Shown here: positions 1 to 64,000 of the stretch, in pieces | How positions within the stretch are numbered: the stretch's first letter is position 1 | Layout of the letters: each line of letters begins with the position of its first letter | Assembly: GCA_002269645.1 (NCBI GenBank) | Contig: NIVC01002144.1 | Span: forward strand, 1-64,000 | Length of the DNA: 64,000 bases | Direction of reading: 5' to 3' | DNA from: Macrostomum lignano | Lineage: Eukaryota | Program-made: the position numbers and the translations under genes | Notes under the pieces: model-generated | What the model saw: only the letters and a program-made list of their open reading frames with translations | The model's database searches: none | Told to the model about the DNA's origin: nothing

Positions 1-117
1 GCAGTATCTCGAAGTTCGTCTTGACTCCTTTGACAACTGTTCGCTAAGAGCACAAATTAAGCTAAACGTGCGCATGATTCGGGTGCAGGCAGCAGAAGCA
101 GTCAATGTTGAAAACAA

Positions 118-3100
118 ATGGATGAGTACAAATCTTTGTATGCTGTTGATGTGCAGGAATTTGATGACTGGTGGAGGCAGCAATTTGCAGAGTTAGAGCA
201 GAGAGTAGACGTGTACAACGCTAATGGCAGTGGATGGGCCATTGACAAAATAAATTTCTTCGACCTTTGCTCTGCCCTCGCTGTTCGAACTCCCTACTAT
301 TCGGGGCATGCGGCTGGGTTTAGTTTGCCGACTGCGCTTTTTCAAAAGAAGGCCGTCATTTCTCCTCCTAGCAGCGGTGAAAATTGCTTTGTTTACGCGT
401 GCCTTGCCTTTCTTCACAAAGATCACTGCCGTATTAAGAAGTCAGCTCAACGAGAATCCTCGTACACCGAATGGCTAGATGAGATTAACATTACGGGACT
501 GAGTCTGCCGATCAATTTGTACGATCTGTCTGCTGTCGAGGAATTAAATCCAACCCTTTGCTTCACTGTTTTCACCTGGGAGAATGAAGCTGCTGAAGTC
601 CTCCGACAGCCAAGCGCAGCTACCATGAGAGGACGAACAGTTGTCCTGCTGATGTTTCTTCCACCATCCACGAACGAGAACTCAGCTGGTGGTCATTGGT
701 GTGCTGTCTCGAACATCAACAGATTGCTGAACAGTAAAGCCCACCTGTACCAGCGAAAGTGGTGTGAGCGATGTCTGCTGTCATTTCACACTAGCAAGGC
801 GTTCGATGAGCACTGTGAAGATATCTGTGAGCCTGGTGGGATTTTTGTTCAGGAAGAACTTCCGGATGAAGATCACAATGTACTTCGGTTTACGGCGTGG
901 GAAAAGACAATCAGCCCACCATTCATTGTGTACGCCGACTTCGAGGCATTGAATGCACCTCACACAGGGCAGCAGACTGAAGCTGGTTCGAGCACTGTAA
1001 AGCTGACAGAGCATGTTGCCGTTGCTGCTGGTTACTTGGTGGTGCACCGAGCAGGCCTCACAGGGTTATCACCTATAGGAGTCGACAATGATGTTAACAT
1101 ATTTGTGAGTGAAAATCCGAAAAAGTGTGTTTCTGACTTCTTGCAGTCCCTTGAACAGCTAGCTCGAGAGGTTTATGGCTGGAACACGGAGTTCAGTCAT
1201 CAGACGGCTATTAGAACGGAGGCTGCAAAGCAACGCTTCCGCGACGCTATATCGTGTCACTACTGCGGAAGCGGCTTTGATAGTGAAAGCGGAAAGCACT
1301 GGGATCATGATCACCTCAGTGGCGAATTCCGAGGTGCAGCCTGTGCTCAGTGCAACATGCAGGCTCGTCTAAAAAGGCGCTTTCTTCCTGTGGTTTTCCA
1401 CAATCTAAAAGGCTATGACCTTCATCTCATTATGTCAACGGCTTTGGATCTCATGGATGGATGGAGGATTTCGGTTATTCCACAGAATCCTGAGCAGTTT
1501 GTTTCAATGAAAGTTGACTTCAAAATCGATGAGTACGAGAGGGGAGGAAAGACTAAGCCATTGTTCTTTACCATTCAATTCATTGATTCTAACCAATTTC
1601 TCAACGCCAGCTTGGCTCAGCTGATCAAGAACCTGCCAGAAGAAGAGTGCACCATCACTAGCCTGCTAAAAAGTAAGTTTCCACTGTTGTCTCCAGAAGT
1701 TTTATTCAGAAAATGCACTTTTCCGTACGACTACTTAACTAATTCAAATGTCCTTGAGGATACCGAGCTGCCAAGTAAAGAACAATTCTACAACGTTCTG
1801 ACTAAAAGCCACTGCAGTGATGAGGATTACAGGCATGCACAGAAAGCATGGCATGAATTCCAAGTTAAAACGCTGAAAGAGTACATGCTATGCTACCTTG
1901 AGCTTGACATTCGGCAGCTCGCCGATGTCTTTGAAAATTTTCGCAAGCTCAGCCTTCGTGATGATGGCCTTGATCCGGTGCATTTCGTTTCAACCCCGGG
2001 ATTATCTTTTGCTTCAGCACTGAAGTCTCTCAAATCCAGAATCGAGCTGATTACGGATTCGCAAATGTATGCAACATTCGAGCGCGGTATTCGCGGTGGC
2101 ATGTCATTTGTGAACATACACAGAGTGTCAGCCAACTCTCCAGATATTAGAAAAAATTTGGAAGCAGCTGACAATCAGACTATCTGCAATGACAATGATG
2201 ATGATGATGATGACTGTCACGACGAGGGCGCTGATCAAGCTGTTCCTACCGAGCTTCTAGCAGTAGATGCTAACAACCTTTACGGTCAAGCTCTTACCAT
2301 GAACTTACCTGCAAATGGATTTCGCTGGCTTTCCGAAGATGAGCTACAGCTGTGGACCGAGGATCGTATCCGAGGGCTCAAAATCTCAGATCCAATTGCT
2401 TATCTGCTCGATGTCGATCTTCTATATCCAGCAGAGATACATTCCACCACTGAAGATTTGCCTTTTGCACCAGAAAAAGAAGCACCAAAATTCAAAGAAT
2501 TTCCTGCCTACATGCAACAGCTTTGGAGGCAGATTACTGGAGACAAAGCAGCCTATCGTTCGGCAGAAAAACTTCTGCTCACCTGCCATGACAAGCAGAG
2601 TTATGTGCTTCATTCGGCTATCTTGGCATTCTACTTGAGCCATGGAATGAAAATCAAACGAATTAATCGAATGATTGAGTACAAACAGGAGCCGATATTT
2701 GCTGACTATGTTAACATGAACAGCGTGAAAAGAGCTGCTGCGACAAACAGCTTCGAGAAAGACTACTACAAACTAAAAAACAATGCGCTCTTCGGAAAAA
2801 CAATGGAAAACGTGCGTAAGCGACGTGACATTCGGATTTGCACCAACACTGCAAAAGCAAAGGTGCTGGCTTCAAAACCATCCATTAAGAACTTTATCAT
2901 AATTACCGACTCACTGAGCATAATTGAATTCCAGAAGACTAAGGTCAAGCTTGATCGTCCGATTTTTATTGGCCAGTGTGTTCTTGACTATTCGAAGCTA
3001 ATCATGTACGAGTTATTCTACGACAAATTGAAGCCTTGGCTTGAGCAAGAGGGTGCCCGTGTTCGGCTCTGTGGTGGAGACACCGACTCGCTCTTTCTTT

Positions 3101-3647
3101 GCATTCAGAATATGGATGTGCAGTCGGAAGTTCTTCCACTGCTAAAAGCAAAGAAACTCCTTGACACTTCCAACTATTCACCTGAGCACCCGCTGTTCTC
3201 AAATGAATTGAAAGCTCGCCTCGGTTGCATCAAGGACGAAGGAGCTGGAGCTCGCTATCTCGAATGGTTGCTTTTGAGACCAAAGCTGTATTCCTTTCTC
3301 GCTAGCACTGCAACTGCTGAAAAGAAAAAAGCCAAAGGCATTCAAGGATGTGTTGTCAAGAAGGAGATTGCGCATAGTGATTACTTGAGAGTCTTCAATG
3401 ATCTGAGTAGCATGTCCGTCATCATCCACAGGATCGCTAGCATCCAACACAGGCTATTCACGCTGCAGCAGCGAAAGTGTGCCTTAAGCATTTGGAGGAC
3501 AAGCGCGCTTGGCTGGCACCGAACTACAGTCTCCCGTTTGGCCATTTCCAACTTCTTCATCCGGAGTCGTCGCAGCTGCAACAGCACGTGAATGCTACAG
3601 CCTCCCGAAAGCGGCGCCGGGAAGAAGACCACGAATTTAATAAGTGA
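118..3647 (+). CDS. polB: Protein-primed family B DNA polymerase, with apparent frameshifts near 130-140 and near 3495
   Basis: Exo motifs YADFE and FHNLKGYD; Pol motifs AVDANNLYG, KLKNNALFGKT and GGDTDS; endonuclease VII-like insert (CHYC...HWDHDH...ACAQCN); N-terminal GSGW and protease-like ENCF...GHW. The conserved tail EDKRAWLAPNYSLPFGH is in the -1 frame from 3495 to TGA at 3645-3647. Frame 2 is open from base 2 to about 140, so the N-terminus probably runs off the window. Confidence 0.95.
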
Positions 3648-4376
3648 CTGAGTATAACTTTTTATCACACGGCCTCTACACATTTTATTCTGAATATTTA
3701 GTCTTTGGTTTCTTCAAACATATACTCGCCTTTATCCGTTTAAATTATATGCTGTCTCAATTTTGCTATCTCAGATAGAAGAAGTTGCAGCAATTTGCCT
3801 CCCCTGTTTCACCGTAATTTTAGTGTCTTTTTGAACTTTTTGTCTGAAGTCTTAATGCTAGCTATTAATTTATTAGTAATTTTATTTCAGTACCTTGTAA
3901 CTGCACGATTTCTACTCGTAATATTAAATTGCAAAGTCAGTAAATTTAATGTATTGAAATTTTTATTGCTGAGTTTTATGTTCATTTATTAATTTTTTAA
4001 CATGATGCTAAAACATTTCTTTGCATTGCTTTTGTTGAAATTTCTTGCCTATACTAGTAATTTTGCGGTCCAGTTACATGTATGAGTGTCAGTCGAGTTT
4101 GATTAATTAATTTCTTCATTCACGTGTATCAATCTAAGCAATTTCGCTTTTGGCAGAACCTTTTTGGAATGGGTTCTATGCCCTTTTTCTGTTTTTGTGA
4201 GGGGAGAGATCTGATTACGCGTTTTAGCTCCCAGTTTTCAATTATTCTATGCTCATTTCACCTTTAATTTTTTAGTTAAAACTTATTTTTTAAAATAAAA
4301 ATAAATAATTTAAAGATGCGGTTTTCCGTAATGAATTTACGCAAACATTCAAGAACAAACGGAACACACTTTTTGT

Positions 4377-4967
4377 TTATTTTTGATAGGTGATAAACTG
4401 GCTGATTAAACTATGTAACGTAGAAAGGTCGAAGCGCAACATGCTCATAGATTTTGCTCCACTAAGAACAAAAGAACCAGTATGAAATAACAAGCATTTA
4501 CAATAACGTAATGTATAAATTAGAGCAGAGAACGACTCGGGCTCATACTCAGCGTAAGACAGTATGCCAGAGGCAGCAAGATTTGTGAGGGACAAAGCAT
4601 TGCAGAAGTTAAATTTACCATGAGCAGTAATAGTTTTAATCCGAACACAAATGGCTTGAGGAGGCAGCAGTTGAGCTGGCACTCTCCGATGCAGCATAGC
4701 CACGAAGCGACGGGCAGCCCTTTTGGCGTCTGCGTGGGTCTTGGCACCGCAGATGCTCAGTTGCCCAGTAGGGTAGAGTAGCAGAGTCACTCTGGGACTT
4801 CGCATCCGCTTGATGAGCACCCGGGGCCAGACGGGCCGGTAGATCACATGAGCCATGCTGAGAGCCAGTTCCCGTAGAGGTAGCTGAGCGCCCCTGCCAC
4901 CATCCAGCCTCAGATCTACTCCGCCAACCAGATTGCTCACTCTTAGGGCTGTAGCTGGTGGGCTCAT
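4377..4967 (-). CDS. TBP-like: Divergent TATA-box binding protein homologue (196 aa from ATG 4967), Polinton-encoded
   Basis: Two TBP repeats: VSNLVG...YRPVWPRVLIKRMRSPRVTLLLYPTGQLSICGAKT and YEPESFSALIY...LLFHTGSFVLSGAKS. These align by eye with the TBP core (NIVS...[35 protein letters not shown] and YEPELFPGLIY...LLIFVSGKVVLTGAK). Confidence 0.9.
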   Translation of the reverse strand: MSPPATALRVSNLVGGVDLRLDGGRGAQLPLRELALSMAHVIYRPVWPRVLIKRMRSPRVTLLLYPTGQLSICGAKTHADAKRAARRFVAMLHRRVPAQLLPPQAICVRIKTITAHGKFNFCNALSLTNLAASGILSYAEYEPESFSALIYTLRYCKCLLFHTGSFVLSGAKSMSMLRFDLSTLHSLISQFITYQK

Positions 4968-5487
4968 TTCGATCGTCAACTTCTTCACCAAATCTGCTTC
5001 TGCCAACTTTACTGCTCGTGTGCCACGGACACTGCTCGCTTCTTAAGTTGATGCAGAACTTTGGCTTAAGCCAACTGTAGTGCAGCAACGAATTTCTCAC
5101 TGCACAGCCAGTATCTGAATCTTCAGTCGAGGGTGCTCCCAAATCTTCTAGGTTATAAACCTGTCTACCAAGCAGCTCAGTCAGGAAAATAGACTTCCTT
5201 TCCCCATTTGTCCAGATCGGACCACTGGCAATCCTCAGAATGTCTTCCGCCAGTTCCATGTACGGACGGGTTCCATCATTCCACTTAAACTGGTGCAGAC
5301 TCTTTGATAGCTGTCTGTAGCAAACTCGCATGTCAGGTGAGACTCTCTCCCATGGATACGGAGGTGCGTACACATGGTGAGCAATTCGGTAGCTTCCCGC
5401 TCTGACTTGAACAACTGCCAACTCCTTCACAACAAATTTTTTGCTTGTGCTGTTGCACGGGAATCCTTGGAAGTCAATGTAGTTCAT
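4636..5487 (-). CDS. Maverick-associated DEDD/DnaQ-fold-like protein; the C-terminal ~130 aa overlap the TBP ORF and may be artefactual
   Basis: N-terminal IDFQGF...KELA...PPYPW...LHQFKWNDG...NGERKSIFL...YNLEDLGAP...CAVRN pattern resembles DnaQ-like accessory ORFs I recall from insect and other invertebrate Mavericks. Confidence 0.6.
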   Translation of the reverse strand: MNYIDFQGFPCNSTSKKFVVKELAVVQVRAGSYRIAHHVYAPPYPWERVSPDMRVCYRQLSKSLHQFKWNDGTRPYMELAEDILRIASGPIWTNGERKSIFLTELLGRQVYNLEDLGAPSTEDSDTGCAVRNSLLHYSWLKPKFCINLRSEQCPWHTSSKVGRSRFGEEVDDRNEPTSYSPKSEQSGWRSRSEAGWWQGRSATSTGTGSQHGSCDLPARLAPGAHQADAKSQSDSATLPYWATEHLRCQDPRRRQKGCPSLRGYAASESASSTAASSSHLCSD

Positions 5488-5515
5488 GATGCAGCTTTCC
5501 CTCGAAATTTCGGAG

Positions 5516-6208
5516 TCAGTCCACCTTCTTATATACTTTTCTGCCAGGCAGTTTCAGCCAGGCTGTGTTGCTCCCGTACCCCTTGACTAGACTCGCCTGT
5601 TCTTTCTCCAGTTCACCCCCTCTGCTGGTTGCCATTTTCTTCTTAACTGATTTACCAACAGCAGAAAGCGGAACATTAAGCTTTTTCTGCTGCAGCAAAT
5701 CGATGAACTCGTTCCACCCAACTGGTTCACGCTCACATGACGAATCCCTCACTGCGTGCTGAATCAAGTCCAGTATGTTTGAGGAAGGGATTGACGTGCC
5801 TGCGATTTCCACCTCTCCGTTTTCACAAACTCCAATCAGCTCTGGATTGGTGGACAGGATCGTCCATAGACTGCGAGCCCTGGTTTTGAATTTCTGTGGC
5901 ACCGACTTGCTGATCTTCTCTTCCCAGGTGTTCATCTGGGGTGTCTCTGTTTTCATCAACTTGGCTTCAGTATTTCGTGATCCTTCTTTTCCAGCGTGCT
6001 TGCGCTTGGCCAGCAAACTTTGCATTGCACTTTGATACATGGCGGTTTTCACATCTTCTGGATAATCCTCGGCATACAAGATATCATCGCATTTCTTCTG
6101 AGCCTGCTTCAAGTCAGCGTCAGTGCTAGTCTCATTTGGCTTCAAATTCTGCACTAACATCTCATACTCTGCTTTAGAAATCAGAACCATTTCTGAAAAT
6201 TTGTTCAT
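5516..6208 (-). CDS. Conserved Maverick PZ protein
   Basis: Motifs MVLISKAEY, ILYAED..E.VKTAMYQ, VPQKFKTRARSL, NGEVEIAGTSIPSSNILDL, PVGWNEFIDLL, NVPLSAVG; lies next to the ATPase as in Mavericks. Confidence 0.8.
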   Translation of the reverse strand: MNKFSEMVLISKAEYEMLVQNLKPNETSTDADLKQAQKKCDDILYAEDYPEDVKTAMYQSAMQSLLAKRKHAGKEGSRNTEAKLMKTETPQMNTWEEKISKSVPQKFKTRARSLWTILSTNPELIGVCENGEVEIAGTSIPSSNILDLIQHAVRDSSCEREPVGWNEFIDLLQQKKLNVPLSAVGKSVKKKMATSRGGELEKEQASLVKGYGSNTAWLKLPGRKVYKKVD

Positions 6209-6512
6209 TTTGCTTCTTTTTCTTTACCAGCTTAAGCAGAATCGGGAGTATTTTGATGAAGCCAGCCTTTAACAAGTCTATCTTTCTTCTCTGCTGAGTA
6301 ATTTTTCGAATTATCTCTTTTGACTTTGCAAGAACAGCTTTTTCATCGATCGAAAACGATAAATTGTTTTGTAAGAGATTATGACAGGCCTCAACAAGAA
6401 AATAACGCACTTCTTTTGGACAATTTTTTATCAACAGCTGCTTGAAGCGCACGGTATATTTAGGTGACGCAAGAACCGCAAAAAGACTTGCATGTGAATC
6501 AAGCACTTCCAT
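6174..6512 (-). CDS. Small conserved Maverick protein with a C-terminal amphipathic cationic helix (cupiennin-like virion protein)
   Basis: EACHNLLQNN...K..LAKSKEIIRKI pattern, then LKAG|FIKILPILLKLVKKKK, which resembles an adenain cleavage site followed by an amphipathic helix. Confidence 0.7.
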   Translation of the reverse strand: MEVLDSHASLFAVLASPKYTVRFKQLLIKNCPKEVRYFLVEACHNLLQNNLSFSIDEKAVLAKSKEIIRKITQQRRKIDLLKAGFIKILPILLKLVKKKKQNEQIFRNGSDF

Positions 6513-6554
6513 AGCGATGAAAACAATAGCCGATAAAAAACAAGCTTCACTTTC

Positions 6555-7202
6555 TTAAGCAAATACAAGATGGGGTCGCTGGTTGGGCAAAATTCTGGCC
6601 CGCACTCGCAGCTCATCGGGAGTTGATGGGTGAAAGTCTAGGAACAGGTAGGCTCCCCTGTTCTGCGCGGTCACGTGCTTGAACACTGACAGCAGAAAGC
6701 CGGGCTTCTCTGTAAAGCACTGCCTGCCCAGTGCTGCAATCTGCAGCTGGTCTCGGGGGTTTTTCAAGATAGCTAAGTACATTACATTCAAGCTCATTGT
6801 TCGCGACTCTTTTCCCTTGAAAAATATATTCTGAGTCAGCATCACCAAAAAGCACGGCAAGTGATGTGCGATTCCTGTGAAAAAATTTCGCATTGAAGCA
6901 GAATTTGAAGTTTCCTCTATTAAGTCATCGAAAACAACCAGGTCATTGGGCCTAAGTGCTGCCTCGATGTTGGTGGGGAATCCCTGGCGCAGCTGCACAC
7001 CTAGGCTGCTCAGTTCTGCATGGCCTGCCTGTGAGATCCCATAGTACCACAGAACTCTGCCAGGCTTCACATCAAACATGACGTCTCTGTACTGGATCAG
7101 GTGTTTGACAAAGGTTGTTTTTCCTGCATTGGTGGGCCCGCAGACAATCATGCAGCTTCCCTGCCTGAGGCGGATATCGTAGCAAACTCGCTTTTCTCCC
7201 AT
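6555..7202 (-). CDS. FtsK/A32-like genome packaging ATPase
   Basis: Walker A GPTNAGKTT, Walker B LVVFDDL, LTQN and SLNVMY...KNPRD motifs. Confidence 0.95.
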   Translation of the reverse strand: MGEKRVCYDIRLRQGSCMIVCGPTNAGKTTFVKHLIQYRDVMFDVKPGRVLWYYGISQAGHAELSSLGVQLRQGFPTNIEAALRPNDLVVFDDLIEETSNSASMRNFFTGIAHHLPCFLVMLTQNIFFKGKESRTMSLNVMYLAILKNPRDQLQIAALGRQCFTEKPGFLLSVFKHVTAQNRGAYLFLDFHPSTPDELRVRARILPNQRPHLVFA

Positions 7203-7231
7203 GTCTAATGCATAAATATAGTTCTAGAAAA

Positions 7232-7741
7232 TCACGGACATCTTTTTCTTAAGTTGGCTTCAAACCTCTGTAAGATTCTATCATTCAAATGATTTTTTTC
7301 ATTAGAGTGCAAACTCTTTAAAATACCCTCAAATGACCGATTGATCAGCAACTTTTGATAAGCAAAATAGATGCAAAACACTCCGCATTTATTAGAGTTA
7401 GCACATTGAAATCTGTTTATATTGCTTCGGAGATAAAAGCCAGTTGTTTTAATCTCTCGAAACAAATTATAAACCACAGATAAAATTTCAGGTTCCCAGC
7501 CGAGGGAGTTGAACAGCTCAATGCAATTTCCTTGCCCAGCATAGCACACCACCCAATGACCAAATGAGCCATTGTGCTGTAGTAGGATAAACACAAACTT
7601 GTTTTCAAAGGGAATTGATCGATATTTTCTTTTTAGACTCAAAGACAATACATTTTTATAGCGTGAATGTAAAGTAATGATGAAGAATTTTCGGCAAGAC
7701 AAAAATTTTCTGGCGAGATGGAGTAGTTGAATTGCTTCCAT
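7232..7741 (-). CDS. Adenain-type cysteine maturation protease
   Basis: GHW, FNSLG and Q...S.KCGVFC motifs; the catalytic His and Cys and the oxyanion Gln are present, with Asn at the usual Asp position. Confidence 0.9.
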   Translation of the reverse strand: MEAIQLLHLARKFLSCRKFFIITLHSRYKNVLSLSLKRKYRSIPFENKFVFILLQHNGSFGHWVVCYAGQGNCIELFNSLGWEPEILSVVYNLFREIKTTGFYLRSNINRFQCANSNKCGVFCIYFAYQKLLINRSFEGILKSLHSNEKNHLNDRILQRFEANLRKRCP

Positions 7742-7746
7742 GCCAG

Positions 7747-9030
7747 TTAAGAGGAATAGTCCAGCAAAAGCTCCCGGTGCTTGGTGACCTCAATCAGCGA
7801 GTCATACAGGCACAGAGCGATCAGGGACACCGTTTCGTCCAGAGCCTGTCGGAAGCGAATCTCCAACCGCAGGTTGCCCTCCTTCTGTCCGTACCACAGA
7901 GCCGCTCCCTCTGGTGTGAGATCGAATGCAAACACCGTGCTGTTGTTGGAGAAGAGCTGGTAAGGGATCCACGGAACCGAGTTCGTGTGGCTTGCAGATT
8001 GACAGCTTTTCAGGTAGTGTAAGTATTCTCTTACAAAGGAATTGTTTTCAGGTGTGAAGGCACCGTGGCACACGGTTTCCCCACCTTTCTTTAGAGCCAA
8101 CCGGCTAAGGTTGAAGCTCTGGAACTGGAACGGGCTCGCGTGATGATGACCGTTGAATGCACGGTGGCTCACGAAGGCCAGCATGATGAACTTCGGCAAT
8201 TTTCCATGAGTGAATCCTTCAATGTTTTTAGATTGAATGCCCTGGGGTAGGATGAAGTTCTGCATTTCAGTTCGCTCGATGGGATACAGTGCATTTTGGT
8301 TTGTCAACCCCTGCTCGTGGGCCAGGCTGATGTGGGGCACCACTTTGACTCGGCGAAGATGCAAAATGCAGTGAGAGATTTCCATGCGGTATGCCGCGTT
8401 GTTTGCATTCGGGCTTCTGATGGCAAAGGCCCCATCGCTGGGCACCAGTTTGATGTGCAAGTGCAGATTGTTTAGCAGAAACACTGGGCATTGGAAAACA
8501 TCGCTGAAGAGCGGTCCCGCATACTCCATCCATCGGGATTCCCTGTGGCTCTCCGTGTGCTCTTCAGCTGCCGAGTTCGGCTCCAGGAAGCCAGCAGGGT
8601 AAAGTTTTAGTTGCTGGGCATCAGATGAGCTCATTAGTGCTTTGAAGTACGCATGGTAGGGATAGAGCTGGTCTCCACCAGATACCACTCGCTGGTTAAT
8701 GCTCACAATTACATCTGAGAAGGCTGTAGACAAAACAAAGTTTTCTGGGTGCACGTCACTGTCTCTGCGCTCGGTGATGATGCCATCTCCATCTCGAACA
8801 TCCTCCCTCAGCAAACCCCCATCCAGTCTCACAAGGCGGCAGCGAATATAAAGAAAAGAATTAAGCAAATCAGTGTATTCATCGGCAGATTGGTGGCAGT
8901 CAAATTCAATGGGGGAGTTTGCAGTAATGGAATTTACTGGGTGAATATCAACATAAGTAGCTTTTTCAATGCAGGTTTGTAGAACAGGCGTCTTAAATAA
9001 ATCAAGTCTGGGATTGAATCCGTAAGCCAT
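7747..9030 (-). CDS. Double jelly-roll major capsid protein (PY/hexon), 427 aa, intact ORF
   Basis: LDLFKTP..QT.IE...YVDIHP...PIEF...YTDLLNSFL N-terminus; G.LPK...AFV...AFNG...SPF.FQ.FNL; FAFDLTP...GNLRLEIRF C-terminus. Confidence 0.93.
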   Translation of the reverse strand: MAYGFNPRLDLFKTPVLQTCIEKATYVDIHPVNSITANSPIEFDCHQSADEYTDLLNSFLYIRCRLVRLDGGLLREDVRDGDGIITERRDSDVHPENFVLSTAFSDVIVSINQRVVSGGDQLYPYHAYFKALMSSSDAQQLKLYPAGFLEPNSAAEEHTESHRESRWMEYAGPLFSDVFQCPVFLLNNLHLHIKLVPSDGAFAIRSPNANNAAYRMEISHCILHLRRVKVVPHISLAHEQGLTNQNALYPIERTEMQNFILPQGIQSKNIEGFTHGKLPKFIMLAFVSHRAFNGHHHASPFQFQSFNLSRLALKKGGETVCHGAFTPENNSFVREYLHYLKSCQSASHTNSVPWIPYQLFSNNSTVFAFDLTPEGAALWYGQKEGNLRLEIRFRQALDETVSLIALCLYDSLIEVTKHRELLLDYSS

Positions 9031-9032
9031 GT

Positions 9033-9326
9033 CTATGACAGAGAGTCGAGCACGCGTTTCACAGTTTTCTTGCTGACTTTTCGCTTTCGCTTTCCTCCGC
9101 CTGCTGCATTCTTCTTTGCTTTCGTCTTCCTATTCTTAAGCTTTTTCTTACTAGCCTTGCTCGGATTTCTTTCATTGCACCTCTTATTGGTGCGATCTCT
9201 ACCAGTTGCCTTTCGGGTGTACTTCTTCTTCAATCGTTTCGGACTTGCTTCAGTATTTCTTTTCCGCCTGACATTGCTATGCGTTGAGAATGATGATGTA
9301 GCCGCTGGAGGAGGCTGGTATGTCAT
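9033..9326 (-). CDS. Lys/Arg-rich basic core/DNA-condensing protein (PW/pVII-like); start uncertain
   Basis: Highly basic ORF between mCP and MCP. An alternative ATG at 9418 hits TGA after 12 codons, so the 5' part may be disrupted. Confidence 0.6.
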   Translation of the reverse strand: MTYQPPPAATSSFSTHSNVRRKRNTEASPKRLKKKYTRKATGRDRTNKRCNERNPSKASKKKLKNRKTKAKKNAAGGGKRKRKVSKKTVKRVLDSLS

Positions 9327-9414
9327 GATCCCCGGAAAGCTCCCACAGCCATAGAGTGCAGGCTTTTCGTGTCCTGTCCTCACCCCGAATATTGCTGGAT
9401 CAGCTGCTGGTAGT

Positions 9415-10242
9415 TCATTGAATGCGTTTCTCTCGAATCTGAACTGTGAGCAGAACAGGGCTGAGTGTCTGGGCAATCAGTGGGCAACCATAGATGTCAC
9501 GCAGCTGAACTCGAATGCTGTGAAGAAGACTGATTCGTTGAATCGGGAAGAATATTGTTTTCTTAAATATTTTTGTTTGATAGTTGCCCCATTCAATGCC
9601 GGCTTTCATTCCAACTGTTCTCAACAGGGAGCCCAAGTTGCAATTAGTTGACTCAACGACACTGCAGTGTACATTGATTAAGCTGGTGCGCGGACAGCCA
9701 ATGCAATGCTCGGACACGCGGCTCCCTGGCTGGATTTTCACAGCCTGGTTTCCAAATCCCAGCCAATGCAGAATTTTGCTAGATGGAAGAAACAGCTCTG
9801 CTCTCGCAGTGTTGTTGTGCACCACAGTTCGTGAGTTGCGGATTTCGAACTTCATACCAAATTCCCTGTTGCCACTACGCCCCATCAGGCCGGACTCATC
9901 AGCCTCCATCTCAGACTCCCTGTCACTCATCGCATCAAAGAACAGCGAATCAGAGTTGGCCAGCAGCTGATTCAAACGCTCCACCAGCTCCTCCACTCTA
10001 GCAAAGCGTCCGGGTTGAAGAACCAGGGCCTCATGCTCTCTTCCATCTGAGACAGTGAAGCAGTAAGGCTCGTCAACATTGAACCATGCAGCAGGCAGAT
10101 GGATTTCAGCCAGACCTGCCTCATAGTCCACATTTCGATCCAAGTAAATAGGTGAAGGCAGGTAAAAATTAAAGTCACTAGGAGTACCTTCAGCATGCTC
10201 ACTGTTAATCAAAATAGTTCGCATTATAATTTTAAACCTCAT
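9415..10242 (-). CDS. Single jelly-roll minor capsid protein (PX/penton); ATG at 10242 or 10224
   Basis: ILINS....TPSDF.FYLP.PI.L....YEAGLAEIHLP.AWFN N-terminus and I.VQLRD.YG C-terminus. Confidence 0.88.
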   Translation of the reverse strand: MRFKIIMRTILINSEHAEGTPSDFNFYLPSPIYLDRNVDYEAGLAEIHLPAAWFNVDEPYCFTVSDGREHEALVLQPGRFARVEELVERLNQLLANSDSLFFDAMSDRESEMEADESGLMGRSGNREFGMKFEIRNSRTVVHNNTARAELFLPSSKILHWLGFGNQAVKIQPGSRVSEHCIGCPRTSLINVHCSVVESTNCNLGSLLRTVGMKAGIEWGNYQTKIFKKTIFFPIQRISLLHSIRVQLRDIYGCPLIAQTLSPVLLTVQIREKRIQ

Positions 10243-10261
10243 GAGAAGAGATGCGCAAAAG

Positions 10262-11315
10262 CTAAACCTTTCTTAAGTCTTTTTCATCCACCCAGCCTGT
10301 CGAGTCGTAGCCGGCCCACTTCACCAGATAGCGAATTTTTCCCTTCTGCTTCTCCGTTTTCAGGATCTTCTCAATCACATACAGCCGCTGTGAGTCCGGC
10401 ACCGCCTGCAGCTCATGCTCATGAAAGAGACCCCGGATCTCCTCACCCTTCATGTCCCTAATCTTGTACATGTACGGATAGTGCTTCGGTGCCCTACATA
10501 CTACAGTGTACACCTCCTCACTCCAGTTGGCCTTGTATCCTTTGTATCCAAATTCTCACTGACTGCTTTTCACTGAATTTGGGCTTCTTTGGCTTCTTCA
10601 CAGTCTCAATGGCTCTTCCATTGTAAAGGTTCATCCAGACCTCAGTCTCATTCTCTTTGCATACGCTAGTCGGTGCCATTTTGATGCTTCTGTGGTAAGT
10701 GTTGTTGTACGACTTGACCAGCTTTGGCAACACATCAACCCAATGCAAAGTGCTCTTGTGGGTGAAATATCGCCACATTTTGTTTTTCAAAGTTCTATTC
10801 CACCTCTCTATGATGGCTGCTTTTTGCTCACTATTAGTGGGGAATGCCAAAATTCCCTTGCTTATACAGAACTCCCGAAAATTGGTATTGATGAACTCTT
10901 TTCCTTGATCCGTGCGGACTGTGCGTGGCTGGCGCTTTGAGCACCTCAGGATACTCTCGAATGCGAACTTGACTTCCGCAGCTGATTTGTTTTTTAGAGG
11001 CCTGGCCCAACCAGATTTAGAGAGGACATCTATACATGTGAGAGTATACTTGTAGCCGTTATTGTATTTTGCAAATGGTATCATCTCAACCAGGTCAAGT
11101 TCCCACTGATCATCAATAGCCCTAACAATGATTGGTGCCATAGGATAGCGTCTCCTAGCTTGCTTGTGCAGTGTGTACACAGGCTGCTCAGTCAGCCATT
11201 GCCCGATGCTCTTTTTAGATTCACGATTATCCTGTGTTTTCTTGAGCTCGTGCAGAAGCTTTGAGACACCCGAGAAACTGGCAGGCTGAGCAGGGTTGTA
11301 GTAGATCTTTTCCAT
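10262..11315 (-). pseudogene. RVE (DDE) integrase with C-terminal chromodomain, frameshifted at about 10543-10552
   Basis: MEKIYYNP..P.SFSG start at 11315; catalytic WELD, RTDQGKEF and IERWNRTLK motifs. The second frame continues KGYKANWSEEVY...IRGLFHEHELQ...IEKILK...YLVKWAGY (chromodomain) to the stop at 10262. Confidence 0.92.
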
Positions 11316-11356
11316 TATCAAAATCAAGCTGAATGAAAGCCTGCAAAACAATTTTT

Positions 11357-11503
11357 TTAAGTTCTTTTCGCGGTTTGCTCATTGAGCCACTGTTCAATGC
11401 TCTTTCAATTTTTATGCCCACCCTCTTCTCTAACTTGATGCAGCAGCTTTGAGCAAATTGAAAAACTAGCTGGTTGGCCAGGAGCAAAGTAAATTTTTTC
11501 CAT
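11357..11503 (-). other. Diverged duplicate of the integrase N-terminal ~45 codons, with an internal TGA
   Basis: ATG 11503 reads MEKIYFAPGQPASFSICSKLLHQVREEGGHKN*KSIEQWLNEQ; the integrase reads MEKIYYNPAQPASFSGVSKLLHELKKTQDNRESKKSIGQWLTEQ. Confidence 0.85.
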
Positions 11504-11762
11504 TTTCTCAAGAAACAAAAGTCAACAGTCTAATTTTTTCTTAAGCACAAGAACAAAGGAAAACAATTTTTTATGAAAAGAAGCTTTTATATTTTTCAGC
11601 GGATAAGAAACAATAGGTTGCATGATTTTCTTAAATGGAGAGACTTAATTAAGTTTTCTGGATAAATGAGCAATGTTAATTATAGAAATTGTTAAATGAG
11701 CCAATTTAAGTCTGTCACCAGTCACCAAAGTTCTTCAAAGCACTTCTTATTCTTCTTCTTCT

Positions 11763-12506
11763 TCACTCCTCATCCTCATTGAGGCGCAGTCTCATGGCAT
11801 TCTGCCTGCGCAGCGGATATGGTTGCTTGCGCTTCCTGACGTTCTCGACCGCAGCTGCTTCAGCCCGGAAGCGATACCAGACTGGGTCCTGCAGCAAATC
11901 CGAATCCTGCTTTGGGATAAAGCCAGCTGCAGCACTTGTCACCGGTAGAGGCGTTGATGCGACCACTTCATCGTCGATGCGCAGAGTGCTTGATTGGACG
12001 CCCTCATCCTCAGTCTTCGCAAGCCGCACGATGTCGTCCTTGTTGCTGTTGTCATCATCATCACCGTTGCTCTCGCTCGAAGATCCCGACTCCAGCTCAT
12101 ACACATCAGAAATTTGGCGTGGGGCAGACAGCTGCTCGTCGATCCATGCAGCCTGCTCCCACAGTTTTCGCCACAGAGCTGGTGCCAAAGCCACAGTGTT
12201 TCGCTTCAAAAATTCTTCGCAACAATCTTCTGGAAGCCGTCTTAGCCAGATGATGCCGTTCTTAACCTCAACAAACTTATCAAAACCGAGTTTGATGATC
12301 CTCTGTTGCCCGCCTAGGGCCGCCTTCACGAGAGTTGGCTTCAGTTCTTTCAACTTCTCCCATTGTCGGATGTTGAGGTTAAATCCGGGAACGCCAGGTT
12401 TTAAACTCGCTGTGCTGCCATGTCGATAAAATTTCCGAATCGCAATAAACTGTACTTCTTCATACTCTTGTACTTGAAGTTTGTAGCCTTCTCCAATATC
12501 GACCAT
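11763..12506 (-). CDS. Tandem PC4/Sub1-like ssDNA-binding protein with acidic tail and basic NLS
   Basis: DIGEGYKLQVQEYEEVQFIAIRKF...KPGVPGFNLNIRQWEKLK matches the PC4 fold pattern. A second degenerate repeat follows (LGFDKFVEVKNGIIWLR...VALAPALWRKL...IDEQL). RKRK near the C-terminus. Confidence 0.8.
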   Translation of the reverse strand: MVDIGEGYKLQVQEYEEVQFIAIRKFYRHGSTASLKPGVPGFNLNIRQWEKLKELKPTLVKAALGGQQRIIKLGFDKFVEVKNGIIWLRRLPEDCCEEFLKRNTVALAPALWRKLWEQAAWIDEQLSAPRQISDVYELESGSSSESNGDDDDNSNKDDIVRLAKTEDEGVQSSTLRIDDEVVASTPLPVTSAAAGFIPKQDSDLLQDPVWYRFRAEAAAVENVRKRKQPYPLRRQNAMRLRLNEDEE

Positions 12507-12580
12507 TATTAATTAGTTATTACGATGTAACGGAGCGAGAATTTCAAAATTTTTATTATTTGTGAAAACAAATTTTCTGG

Positions 12581-12588
12581 TTTATATA
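12581..12588 (-). promoter_or_regulatory. Candidate TATA box (TATATAAA) upstream of the PC4-like ORF
   Basis: Canonical sequence about 75 nt upstream of ATG 12506, in the AT-rich spacer inside the terminal region. Confidence 0.4.
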
Positions 12589-12589
12589 C

Positions 12590-12801
12590 AAATATCTCCT
12601 ATGTAAACACATGCGGCTATGTATTCACATTACCCCTATGGGACACAGGTGCCTATGTACTCTCATTAGGAGTCTACGGAATTCCCATGGCTTTGCCTGC
12701 GGCAGAGTTGAGCTATGCAAACACATAGGCGCCCTTCTGATCCGGGCCCACGGAATTTCCGTGGCTTTCTATGCGGCAGAGTTGTGTTATCCTCTACTAC
12801 T
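12590..12801. repeat. Probable right terminal inverted repeat of the Polinton
   Basis: Non-coding, with short internal repeats (GCGGCAGAGTTG x2, CCTATG several times), ending TACTACT. The partner TIR is outside the window, so the inner boundary is approximate. Confidence 0.7.
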
Positions 12802-13437
12802 AGTATAGATTCTATGACAATTCGCAGAAAAAGAATAAAAATTCCCTTAGCCTGCTGTCAGTAGGCTAGTAAGTTTAGAGCCCATGTGCTAGCGCGGGAT
12901 TTGGGAAAAAGTGCGTCCTCATCACATGTTACATGTAAATAGTGATAGATGATTAACAGACTAAATATGAAATGTTCCCATTTTAGCTGTATTGTCTGGA
13001 TTCCGTGCTCTGGAGTGCTCTAGACAAGCAAGGTTACAGGTGATGTGTTGTACAGCGGATCACTAGCTTCAGGAATGAGTGTCGGCGTCGAGTCGTCGAC
13101 TGACTGACGACTGACCAGTTTGATCATCTGATGAGATTCAGACGGCAAAATAAGAAATGTCGGGTAAAAAAACTAAAAATTCGAAAAGTACCCATTCATT
13201 CTCAAACTCTCAATCAGTCTCTTAAGTTTCCATGTACATCCCAACTTAAAATGGACTAAATGAATCAAGCAGCATCTTTCTTTACCTTCCAGTGTTCATG
13301 TACATTATTTTCTTTGATTAACGATTCAAAATATTAAATTATAAAATATTTCAGAAGCAAAATGTTTTATTTACTTTGTTTAAAACTGCATTTTTGTTTT
13401 TGAACGTCCGGTCCACTCCGGGAAAACCCTAAAATTC

Positions 13438-13827
13438 GGGAGCACGAGAAATGCCCGCAGACGAATTGCCCGCCGAGCTTTTCCCGCCGAGATTTGCCCG
13501 CAGTGCAATTTGCCCGCGAGCGAGTTGCCCGCCGAGTTTTTTCCCGCCGAGGTTTGCCCGCAATGCTTTTTTCCTGCAGCGCATTTGGCAGCTAGATTCT
13601 GTCTGTATTGCCCCCCCCAAAAAAAAATATGCATATGATATGCAGTCAGTTACTATCAAAACGTTTTGATCGTGTAAATCTCTTTATTGAGATTAACGCG
13701 TACTAAGCATTGGGAAGGCAATGCAGACAAAATCTGCCGCGTCGCTCACGGGCAAAATGCACTGCGGGCAAATCTCGGCGGGAAAAGCTCGGCGGGCAAT
13801 TTGTCTGCGGGCAATTCTCATGGACCT
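13438..13827. mobile_element. Non-autonomous Mutator-like (MULE) MITE
   Basis: Long imperfect inverted arms built from TTGCCCGC-type subrepeats; perfect 9-bp direct repeat CTAAAATTC at 13429-13437 and 13828-13836 (target-site duplication). Confidence 0.85.
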
Positions 13828-16800
13828 CTAAAATTCACCACCTCCCTGAGATTTTGAAACTGAAATCTGAAGTTTTCAAAGGAATTGGAAAATCGTACCT
13901 CACATTCACAGTCACAGGCTCACGTTTCACACCAGCCGCAACAAATGGAATACAACACCCGACGCAGCTCTGAACTGACTCCCCCATGCTGTACTGTAGT
14001 TTAGTATAGTAAGAAATAGCTGCATATAGCACATGGGATCGCCATCTCATTTTTGTATTACTATTATTAGTGTCATTTTTGTTAGAAAATGTATTGTGGC
14101 TTTTTAAACTTTCAATTAAGGATTTGGCCCTTATCTCGCCGGGATTTGGGTTTGTAAACTTTGTATTTTTTGCAAAACTCAATATTGTAAACTTAAAGTT
14201 TAGATTTATAGCACTTCTGAGAAGGAAAACTTTTAGCAGGAATTTACTCTAAAAATTCGTTTAAAAAACCATTTTTTATTCTGGGTGTTTAGGGGTTCAA
14301 TCCTGAGATCACAGGGATTCCAAATTCGCTATCATTTTTAGTATATTGGATTAATAACAAAGATATCAAACAAACAAACAAACAGACAAATTGCTAGGAC
14401 TTTTAGTTTTTTTAGTATTTAGAAGCCACAAGGAATAACTAAACAAACAGCTTGCTAGATAATGCACAACACTCGTAATACTACTCTATTACCGGAATTG
14501 TTTAATGCGCCACTTGACTTGATTTGGCCTGGGGGGCGGGCTGGGGGTCCGGGTCCGGGGCCGTAGGTCTTAGAGTCTATATAGGCCCTGGGGGCCGGGG
14601 CCCTTGCTTCTTTGTTGTTTTGTGCCTTCGCTTCTGGAATGCGATAAAATAGTGCCACGAACCAGGCTCCGTAAGTGCCGAAGACTCCCCTATTCTCTTC
14701 TATGCCCCTCCCTTCCGTTCTCTCTGCGCGTTCTCTCTCTAGCTTCGATCGATAAATTCCAAGCTTAGGCAGCACTCTGGTTGGCTGATTCAACCTCCCC
14801 CACCCTCACGGTCACGGCCCCACCTACCCCCCCCCCAGGCCCAAAACTCCAGTTAGAAAAAGGACACAAAAACCTTCCTTCCCTTGCGTTGTTTGTTCGT
14901 CTGCTCTGCTGTTCCACTTAGCTCCCGCATTTTAACCTAGGCCTCCGGTGTGTATTAGCCAAAGGATTCCAAATCCCGCGTCTGATTCCTTTTCTTTCCC
15001 AAGAGTGTTCTCTATCCCCTCTCTCATGTTGGAAAAGCCAGTGAACCAACGTAAGTTGTGTCATCGAAGTCATATTTAACTAACAACTCCACGTTACACC
15101 CTTGCCTTACACTACGGCTTGTACTTTGCCGGTTGTCATTTTGATTTGAATACTCTACTAGCAATCAAAGAAGCTAGTCTTAATTATAAAAACTTTTTTA
15201 GAAAAAATGACTCCAAACCAATTGACGTCTTATCTGACAGTACTGGAAAGCTAATTGGCTTAGCAAATCTAGCTATTTAAAGCAAACGCCCTCGCTCTAA
15301 TACTGTCAGGTAATGATGTCTATTGAAGGAGTATTCGCCAAGTGTTTGCCAATTGTTACCATTCTGTCCATCTTGCAGTTTGTAAATGCTACCATGGACA
15401 ACTCTAGTTGTCCATGAATGCTACTCGCATTCAAGTCGCCAGCTAGTTGGCTAAGCCTAAGATATGCACGTTTACCCAGCCACTGTTTATTTTTCGCCAT
15501 AATAGGAACTAAATTTTTGTCAAATAAATCCATATAAAAATGACGGCATTGGGCGTTAGACTTAACATGATTTACCGTGTTTTGGAATTTTGTGCAGACT
15601 GCGGACTCGTGTTATTTGTTGCTCACTGCAAAAGCAAAATATCTCTTATAAACTACAATCTGCAACTGCTTTGCTATAACAAGTATCAACGTCGTAGTTA
15701 ATTTTAGCGATCAAGTTTTCTCCAATTCTAATTTCTAATATGATATGGCCATACCATCATAGGTGAGCACAAAATCAAGCTGAAACTTGGAATTAACTAC
15801 AATTACAATGCGCCATATCAGTGCCCAATAATTTGCCGATAATTAAACAATTAAACTAATTTTACAGATAAGAAAATATAAAGATAATGGAAAGAGTAAG
15901 ACGAAGGAATGAATAAACAGGAACAGATTACAGAGAATAAGAAATAAAAAATCATGGGTAATTAATTTATCATGTCAGAAAAGTAGTAAAATATGTTTGT
16001 ATGCTAATACTAAGTAATACATCACATCAATACCGCAGCGATAGCTAAGATCTTCCGCCTTGCTGTCTGGGACTCGGAGAGCTACTACTACTACACTACT
16101 GCTTCTTCGCACACTTCTGTGGTGATTTTTGCTCCCGTCCCGACTCCCAATCCCAACTCGGCAGTGTATATTTATGCAGTCAAAGTGAGTTACGAGCGTA
16201 TTTCCGATATGCCCGCTACGTGTATGCGTTATACTAACACTATTTTTATAATACATGTATGGGTGTAGATGCGCATAAAGAAAGTAGACTATAATATAAT
16301 AAGTACATATATCAATTCTATCCGAGTCTGTTTGCCTGAGAATTATTAAGCAATACAATTTCGATGGTAGCACACCTTTAAAATGTACTTGAAGGTGTTT
16401 TTTTATGCTGAGAATATGCTAATGCTGATATAATGGATAGGCTGCACAGAGTTAAAACGAGCTAAAACGTCAAGGCGCCGAAGCGTTGTATATGGTTTGT
16501 TTCTGCCTCTGCGTGTACCTGTACGTTAGTATTGATGTATTGGTGTTGCAGTTAGCGCGCCAAGTGAGGATTTACCACAGACAGTCTCTCAAGGCGTGCG
16601 CCACACAGTCACACACTGTGACACTGGCTTTGCTCTGAACCAAAAGGTTTATTGGCCATAGACGTTTTCAGCGGGGGCTGTCGTGCGCTTCAACCTCTTT
16701 CTAACACGCGTACAAGTATGTACATGTAAGTGAAACGATTCTTAGTCCTCCTACAACAATGAAATTGCCATAGACGTTGCTCCTCTGGAAAAGGATTGGA

Positions 16801-16979
16801 CTGGGAAATAGAAATAAATAAGCGAGAAAAACATGTACGCTTCTGCTTACTGCCCAAGTTAAATGACTACATGTACATATAAATCAGGGGTCGCGGCAAT
16901 CGACTGCCCGCGAAGCCTCTCTAACCGGCCCTCGGCTCCTTTGTGAAACTTTGCAATAGCAATCCGGCCTGTTCAAGGT

Positions 16980-17180
16980 TTGAGTCTCTTCTCAGCTAAC
17001 TCTTCTTTTCTCTCGCTGTCGCCTCCCTCTCTTCTCCACCAGTCTCTCCTCTTCCAATTCCCAATTTTCTCACCTCTCCTTCGCTCTCCTCTTCCCCTCT
17101 CCTCTCTCTTCCCCTTTCTCACCTCTCCTCTCCTCTCTCTCCCCTCTCGTCTCTCCCCTCTCCTCTCCTCTCTTCTTTCC
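16980..17180. repeat. CT-rich polypyrimidine low-complexity tract
   Basis: Almost only C and T on the + strand. Confidence 0.85.
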
Positions 17181-17399
17181 ACTCTCATCTGGCCACAACC
17201 ATAAGCTGGAGCTGGATTCTTTATCTGGCCCTCGAGGTGGTTCGCCAACCTCTAGACAAAATGAAACTTCATGCATATACTTACATGAATCTACATGTAC
17301 ATCAGAGGGTTATAAACTGCAATGCATGAAATCTTCTACATGTATATGGTGGCATGGTCATATGCATATGTACAATTGTACATGTATTCGGTAGTCTAA

Positions 17400-18450
17400 A
17401 CAAGGGAGGTGCTAGAGACCAGAAGTGTGCTACATGTAAAAGAAGAAGGGGTGCTACAAGCAGAAGGGGTGATAAGCAGGAGTGCTAGAAGCAGAAGGGG
17501 TACTAAAAGCAGAAGAAGTGCTAGAAGCACCGGATGCTAGAAGCAGAAGGGGTGCTAAGCAAAAGTGCTAGAAGCAGAAGGGGTGCTAAGCAGGAGTGCT
17601 AGAAGCAGAAGGGGTGCTACAAGCAAAAGAGGCGCTAGAAGCAGAAGGAGTGCTATGGAAGTAGAAGGGGTGCTAAGCAAGAGTGCTAAAAGCAGAAGGG
17701 GTGCTAAGCAAGAGTGCTAAAAGCTGAATGGGTGCTAAGCAAGAGTGCTAGAAGTAGAAGGGGTGCTACAAGCAGAAGGGGTGCTAGAAGCAGAAAGGGT
17801 ACTAAAAGCAGGAGTGTTAGAAGCAGAAGGGGTGCTAAGCAGGAGTGCAGAAGGGGTGTTACAAGCAGAAGGGGTGCTAAGCAGGAGTGCTAGAAGCAGA
17901 AGGGGTGCTACAAGCAAAAGAGGCGCTAGAAGCAGAAGGAGTGCTATGGAAGTAGAAGGGGTGCTAAGCAAGAGTGCTAAAAGCAGAAGGGGTGCTAAGC
18001 AAGAGTGCTAAAAGCTGAATGGGTGCTAAGCAAGAGTGCTAGAAGTAGAAGGGGTGCTACAAGCAGAAGGGGTGCTAGAAGCAGAAAGGGTACTAAAAGC
18101 AGGAGTGTTAGAAGCAGAAGGGGTGCTAAGCAGGAGTGCAGAAGGGGTGTTACAAGCAGAAGGGGTGCTAGAAGCAGGAGTGCTAGAAGTAGAAGGGGTG
18201 CTAAGCAAGAGTGCTAGAAGCGGAAGGGGTGCTAAAATCAGGAGTGCTAGAAGCAGAAGGGTGCTAGAAGCAGGAGGGGTGCTAGAAGCAGAAGGGGTAC
18301 TAGAAGCAGAAGGGGTGCTAGAAGCAGAAGGGGTACTAGGAGCAGAAGGGGTACTAGAAGCAGAAGGGGTGCTAGATGTATATAAGAAGTCAGGTGTGCT
18401 GGAAGTCAGAAGTGTTTTTAGCAGCAGAAGGAATGCTAGAAGCAAAAGGT
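17400..18450. repeat. Degenerate ~18-bp minisatellite (AAGCAGAAGGGGTGCTAG) with a 291-bp higher-order duplication
   Basis: Visible periodicity; identical blocks start at 17745 and 18036. Confidence 0.9.
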
Positions 18451-19165
18451 GAGCTACATGAAGACGCTCCTGAAGCACATGAAGCAGCTACAGGGCTCAT
18501 GAAATTTTGAGCACTATCGCTATCATTCAAGCTTTGCTTTTGCTTTGCTTGCAATGGCGAGGGTCTTTGCTTGTGCCTGCCAATGCATATTTGCCGTACA
18601 TTAAGCATGCAGGCTCCTACACCACACACAGGCGCTTCCGCATTGCTTTTTCATGAAAAGCATTCAACAATGAGCACTCACTCCTGGGCGAAAACGGGAA
18701 ACTTGTTTTTTTTTCTGCAACTCAACTAAAAAGCAATTGTCAATTCTGTTCAAGAATTGCCCTAGAATTGCCCTGTAGCTGTGTATGCTATCCTGCTACC
18801 GGTCCATTCAGTCTCTTTGTTTCCTTTGTCTTCATCAGAATGAAAGTCTCTCTGTGGGGTTCTATCCATCAACCCATCAATTCCATTGCCTGAAATCTTC
18901 GTTGCTTATGCAGACAGAAACATGATTGAAAACTTCTTACCGGAACAACAGTGGCAGCTGGAATTTTCCATTGTTCCTGAGCCCGCTGCTGCACCAGCAC
19001 CGGCACACAACGGCAACGAGGACCTGGCAGGTGTTTTTAGGAAGCTTCCTAAAAACGCTATATTTTTACCCACCGACAAACCTCTGCCGCTGATGTTTGC
19101 TGAGATGTGAGAAAAACTATCCATAGCTCGTATTCTATTTTATCTACATGTATCTATCTAGCTCG

Positions 19166-20633
<1,468 letters not shown>

Positions 20634-21433
20634 ATCATTCATCTATCTACGAGTATTTTTGTTATTTCTTTTACTGAAAATATTTTATGAGATAAAATTA
20701 AAATATTTGCTTAGTTACCTGTAGACTACTATGAGTAGAAGATTGTGAACAAGGAATGTCGAAATTAATAAGGCAAGTCACTCTGCCTATATGTCATCAT
20801 CCTATTTGTGCCAGATATCAATTCGTAGCGGTCGTAAACTTTTGATACTAATTTAGTTTTTGTTTATCGCGCTGCAAAACTGTGTGCTTCTAACTTGCTT
20901 GCTTCTGCTCCGGGAGAGGCCACAACAAGCGCAACAAAGTGGGTACAGCTTACAGCACAGCATTACAGACTTGTAGTTTATGCTGTCTCCCAACCAATGC
21001 AAATATTAGTAAACTGCCGATCGAAGTATTAATGCATACAGTGGGAAGAGTTGCATTGGAAATTTCTTCACTTGTCGGGTCCTGAACTGCACTGCCCCTC
21101 CGCCTGAATTCAGCTGGCACTAATCTTGTGGCCGCTTTGGACTGGAGTTGCGGGGGGGACTCTGGCTGGGGGGCTGCTGCGCCTATGCAGTAATGTATAG
21201 TATGTAACTTCTTTACTCTTAAAACGAACTAGAGGCATGGATGTCTAGAATTAGAGATCTGGACCAGAAACAGAGCTCTTAATTTGGGTGTAAAAATTAA
21301 TATTTAAAAGCGATAGTTCAATCTAATATAATGTATATTTAATAATATAGTGTATGTAACTTGTTTGTAACTTGTCAGCCACAGATCAGCTGGAAAAAGT
21401 AGGACTGAACCTTTCTGGAGCCTAATCAGATGA

Positions 21434-21652
21434 AATGGCGCCTGGGCGCCAGCACCAAGTGGCGCCAGCACCAAGTGGCGCCAGCACCAAGTGGCGCCAG
21501 CACCAAGTGGCGCCAGCACCAAGTGGCGCCAGCACCAAGTGGCGCCAGCACCAAGTGGCGCCAGCACCAAGTGGCGCCAGCACCAAGTGTCGCCAGCACC
21601 AAGTGTCGCCAGCACCAAGTGGCGCCAGCACCAAGTGGCGCCAGCACCAAGT
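21434..21652. repeat. 16-bp minisatellite (GCGCCAGCACCAAGTG)n
   Basis: About 13 near-identical units. Confidence 0.95.
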
Positions 21653-21864
21653 CTTCACCAGGGCCAGGCTCACTCACCTCGGGCCAAACCCGGTTCTCTC
21701 CGACGTTTGCAGGCCCGAGAGTATCCCACCGCTCGCCCGGTACCTCAGGGACACGGGACGAGCTGATTTCTTCCCTTGAGCGACATCACTTCGATGGAAG
21801 TCTTTGGTCGCCAGGGGCTAAAGGAATGGGCGGTCGGACGATGCCCCCTGCAGCTAAGTCAAGT

Positions 21865-22065
21865 CAGATGAAATGGCTCCTACTCAGATATATGAAATGC
21901 CGCCTACCTACTCAGTTATGAAATGCCGTCTACTCAGTTATGAGATGCCGCCTACTCAGTTATGAGATGCCGCCTACTCAGATAAAATGGTGCCTGCTCA
22001 GATATGAAATGGCGCCTACTCGAATATGGAATGGCGCCTACTTAGTTATGAAATGGCGCCTACCA
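21865..22065. repeat. Degenerate ~22-bp repeat (ATGAAATGGCGCCTACTCAGTT)
   Basis: Several diverged units sharing AAATG(G/C)CGCC. Confidence 0.8.
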
Positions 22066-22551
22066 ACGAAAGGACGCCCCTCAAAGTTTTGTCCTCTGAA
22101 ATGAGAGTGTTTTCCATTCCGGACTCTACTCTATCTAGAAGTCCCTGCCGAGAGGGTCGAGGAGAGGGTTGACGTCCATTCCCTCACTCTACCCCTTCGC
22201 GTTTATTCTTCTGCCGTATCTTTCTCCCTCTCTCTCTCTCTCTCTCTCTCCCTGCGCCGAATAAGTTATTGATTTCACTTTGCGCAGATATTGAGGCCCC
22301 GCTGCACCTCCTCCAGTTCTAGGCAGGCATTGGGCGAGAGATCAACTGGCATTAATCTGCGCGGCCAGGGTTCATAAGTAAGAAAAACTCGTTGCAACGA
22401 GAGGCGTGTCTTCGAACTATTTTATTTATTATCTCTACTTTCTGCTAAAATACAACCTCGATTGTTCCACGGCATCATCAGTGACAGCTGAAAGTTCCAG
22501 TTTTGGTTATATATCTGCGACACTCGTCCTCACGAATTACTTTTTGAGACT

Positions 22552-24561
22552 ATGTCTGGAGAAGGCGGTAAGTTACAGCAGTTACAGCTGATGGAGCTAG
22601 GGTAGCCCCAAGCATATCGAAAAATCCCGAATGGTCACCAGATCCCGAATGGCGCCCTCACCAGATCCCGAATGGCGCCCACACCAGATTCCGAATACTG
22701 CCCTCAGCAGATCCCGAATAACGCCCTCACCAGATCCCGAATGGCGCCCACACCAGATTCCGAATACTGCCCTCAGCAGATCCCGAATGGCGCCCTCAGC
22801 AGATCCCGAATTGCGACCTCACCAGATCCCGAATGGCGCCCTCACCAGATCCCGAATGGCGCCCTCACAAATCCCAAATGGCGACCTCACCAGATTCCGA
22901 TTGGTGCCCTCACCAGATCCCGAATGGCGCCCTCAGCAAATCCCAAATGGCGACCTCACCAGATCCCGAATGGCGCCCTCACCAGATCCCGAATGGCGCT
23001 CTCACCTAATCCTGAATGGCACCCTCAGCAGAATTCGAACGGCGCCCCTCCCAAACAGACCCAAACGACGCCTCTACCGAAACAGACCTGATCCTAAAAA
23101 TGGTAACTACTCAGCCCCTTTTCCATTCAAAATGGTGCCAGCATAGCAAAACCTAGGCCGATCCGTCGTAGCACCCCCCCTCCCCCACCAGAACCCAGTT
23201 GTAGCACCCACTGGTAAAATTATCTTTATCCTTAGATTATACCGTACATTTAATGGAAATTATTTTACGCATTTGCATCTGAAAATTTACTTCGAAGTAT
23301 TAGCTGTTGCAAAGCGACAACGCCCCTATTTTGGCATTTCAGAAGAGGCCCCAGCGGCAGAGGTTAGTTCGATCAACATTATTTTTAGTTCGCATGGTAA
23401 AGGCAGAACGTAACCCCACAGTGCTTCTTGCCGGCCGTAAACGACCGCGGCATTGGGGCATTGTATATTAATAAGAAATCTTTACTGCTAATTTAGGGTC
23501 GTCCTAAGCATCAGCTTAATCAAACAATTTGCGCTATAGGGAACATTTGCGAGAGAAAGACGCTTGCTCGCAGACCCCAACCCTTACCCTACAATCTCGC
23601 CATTTCTGATCAACCGCCCACGTCCTGCTTGCTGCTGCTGCGTAGTTGATGCGCCCATGTAATTGGTACCGTTCAGACTAAAGTAAATAAGAGAAATTAT
23701 TTATGACTAACTATATGCTGAACTGCTTCCTGCAAAGCTTGCAAATCTTATTACACAGGGTTCTTTGTACTGACCTGATTTGGACTCACTGTACACAATG
23801 CATCTGACTCGTAAAACTTTCAGACCACGACTACAACTGAGGAGATGAAGACAGTCGAAGAGACAACTACAGAGGTTTGGTCCTTTCTTGGCTCTGTGTT
23901 TCAGTTGGACTGCATGATCGATACTTATTGCAACTGTTGTATCTCACGTCTATCCCCCCGCCTGTCCCATCTCATTCCCTTCTAGCCAATCATGGGCTAG
24001 CCTAGCCTAGCATATGTACACTTCCTGTCCCATCTACCCTCCGTCAACAGCCTCACTCTATCGCTCTCATCTCTGATTGGCTATCGCAGCGTCCAGTGAA
24101 GTTTGACATTTAGCTCAGAGATCGAAATAAGTGGATTGGGTTCAAATCGCGCACAGTAAGTACACTTGACTGAATAAGAGAGGGGCTGGCTGGATTTCTA
24201 TGTTTCTCTTTGCTTTCTCTCTCTGTCCCCAGCCTGCCTCCCAATCATTTCCTATGTACACTCAGTCAGTCAGTCAGTCAGTTGTGTCTAAATGTCTATT
24301 TTCTCTTTCCCACCAGTACCCACGAATAACAACCTCATTCCTCAGCCTCCCTTTCAATCCGATTGGCTATCGAATCGATTGACAAATAAGGTCAAATCAA
24401 CGCTCTCGTCTCAGTTAATGTTATCAACATAAGATTTTCTTCTTTTCCAGGAAGCAAAAGCCGGCGATGCCTCTAATGGCGACTCCAAGGCTAAAGAGGG
24501 CGACGTGAACAAGAACGTGAAAGACCAACAGCCTGGCAATGTCTGCTGCAACATTGTGTGA
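22552..24561 (+). CDS. 65-aa acidic disordered protein with a C-terminal CaaX motif (CCNIV). Exons: 22552-22567, 23343-23362, 23824-23874, 24451-24561
   Basis: All introns GT-AG and phases consistent (1,0,0). Translation MSGEGEEAPAAETTTTTEEMKTVEETTTEEAKAGDASNGDSKAKEGDVNKNVKDQQPGNVCCNIV*; AATAAA at 24565-24570. Confidence 0.75.
22630..23060. repeat. 23-bp minisatellite (CAGATCCCGAATGGCGCCCTCAC)n in intron 1 of the CaaX gene
   Basis: Direct periodicity. Confidence 0.9.
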
Positions 24562-25219
24562 CACAATAAATTGCTTTGTTTAATAAACGAATGCTACGGT
24601 AAACAGTCAATTACGGGCAACTCTTGATAATGAGTACTTCTGTAAATCTTAGTGTTATGTGCTCATCAACAGCTAACCCCTCCAACTGACACTGTGATGG
24701 GCATGCGAAACTTTTAGATCATGTGTAACAGCGTGAGTTGGGAGAGGATTTCAGCTGAATACTCGTATGCCCCAATGGACGAAATTGTTTATTTTCGTAA
24801 TTCAAAAACGTTTGAAGGAATTTAAATTAAATATTGCAATCACTATAAAGCTTTTTGCTCAGTAACTAAACATCTTTAAGTTATACAACGTCAGCTTTTT
24901 CTCAAAAATTGGGTCCTGGAATTCCTTGTTTCGATTAAACAAACTTTAAATAATAAACATCGATAAAAGACTGTCGTTATCTCCTTATGCCTTTTATGTG
25001 GTGAAGGATCTAATAAAAATAGTTTTTATTTGCTAATTGACCGATAAATTGTTTAAATTCAACAATAGTCAACGTACATCTACATTGCAACTGCATATCC
25101 GGTATACAAAGCAGCACGATCTGTATACTCACTCGTATGTTTATCCAGGTGCTTTATTTGAAGCTTTCGAACAACGTAAATAATTTATTACGTACATGTC
25201 CTGCCCATCACTTAAAATC

Positions 25220-25480
25220 CATAGGCCGCAGCCCAGAGGTCCAGCGCGGCGCTCTGATGTGCCAGTGGCCCAGGCTCGATTCAAAGTGCAGTCACATTAA
25301 TTTGGGGCGGCTAAATTGGAATCTCAGCTTGGCTCTGCTCGCGCAATTAACGGCCTTGAGGGCCAACCCACAAGGCGCAGTGAAGTGTACATGCCTAACG
25401 ATAAATAAAGTCAGGGCCACTGTACACTCCTGTGTGAGTGTGTGCCTGCGCGTATGACTGCGTACGTATCCGCGCGCATC
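25220..25480 (+). mobile_element. tRNA-derived SINE, family A, copy 1
   Basis: Degenerate A box and GGCTCGATTC B box; body closely similar to the copy at 31198-31455. Confidence 0.7.
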
Positions 25481-25544
25481 TATTAATGCTGTAATAGGTT
25501 TTTAAGGATTTTAGAGGATTTGGACTTAAAGAATCTAGGAGGGC

Positions 25545-25862
25545 TGTGGTCTAGCAACTGAGAATCTGGGAGGCTGGCCCAGAGGCTGAGGATTTGGGAG
25601 GCTTGTCCAACAACTGAGGATCTGATAGACTTGTCCAACAACTGAGGATCTTAAAGGCTGGCCCAGCAACTGAGGATCTGAGAGGCTGGCCCAGGGACTG
25701 ATGATCTGAGAGGCTTGTCCAACAACTGAGGATCTGGGAGGCTGGCCCAGCAACTGAGGATCTGGGAGGGAGGCTGGCCCAGTAACTGAGGATCTGGGAG
25801 GCTGGCACAGCAACTGGGGATCTGGGAGGCTGGCCCAGCAACTGAGGATCTGAGAGGCCCAG
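25545..25862. repeat. ~28-bp minisatellite (GGGAGGCTGGCCCAGCAACTGAGGATCT)n
   Basis: Direct periodicity. Confidence 0.9.
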
Positions 25863-26163
25863 GAAATACTAGGAACTGAGAGTTCCTAAGATTCAAGCAT
25901 AAATTGAAAGATCAGAGGCATTCGTCACTAATCGGTAGCTACATCGCTAGAAACCTGGGCACGTGCGTTTTTGACGGCGACGTGAACGACTCCTCAGGTA
26001 GCTGACGCTGCGGCGGTGGCTGCGACTCCAGCCAGTTCCGAGACTGCGCCGCCTGGTGCGCCTCGTCTAAACCACTGTGATTCAGAGGCCACCGACCAAA
26101 TAATGCCTCGCTGGCTGGAGCTCTGAAAGGTGAGGCGAAGCAACGATGCGTCTTTGTGAAACT

Positions 26164-26650
26164 AACCAACCAACCAACCAACCAACCAACCAACCAACCA
26201 ACCAACCAACCAACCAACCAACCAACCAACCAACCAACCAACCAACCAACCAACCAACCAACCAACCAACCAACCAACCAACCAACCAACCAACCAACCA
26301 ACCAACCAACCAACCAACCAACCAACCAACCAACCAACCAACCAACCAACCAACCAACCAACCAACCAACCAACCAACCAACCAACCAACCAACCAACCA
26401 ACCAACCAACCAACCAACCAACCAACCAACCAACCAACCAACCAACCAACCAACCAACCAACCAACCAACCAACCAACCAACCAACCAACCAACCAACCC
26501 AACCAACCAACCAACCAACCAACCAACCAACCAACCAACCAACCAACCAACCAACCAACCAACCAACCAACCAACCAACCAACCAACCAACCAACCAACC
26601 AACCAACCAACCAACCAACCAACCAACCAACCAACCAACCAACCAACCAA
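26164..26650. repeat. (ACCA)n microsatellite
   Basis: 4-bp period, about 490 bp; the NQPT and LVGW ORFs are artefacts. Confidence 0.99.
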
Positions 26651-26683
26651 TCAACCAACGAACTAACCAAAAAATCGAACACA

Positions 26684-28527
26684 TTAACTAACAAACCTTG
26701 CCGAGGCGTGCTGTTGCTCCATCACTGCTGTCAGCATCCGAGGATGCCGAGAGCTCGCTGACTCTCCCAGCTCCGTCTCCGATGGCACCGCTCGAAGCCG
26801 ACGCCTTGATCTGATGATCAGAGACTCAGCGGGGTCGAGGCAGCACTGGACGATCTTGTCGTTGAGTCCGCTGACAACCACGATGTCCGCATCGTCTGCA
26901 GAAGTGCCGTGCCAAGTGCAGCCGCTGTGAAGCGATGCCTCCGATGTAGTGAACCGTCCGGACAGGTGGCGGGCTCGAGCTGGCATCACCCGGTCAGTCG
27001 TGGGCAGCAGCTCGGCGCTCAGGCTGGTGAGGGTCTCCATGCTGGGCAGCGTGAGCAGGTCTCGGGAGCCACCCAGTCCGTCGCCACCGCAGGGAGACAC
27101 CTGCGAGATCAGAGAATAGCGGACAGAGTAGTATTCGAACCTTAATATTATAATCCCAGAATCTGTTTCAGAATTTAGGAGCTTCAGAATTGGGAATCTT
27201 AAAATTAATAATAATCATAATAATAATTGCTTACACCTGCCCTACTCGTCAGATGTGCAACCAAGGACCACTAGAAGAAGAAATAAACAGTTGGCTATAA
27301 TTATATGCATAGCTATACGAGCGTAGTACGATGCATAGCTAAGGTAGCTACATGGCTCGTATTTAAATACTTTTTTATACGGTAAAAAAAGTATAAAACT
27401 AAAATGAATAAGCAGTGAATTGGACATATAATTATAGCCAACTGTTTTTTAATGATATATTGCTAATAAATAGATGCATTCGATTAAGCAGATATTGTAA
27501 AATTCAAGTTAGTCAGTAGTTAGCTTTAAACTATAATTGCTGCATGATATAGCTAGTAACTAAAATAATACGAAGATCAATTATTCATGAAAAATCTTTA
27601 TAAAATCCGTTGAAGCAACATGTTTTGTAAGTTATATCAAAGGAAGAGCTTTGTATCTGCTTCCAATAAAAAGCTATCACAATTTTAAAGTAAAAAAAGT
27701 GAAAAGTTCCCATCTCGCTAGTGCATTTTTCCGTGAAAATCAGCCTTTAATAAATTTTCCAAGAAACGAAGTGTCCCGTCCTTCTTCTTCTAGTGGTCCT
27801 TGTGTGCAACCGACAGCTCAGCCGCAACTATTGCGCGGTGCATCTAAAGGCTGCGTACGGCTGTTCAGTCCAAGGACTGGGGGGAGGGGGGGTCGCCACA
27901 CGCACCCTCAATTACCCCAGCTAATGCTGACACCCATGCCTGACACCCACGTCTGACACCCACGCACCCTCGATTACCCGAGCTAATGCTGACACCCATT
28001 TTACAGAGCCTGGGTGAACTGAAGCAATGCAGAGTTAAGTGCCTTGCTCAATGACAAACTGTTCCGAGTGGGTCGAGAATCGAACCCCCAACCTTTCAGT
28101 CATGAGTCCGACGCTCTGACCACTAGGCTACAGCCCCCTTGAAATTAGGTCAGAATAGGAAGCTCGGAAGCTCAGAGTCTCAAAGCATCACCTGAATGGC
28201 CACAGTACGCCTGTCAAGAGCCAACCTAATAAACGGCTGCATCGCTCGTTTCAAGTTGCGCCTCCTTTGCCGTTCCTCTTCCACGCGTACAGTCGGAGTG
28301 CTGCGCAGAAAGGCGCTCACCTCCCGGTCCAGCTCCCGCTTCCCAGCTCGCCGGTTGATGTGCGACACAATCATGAACAGGATGGCCATGGCGTAGACCG
28401 TCACCACCGTCACAACGTACCACATGGCGCCGTTGTGATCGTAGGGAGTCTCAGCTGGAGCCGTAGTCACCGGCGGGGCACCAGTGCCGTTCGACAGCAG
28501 TCCCAACAAATAAGTTCGGCGACCCAT
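26684..28527 (-). CDS. Single-pass membrane protein, KCNE-like topology, 250 aa. Exons: 28527-28192 and 27100-26684
   Basis: N-terminal NGT sequon; TM segment [21 protein letters not shown]; juxtamembrane [16 protein letters not shown]. Phase-0 GT-AG intron (CAG|gtgatg...tcgcag|GTG). Confidence 0.7.
27820..28138 (-). mobile_element. tRNA-derived SINE, family B, in the intron of the TM gene
   Basis: Minus strand reads GGGGCTGTAGCCTAGTGG (A box)...GGTTCGATTC (B box), then a GCAAGGCACTTAAC...GTAAAATGGGT body reminiscent of V/Meta-type SINE cores; second copy at about 49900-50127. Confidence 0.75.
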
Positions 28528-28959
28528 TGCTGACAGGCCAACTTGTCAGGCTATAGAATTCTCGCGAGCTCGAGGTGAATTGGTTTTAAGAAAGAATGAA
28601 GCGGGAGGAGGGAGAGAAAAGACAGAGAGTAAAGGCTTACTGAGATGGCCTTTGCATTAACTGCAGCCCCACCTCAACTGTCTTCTCTACCATATAGTCC
28701 TTCAGACTCGCCTAGAACCGCCATTTTCCTGCTTTGCAGATAGAATGCAAACTTACTATATAGATAATAAACACTGCTATATGGCAAGTTAAGATACACG
28801 CAAGTCTGCATAATATTGTACCGCTTTGTGGTGCATAAAATAATTGGACAACTACAGACAATAGTTCGTATTTTTAGAGATTCAATGTGATATACGATGC
28901 AATTGTAGAGTGTAATTGCTTCATTTTGGAGTAACTGGTATCTGACTTTAATAGATACG

Positions 28960-29190
28960 TAGGGCACTGATGTTGGGGCACTGATGTGTTGGGGCACTGA
29001 TGTGTTGGGGCACTGATGTGTTGGGGCACTGATGTATTGGGGCACTGATGTATTGGGGCACTGATGTTGGGGCACTGATGTTGGGGCACTGACGTATTAG
29101 GGCACTGATGTTAGAGCACTGATGCTTGATGCTGGGGCACTGATGTTGGGGCACTGATGTTGGGGCACTGATGTTGGGGCACTGATGTGT
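28960..29190. repeat. ~15-17-bp minisatellite (GGGGCACTGATGT(GT)T)n, resuming at 30213-30340
   Basis: Same unit on both sides of the Gypsy remnant. Confidence 0.9.
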
Positions 29191-29195
29191 TGAGT

Positions 29196-30212
29196 TATAG
29201 CACTATGTGTTGTAGATATTACAACACTACCCAGCCGTTGATCATATAAGTACGATTCTATTATCTATGGCAGATGTTAACGGTGAAATACAGTTCTACA
29301 GCGCTAAGCTAAGAAGCCTGATTCTTTCTGGTCGCGCGCCGCCAATCCAACAATAAACGCGTAGGTCATGCGTCAGGGCCGAGCCACGACCTCAACGAGG
29401 CCGCTTCCTTGTTGTTACCCTGTAAATTGTTCGGAAAAACAGTTCATTTCGTTGTGGACACTGGTGCTGAGCGCTCCCTACTGCCTGTGGACCTCGCCCC
29501 TCGCCACCTGCTGGCACCCACGCAGGTCCGGCTACGCAGCGTCGATGGTCGCGTATTTCATACTCTCGGTCAGTGCTCACTGTCTGTCGCAGTCCCACAG
29601 CTACGCCGCCTATAGCCCGCGAACTTCATCGTGGCCGATACACCGCCGATTCTGGGTGCCGACTTCCTGGCTAAGTTCGGTCTCCTAATTGACATGCGGA
29701 ACAGACGTCTGCATGACCCAACTACTCAACTTCATGCAGCTCTTCAAGCAACAGCAGACTCTGCCCCACAGGTGCTGGCAACATCGGCAGTGTTAGCGAC
29801 ACCCCTCGATGCTTTCCCGCAGCTAGCAGAAGCCCCAGACCATCCGAGCAAGGTTGAGACCCCACCGTGTCACCTTTGCTTAAACTTTGTGTTGTTTGTG
29901 CCCCTACGGACACTACAAACATGTTCTTGTTTGCGCATGAGGCCGTTTTCATGATATTGCTGTACCGAACCGATGCATATTTAGTTATCTTCCTTTTGGG
30001 AGGGGGGTAGTTATAGCACTACAACACTACAACACTACCCAGCCGTTGATCATATAAGTACGATTCTATTATCTATGGCAGATGTTTACGGGGAAATACA
30101 GTTCTACAGCGCTAAGCTAAGAAGCCAGAGCGGCATTCCCCACCGCTAGTTTTTACACTTCGTTTCACTGCAATTATCTGCCCTTTTGTTCTTAGTTGTA
30201 GCACCCGCTACA
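29196..30212 (+). mobile_element. Internally deleted Ty3/Gypsy LTR retrotransposon remnant
   Basis: Direct repeats of about 120 bp at 29196-29318 and 30012-30128; polypurine tract GGGAGGGGGG just before the 3' copy, which ends GCTACA. Aspartic protease remnant HFVVDTGAERSLLP...ILGADFL with an in-frame stop. Confidence 0.8.
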
Positions 30213-30806
30213 GGGGCACTGATGTATCGGGGCATTGATGTATTGCGGCACTGATGTATTGGAGCATTGATGTATTGCGGCACTGATGTATTGGGGCACT
30301 GATGTTAGAGCACTGATGCTTGATGCTGTGGCACTGATTTCCCATTTCGGTTCCGTCAGTGAAGCTCCGGATGCGCACAGACTAAGATGAAAGTTCGCCC
30401 CAGCATCAAGCATCAGCGGAATTTTTGTAGCGTTGTAGATAAAAAGGGCGAAGATGAATGAATTTTAAAGAACATTTCTAAGAAACGCTACAAAGCCGTT
30501 GCCAAGTACTTGTATTTCAGCAAATCTGTAGTTGGCCTTGGAACGTTGCCAAAAATCTTTCTTTGGTTCAGTGCTGCCCTTATATAAACAAGCGAGCCCC
30601 ATGAGATGACGAATGCAAGTCTGTCAATGTCACTAGGGCTTCGGGGGCCGCCCACGACCAAGCGGATTACGTGTGCCCTATTTTTAGAACTGTTTAAACA
30701 GAAACGATTGTAGAAAAGGAGCGTCGAAGCTCTTTGAAATCTATCCAATTCATATCCAAATAGCCTTGCTGAGAATTGAAGCGCGGTAGCAGTTAAGGCC
30801 TCGGAA

Positions 30807-32423
30807 ATGCTGGAATTGAATTCCTTTAAGAGTCTTCAGGTTTTATCGGCTGTGGCTCTGTTGCTGACCAGCTGCTGCAGCGTTGATTCATCAGCCTCTA
30901 AGCAGGATGACGCACGAATCTTTCGCCAGATTCGAAGAGACGAAATTCAATGCGAGGCGAACCTCCAGCTGCCGCGTTGCGAGGGGAACTCAGAAGCTGC
31001 TGACTCAGACTGCTACTTGGTTGAGGAGTCGCCGAGGCAGGAGTTCGGTGGCGGCCACGGCGGTGGCGGCGGCGGCAGGAACATCTTGAAAAGCGGCGAG
31101 TGGAACCGGATGAGGCGGGCGATGCAGGTAACTGCATATTGCATATTCCTCCTTTTTTAGATTATCTAGCTTAAACATTTTATATCTTGTACATTCAGGG
31201 GCCGTAGCTCAGTGGTCTGGCGCGGCGTTCTGATATGCCAGCGGCCCAGGCTCGATTCCAAGTGCAGTCACATTAATTTGGGGCTAAATTGTAACTCGGC
31301 TTAGCTCTGCTCGTGCAATGAACGCTCTTCAGCGCCAGCCCCTATTGCACACAGTGAAGTGTACGTGCCTGACGATAAATAAAGTTAGGGCCGCTGTACA
31401 CTCTTGTGTGAGAGTGTGCCTGTGCGTATGACTGCGTATACGTATCTGCGCGCTTTTGTGCCTGCTCAGGGGTGTCGGCGGAATAGGCAGTAATGCCTCT
31501 CGCCGGTTGTGCGACAATGTCGCTTAAAGTGCGCCAGGGAGCACCTCTAATAACAAAATATTATATGTTGTGCATTACCTAGACTGTAAATTAAGTTAAA
31601 TATTCGCCTACGTCGTATTACATGTAGCCTGGACTCACGCATTAAATGTACTCTTCTTCACCCTTATCTTTCTGTCCCACTTAGCTTGGCCCCACGCATT
31701 CAACGTACACTTCACCCTTATCTTTCTGTCCCACTTAGCTTGGCCCCACGCATTCAACGTACACTTCACCCTTATCTTTCTGTCCCACTTAGCTTGGCCC
31801 CACGCATTCAATGTACACTTCACCCTTATCTTTCTGTCCTACTTAGCTTGGCCCCGCGCATTCAACGTACACTTCACCCTTATCTTTCTGTCCCACTTAG
31901 CTTGGCCCCACGCATTCAACGTACACTTCACCCTTATCTTTCTGTCCTACTTAGCTTGGCCCCACGCATTCAATGTACACCCCCACGTAAAAAACTCCAA
32001 TGTACATGTACATCCAGCCCCACTCTCTCAGCCGTTTGAAAACTCCTTCCTGACCCGCAGTCAATCGCCAGCGAGTCCCGCCTATCGGACAGCTATCCAT
32101 CAGCAATGAGCGACACGGTATTTCAACCGCTGTCGGATCTTCGCGACCGCTACTGCCCAGTCGCCTACAGACTCGACGCCGACCCCAGCCGATTTCCCGT
32201 CCTGATAGTGCAGGCGGACTGTCTCCACGGGCAGGGAGCCCGTTGCCTGGGCCCTCTAGGAGACGCCTGCATCTGCCAGCCAGTGCTGCACTACAGGCAG
32301 ATCTACAACCGACTGTCGGACGGTTGCAGATACAACGGCTCCGAGCAGCTCAGAGGCGGCGTATTCGTTAAAGCTTTCGCAAATGTTAGCGTTAACTGCG
32401 CCGCTGTTAAACACGTAGTTTAA
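30807..32423 (+). CDS. Secreted Trunk/PTTH/IL-17-type cystine-knot protein precursor, 227 aa. Exons: 30807-31127 and 32061-32423
   Basis: Signal-peptide-like N-terminus, dibasic sites (IRRD, MRRA) and a phase-0 GT-AG intron. C-terminal CPVAYRLDADPSRFP...ADC...C...CQPV...R...C...VSVNC pattern. Confidence 0.75.
31198..31455 (+). mobile_element. tRNA-derived SINE, family A, copy 2 (intronic)
   Basis: GGGGCCGTAGCTCAGTGG A box and GGCTCGATTCC B box; body shared with 25220-25480. Confidence 0.75.
31640..31985. repeat. 54-bp minisatellite, about 6 copies (intronic)
   Basis: Unit TACACTTCACCCTTATCTTTCTGTCCCACTTAGCTTGGCCCCACGCATTCAACG. Confidence 0.95.
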
Positions 32424-32997
32424 ATTAGCAAATTTGATTACGAAAACTGCATTATTTATTAGTAATAGCTAGCGCTAGTATAACTGATGTTTCATAACGG
32501 GGGACCACAAAGACCACTAGAAGTTACCGGTCGTATACCTCATCAAATTAATTGAAGACTAATTAGTAAGACTAAAAACTGATGAAGCCACCTCGAACCA
32601 ACCAAACCAAAATGTTTTTTCCGTCTCGCGAATGTATTTCTCGCGATTGCAGCGGTAACTTCGTAGAGATTCTTTGATCCCTGAATCGTAAATTGAACCC
32701 TCACTGATGACGGAGAAAGTTCAAATTTACCGATCTAGTGACTCGACTTTATGGAACACCCGTTATATATTATTCTATAAAATTGTAGCATAATTGCATA
32801 GCTATATGGTATCCCATAATTCCATTAACATCAAATCAAATTAACATTTAATGTTCATTACTTATTCATCAAACTGAGTTCATGCGTACTCCGACTCTTT
32901 ATTCGTACAGTGAAACTTTTAAAATTTTGCATGACTTGCATGATTTGAGCAGACCATATTATGCAGTTCTGTGTCATTGCGCGGCCTTACGAACTTC

Positions 32998-33835
32998 ATT
33001 CACTCTCCTCTCTCTCCATTCACTCCCCCTCTCCATTCACTCCCCACTCTCCATTCACTCCCCCTCTCCATTCACTCCCCCTCTCCATTCACTCCCCACT
33101 CTCCATTCACCCCCCCTCTCCATTCACTCCCCCTCTCCATTCACTCCCCACTCTCCATTCACCCCCCTCTCCATTCACTCCCCACTCTCCATTCACTCCC
33201 ACTCTTCATTCACTCCCCACTCTCCATTCACTCCCACTCTCCATTCACTCCCCCTCTTCATTCACTCCCCTTCTCCATTCACTCCCCCTCTCCATTCACT
33301 CCCCACTCTCCATTCACTCCCCACTCTCCATTCACTCCCAATCTCCATTCACTCCCCACTCTTCATTCACTCCCACTCTTCATTCACTCCCACTCTTCAT
33401 TCACTCCCCACTCTCCATTCACTCCCCACTCTCCATTCACTCCCCACTCTCCATTCACTCCCCCTCTCCATTCACTCCCACTCTCCATTCACTCCCCACT
33501 CTCCATGCACTCCCCCTCTTCATTCACTCCCCCTCTCCATTCACTCCCACTCTTCATTCACTCCCCACTCTCCATTCACTCCCCACTCTCCATTCACTCC
33601 CCACTCTCCATTCACTCCCCACTCTCCATTCACTCCCACTCTCCATTCACTCCCCACTCTCCATTCACTCCCCACTCTCCATTCACTCCCCACTCTCCAT
33701 TCACTCCCCACTCTCCATTCACTCCCCACTCTCCATTCACTCCCCACTCTCCATTCACTCTCCACTCTCCATTCACTCCCCACTCTCCATTCACTCCCAC
33801 TCTCCATTCACTCAACCCTCTCTTCATTCACTCCC
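32998..33835. repeat. 15-16-bp minisatellite (CTCCATTCACTCCCCA)n
   Basis: Direct periodicity; the overlapping ORFs are artefacts. Confidence 0.95.
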
Positions 33836-34268
33836 CTCTGTCGATTCACTTTCCTGTCTGCCTATTTGATTTCCCACGAGCATTCAATATTCCCATGGAT
33901 TTACATTTCCTCATCACTTTGAGGCGCATCAAGCTGTTTAAATAAATAAGTCAGAAAATATTGGCCTTATTGTTTTATAGGCGCGTTTTGAATTAAAAAA
34001 GAAATTAATTTTTATAAATCAAATATTTTGGCAGAAAGAGTAATTAATTTTTTGTCTTTGTGTAAAAAAATCCAGAGTAAGCGTGATTCTTTTAAACTGC
34101 AAAATTTCGATAAAAATTAATTTCAAATTTTTTGATTTCAGTGCATTAAAACAATTTTATAGAAATTCGTTTAGCCAACAGGCTCAAGATAAATATAAGA
34201 AATCTTGATTGGTATTGTACAGTTATTAAAAGTGAATGTTTTCAATATCAGTGATGACCGCTAGAACT

Positions 34269-41841
<7,573 letters not shown>

Positions 41842-41974
41842 CTGCAATTGAAGGTCGATGGTTGTGCCCGAATCAGCTACTGGAAGTAGTACCTGAGCTT
41901 GTGAATTTATGAGCTGGGATCTGCAGACCCGGTTGCTAAGGAAGACATTAATAAGAACTGACAAATCAGAGCGA

Positions 41975-42920
<946 letters not shown>

Positions 42921-44289
42921 CGGTATTCTTATAGCGAGGGAATTTCGATAATCTTGAAGTTAAAGTTGGAGTCTGACAAATCCTAGAGTTAATGGACGCT
43001 GAGGTTCTTAGAGTTAGGAGAATGAGATTATATAAGATTTCTGCTTTCAGAGTCTGCCCCGGTAAGTTGCAGACTCGACAGCAGACTCCGAAGCAAATCG
43101 CATGTTACTCACGTCCAATATTGTCCATTCCGAGCGATGCTTTATCGCATTGAATAAAGTAGCAAAAGTGCTGGCAGATTTCACTGTAGAATGGAACCGT
43201 TGGGGGGGGGGTTTAAAAATTAAATGCAAATTTGTCACTGCAGCTTTTATGCAGCTGATGGTTAGCAAACAGCGACAGTACTTGCGGTTGCTAGGCGCCC
43301 GAGACCCCGTTGCTAAGTAAAACCTTAATGAGTCCAGATTGGAGCACATAGCCATAATTATTCCCAAGTATTCCCAATAGTTGGTTGCTATTGGCAACTA
43401 ATGGAGTACACAGAAGTTTGCTCTCTCTTTAATCAAGAGTGCGACATGCACATGGGACTTCTGAATCGTTGTGAGCGGAAATCTCCTCACCTCATGATGC
43501 TTGACAATACTGGGATCAACTTCAGCTCCAATTATTAATGATTTAATTATCTGTTAGCCCGAAACCGATTGCTGATTAACAAACTTCTACAGTTTGCAAA
43601 ATTGCAAGTGGCTAAACAAACAGTGCTAGAAATATAATGTACGAGTTGAAATCGTTATCAACCGGTTGTATTTATGCGTGTATGGCGGGCTTTTTTGACT
43701 GTGAACAGGTCGCAGAACCTGCATTCGCGAGTTTTTACCAACTAATATTAGCTTAGGTAAAGTTTTGTTCTATACATGCGAACTGGTATGATCTTACCAC
43801 TTTAATATTAGTCTACATGATCCAAATTTATAAGCCATGTAAACATCCGCAGTTAAATAAGAGAGAGACGTCTGCTGCTTAAAACTCGACAGTTCAGTTG
43901 TAAACGCTTGTAAAATTTTAGCTGTATTTTTTCAGCTGTAACTGATGCTGCAATGCCGTATCAAAATTACTGATGATTGAGGGCTAAAGTTTGCAATGAA
44001 TTGCCTCGAACAGCAGAAGCAACTTCTGCTGTGAAGAAAGTGTGACAAACAGAGAAATACGAACAAACGTAAGCAAAAAATGCAACAAAGGTGCATGTGG
44101 TCAGAAAGAGTGGAATGCAAGTTGGGGCAAAATGACTCAAGCGAGTCAATTCCGTCCGGGAGTGCTTGGAAAACCGAGACAATTAGTTTGGTGTTTTTGT
44201 TACTTGCTACTTAAAGTAATGTCTCGACGTTCTATTGCCGAAATTTAAATTTGGCTATAGCAGTCTACATGTACACAAATATGTTACAT

Positions 44290-46610
44290 TAGTTGTGCAT
44301 CTGGGTTGCTGAACGTCTGGGTCTCGGTCACCGCCTGCCACAGCCGAGCCCTCTGGAAGCATTTCTGGAAGCGACCAGAAGTCAGGAAGCATTTTGCCGA
44401 CTTCCAAAAAGTCCGCATCGAAAGAGAGGAACAGATGCTGATGGATCTGGTCGACAACATTGAGACACCTAGCAATGAAGCAACACGCAAGGAATGGAAA
44501 TACACACTCGCCAGGGAACCCGGCAACGAAGAAATTGAAATGGCCATCCGAGAAATGAAGGACAGCAGCCCGGGAGAAGACGAACTACGACTCAGATGCC
44601 TCAAAGCAGCTCCCGACGTCATTAGAGAGGAACTAAGAGACCACATTCGCTTCATGTTTGCACAGCGAGTATGGAAGTGGAACGACGAAGAAAAACTCGG
44701 GATTATCATCCCATTATTCAAAAAAGGCGACCGCCAAGACCCCAACAACTACCGCGGCATGTGTCTCCTGCCCATGGTGAGCCGTATCCTCGCGAGAATA
44801 CTGGCCACGCGCATCCGAGATGGGCGGAGGCGATTGGAATACTGGACGACAATCAAAACGGGTTCCGCAACGGCAGATCTACAGCCGACAGCGCCCAGAT
44901 ATTCGTACGCCTCCAGAAGACATCGAAGAATACCTCGCAGCCAAACGAGCACAAGGAGACTGCTACGTCGAAGACGAATGGATCGCATGCTTACTTGACC
45001 TCAAGAAAGCGTATCCCCGGGTCTGTAAACCTCTCCTCTGGGCCCATGAGCGTTATAGAGAAATTGCAGGACCTTCACGAGTTCACCAACTACAAAGTCA
45101 AAATAAAAAACCAGTCCAGTGAAGAGTGGAAACCAGAGAGAGGATTAAGGGAAGGCTGCCCAATATCCCCGGTGCTGTTCAACATGATACAACAAGCATG
45201 CATGCGGAAAGTCGAAGAACACCGCGGAAAGCGGCAGCAAAACTACGAAACAGAAACTGTGGGATACGATGGAACTGGTTACCAGGCCACTCTCTGCCCC
45301 CACAAAGAGCAAACCAGTACAACTCAGAGACAAAACATCACAAGTTCTCAACATCCCTGTTCGCGGATGACACGACTCTGCATGGACAAAGAACAGAAAT
45401 CAATGAAGGCCTAAACATAACGAAGGACTGGATGAAGAAGTTTGAATAGCAGACGAACGATAAAAAACAGGAGATCTTGGTGTTTGGAACAAACGAAGGA
45501 AGCAAAGTTAGGATGCTAGGCTCATGGTTAGACAGAAAACACGACATACAGCAAAGAATACAGAAGGCGGCGAAAGGGTGGGCATCCATCCGCAAACGCT
45601 TCATCAAATGTCGCCTGAAAAAAAACGACTCAAGCAAGAGTAGTCGAGGCCTGTGTAGAGAGCATCCTCTTATTCCATGCCACTCGGCCTTTCTGGAAAT
45701 CAGAAACCCAGACACTATAGTAATTCGTTGACAAGATCTACAGATATATCTGGAGCTCAAAGAGACAAGAACCGTTACGGCAGATGGAAGAACATGGAGT
45801 TAACAGTCAGGACATCAGAAACGAACTGGGAGTGGCTTCGATCAGAGTAAAAGTTGAACAAGCTCACTTGAGGCGAATAGGCCACATCCTGCGAATGCCA
45901 GACGAACGGCAAATTAAAAGAGCTATACTCGGGTGGCTCACTCCACTAGAAAACATCTGCAAGAGAAAGAGAAAGAGAGACAACACCATCGCCTACTGGC
46001 AAAAGCTCCTACGAGAAGCCGGAATAGAACCATCAACAGTGGAACGACTTGCACTCGACCGTGAAGCCTGGAAGCACCTGGTCCAAGAACGAGTCGAACA
46101 CATGCAAAACTGGGAAAAACAGCAAGGCAATCGCAAAGAACGAACCGCGCCCACCAGGCCCCCACACAATACCGGCAGCAGCAGAACCAAAAGCAGACCA
46201 CAGAAGACAACACACAGATGTGAATACCCCGACTGTGGCAAAATCTGCTTGAGAAGGGAGGGCTGGCCATCCACCAGAAACGGCTGCGCAGAGTGTACGC
46301 CGATCCCGTCACATTCAATTGCACAAAGTGCGAAAAGACATCCGACAAGAAGCGACACTACTCAACCACAGAAAGACTTGCCAAGGAGAAACAGAAGTGA
46401 ATGCCAAAACAGTAAGGTGCACCAGATGCGATACGATGGTATCGAAATCCAATCTGGCGAGGCATAGGCGAACATGCATAAGGAGCGGCGGCAGTCGAGA
46501 TCGAAAGTCAAAAGGGAGGAACATCGACGACCACACCGGCGACGGCAACGCTAACGGCGACAACAAGGGCAACAACAACAGGAGACAGCCAGACGGGTCG
46601 GACAGCTGCT
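44290..46610 (+). mobile_element. 5'-truncated, frameshifted non-LTR retrotransposon (RTE-like RT plus C-terminal C2H2 fingers), copy 1
   Basis: IIPLFKKGDRQDPNNYRGMCLL, LDLKKAYPRV, GLREGCPISPVLFN and SLFADDT motifs split over several frames; C-terminal Cys/His finger motifs. Confidence 0.9.
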
Positions 46611-47149
46611 AGAAAGTATCGTGCAGAGACAGCAAAGTGTGAAGACTGTGGTCGGGTTTTGTCCAAAACTAATATGGCAAGACGTGCAGGGGAACGTAGC
46701 TATCGGTGTCCCATGCCCTTCGGGTGAGAACGGCAAGAAGAATAAGAAGAAGATGGTGATGATGATGCTCTTCTATGAGGCCAACCTTCTCGCGGTGGAG
46801 AGCGGACGGGGAAAACCCCGGCAAAGAGGCTACAAGGGAAAGACGCTCGGAGGAAGGCAAGGAGGAGACTCCAACCGACCGACCGGCCCTTTTCAGCAAC
46901 GACATTCGGAGGTAGCCGAACCGAATGTCGAGATAAATTAGGCCAAACCCAACAGGGTAGACGAGGGAAGGGACAACAGACAGAGAAGCGAAGAGGTCGA
47001 ATGGAGACTGCGCACGATTGAGCCGAACCCAGGACCGAAAACGGAGAAGGAGAAAACACAGAGAGGAAAGAGGAGAGCACGGAGGAGGCAGCGGAGAAGA
47101 GACGAGAAGAGAAACGAAAGAAGAGAGAAAGCGGAGAATAAAGAATGGA

Positions 47150-49345
47150 GGATCACCACATGGAATTTGAGGAGCGCAAATATCGCAGGCAGACGTTTCG
47201 GAAAGATCGTGAAAAAATCGTAAGAGAGAAGTGGCAGATGACACTAATTAGCGAGTTGAGAGCTGAGGGAGGGGAGTAAAGACATATCAGCACGGAAAGA
47301 CACAGCTGCACCTAATACACTGCGAAAGCTGCGAAACTCAAATACTGAAGATGGTAAAGAAAACCCCCATAACAAAACACTCAGGTCGCGAGAAGAGAGA
47401 ACGGGATACTCACAAGGGAGATCACTGACGAAGAGATTGACATAGCCATCAAATGTATGAAGGACAAAACACCTGGGCAAGACGAGATACGCATTCGGTA
47501 CATAGCGGAAGCATCACCAAAAGTGAAGAAAGCAGCATACACAAGGATCAAATTCCTTTTTGAACAAAGCGCGGAAGATTTTGACGAGAGTGAGAAAATC
47601 GGATTAAAATCATCCCCTTGTTCAAGAAGGGAGACCGGAGAGACCTAAACAACTACCGAGGAGTATGCCTAACTACCAATATTAAGCCGAATCGTCGCAA
47701 GGATACTAGCCACAAGGATAAGGATATGGGCAGAGAGCCTAGAATTATTCGACGACAACCAATGTGGTTTTAGGAGCGGAAGATCAACAGCAGACAGCAC
47801 ACAAATCTTCGTCCGAATACACGAGGACCTGACAGAGTCCAGAGAAGCACGAAGAATGAACGGAGACAAGAACCTCGAGCAAGATGAGATGGCAATTCTG
47901 ATGGACCTAAACAGGGCATACCCGAGAGTATGCAAACCGATGAATGGGCATTGCTCTCACATCTAAGGGTGCCGGAAGAGACGATACGTAAAATACAAGA
48001 CCTACACAACAACACACTATACCAAGTGAAGGGCGGGGAAGGAGTGAGCGAAGGTTGGACACCAGAACGCGGTCTCAGAGAAGGATGCCCTACGTCACCG
48101 GCTCTATTCAACATTTATCACCAAGCGTGCATGAGAATGGCAGAGAGAGAAAGACAAGAAGAAGCCAAGAAGTCAGGAAACATATGGGGAATTGAGTGGA
48201 GCTGGCCACCAGGACACTCATTACCGCCACAGCGCAGATACCAATACAACTCTGAAAACCGAATCCATTTGTTTCAGACCTCCCTCTTCGTGGACGACAC
48301 CACCTTAATAGGGAACCGCGGTGAACTGACCGATGGCCTCGGAATAACAAAAGAGGTCATGCAACGGTTTGAGGAGAAGACCAACGACCAGAAGCAAGAG
48401 GACCTCCTCTTCGGAACACTAGAAGGAGGCACGGTGAGGATGCTAGGAAGCTGGCTAGACGGAAAAGAAGACGTGAGGCAGAGGATCGGCAGAGCAAATA
48501 AGAGCTGGAAGACAATAAGGAAACGCTTCGTAAAAGTGCAGACTGTCAAAGAGAACACAAGGGCGACTGATTGAAGCCTGTGTCAAGAGCACACTTCTGT
48601 ATCAAGCCAACGTGAGCCCGTTCCACCTGTCCCAAATAAAGAAAATGCAGCGATACATGGACAGAATGTATCGGTTCGTCTGGAGCTCTAAAGTGAAGGA
48701 ACCAATAAGAGGAACATCAGAAGAAAACCAATCAGAAGAAAAGGGGGTGAATATGCAAGATATCAGAAACGAACTAGGCGTTGCATCGGTGAGATCAAAG
48801 ATTGAACGCAAATATCTCATCCGTGTTGGGCACGTATTACGCATGCCAGCCGGGAGACAGACCAAAAAGCAGTTTTAGGCTGGTACAAGAGGCTGGAAGG
48901 AATCGGGAAGAGAAGACAACGGAGGAAACAGACAATTGAATATTGGAGGAAATTGCTACGGGAAGCAGGAATCGAATCAAAGAGCGCAGAAAGACTTACA
49001 CCAGAACGATCGACTTGGAGATCGATTATGGAAGCGAGGAAGAGAGAAATGCGAGAATAGGAGGAACGTCAAGGAAAAAAGGCTGAGGGAAGAAAGCGTA
49101 ATAACCCGAGACAGAGATCCCACCCACCGGCAGAAACGGAAAAGGAACCGGAAGTTATACTGGAAGAGAGGGGAAGAAGGAAGGAGAAGAGAACGGAGCT
49201 CAAATGCGAATATGAAGGATGTGAGAAAATCTGCAAGAGTAAAGCGGGACTAGTGATTCATGAGAAGAGAATGCACCGCGTTAGGGACGCACAAGTGATG
49301 TTCGAGTGCAGCAAGTGCAAGAAAACATTCACGCAAGAAGCTGTT
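47150..49345 (+). mobile_element. Related decayed non-LTR retrotransposon, copy 2, with most of the APE endonuclease deleted
   Basis: TWNLRSANI (APE N-terminus), then MKDKTPGQDEIR, NNYRGVCL, GLREGCPTSPALFN, SLFVDDT and CEYEGCEKICKSKAGL.IH zinc fingers; several stops and frameshifts. Confidence 0.88.
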
Positions 49346-49899
49346 GTGTCGTGGCAAGGAGCCCGTAAAAGGGCTGTTTTACTGACTAACTAGAAGGGGT
49401 TTTTTTTCTTACTACTCTACTGTCAGAGAGCAACCTATGGTTCGTCTTTTTGAGAAACCTAAAGATGATAAAATTTTGTCAGGAATTGCGATAGCAGGGA
49501 TAAAACTAACTGCTCAGAAGATCAATCAAACAGCACACGATTAAAAGTAACATTACTAACGTCGAGAAAAGCAGATACCCCAATCCTAGATTATAGAGCG
49601 TCGTCAAGTTTAAATTGAACGCGTCAAAAATCGGTGAATTTGTCCCGGTTTCCGCTCACAGACAAATAGACAGACAGGTACTAAAGACAGACAGACAGCA
49701 CAATCGATCTTCCAGACACCTGTCCTGCAGAAGCTGGAACTCAGCGGCCGTCAGCTATCTAGCGCTGAGGCCATAGCGGCGATAATTGCTAATTTGTAGT
49801 TTTTTTTTCCTGTAAATTTCATATTTGCGTTTGTGAAGCTTGTCTTGTGGAATCGCAAGAATAAACCGACTTGTCGAATTGACGAGAGTCCTGACGAAA

Positions 49900-50127
49900 C
49901 ATGGCTGCGTACGGCTGTTCAGTCCAAGGACTGGGGGGTCCAAGGACACACGCACACAAACACCCTCAATAACCTCAGCTAATGCTGGCACCCATTTTAC
50001 AGCTGGGTGAACTGAAGCAAAGCGCAGAATTAAGTGTCTTGCTCAATTACAATTTTTTTCTGCGTGGGTCGAAAATCGAACCCACGAAGTCGTGACTACG
50101 ACGCTCTAATCACTAGACTAAAGCCCC
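49900..50127 (-). mobile_element. tRNA-derived SINE, family B, copy 2
   Basis: Shares GGCTGCGTACGGCTGTTCAGTCCAAGGACTGGGGG and the tRNA-like head with 27820-28138. Confidence 0.75.
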
Positions 50128-52457
50128 TAAGCTCTACACACGGTTGAACAGCAGAACGACGATCTAGGATCCTACGGCCGCAAATCCAGCCTCCTCCTAT
50201 AGAAAGCACTCACCTGTTGAATCCTCAACAGAGATGTACAGATTAGGCTTGCAGTCCCATCTAGGGCAGATCTACGTTTGCACGAGTCGTTAAGTGACGA
50301 CCTCCTCGACTGTTTGACGTTCCTTAATCGCTAGTTCTATTTCCGTTCGTGTTATGAAAATTTGAGAAACGAAATCCGAACGAAGTTGGAGCCAACAAGC
50401 AAACGAAGTTGGATGGCTCAGAGACGCAACTCGAAAAACGGAGATGCTGATCAGTAAAACACGAATAAGCATGTTTGAAATCATTTGACTTCATTTTTAC
50501 TCAGGTCTTCAGAGTGAAATAACAAAATAATATCTGCTTGTTTCTATCGAAATAATTTTGCTTCAGAATATGCTTCCGAAACAGTGGTTAAACTGGAAAA
50601 GATTGTCTTCTGGTTGAAATAAATTGTCTCAAGTGCGTTTGTCACAAATTAGCTGCATTAAGATCGTGCTTGTTAATCACTCGAATCTGTCCATCTGTCA
50701 AACCTTTCAAATTCTTTTGAAACAAGGCGTCAGCATGAATGCGTTGAAATTTCTAATTTTTCATAATTTTTTGTAGTCTTTTCTATTGGAGCACCATCAT
50801 TTTTAAATAATCAAAAATGCCCGAAAGCCGCACCAACTACATGTACCTAGAGAACGTTCATTGTCGTTTTTTATATCTTTTAGTGTTAAATGTTCGGTGA
50901 CCGTCTGATGAAGCACCGTTCTCCTTAAGACCACCAACCATTCAAGCAATGGATACTAGAACTGCTAACTTTTATAAATCAGCACTAGTGTCTCCAAGAC
51001 GTGCGGGGTTTGTTTGAGACCCTAGGCAGTTACAGCTGGATTCAATCGAAGCCGCCAATGGTCAAGCACTTTGAGCTTGAGTCGCCGACTAAAATCATTT
51101 TGAGCTAGGGGTGGATGCTCGCTTATTGTACTCTAGAAAATTACAGCATTGTTTGTTTATAGAGCCGGTTGAAGCTAAAAAATTGAAGACAGAATAATGA
51201 AGGGAAGCTTCTATAAGATTCATTGATTACGTATTTTTAACTTTGAGGCTGCTCTGTTGATCATAAAACTTGCGTTCATAAAATTTATAGGATCGACCTG
51301 GTCTTTGGTCAAACACTTTATCAGTGGCCATATTGGGGCTTGCGAGGGCTGGATAACCCTAAGCAGCTTACAACATGGCGAACTGGAGCTCAAATAAGTA
51401 TTGAGATGTATGAGATCTGTATTTGCGAATATCTGATCGCCAGAACGGCAGGTGTGCCAAATAGAAAATTTCAAAATATATGTAAACTTTTTTCAGTTTA
51501 AATTAGCCCTGAAAGAAACATTTGAACAGGTTTTAAAAGAAAAATGTGTAAAACTATAACAATTACGAGCGTAACTTGAGATTGGTGACATGACCGTACA
51601 GGTTTCAACCTCCGCTGATGTCATCCCCCTACTAAGACAAAGACTACCTGGTTCCATCTTAACATAATCTTCGTATGATAAAGTAGCCCTTTTGGGGCTT
51701 GTGCCTAAAACATGGGGTCAACCCGGTCAATCCCAGGACACAGATCGAGAGCGTAAATGCCTGATGATTAGAAAGTCCACCCTTAGAAAGTACACCCAGC
51801 GTGGTCCCTACAATAGTTCCTAAATATATTAGATTAGAAATGATCCTTGTAGGAGTTCTAACTCCTACATCGATGCGTGTAGCTGTTCCCCCCCCCTCAT
51901 GACCGCTCTGCCGCCATGGCCAACAACCCCTCCTGCACTACAAATATACACGATCTTGTACCCCGAATATCTTGTATCTCCGGTTTTGTCCTTTGTTCCA
52001 CCGCTGACCGTTGTCTGAAAGCAGAAGACAACCGGTGTTTTCAACATCACAAACTATCGTGTTATATAATCCTTATAGCCCGTACAGACCGCTTTCACGT
52101 TTTTTTGGTTTGCAGCAGTAAGAATTGAATTTTACATTTTTACACCCCTTACTTTCCGGTGTAACTTGATCTTTTAATGTATTTTTAAATAGGCGTCATA
52201 AGAAAACCTCGCGGGCTCTAATGATCATAAAACCGTCGACCATTCTACTAAATTTATTACATGTAGTTTAGTCGATCGATTTAACGGCTTGAAGGCTTGA
52301 AGCTAAGCGAGGGCTTAGTTAGGGATAGCCACAGACCGGAGCCATATTCTCGTCTTGCTTAAATTAAATATTGATTGGCCACTCAATCAATATTCGGAAT
52401 ATTGTGGTTCCCCAAAGCGTGTTGAAGTGCAGAGGTTGAACCGCACGGCAACCACAC

Positions 52458-52833
52458 CAGGGGCGTCGCCATGGATTTATGGCCGAAGGGGGGGACAAAG
52501 CCAAGAATTCTACATGTGCATTATTTTCAGAAATCGGTGTTGTCATCAGTCATTTTATCGCCGCAGGCACTTATTTTGGCCCCTCAGACACTCATTTTGG
52601 CCCCGCAGGCACTCATTTTGGCCCCGCAGACACTCATTTTGGCCCCGCAGGCACTCATTTTGGCCCCGCAGACACTCATTTTGGCCCCGCAGACACTAAT
52701 TTTGGCCCTGCAGACACTCATTTTGGCCCCGCAGGCGCTATGTTTTCTCACCCTTCAGCAAAATTATTGATTTCCATAACGGGTCACAAGGTTCATGGGG
52801 GACATTTCCCACCCCCCGCTGGCGACGCCCCTG
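52458..52833. mobile_element. hAT-type MITE carrying a 21-bp internal tandem repeat
   Basis: 14-bp TIR CAGGGGCGTCGCCA / TGGCGACGCCCCTG; flanking 8-mers AACCACAC and AACCATAC (7/8 match, TSD); internal (GCACTCATTTTGGCCCCGCAG)n. Confidence 0.88.
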
Positions 52834-54259
52834 AACCATACCATGCATTAAGTAAGGCTATTATACCAATATTGATGGGCTGCAGAGGGCAGAAACGAGT
52901 CGAGCTATAACGCCGAGGATTGTTAGCTCGTTTCTGCCCGATTCAGCTTGTCGGAACTGAATACAAACTGTTAGAACGAATTGGAAGCAAACTATAGTGT
53001 CTGATTTGCTTGCAAAGTGTCGTTTTAGTAAGCGTGGTTGTCGGAACTGAATGTACATTTCACCAAGCACGACCATGCATAAACCGTTTGGAATTGAATG
53101 ATTTCAAATATTTCAACATTGACTGCACCACATTTAACAAATTAAAATAGTATAGCATTTCGCAAGCCATATTGATATTACGAGAAAGCAATTTAATAAT
53201 CAGTCGGGAAACCCAGTCCTAGAGAGATTTTTCGGTACTTTCTAGCTTTGGAGCGACCAATTTATTGATCCGAGCGCCCAGTCATTTCCAGTGTTACTTG
53301 TATCGCATTGGCTGCAAATACATGTAGACGCACACATTCAACATGGAAGCCAGCGAGCTGAGCAGCGAGCTTTTGGAAGAAAATGGAGAATCTTTGTCAC
53401 TGCAGATGAAGCGCTAGAAGATCGAGCAACATGCACAACATGTGCATATGTGCCATGCACAATAAGCAATAGCCTACACAAGCAGTTAATCACTTGTTGT
53501 ACGTCGTTGTGCTTGGGAGGACATGCGGAGATGCTGGTTCGGAACTCGCCAGAAAACATAAAACGGAGGCAGGAATTCACCTAGGTGGCTGACTGATTTG
53601 ACTTAGTTTAGAGCCAACTGGATAATCCGGAGACCAACACAAATATATCGGCGCGGGTTACAAGATATGAAATCGCGCAAGTGCATGCCGCTCCAGTTTG
53701 AGATGGGCATCCATTTTATACACATTGGCATTCTCATTTGTTTGACCCCCCGCCGCCGGTGGGGTGTCTTCGCGTGGTTAGCAACGGCGGGGGTTTTGAG
53801 CAATAAAATCTGGGACAGTCCTCTACATGAATCTGGTTAGGCTGGTTTCGCCTTCTTGGGCAGCTCCAGGTTGAATATGAGTCCGTGGGCGGGCCGTCTG
53901 ATTCTCCTCCAGTTTTCGCCAGTTCTGACGCATGCCAAGGGCCGATCACTCTATAACTTCGTTTGTTGTTCGGGCCTCTTCTCAGTTTGCTTCTCCCGGC
54001 CGGTTTGAGCGCCATTGTGCATGCCTGCGGCGGGGTGCTACTCACAGGAATGAAAGAGGCTTTATTAGATTCGGTAATTCAGATTTGAGTTTACAGTTGA
54101 TTATATCTTAGCTGTTTCTGTTTGCCCTTCTAATAGCTAATCTGGGGGTTCCATTGTGCTTTTCTGCCTTGCACTTTAACTGCGCCTAAGCATTTTACAA
54201 TTTTCTACCCATCTTCTGGCAAATTAAGGTCAAAACTTATAGAGAAGTTCCAATTCAAG

Positions 54260-54519
54260 GGGCCTTTTCATATTGCTTGTTCTGGTTCCAGAACCAGAAC
54301 CAATTTGTGAAGTATAACTTTTTGTCTCCATAACTAGAGGGATATACGTGCTATAAAGTTTTTATTATTGAATGACAATCGCCAAGAAGAAAGTGAAAAA
54401 TCGTGCAAAGTGAGGCTGTTAAGGCAGTCAAATATTAACAGAGTTTAATAGTTATACTGCTGTTTTTCTTGGAATTCCGAACCGATTCTGGTTCTGGAAT
54501 TGGTAATATGAAAAGGCCC
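54260..54519. mobile_element. PIF/Harbinger-like MITE; a second isolated right end lies at about 54885-54921
   Basis: TIR GGGCCTTTTCATATT / AATATGAAAAGGCCC; 3-bp flanking repeat AAG. Confidence 0.65.
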
Positions 54520-55899
54520 AAGAACTCAAATTAAGTGATCAAAAGAATAACAAGGATCGAAATGAGTTTATTTAATTTGGCTTGAATTATTCTAAAAAAT
54601 TCTTACTGTGTGACACAAAATTATACGATAATATAAAAATACGAAATATTTTTTTATTCATACAATAAAACAGATTGGCGGAAATTTAAAAACATACTTT
54701 CTTAGAACTCAAACGAAGCCTATTACATTTATTATAAATAAGTCAATAAATACATTTTGTTTTGTTAAATTAACTAAATTACTAAAATATTTGGATAGGC
54801 TAGGTCTAGATAAATAAAGTCTAGTCAAATATTCAATAGAATTAAATAGTTATAGGCCCTACTGCTATTTTTTTGGGAGATCCAAACCGATTCTGATTCT
54901 GGAATTGGTAATATGAAAAGCCTCTATGATTTTGACTCCATAGATTAATGCATCGATTTGCTGAGCTTGTTACTTTCAGTAGGGTAGAGCTGCCACCACC
55001 GTAATTTACGTATTACAGAACAAATAAGTCTCAGAACTTTCTTTAGTTGAGAACTTTAATTGTTTTATACCCTGTGGGCAAAGAACTCAAGATATGCTAT
55101 GGCTTATGGATCAACAAATAAATAGGATGTAGCTGTTATTATTTATTATTTATTGTCAGTTATTAATTATTAGCAGGCAGAGAGCAAATAAAATAAATGT
55201 GTGCAAGAATCAGCAAGTTAAATGGAGCAAAGGATAAAAGAAAGGGCAAAGAAGGTAACAGAATTAGCACATGAAAACAGGGGATTAAATAGGGGTAGCA
55301 AGCAATTCCGCGGGTGGGAGCAACTGCTGGATGCAACAATGGGCACCCATGGGCATAGCATGGACAAAAGAAGAAAAACCGGGAGCATCAGTGCAACTTA
55401 ACAAAGTTCTGCAAAAAGGATAATAATAGCCAACGCATAGAGCACATGGTAGAACAATGCCTAGACAAGCAGAAGCAAACCACACTAGGGATAATATGAC
55501 TCAGGTAAAAAGGGAAAGCTAATCTGCATTATAGAATACCATTCTACAAAAGGATTTATTCAAATCATACACAATTGTTTTTCCTTCATTAATTGTCGCC
55601 AAATTTGCCTAGATTGTCGCTGAATTTGCTTTCACCAAATTAGTCCATTGTGAATCTCTGTCGCCAAATTTGTTTGTCGCCAAACTGGTCAGCACCCGGC
55701 TTAACTTCTATATCTGAATCCCACTAGTAACTTAATAAGCCGCTAAGCTATATTAGTGGTCTTAATCCTATCCTATGATATGAAATTCTATAAATGTATT
55801 GCCACCAAGCTATTATAGTGCTATATGTTTAATGTTTTTTTTAAATCCCACTAAGCTGCTGCCAAAGTTATAGTAAGCCTAGGGATAATTTTTCTTTGT

Positions 55900-57950
55900 T
55901 CTATTTATTTACTTTGCCCTAATTTATTCCTATTAATAGATTTCTTTTAGTCTTAGATGCATTCCTAAAGGTGTCACAGCTTTTAAGCATTTGCATTGCT
56001 ACAAGGTGATTTTATTGCTCTATAGTGATTTCTTGCTTTAAGATGATTTTTGCTTAGAGTCCCAACTCCTGAATCTTACATATATGCCAAAAAATTCTAG
56101 CATACAATGGACATAAAAATGGCTAGCATATTTGTATCTGGTATATAGAAAATCCACAAGAAAATTGCATTACAAATCTGGTGTATAGTGTAGCTATTGA
56201 CATAGAAGACCAAAATATTGTAATACAAGAAATGGTCCTATATTGTCATAATTAAAAAGGTCTTTTATTGTTGCAATACCTTTTTAATAATGCCTGGCAT
56301 ATATATCATGAGTAAATAGTTTTTTTCTGATATAAACTTTAGTTTATAATGCAAAAGTCAATTTTGCCAGTGTACCATGTGTCTATATAATATATTTTAG
56401 AGTTTGGCTTTTAGTAGGTCTCAATTCTCCCAATTTGGGGTCTTTTTATTGACTAGAAATGATTAAAGCCTTTAAAGATATAAAAAAATGAATTTTGATT
56501 ATCTTTCCAAAGTTGGAAAGTTCAATCTAGAATTTCCTATTCAAATGCAAAGGTGAGCATAAGTTGTCTGCTCCTCTCAGATTTGCATTCTAATTGTGCT
56601 ATTTAGGAAACACATTTTTAACAAATAGGCCTATATTCTAAAAATATTATTTCATAGCATTACATTAAGCATTTTCTACAAAAATATTATAAAAAAGTAA
56701 GTTTCAGTTACAAGAAAGTTAACTTCTAGCACTTGTTTGGATGCTAGAACTTTAAAAAAAATTGACTTTTGTTGCTTTCATTATTGGTCCTTTCTAGTTT
56801 TAAAGAACTGCCAATTTAAAAGTGCTTCAACATTTCTTTAGGAAAAAAACAAAAAAATGTTGGTCCAAAGTTTAACATACAGTTATTCCTCAAATGAAAA
56901 TTCTGTATAAAATATTTTATTAATATTGCATCCAAATTTTGAGTGAATTAATAAAAACTTTTAGAAAACAAAGATTAGCAGTGTATTAGGATACTACACT
57001 TGTAATTTGTAGAAAAACTTTTGGAGACCAATTTTCAACTGTTGATTCTGACCCCTTACAAGTATAGATATAGATAATTCTTGGCCAATAGGTATGTTAC
57101 AATGAGTACAACACTTCAGCCAAATTTTAGTTTGTGGCTCATTCTTGTTGCTCTTCCATAGTATTATACTATATTTTTATAGCAACTACTTTAAAAGTGA
57201 TATAAGTATAATTCTATATTGCTGACTTATTTAGAATCAATTGTAATCTTCTGGCAGCCTTGGAAAAAGTTAACAATTAAGAAAAATTATATCAGGATAG
57301 CAAATAGCTACAATTTGATAGATAGACCAATGCACAAGACATTAAATAATTTGATTAGTGCTTTTGTGCTTAATATAAAAATGTAACTAGTCTCAAGAGT
57401 TGTAAGTCATAAACACTTTTAAAGTGCATCAATAATTCTGTAGAAACATCTAAATAAAGAAATTGGTCTCCAATTTTTCCCTTGAATCTTGAGTATAGAA
57501 TTCTAATATATTGCTAATGGATATCTTATATTAGAAAACTTGCAAGGAGTTGATAAACAAGGATTTGTTTGGTTTAACAAAGCAATTTATAAGCAAAAGA
57601 AACAAATAAAGCACAAAAAGAATGCTTATCAATATTCACAGGAATTTTATTTTTTTTGGTCATAAAGCTAAGTTTTACAGCATATCAAAGCCTAAAGATA
57701 TTGCCCAGTTAATCTTTTTTGTATTTCACTAGAGTTGTTATCCTGTTAACTTATTGTTTAAGTAGTTACTAAAAAGTCCCTTATTCTTCATTCTTTAAAA
57801 AAGTTGCTTTAAAAAAGTAACTTAGAGCTAGTACTAAAAGTGCCAGAAGTGACAGAGCTTTGCCCAACACTGCAATAAACTATTAATTCTCCAGTTTAGA
57901 TGTAGTCCTAAAGGCATATTAGAAGGCCATGGCTTTAGTGCTATATATAG
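55900..57950 (-). pseudogene. Possible heavily decayed AT-rich LINE remnant
   Basis: Only scattered RT-like fragments by eye (FSKAA...LILNK, SNIRYPLAI, ADNL); no long ORF. Confidence 0.3.
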
Positions 57951-58027
57951 GCCCTTAAATCTCAAATTTAGACTTAATTTCTCCTGAACTTCCCTTTCAA
58001 TATTCTCTTAATCATTAGTATAAGTAT

Positions 58028-58400
58028 CCCGCCTGGATAAGTGGTCCGGCAGTTTGTCCGTATACACGTCCGGGTGTCATCTGGGGTTGTAATGTATTTT
58101 TCCCATTTGATTCGTCCGGAAAAAACCGGAGGAAAAGTTTAAAATCGGACCAAAATGTCTGGAAAAAAACCGATTGGTCCGTTTGAAATCCGGACTGTCA
58201 TCCGAAAACTTGTCCGGAAGTTCATCCAGAATTAACCGGACCACATGGCGGGTTATTTTCCGGACAAAACCGGATGACTGCATCAGACGCGTAAACCGGA
58301 AAACTACCCGGATCAAAAAGCGGACGAAAACCGGGCAAAGAGAGATTCACGTGATCCGGACAAAAATCCGGGAGAACATCCGGATGGAAAGCGGAAGTAC
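58028..58400. repeat. Terminal/subterminal repeat region with about 15 CCGG-core motifs
   Basis: Recurrent TCCGG/ACCGG/CCGGA in both orientations. Confidence 0.75.
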
Positions 58401-59005
58401 ATACTTAGTACACTGATGAAAGTCACGCTGACTTTAATTCATGGCGAGGCCTTTAAATGCAGACGCGAAATCCAACGAGATTTGTGTTGAAATGTTTTAA
58501 ATAAAAAAGAAGCTTTACAAAGACATATTCACGACTGGTTTCCAGTAACATTTTTTGTTTCCAAGTGGCACAGCTGAAGCTGCTTGTAGTTATGCTGCAC
58601 GAACACCCAAAGCAGGGGCTTAAACCGGCAAGAACACTTTGTATTTTACGAACATTCATCATCATCACACCATCGACTCGACACATCTCACAAAATGCTA
58701 ATATAGTAGGTGCAAAAAGTCACACTGACCACAATCACCTCTCAAATCACGAAATACAAAAAGTTGGTGCATAAAGTCACACTGGCCACAATCCCCTTAC
58801 CCCAATCCTCAAAGGGCCAGAACCACCCTGCTCCAATATTCTCAAATGGCCAGAACCACCCTGCTCCAATATCCTCAAATGGCCACAATCCCTTTCCCCC
58901 AGTCCTCTCTCCGTCTATCTCGAGATCTGTCCATGTCTTTGATCTGTCCCCGTCAGTCAGCTCTATCGATCACCAGCAATTCACGACCCTGTTCGTCCCT
59001 GATCA

Positions 59006-60933
59006 TCAATCGTTCAGCATCTCCAGCAACAAGTCACTTGGACGACTGTCGCCGTCCACGTCGCCTGCGCTGAGAAGCTGCGTCCCAGTGTTATGAGACT
59101 CCTCAGTCTGTTCGGTAATTATGCGCAGAACATGTTCTGCAGAGGTGGTAGCCTTCGAGCGAGATGACTGGCCAGGTGTGCGGGCCGCAGTCGAACGCTT
59201 GGGTCGGCTGCGCTTCGGCAGTCCCAGCTGCAATCTCGCCGTCTCGCCGCACCGAGTGAATGCGCGATGCAGTTCGTTGCGGTAAATTGGCACCTCGGCG
59301 TTCTGCAGCCACTGCCTCGCGACAGCAACTTTGGCCGGGTTCGCCGGCGCCGAAACGTACCCAGCAATTCTTCGGCCTGACAGGGATGAGTTCGCCAATT
59401 CTTGCGACGTAAAGACAGCCCTAAAGACAGCACGCAGTAGCGCCAAGCGCGTAAAGCGCCGCATGGCAACTGCGTCTAGGTCGACCGCCTGCTGATCTTC
59501 CATCGCCTTCTTATATTCTTTGTGTCGGTCTTCAAGTTCAGACCGGAGTCGCAAAGGTACAGAAAAAAACTTCTGGCTGTCGGAAAGGGCGACCAGTCCG
59601 CCGGTAGCAGAGCTAGTGGCGGTCCCTTGCTCCGCGTCACATGCGCGGATTAACGCGCGCGTTTCGGCAACAGACAGGTTGCGATCAGCGGAGAAGGTTG
59701 CCTGGTCGCCAAATGCGTCATCGTCAGCAGACTCGTCCGCGGAGGAGTGCGCGCTAGAAACAGCGTCACCAAAGGTATCATCGGGGCGCACATGTGATGC
59801 AGCTGCAGCAGCACCTGAAGTGGTTGCACTTGCGGCCGGCAAAAGGCAATTTGACGCCCTGGCGAGCAGCGCGTTGGCGGTGTCGACATTACGCAGTAGG
59901 CAATTGTTGCGCGCTTCGGCCTGCTCGACCTGCATGACCAGCTTCCGCTCCATTTTGGCCTGCACACTCGTCTTGTGCAGGAGCGTGCGGTTCTGTGCCA
60001 GCAGGTTGGTCTCAGAAGTACGGAGGAGCTTAAGTTCGCCACCTGCGTATGTATTTGAATTGGAAGGATTGACAGGTGAATCAGCTAACTTATGGTTTGC
60101 TTCTGCTTATATATGTGGACGGAATGCGTCAGTTGATGAATCTAGATGCATGCAGAATACGACAATGCAGATCGATCTGATGACCCCATGAGTAACTTAA
60201 TCAGAAACTTACGCAGAGATTCGGTCAAGGCCTTCTCCCTTTGGAGCTCAAGCACGAGACCGCGACAGGAGCTGCAGGACCGCGGCAGCTCGGCGGGTGC
60301 CGCGTGGACGTTAGTCAAGCTGGCAGCACCAGCAGCCTCCCTTTTCTTGTCGAATGGGCCCTTTATTAGTGTGCCCAGATAGCGCCGGGCCGTGCTACGC
60401 TTGCTCCGAGCTGTCACGACAGCGACTACGGCGCCGGTGTTTAGAGGCAGCTGCACATCCGACCGATGCGAAATGATGGCACTGGTGGACATCAGGCTGG
60501 AGTCTGTTGACACTACCTCTGTTCGCTGGTGGAAGTCGGTATACTGAAATAAAAAAAACCGGGCCTTGGCTTCGGCTTTAAACGGCACCATTTCAGGTTC
60601 GTTATCTTCTTCAGCGGCGAGTCGATTCCGCGGAATCGGAACTTCTTCCGAATGAGCAGTGCTATCGATGGCAGTCGGATTAGCGACGCTTAATCCACCT
60701 GGCGGATTTAAATCCGCATCTGCCACAGCTGCGGCGGCGGCGGCGGCGGCGGCGGCTCCAGTCGGGACGTTGGCACCCGAATCGGTTGCCGTAGCCCGAG
60801 CCGACACCTTGGCGACACTGAATGGTACTCCTATTTTCTTAGAAACACCAGACGGCTTCTTTATTGTTGCATGCGTTTTTTTTGCCTCTTTACGTCTTTC
60901 TTTCTCCGAAGCGTCGCGACACGTGCGGCCCAT
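59006..60933 (-). CDS. Transposon accessory (TnpA-like) protein with coiled coil and BEN domain, 585 aa. Exons: 60933-60213 and 60042-59006
   Basis: Phase-1 intron C|gtaagt...acgcag|GT joins two ORFs in frame. ALLRAVFRAVFTSQELANSSLSGRR...NPAKVAVARQWL...FTRCGETAR fits the BEN pattern. An in-frame upstream ATG at 61008 is an alternative start. Confidence 0.75.
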
Positions 60934-61179
60934 GATGGCAGTTCTCGTGCACGCTGGAAAAGATATGACATGAGGTTTGCATTTCCGCGAGATCTGTACA
61001 GGAGTCATCGTCTCTGATCCTCGAGCACTATAGGTGACTGAGTACTTGGTTATGTACAACGGGTTCGTAAGGAGTTAGCAGCGGGACGGAATGAAATAAC
61101 AAACAAGACTGACGGATATCACAAAGCCAAAAAAGCGCCGGTCCTTTTATATGTGTTTGCACTACAGCAACCTCGACAC

Positions 61180-61235
61180 CATTGCACTTCAGCAACCTCG
61201 ACACCATTGCACTTCAGCAACCTCGACACCATTCA
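61180..61235. repeat. Short 25-bp tandem repeat (about 2.5 copies)
   Basis: CAGCAACCTCGACACCATTGCACTT repeated. Confidence 0.8.
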
Positions 61236-61490
61236 ACTAAAAAGTTTAAACTAAAACTAAATACTAAAAATTCAACTAAAACAGAAATCGTCAACACAAG
61301 TAGAAAAAGTGTGGAAGGATGAAACAGCATATGAACAAGAGTTGCGCAGCAGTTCTTCTAATATAAAAAACGATTTCACCTGTCCCCACATGTGGGGAAA
61401 TATTTCTATCCCTATCCCTATGATATCCCTATCCCCATCCCTATTTCAACTAGTCCCCATGGCGCGACCATGGTGGGGAACCAAAGCAAT

Positions 61491-62253
61491 TCAATCCTTC
61501 TTTGCAGACTTAGGTTTCGGCGCATCATAGGGAGCAAGGCCGCGAAGGGGCCGCATACGGCGCCTGCCTACTCTCATCATCTCCACCGGAAGTGGTGGCG
61601 GACTGGGGGGCATGTCGATGGAAAAAAAGTTTGGCGCCTGGATAATCGGACGATGCCGATGGCGCCCATGGCGCTGCAGGCGCTGGTTGCGAACTTCGGC
61701 GGGCAGGTTGGCGTACCAGGCTTCACAGTCTGGGCAAGTTTGCGCAGGAAGGCGCTGCCTGTCATACCGCCGGCGTGAGTCGAACGTCGGCGGCGGCTCG
61801 TCCGGAAGCCTATTGTAGTCAGCAGCGTACTGCTTGCGTACTTGCGTCAACTTGCGTACTGCTAGCGACTGGCGTCGGACGGCGGAGCTCTGAGGGCGAC
61901 AGGACTAATTCCTGGATCTCCTCCTGCGCAACTGCATCTTCGGACTCCACGGCTTGTGGAGACGAGTCCCAGGCCTGACTGTCCAACTGCTGGACATGGG
62001 CGACCGGTGAGCCTAGAGTAGTATGTGTGTCGTCCGACTCGACATCCGAATCTACCTGGGCGGCGGGTGAGCCTAGAGTAGTATGTGTGTCGTCCGACTC
62101 GACCTCCGAATCTACGGAATCTCCTAGTAGCTCATCAACCCCTTCGCCGATAAGTCCGTCCAAAATCAAGGACCAGTCTGGAGTCCCGGATAATTGACCC
62201 GTGCGCCGGGACATGTAGCTGCAGTGTAAGGCGGTGGAACCCTTTGTACTCAT
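61491..62253 (-). CDS. CtIP-like: Acidic disordered protein with a CtIP/Sae2/Ctp1 C-terminal domain; frameshifted by a 10-bp duplication at about 61840-61850
   Basis: RRRYDRQRLPAQTCPDCEAWYANLPAEVRNQRLQRHGRHRHRPIIQAPNFFSIDMP aligns with human CtIP as I recall it ([58 protein letters not shown]). Confidence 0.85.
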
Positions 62254-62855
62254 ACGTGCTAAGCAATTACTTGAACAACCGTTTGCAACCCGTTAGTGCA
62301 TGTACAAGAGGGCTGCAGAAAAGAGGAAAAACGTATACATAGTTACAGTGCAGCGGCAAATACAACTGTATTTCTAATTAATCAGTTATACACATACGTA
62401 TACGTAAGTAAACCAAACATTCAGTAATATGGAAACCGGTAAGGTATGAAATAGTACTGCAACATTCGTGCAGACGTATCAATAATAATTTAAGTGATTA
62501 TGAAATTATACTGCCTCATGTGTAATGTTTGCGAAACGAAATATTTATTATAATAATGAGATAATTAGTAGAACAATTTCAGTGCAGCTGACGTCTTCAA
62601 TTATATACTCGAGTATTGGGGGATCACAAGCTGAGAGGAAACAAATTCCAAATTTCGATCGATGAAACATCGAATCATCGATGAAACAAAATCGTCCGAC
62701 ATGCAAAAAAAGCGACAGTCGCCACAATATTATAAAGGGAATTATGTGCTTGAAATGAAAATTTTACACTACTTTCATGGACCGCTATTTTCAATTCCAT
62801 TGATATTATACTTATACTATTGAGGCGGTGATGCTTAAACAGAAGCAACAGCTAA

Positions 62856-64000
62856 TTAATACTGGAAGCTACTGGAAGCCGATCTGCGGGTGTGGCATAA
62901 CGCATATTTTGTGTCCGAAACGACGCACGACCCAACGATGGCAGTGGCGTGAACTCGAACGGTGCGCTCATGTGGTAACGGACCGAATGGATTGACTAAG
63001 AGGCCTCGGATGTGCGCAAATCTGGCACCTCGGTTCTCCGAGTTGGCATGTACGGCACACAAGGCCTCCAGTGGGTCCACGACAGCGTCCTGTACGGGTA
63101 GGATGTGAAGGTTGACATACACCTCATCGTTGTCGCACTCGATTGCTAGAACGCGGCCGAACTGAAAGCTCGTCGGCTGGCATCCGGCAATGGCTACAAA
63201 GGCAGATGACGCCCGCGTCTCAATCTCCGGTAGATACTCCTCGAAATACAACCCTGACGGGAGAGACGCCGAACGCCAGCCGTGGGCCATGTTGTTAGGA
63301 CGCCGTAGTAGAATGCCAGACGCCGCGCGCATGCATGTCGTTCTGTGCCGCGCGCGTGGCTGCTGGTCGTTGTCGCGGAGAAGCTCCTCAGCCTGCATGA
63401 CTGCCAGCTCGCACTCAACGGCTCCGACAATCTCCACATCCGTGCGGCGGGACCCGTGAATCTGGCGACGCAGTCTGGTATGCATCGATTCAAACAGCCC
63501 GGCGGATTGACGGTTCAGAGGACCTGCCAGTATGGCATACGGCAGCATGTGGCAGCAGACTTGATGGGCGTTGTACGCTCGTATGACAGAAATCGCAGCG
63601 AATAAAGGCGCGACAAGTTCGCGTGAAAGTGTCTCAGCCCGATTTCAACGTGGCGCAATTCTGCACGCGGCGCACCTTCTAAGGACATCCAGAAGATGCA
63701 CGTGGAGAGGATTAAAATGTGCCAGTAGTGTTCCTCTGGCAGGAAGTCATCAAGGACGAAAGGCGCGAACGCCAACAACCACATTGCGTATTCGTGGCCG
63801 CGCATGTGTCTGATGTCCTTGAGAAGCCTGACAGTGTGACGCTGAACAGTGCGAGGAACGCGAATGCGCCGAAGACGCTGGTCGATGTGGCTCAGCCGCG
63901 CGTGCAGGTCCGGACAATTTGTGGCGCCTCGATCCGGTTTTTCATGACGCACGAGGAACGGCTGGTACAAAATATTGCGTACCAGGCCGGAGCACAACTG
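62856..64000 (-). pseudogene. EnSpm/CACTA transposase, C-terminal part, frameshift at about 63585
   Basis: IRVPRTVQR...HMRGHEYAMWLLAFAPFVL...LY then, in the next frame, AYNAHQVCCH...GPL...SAGLFES...IHG. This matches the WKA.E...YN.H...GPL...SAF.FE pattern of animal EnSpm transposases. Confidence 0.88.

Follow-up and report, generated by a model that had tools for sequence, protein, structure and literature searches.

The closest described counterparts of a small element with its own TATA-binding protein (TBP) come from herpesviruses and from large DNA viruses. The KSHV protein ORF24 reads TATT on late promoters together with host Pol II; according to the available text of the report, it is large, binds Rpb1 directly and needs five viral partners, and it keeps the four phenylalanines of TBP while the acidic residues that contact TFIIB are absent (PMC12529657). 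The accessible part of a second study defines two glutamates as the TFIIB signature and describes the TBPs of large viruses as diverged at this signature and mostly paired with a TFIIB of their own (PMC7221094). In the adintovirus paper of Starrett et al. (PMC8502044; preprint 10.1101/697771), TBP is named as a figure-legend label; the available text does not specify the element that carries it and describes neither a promoter nor a mechanism, and TBP and TATA are absent from one supplement. The accessible portion of another paper makes no mention of TATA, PC4 or transcription (PMC10748475), and, subscription papers and repeat databases aside, the label of Starrett et al. is the only trace of a Polinton/Maverick TBP that we found in the partly available literature. 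Because of this label, the novelty of a Polinton TBP is somewhat lower than the initial annotation of the locus had assumed. What appears new is a predicted variant box shared by genes of the TBP-bearing elements, together with a canonical TATA box before PC4.

The window analyzed here is a stretch of 64,000 nucleotides from contig NIVC01002144.1 of Macrostomum lignano. It contains a TBP gene (vTBP) that is the last gene of a minus-strand block and convergent with the gene for a family B DNA polymerase (PolB). The Pfam TBP profile PF00352 matches the protein in two stretches with E=4.8e-26 and 90.8 bits, the cut-off being 22.9, and 35 of the 37 matches of a PDB sequence search are TBPs. The AlphaFold2 model (pLDDT 95.7, pTM 0.87), which leans towards cellular TBPs through the inclusion of such proteins in its 50-row input alignment, is predicted to have the saddle fold of the family. 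Its top PDB matches in Foldseek are all TBPs, at a TM of about 0.8, and VIA gave Z=20.0 with an rmsd of 2.0 over 177 residues. The model is closer to cellular TBPs (TM 0.8) than to viral TBPs (0.5-0.75); its BFVD matches include giant-virus TBPs, several of them at 10-13% identity. The identity of vTBP is 27.5% to the host TBP and 22.7% to the host TRF2. The initial annotation, made from the letters alone, had described an intact 196-aa two-repeat TBP closing the minus-strand block. The reading frame, the two Pfam stretches and the modeled saddle bear this out, and the PF00352 match rules out a protein without any TBP profile.

The gene is carried by a Polinton/adintovirus of roughly 16 kb that is present in many copies in the host genome (Table 1). 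The minus-strand block runs in the order PC4, integrase, putative penton, basic protein, capsid, protease, ATPase, ORF112, ORF230, exonuclease-like gene and TBP. Polintons have terminal inverted repeats beginning with AG, lengths of 15-20 kb and a 6-bp target duplication. Two full copies measure 15.9 kb (C1113) and 17.1 kb (C211) and have AGTAGTAG termini; the repeat in the window is the right one, and its partner lies outside the window and is present in the full copies C1113, C211 and C529. The flanks of C211 plausibly carry a 6-bp repeat; in C1113 such a repeat is imperfect. PolB, an rve integrase, a packaging ATPase and a protease were all found, the latter two with matches below cut-off, in agreement with the identity first given to the element. 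A double jelly-roll capsid protein is predicted as well: among the Foldseek matches listed for its low-confidence model, 28 of 29 are double jelly-roll capsid or scaffold proteins.

Table 1. Features of the TBP-bearing element in the window (positions are those of the 64,000-nucleotide stretch)
Feature	Position	Strand	Remarks
Family B DNA polymerase (PolB)	118..3591	plus	HNH/endonuclease VII insert; gene begins before contig start
AATAAA	4376..4381	minus	overlaps TBP stop
TBP (vTBP)	4377..4967	minus	196 aa, ATG to TAA, two lobes, without N-terminal extension
Exonuclease-like ORF	4636..5487	minus	283 aa; putative, N-terminal domain presumably exonuclease-like
CTTAAGAA box	5040..5047	minus	80 nt before TBP start, inside upstream ORF
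ORF230	5516..6208	minus	conserved, 230 aa, no box upstream
TATATAAGAA	5526..5535	minus	before exonuclease-like ORF; canonical TATA box and shared TAAGAA core
ORF112	6174..6512	minus	conserved, 112 aa
CTTAAGAA box	6552..6559	minus	47 nt before ORF112
Packaging ATPase (A32/FtsK-like)	6555..7202	minus	weak Pox_A32 and P-loop matches below cut-off; gene context
Adenain-like maturation protease	7232..7741	minus	Peptidase_C5 E=0.003, below cut-off; no box upstream
CTTAAGAA box	7246..7253	minus	51 nt before ATPase
Double jelly-roll major capsid protein	7747..9030	minus	low-confidence model, pLDDT 40
Small Lys/Arg-rich protein	9033..9326	minus	putative core protein (inferred label)
CTTAAGAA box	9133..9140	minus	110 nt before major capsid gene
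Putative penton	9415..10242	minus	presumed from size and gene order
CTTAAGAA box	10270..10277	minus	35 nt before putative penton
rve integrase	10518..11315	minus	265 aa against 355 aa in C130; start region duplicated
CTTAAGAA box	11538..11545	minus	42 nt before first (duplicated) integrase start
PC4-domain protein	11763..12506	minus	Pfam PC4 E=4.7e-6, above cut-off; coactivator or ssDNA-binding fold
Canonical TATATAAA box	12581..12588	minus	before PC4
Terminal inverted repeat	12647..12801	unstranded	terminus AGTAGTAG

Two of the labels in Table 1 are our own assumptions: the penton, which had no library match in the profile searches, and the exonuclease-like protein, which had none in Pfam, PHROGs, PDB sequences or a homologue search. 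For ORF112 and ORF230, protein-atlas matches to helical GED look-alikes at low recognition, and one match at 0.75, were not accepted. The window copy is damaged or mis-assembled at 10263-11545, where the integrase start is duplicated and the integrase reading frame is short, and the tail of PolB (about 3495-3591) is in another frame than in C1113 and C529. The HNH/endonuclease VII insert of PolB lies at about 1246-1362 (PolB residues 377-415); in the available text of PMC10748475, an HNH insert is described as found only in the pPolB2 of nematodes and oomycetes. In the full family-A copies C1113, C211, C529, C878 and C754, the interval from the left terminal repeat to PolB, which lies outside the window, holds an ORF of 320-475 aa whose N-terminus is rich in Cys/His and which contains internal repeats. 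In full copies of this family, a polypyrimidine tract and an AG before the PolB frame suggest splicing. Elsewhere, the window contains many tandem arrays (17440-42918), including (AACC)n and (TAAC)n, a 1.5-kb run of (TATC)n (19151-20649), which accounts for a 509-aa ORF, and a 44-bp satellite (40092-41482). Beyond these arrays lie frameshifted fragments of LINE-type reverse transcriptase (44261-48574) and a group of minus-strand open frames, 260-370 aa long, without an accepted Pfam match (59006-63644).

A search of the host genome with vTBP, a member of what we call family A, returned 151 matches. Among the matches listed (150 of 151), 95 are near full length (from residue 8 or less to residue 186 or more) at 75-100% identity; 94 of these have no stop, and three further full-span matches at 53-66% identity have stops. 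Host TBP and TRF2 are each present at three loci with intron-free cores (C70, C713 and C1301; C350, C3090 and C3513), so that copy counts of the element overstate independent insertions; this suggests a partly triplicated genome or assembly. A second family, B, is about 46% identical to family A in PolB, 56-58% in integrase and about 32-35% in TBP. The family-B TBP scores 68.4 bits against PF00352, and all 17 near-full-length matches at 90% or more are free of stops. The ATPase, protease, capsid and exonuclease-like genes lie beside TBP in 16/16 stretches examined for gene neighborhood (14 of family A, 2 of family B), and PolB in 15/16. The PC4-domain gene is found in both families, at different places and orientations (C110, C738).

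Among 23 distinct coding sequences, nine family-A variants were selected for comparison; pN<pS holds in all 36 pairs and in both halves of the gene. In the part outside the overlap with the exonuclease-like gene, mean pS is 0.73 and mean pN 0.26, and vTBP is under purifying selection. The overlap itself spans 332 nt (4636-4967), in which the tail of the exonuclease-like ORF runs in the +1 frame; in family B (L037:1713-2101) it has the same offset and is 389 nt long, with an unrelated tail sequence. Selection for an open tail is modest (P 0.014-0.06 per lineage, in a partly circular test). The overlap might block translation of TBP from the longer message. Only three AATAAA signals lie on the minus strand between 4376 and 12600, one of them on the TBP stop, so the transcripts of the block likely share a 3' end.

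In a 64-row tree, families A and B and seven database relatives fall on one side of a branch (100/98), as a clade apart from the host TBP and TRF2. The tree does not place the donor, because long branches meet. TRF2/TLF proteins have lost three of the four phenylalanines. Derivation of vTBP from TRF2 was rejected on the low identity, the separate branch and the different set of phenylalanines lost. The protein is kept across many PolB lineages and two distant families, and we conclude that it is a real, old and selected Polinton TBP lineage. Profile searches found 10 database relatives, on contigs mostly under 3.1 kb, and two scans of viral contigs found no outside relatives with genomic context. 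A metagenome scan gave 48 ordinary-looking TBP loci with no adjoining Polinton genes except two weak P-loop matches, and phage records gave one haloarchaeal virus TBP. Seven proteins from metagenome contigs (P0012, P0017, P0022, P0023, P0030, P0044 and P0046) are short, divergent eukaryote-type TBPs outside the vTBP clade, and these may be other viral TBPs.

The two parts of the gene (4377-4620 and 4620-4967) have different histories of similarity among the elements C1424, C759, C754, C100, C201 and C84. Five elements agree at 96-100% in the N-half, yet at 47-74% in the C-half and 45-57% in PolB; in C201 and C84, the C-half is 100% and PolB 98% identical. These comparisons suggest that the gene straddles a module-swap junction, the C-lobe being inherited together with the replication module and the N-lobe together with the virion block.

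Yeast residue numbers were assigned to vTBP by motif offset from anchor positions that we assume. On this basis vTBP keeps N12 (N69), T61, L63, F146 (F190) and F161 (F207), as well as the stirrup glutamates E142 (E186) and E144 (E188). The changes from yeast TBP are F99 to P48, A100 to R49, F116 to Y65, V122 to S71, T124 to C73, N159 to T112, V161 to T114, P191 to S147, V203 to K157 and V208 to H162. Where a canonical TBP has four Phe and two Asn, vTBP therefore has P48, Y65, F146 and F161, and N12 and T112; the two acidic stirrup residues are retained. The Phe pair of repeat 2, the acidic stirrup (Y141-E142-P143-E144) and the replacement of the second conserved Asn by Thr had been recognized at the outset and stand in the residue alignment. 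The lobe-1 pair had been read as Trp and Tyr; the second of these is right (Y65), and the first is corrected to Pro48, as a gap-free alignment puts W47 at the Arg that precedes the first Phe and P48 at the Phe itself. P48 is kept in 9 of the 10 aligned relatives, and W47 is not kept in family B. Loss of both lobe-1 Phe could weaken DNA bending.

Among 10 relatives taken from the two families, seven residues (R49, Y65, C73, K111, T112, K157 and H162) do not vary, so the DNA face was altered a single time and has been held since. In families that are only about 32% identical, invariance extends to N12, R49, T61, L63, Y65, T112, F146, K157, F161 and H162. Among the 10 aligned relatives, the P191 equivalent is Ser or Asn and the V203 equivalent an invariant Lys. 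E142 and E144 are likewise invariant in 10/10 relatives, and the residue that follows is changed from Leu to Ser in the window copy. The strand on the TFIIA side differs in vTBP (H40, I42), and the family-B TBP has lost the basic helix. Relative to cellular TBP, a seven-residue insert follows strand 1.

Upstream of six genes, in all family-A copies scored, we identified a variant box, YWTAAGAA (mostly CTTAAGAA), 28-80 nt before the start codon; for most boxes this distance is 35-65 nt. If CTTAAGAA is taken as a TBP site of 8 bp, its differences from TATA fall at positions 1, 2 and 6. WTAAGA occurs at -115 to -25 of 7/10 genes in the window and 6/10 in C130, against means of 1.0 under synonymous-codon and shuffle nulls (0 of 2000 simulations each). 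The motif was first found on the window, which makes the test there post hoc, and the other family-A copies are its kin; family B is a more independent test. In C110, of family B, WTAAGA precedes 5/10 genes against a null of 1.3 computed with three segments out of frame (1 of 2000 simulations), and TAAGAA is the top de novo 6-mer. Eight of the nine CTTAAG in the window's element lie 28-110 nt before a minus-strand start, and the looser WTAAGAR also occurs twice on the opposite strand of the gene block (7747, 11603). At 20 distinct sites the flanks of WTAAGA are biased to C or T before and A or G after. Counted over the entire window, the motif shows no enrichment (55 against 54.6 expected): the signal is positional. 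A test of codon choice favors the box in two elements of family A (5/17 against 1/59) and not in C738 (0/6 against 1/14). A role as a trans-splice branch point was set aside, as no acceptor AG was seen by eye before ORF112.

Gene-by-gene scoring covered nine family-A elements; left out were three that nearly duplicate the window copy and two that are partial. The variant box precedes integrase (9/9), penton (8/8), ATPase (9/9), ORF112 (9/9), the exonuclease-like gene (9/9), TBP (9/9) and capsid (5/9), and none is in range of protease (0/9), ORF230 (0/9) or the basic protein (0/5). The canonical TATAWAWR precedes PC4 in 9/9, the exonuclease-like gene in 5/9, integrase in 1/9 and no other gene, with 0 before penton, capsid, ATPase, ORF112 and TBP. 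In C211, one of the near-copies left out, the TATA box of PC4 is absent. Family-B boxes are nearer to canonical (CATAAGAA and TATAAGAA, and TATAAAAG before TBP), and the penton of this family has one box 12 nt and a second 95 nt before its start.

Given the residues and boxes presented above, we propose that vTBP binds YWTAAGAA, recruits host TFIIB and Pol II and acts as a late-gene switch, a reading to which we assign a probability of roughly 0.57. Host TBP would start the genes with canonical boxes, after which vTBP would accumulate; it would prefer the variant box, which host TBP would read poorly, and host TFIIB would dock on its E-P-E stirrup. In this way vTBP might drive the structural and packaging genes, and its own gene as well, where the variant box would provide positive feedback. 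Any gene that lacks a box would have to be expressed from a bicistronic or spliced message. Of the two functions offered in the initial annotation, a promoter-specificity factor and a TBP decoy, the former fits better: most structural and packaging genes share a candidate non-canonical box, a canonical TATA lies before PC4, and vTBP combines a changed DNA face with retained TFIIB glutamates. A search with the TFIIB family (PF00382) gave 15 matches on six contigs, none at the listed TBP loci, and no TFIIB-like candidate was seen by eye among the ORFs of full copies; an element-encoded TFIIB was accordingly rejected, within the reach of a search that could miss a very divergent one.

The match between protein and box lies in the 5' half of the site. 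In the accessible text of PMC1636458, TBP's C-terminal lobe reads this half, P191 excludes bases other than T at position 1, and I194, V203 and L205 set position 2. The equivalents of P191 and V203, which are among the residues named for these positions, are changed in vTBP, and positions 1 and 2 are the 5' positions at which CTTAAGAA departs. According to the same text, wild-type TBP also accepts a G at positions 3 and 6, which weakens the idea that the change of V122 to Ser is required for G at position 6, and PDB titles record wild-type TBP crystallized on T(-30) and G(-26) variants. Departures of these tolerated types mean that host TBP may read the boxes. Other observations also count against the switch: capsid has a box in 5/9 elements only, and protease, ORF230 and the basic protein have none; the family-A vTBP gene itself stands behind a variant box, which leaves the source of the first vTBP unaccounted for; family-B boxes are closer to canonical; and the codon-choice test fails in C738.

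These objections lead to the best of the alternatives, namely that host TBP/TFIID reads the boxes as weak TATA promoters and that vTBP adds activity without new specificity, for instance by evading host regulators or by working where host TBP is in short supply. The tolerance of wild-type TBP for single departures at positions 2 and 6, the near-canonical boxes of family B and the kept TFIIB glutamates are all consistent with this, as are the changes on the TFIIA-side strand (H40, I42) and the loss of the basic helix in family B. We consider it unlikely, however, because the split between PC4, canonical in 9/9, and the CTTAAGAA genes, five of which have no canonical box in any element, is kept across lineages, and because the changes on the DNA face are invariant and not drifting.

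That invariance, in families about 32% identical, also bears on a role for vTBP as a decoy that soaks up host TFIIB, as a pure protein sponge would not need a conserved DNA face. A related form, in which vTBP silences the integrated element by sitting on its boxes, would leave the activator of the variant box unexplained. Both forms draw on the TFIIB stirrup being the best-kept surface of lobe 2 and on the loss of both lobe-1 Phe and one central Asn, and more than 100 integrated copies would need silencing; on balance we regard a decoy or repressor as quite unlikely.

Baculovirus late promoters have the form (A/G/T)TAAG, and the TAAG core of the box might analogously serve a different machinery, for example the polymerase of a large DNA virus that co-infects, as a late signal of the initiator type, with vTBP serving other promoters. 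The core WTAAG is indeed invariant, in a site matrix that was selected on WTAAG, and the family-B box 12 nt before the penton start is too near that start to act as a TATA box. Dependence on large viruses has also been reported for Polinton-like viruses (available text of PMC11296320). Conservation nevertheless extends over eight bases, Y-W-T-A-A-G-A-R, the length of a TBP site, mostly at 35-65 nt before the start, and the family-B penton has another box at 95 nt, making this explanation very unlikely in our view. A neutral, recently captured fragment of host TBP, mechanically easy to obtain from an intron-free core and named in the initial annotation as a refuting case, is barely credible and was rejected in view of the many copies, the 27.5% and 22.7% identities to host TBP and TRF2, pN<pS under purifying selection, and a clade that spans two distant families and many PolB lineages.

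We return to the late-gene switch as the preferred reading. In a fuller and more tentative version, which we rate somewhat below even odds, a captured TBP would have co-evolved with a non-canonical box into an orthogonal two-stage programme that uses host TFIIB and Pol II alone, a one-protein counterpart of herpesvirus late transcription with an independent origin in an integrating virus of 16 kb; it would include lineage-specific pairs of TBP and box and a reshuffling of the two lobes through recombination between virion and replication modules. To our knowledge, the timing of Polinton capsid genes has not been worked out, and whether Polintons have a regulated viral cycle is a standing question, for which one small protein and an 8-bp site offer a direct test. 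If correct, the switch would be an independent case of viral promoter selection by a TBP that keeps its contact with host TFIIB. It would also mean that nature has produced a TBP of altered specificity, which could inform on how TATA is recognized and might find use in an orthogonal promoter pair.

The element resembles Polintons/Mavericks and adintoviruses in its PolB, rve integrase, ATPase, adenain-like protease, double jelly-roll capsid and terminal inverted repeats. With cellular TBP and TRF2/TLF, vTBP shares the two-lobe saddle (TM about 0.8), N12, F146, F161 and the acidic stirrup; unlike cellular TBP, it has two of the four Phe and one Asn changed, as well as the equivalents of P191, V203, V122 and V161. 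The Nucleocytoviricota and other large dsDNA viruses likewise encode a TBP fold. In contrast to theirs, the glutamates of vTBP are invariant, and no TFIIB or RNA polymerase gene was found with the element; the PF00382 search and the ORFs of full copies, in which a very divergent TFIIB could be missed, gave no TBP-TFIIB pair of the large-virus kind. The likeness to the TBP mimics of beta- and gammaherpesviruses would be one of function, by analogy: a viral TBP fold and a variant late box used with host Pol II. A variant box indeed precedes most structural and packaging genes of the element, its late timing being our assumption. As a 196-aa bare core with E-P-E, vTBP falls outside the herpesvirus family of ORF24, UL87 and BcRF1, and it differs from those mimics in having kept the TFIIB residues and lost two Phe. 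A retained contact with host TFIIB would thus set vTBP apart from the TBPs of both herpesviruses and giant viruses.

Follow-up and report, generated by a model that had tools for sequence, protein, structure and literature searches.

A CtIP/Sae2-like C-terminal domain gene maintained within a DNA transposon lineage of Macrostomum lignano

Background

Eukaryotic cut-and-paste transposons are thought to leave the repair of the breaks that they make to the host. The protein known as CtIP, Sae2, Ctp1 or COM1 is a cofactor of the Mre11-Rad50-Nbs1/Xrs2 endonuclease and licenses hairpin opening and the clipping of blocked ends. Pack-type fragments, as carried by CACTA and Mutator elements, sit mostly in non-autonomous elements and decay. 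TET/JBP dioxygenase genes are carried by the fungal Kyakuja, Plavaka, EnSpm, hAT and Harbinger families (PMC12730594).

Here, we describe a transposon lineage of the flatworm Macrostomum lignano that retains, under selection, part of the cofactor that licenses Mre11-Rad50. It resembles the TET/JBP-carrying transposons in that a host-derived gene lies beside the transposase, inside the termini, and persists as the lineage diversifies, and differs from them in that the cargo is a fragment of a double-strand break (DSB) repair cofactor rather than a chromatin or DNA-modification enzyme. As in Pack-type captures, the module probably began as the capture of a single host exon; unlike them, it belongs to autonomous elements, begins with a start codon of its own and is under strong purifying selection. 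Our literature search found no paper on a transposon with a CtIP/Sae2 module.

Results

The transposon and its copies

We analysed a stretch of 64,000 nucleotides (henceforth referred to as the window), which contains a dead copy of an M. lignano transposon, limited to its 3' two-thirds (Table 1). The transposon is young and has been mobile recently. The whole element spans positions 58028-71140 of contig C2144 and comprises ~8.5 kb of transposon plus a 4.6 kb retroelement that interrupts this copy at 65335-69944, just beyond the window edge. The end-to-end identity among four copies is 98.7-99.5%, and the BLASTN alignments break off at the same bases. In 4 out of 4 copies the 12-bp terminus is inverted at the opposite end (CCCGCCTGGATA..TATCCAGGCGGG, abbreviated CCCGCC..GGCGGG). 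The 2-bp flanks match on both sides of each of the four copies (AT, TA, AA and AA), and the 3-bp flanks mismatch in the window copy, the C862 copy and the C1411 copy. For the C862 copy, an empty paralogous site aligns contiguously to the joined flanks (200 of 200 nt, 96%). Short repeats are concentrated near the ends: of the 24 GTCCGG sites, 17 lie in the 500 bp at either end of the element.

In intact copies, three genes lie on the same strand, in the order transposase, CtIP-tail gene and BEN-like gene. A sequence-only reading of the window had placed an ORF between the transposase and the downstream gene, in the same orientation and within the terminal repeat. This layout was borne out, as all three genes are on the minus strand and the inverted repeat begins at 58028. 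The window copy is dead: its CtIP-like ORF and its transposase are both frameshifted, and it carries the retroelement insertion. One element copy carries an extra 25-bp unit of the intergenic tandem repeat, seen as a 25-bp indel.

Table 1 Features of the transposon copy in the window
Feature	Position	Strand	Basis or remark
DNA transposon, part inside the window	58028..64000	-	BLASTN alignment to three further copies
Target-site duplication AT, left copy	58026..58027	.	right copy outside the window, contig positions 71141-71142
Terminal inverted repeat CCCGCCTGGATA	58028..58039	.	3' end in gene orientation; not CACTA
Subterminal region rich in TCCGG / GTCCGG / CCGGAC short repeats	58028..58400	.	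site counts
ORF3b, 366-codon open frame, BEN-like helical C-terminal part	59009..60106	-	AlphaFold model, fold matches
ORF3a, upstream part of the downstream gene, ends ...LPRSCSSCRGLVLELQREKALTESLRK	60142..61008	-	conserved beside the CtIP-like ORF
Intergenic 25-bp tandem repeat, 3.1 copies	61157..61233	.	Tandem Repeats Finder
CtIP/Sae2 C-terminal domain (DYNRLP, CxxC, RHR, NFF, S-P, RRRxRP)	61491..61835	-	stop codon 61491-61493
Frame overlap with 8-bp deletion (~61848)	61819..61850	-	ORF table; four-copy alignment
N-terminal half: ATG at 62253, PDWSLILD motif, acidic Ser/Thr-rich region	61822..62253	-	translation
Tandem repeat, 60 bp x 2, 20-aa acidic unit ...VDSDVESDDTHTTLGSP...	61997..62115	-	Tandem Repeats Finder
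Transposase gene, 3' part	62856..64000	-	runs off the window; disrupted by two indels, an insertion of 8 bp (~63583) and a deletion of 1 bp (~62911)

Transposase and classification

The transposase of intact copies is a single frame of 812 codons. It matched no Pfam transposase family at E ≤ 10, and a word-based search retrieved only two relatives among 5.8 billion proteins. By inspection, the alignment of three relatives contains the motifs DGF, (F/L)DAPxRA, GC(E/D)xCY and H(M/Y)RGH, the last followed by E. The D..D..C(2)C..H(3)H-E pattern, which is common to Transib/RAG1, lies in the part of the protein encoded upstream of the window. An AlphaFold model of the transposase core, built from the three-sequence alignment, reached a pLDDT of 34, too low for use in a fold comparison with Transib/RAG1. 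By motif pattern, the transposase carries only a broad CMC/Transib-type signature (the catalytic signature of the CMC/CMCT clade is defined in PMC12730594).

The likeness to CMC-type elements extends from the D..D..C(2)C..H(3)H-E pattern to the 2-bp duplication, which is within the 2-5 bp range of the clade, and to the dense subterminal short repeats and a second gene whose product is probably DNA-binding, as is TnpA. The earlier assignment to CACTA/EnSpm does not stand if taken strictly: the termini read CCCGCC..GGCGGG and not CACTA (CACTA..TAGTG / CAC..GTG) or CA..TG, 2 bp are duplicated instead of 3 bp, and the transposase is without a match to Pfam Transposase_21, DUF4218 or related models.

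The CtIP-like gene in the window and in sister copies

The gene at 61491-62253 (763 nt) is read in two overlapping minus-strand frames in the window copy. The upstream frame (61819-62253) encodes 144 aa and the downstream frame (61491-61850) encodes 119 aa, with the translation ...TCPDCEAWYANLPAEVRNQRLQRHGRHRHRPIIQAPNFFSIDMPPSPPP..., exactly the C-terminal motif sequence that had been quoted for it. An intact intronless ORF had also been claimed for the window; this applies to the sister copies instead. An 8-bp deletion at ~61848, private to the window copy, frameshifts the gene, whereas the three sister copies (99% identical) have an intact 256-aa ORF that continues in a single frame through ...ASTQVRKQYAADYNRLP...

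Homology to the CtIP/Sae2 tail

We confirmed by profile comparison of protein sequences that the transposon ORF and the C-terminal domain of CtIP/Sae2 are homologous, with a resemblance beyond chance. The Pfam SAE2 model (PF08573) was matched by 11 out of 11 diverse family members at E ≤ 1 (best E 9.1e-7). The window copy scored 17.3-17.9 bits (E 0.007-0.011, profile positions 7-39 only), below the gathering threshold of 19.8 bits, and a genome scan with the same model found family members above this cut-off, at 28.8, 22.0 and 20.4 bits. Reciprocally, a profile of the 11 members retrieved 387 proteins at E ≤ 1e-3 from 1.84 billion sequences; the best matches outside M. lignano were proteins with both CtIP_N and SAE2 (E ~1e-12), aligned at their extreme C-termini. 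These searches support the proposed membership of the SAE2 family. The third-best profile match, P0005, is a repeat protein that sums 16 weak repeats and was discarded as a false positive. Word-based searches with the 256-aa protein gave no matches, and the domain profile, run against PDB sequences, returned noise only.

The last ~110 aa of the transposon protein align block for block with canonical tails, through FDRVP-like, VVRKxDER-like, CxxC, RHR, NFW/F, (S/T) and RRRRP blocks. Four residues (C34, C37, H59 and R60) are invariant in the 11 diverse members and R58 is nearly so; the window copy reads CPDC and RHRHR at these motifs. The match had been described as almost residue-for-residue, which is overstated, as the identity to a vertebrate CtIP tail is 37% over 61 aa (E 1.4e-5). 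The residue aligned to the CDK site (human T847, yeast Sae2 S267) is Ala in the window's subfamily (QAPNFF), Asp in basal subfamilies (DPNFW/F) and Ala in the host M. lignano CtIP. Canonical CtIPs and the protein P0004 keep T-P at this position, and an S/T-P site 12 residues downstream is kept in all members.

Outside the tail, the transposon protein is unlike CtIP/Sae2. It is 256 aa long, lacks the N-terminal coiled-coil/tetramerisation region, as had been noted from the window, with no similarity to the N-terminal part of CtIP and no CtIP_N Pfam match found, and has a short DWSxLLD-type motif and tandem acidic repeats instead. The Thr of the CDK site is replaced by Ala or Asp, and the protein is encoded within a transposon, in dozens of copies.

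Copies, selection and co-divergence

We detected at least 45 CtIP-like loci in the genome, 40-99% identical and most with open frames. Most have a transposase end upstream and/or ORF3a downstream of the CtIP-like ORF. At least six subfamilies carry the gene, in a conserved order, and the transposases of different subfamilies are 38-62% identical. Between subfamilies, the dN/dS of the domain is 0.07-0.29 with dS up to 1.3-2.4 (for example, dN 0.124 and dS 1.30), and domain divergence tracks transposase divergence (Spearman 0.85, 7 subfamilies). As judged from these substitution patterns, the CtIP-like gene is shown to be an old, selectively maintained component of the transposon lineage in the M. 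lignano genome.

The gene is not universal. Three queries gave no CtIP-like match in the subfamily on C1674, C3332, C2232 and C486 (transposase 57-60% identical). This subfamily, together with a related marine element without the gene (contig L051), indicates that the module is dispensable for transposition as such. The expected co-occurrence of the transposase, CtIP-like and BEN-like genes stands for most subfamilies, where the order is conserved, and does not extend to the one in which the three queries found no module.

These absences could also be read as signs of a Pack-type passenger, a host exon acquired by chance that is functionless for the element and decaying, as could the frameshift in the window copy and damaging changes in other young copies (for example, the C73 copy, in which a Cys of CxxC is changed to Tyr). 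However, damage in single young copies is expected after insertion. Neutral decay of a single copy is contradicted by the number of copies, their spread over several subfamilies and the dN/dS values at such dS, and a passenger would not readily explain CxxC and H-R motifs that are invariant across subfamilies with transposases as divergent as these, a conserved gene order or co-divergence with the transposase. We consider the passenger reading very improbable and hard to hold.

The host CtIP gene and the origin of the module

The host CtIP gene, BOX15_Mlig004387, has at least three exons and is present at three loci (C176, C2929 and C3324), with neither transposase nor ORF3 adjoining. The possibility that the segment in the window is the native CtIP locus, with exons further upstream, is therefore refuted: the domain itself speaks for it and nothing more, the segment lies between inverted termini and moves as a unit, and the host gene is a separate multi-exon gene elsewhere. 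By BLASTP, the transposon protein matches host CtIP over the last ~110 aa only (55% identity, E 3e-31). A weak extra match is seen at a DDEGSET motif at the beginning of the last exon of host CtIP. The search of the genome found no further CtIP-like gene and no credible CtIP_N Pfam match.

The marine contig L051 encodes a transposase that is 47% identical and both parts of ORF3, and the CtIP-like domain was not found on it. That a related element in another organism is without the module suggests that the final exon of host CtIP was captured, and we infer that this is most likely how the CtIP-like gene arose. The protein P0004, which has the full CtIP-like layout with an N-terminal coiled-coil region, is sister to the whole M. 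lignano clade.

The phylogeny allows the direction to be questioned. In the best tree, the host gene is nested in the transposon clade, as sister to 15 transposon sequences (99/97), which would fit the reverse transfer, in which a transposon copy supplied the C-terminal exon of host CtIP through domestication or gene conversion. The QAPNFF shared by the host gene and its sister transposon sequences, where basal subfamilies have DPNF(W/F), and the lack of a second CtIP-like gene or CtIP_N match in the genome search point the same way. However, the alignment has 120 columns only, and a tree that unites the transposon copies is 6 log-likelihood units worse and is not rejected (p-AU 0.34). The nesting of the host gene is not statistically secure. 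The marine element without the module argues against the gene as an ancestral part of the transposon family, and the full CtIP-like layout of P0004 also favors a host origin. We regard transfer from transposon to host as doubtful and capture of the host exon as the better account.

The downstream BEN-like gene

The downstream gene spans 59009-61008 on the minus strand in two ORFs, ORF3a and ORF3b, which probably form a single gene whose second exon is ORF3b. ORF3a adjoins the CtIP-like ORF in most subfamilies (36-47% identity) and is also present on the marine contig L051; ORF3b homologues follow the transposase in other subfamilies and on one marine contig. The gene had been called a BEN gene. 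Neither ORF matched a Pfam family, including BEN (PF10523), at E ≤ 10, and a word-based homologue search with ORF3b gave no matches. The name is supported by the predicted fold only: all of the top 10 PDB matches to the ORF3b AlphaFold model are BEN domains (BANP, Insv, Bsg25A, NACC1 and BEND6). The matches have probabilities of 0.85-0.99, target TM-scores of 0.43-0.57 and rmsd of 2.2-3.2 Å, with E values of only 0.2-0.8 for a model built on a three-sequence alignment. The pLDDT is 60-90 over residues 34-156 of the 219 modelled amino acids. By analogy with TnpA in En/Spm, the TCCGG-type subterminal repeats are probably the binding sites of the BEN-like protein.

A proposed role at transposase-made breaks

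Since the CtIP tail has been kept intact by selection, the element probably carries its own handle on the break-processing machinery of the host. Our preferred explanation, to which as a whole we give a probability of roughly 0.6, is that a captured and selected CtIP tail engages the host Mre11-Rad50(-Nbs1) complex (MRN) at breaks made by the element's own transposase. The tail would act as a monomer, and the breaks would be the donor flanks, probably hairpin-capped or transposase-bound. Yeast strains deleted for MRE11 or SAE2 yielded no revertants after Ac/Ds excision, which forms hairpins (PMC3299998). The effect on MRN that we infer could take two forms. The tail may either stimulate Mre11 clipping or hairpin opening, leading to repair of the excision site, or compete with host CtIP. 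We favor stimulation, with repair possibly proceeding by homologous gap repair that restores the element.

Competition deserves consideration in its own right. As a dominant-negative or decoy, the protein would occupy the CtIP-binding surface of Rad50/Nbs1 without activating Mre11, dampen resection and checkpoint signalling at transposition breaks and steer repair to end joining. This would fit the lack of similarity to the N-terminal part of host CtIP and the Ala that the window's subfamily has in place of the CDK-site Thr, and purifying selection is as compatible with it as with activation. In yeast, S267A largely abolishes the activity of a Sae2 fragment, and both this change and the loss of oligomerisation severely weaken stimulation (PMC6167383). 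Sae2 that lacks its oligomerisation domain is impaired in vivo, which suits a competitor no less than an activator. However, host CtIP has the same Ala, and the residue may thus not be a switch in M. lignano; the Asp of the basal subfamilies resembles a phosphomimic more than it does an inactive site; and the monomeric yeast fragment retains about a third of its activity (PMC6167383). We consider a decoy possible but rather unlikely.

At the other end of the range, the tail could be a private activator of Mre11-Rad50, free of oligomerisation, that opens hairpins and clips bound ends independently of CDK licensing, with the Thr-to-Asp change of the basal subfamilies as a phosphomimic and gap repair restoring the donor. 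In this specific form, the proposal is speculative and unlikely. If it were true, homologous gap filling would restore the donor copy and make a cut-and-paste element effectively replicative.

More generally, a CtIP tail that engages MRN at transposase-made breaks would offer a naturally minimised form of this tail in which to dissect the working of the domain in the absence of oligomerisation and of the canonical CDK site, and could help to explain the success of transposons in a repeat-rich flatworm genome. M. lignano is amenable to RNAi. It is also amenable to transgenesis (PMC8717057), and with both methods at hand the question is testable in the native host.

The N-terminal half of the transposon protein

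An (I/P)DWSxLLD-like motif near the N-terminus recurs in several subfamilies. Two basal subfamilies have a short N-terminal CxxC and a leucine-rich helix, whose likeness to CtIP is not significant. We also considered the acidic repeats as S-[DE]-T motifs of the CK2/Nbs1-FHA type; about half of the subfamilies fit this pattern and the window's does not, which leaves it a weak lead. Acidic units comparable to that of the window copy are present in 2-5 copies in other subfamilies.

Structure of the element and decay of the window copy

The boundaries of the element were set by BLASTN against three other loci, which gave alignments of 98-99% identity beginning and ending at identical bases (see the table of features). 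Its transposase gene is interrupted in the 5' part by a retroelement that is absent from sister copies. Without this insertion, the element is ~8.5 kb long, and its copies are 98.7-99.5% identical. The termini are CCCGCCTGGATA / TATCCAGGCGGG, TCCGG/GTCCGG short repeats are dense at both ends, and four copies carry a 2-bp flanking duplication (AT, TA, AA and AA). For the copy on contig C862, the joined flanks match C45:436844-437043 contiguously (200/200 nt at 96%). This empty site, whether paralogous or allelic, directly demonstrates insertion. The same filled site occurs on C4932, C4040, C3925, C1600 and C3569, and some "copies" therefore represent one insertion present on duplicated or haplotype contigs. 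In the C862 copy, a further 469 bp are inserted close to the 3' end (element positions ~7990-8460 in sense orientation; L033/L034). A frame there (…ECLQTLQKALESEAPSQTMVYKWFGRFRSGCLELDDDEREGRP…) resembles the helix-turn-helix at the N-terminus of mariner-type transposases; the insertion is probably a mariner-derived fragment nested in the element.

Three genes lie on one strand of intact copies: the transposase gene, whose 162-codon first exon precedes an 812-codon frame; the gene for a 256-aa CtIP-like protein, a single intact frame from its ATG; and a downstream gene with two frames, ORF3a and ORF3b, ~70 nt apart. The sequence-only reading took 61491-62253 (763 nt) to be one intronless ORF. 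In the window copy, this interval is instead split into two frames sharing 32 nt because of an 8-bp deletion at about 61848, which the copy alignment shows to be private to this copy. The residues quoted for the C-terminal frame were found exactly in the minus-strand translation. The transposase has an 8-bp insertion at about 63583 and a 1-bp deletion at about 62911. With the CtIP-like deletion and the retroelement outside the window, these make four lesions, and the window copy is dead. A full-length open CtIP-like frame is present in 3/6 young copies (C862, C1411 and C73), and the C73 copy has a Cys to Tyr change in the CxxC motif. Damage in the young copies is the neutral decay expected after insertion.

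Coordinates of the element, its CtIP-like gene and the host CtIP loci
Feature	Contig	Positions	Strand	Remarks
Whole element	C2144 (NIVC01002144.1)	58028-71140		boundaries from BLASTN vs three other loci
C-terminal CtIP-like frame	C2144	61491-61850	minus	119 aa; contains ...DYNRLPDEPPPTFDSRRRYDRQRLPAQTCPDCEAWYANLPAEVRNQRLQRHGRHRHRPIIQAPNFFSIDMPPSPPP...RRRMRPL...
N-terminal CtIP-like frame	C2144	61819-62253	minus	144 aa; begins MSTKGSTALH
Acidic tandem repeat in CtIP-like gene	C2144	61997-62115		60 bp x 2
gag-pol retroelement, ~4.6 kb	C2144	65335-69944 (1335-5944 of locus L031)		outside the window; gag, protease, reverse transcriptase and integrase frames
Host CtIP BOX15_Mlig004387	C176	165187-168222		at least 3 exons
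Host CtIP BOX15_Mlig004387	C2929	38003-41071		at least 3 exons
Host CtIP BOX15_Mlig004387	C3324	48880-51380		at least 3 exons

Homology of the gene family to CtIP/Sae2

At least 45 loci in the 764-Mb assembly carry the CtIP-like domain at 40-99% identity to the window copy, and the majority are open. The window copy alone reached 17.3 bits against the Pfam SAE2 threshold of 19.8 (E 0.011), over the CxxC half only. By contrast with this single copy, 11/11 diverse members matched SAE2 (best E 9.1e-7), and their alignment is invariant at the two CxxC cysteines and at H-R in RHR. When the SAE2 model was searched against the six-frame genome, matches were confined to these CtIP-like loci (best 28.8 bits). 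Reciprocally, a profile of the 11 members retrieved 387 proteins at E<=1e-3 from 1.84 billion representative proteins. The top matches align at their extreme C-termini, with three exceptions: an M. lignano protein, a metagenomic protein, and a repeat protein that is a false positive. Of eight top matches checked with Pfam, 6/8 have CtIP_N plus SAE2 and 2/8 have SAE2 alone. Aligned blocks extend over the full length of the tail. From canonical CtIP to the transposon protein, they change from (S/D)FDRVP to DYNRLP, VVRKKDERRKL to RRRxDRxxL, SRHR to GRHR, NFW to NFF and FP(S/D)T to MPPS, with CxxC and RRRRP in common. Profile searches thus bear out the proposed SAE2/CtIP membership, and at the gene-family level we classify the transposon gene as CtIP-like on these similarities. 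The match had been called almost residue-for-residue; the homology stands, but the degree was overstated (a vertebrate tail shows 37% identity across 61 aa).

Each lineage has its own N-terminal half, in which a short DWSxLLD-type motif precedes 2-5 acidic, Ser/Thr-rich units in tandem. About half of the transposon subfamilies, the window's not among them, have a GS(D/E)T core in common with host CtIP; a connection to CK2/Nbs1-FHA-type motifs is tentative. In the basal subfamilies L043/L049 (contigs C312 and C1566), the gene opens with MDHWSHAASCPICRALTEENRLLRSELLRL, a CxxC and then a leucine-rich helix. By eye, this start resembles the end of the host CtIP N-terminal helix (…SLTAENRRLKFALES…), and BLASTP between the two gave no significant match.

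Age and selection across subfamilies

Many subfamilies have the transposase, at 37-62% identity to the reference, and ORF3b, at 28-60%. The grouping of transposase, CtIP-like and downstream genes seen in the window is conserved: at most CtIP-like loci, the same strand encodes a transposase C-terminus immediately upstream, ORF3a immediately downstream, or both. Across seven subfamily representatives, divergence of the CtIP-like domain follows that of the neighbouring transposase (Spearman 0.85, p = 0.015). Pairwise domain dN/dS between subfamilies is 0.07-0.29 where dS is measurable; for loci L010 and L011, dN is 0.124 and dS 1.30 (ratio 0.10). Subfamily spread, conserved neighbours, co-divergence and these ratios exclude the neutral decay of a one-off capture, which the sequence-only reading had weighed. 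The comparisons indicate that the CtIP-like gene is an old, selected component of the element. Three protein queries found no CtIP-like match in one subfamily (C1674, C3332, C2232 and C486). Its transposase is 57-60% and its ORF3b 33% identical to the reference, with a transposase-ORF3b gap of ~3.7 kb versus 2.8 kb; it may have lost or replaced the gene.

Host CtIP and origin of the module

Only three CtIP-like loci (C176, C2929 and C3324) have no transposon neighbours. They hold BOX15_Mlig004387, a separate multi-exon gene, so that the transposon gene is not the genome's own CtIP locus. The genome search found no CtIP_N domain and no CtIP tail besides this gene and the transposon loci, and we take BOX15_Mlig004387 to be the host CtIP. 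The 481-aa host model P0153 opens with a stretch judged by eye to be leucine-rich and helical. Host CtIP has Ala at the CDK-site Thr (T847) of other animals' CtIP, and S/T-P, not S/T-Q, at the next conserved site.

The transposon protein matches host CtIP over the last ~110 aa only (55%, E 3e-31), with a weak match (E 0.28) to the acidic DDEGSET motif where the last exon of the host gene begins. Together these matches suggest that the module was captured from that exon. A 10,198-bp Tara Oceans marine metagenome contig (L051) is a related element from another organism, in which clear homologues of ORF3a and ORF3b come after a 47%-identical transposase. At the CtIP-like position it has an AT-rich, stop-filled spacer of ~1 kb without a profile match (best E 0.19). 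Because this relative has no CtIP-like gene, the module appears to have been added within the transposon lineage. In the tree, all M. lignano CtIP-like sequences form one clade (100/98), whose sister, a CtIP-like protein of 315 aa from a metagenome, has a coiled-coil region at its N-terminus. The host gene is nested inside the transposon sequences (99/97), but a constrained tree grouping the transposon copies was not rejected (p-AU 0.34), and the tree therefore does not settle the direction of transfer. The simpler reading is that the element captured the module from the host.

Classification and the downstream gene

No Pfam family matched the transposase, which has only two relatives among 5.8 billion proteins. 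Alignment of the three gave DGF ... (F/L)DAPxRA ... GC(E/D)xCY ... H(M/Y)RGH-E. This fits D..D..C(2)C..H(3-4)H..E, the defining pattern of the EnSpm-Mirage-Chapaev-Transib (CMCT) group, in which duplications are 2-5 bp (PMC12730594). Because the transposase carries this pattern, the label "CMC-like" is defensible. The earlier name, CACTA/EnSpm transposon, fails in the strict sense, given the termini and the 2-bp duplication.

ORF3b had no Pfam match, BEN included, and no homologues in the protein database search. Its C-terminal 219 aa were modelled with confidence at residues 34-156, and BEN domains (BANP, Insv, Bsg25A, NACC1, BEND6) take all ten top places among the PDB fold matches of the model, with probability 0.85-0.99, rmsd 2.2-3.2 A and weak E-values. 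The name BEN gene is thus plausible from the modelled fold.

A candidate MRN cofactor

Transib and RAG1, which have the motif pattern of the element's transposase, leave hairpins on the flanks. Hairpin-capped ends are processed by MRX-Sae2, and yeast lacking MRE11 or SAE2 gave no recovered revertants after Ac/Ds excision, which forms hairpins (PMC3299998). A monomeric yeast Sae2 fragment binds Rad50 and retains about a third of the stimulation (PMC6167383). We prefer the reading that the transposon protein would be a self-supplied MRN cofactor acting on the element's own excision breaks, because it retains every conserved CtIP tail block. The chief alternative is a decoy role, in which the protein would block host CtIP. 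In its favour, the protein has no oligomerisation domain, and the window's subfamily has Ala at the CDK-site position, where S267A removes most of the yeast fragment's activity (PMC6167383). The latter argument is blurred, however, by the same Ala in host CtIP and by Asp in basal transposon subfamilies. An S/T-P site 12 residues downstream of this position is kept in all members.

Full-text literature searches for CtIP/Sae2-like genes in transposons, including EnSpm, CACTA and Macrostomum, found no relevant report. DNA transposons bearing host-derived accessory genes under selection are a known kind of element, the nearest precedent being the TET/JBP dioxygenase-carrying families (PMC12730594). 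What sets this one apart is the cargo, a double-strand-break repair cofactor domain, which is unusual and informative on mechanism.

Other observations in the window

A Polinton/Maverick-like element lies at 118-12506. Its 1157-aa frame reads like a protein-primed DNA polymerase (Pfam matched only an Endonuclease_7-type insert), the opposite strand carries an rve integrase (Pfam E 8e-13), and packaging ATPase-, protease- and capsid-like frames were recognized by eye. The strongly strand-skewed interval 44671-48574 contains reverse-transcriptase frame fragments (Pfam RVT_1, E ~5e-5, below cut-off) that are probably decayed retroelements. A tandem repeat of short period at 52355-52910 leaves three frames open (…HSFWPRR… / …LILAPQT… / …THFGPAG… units).
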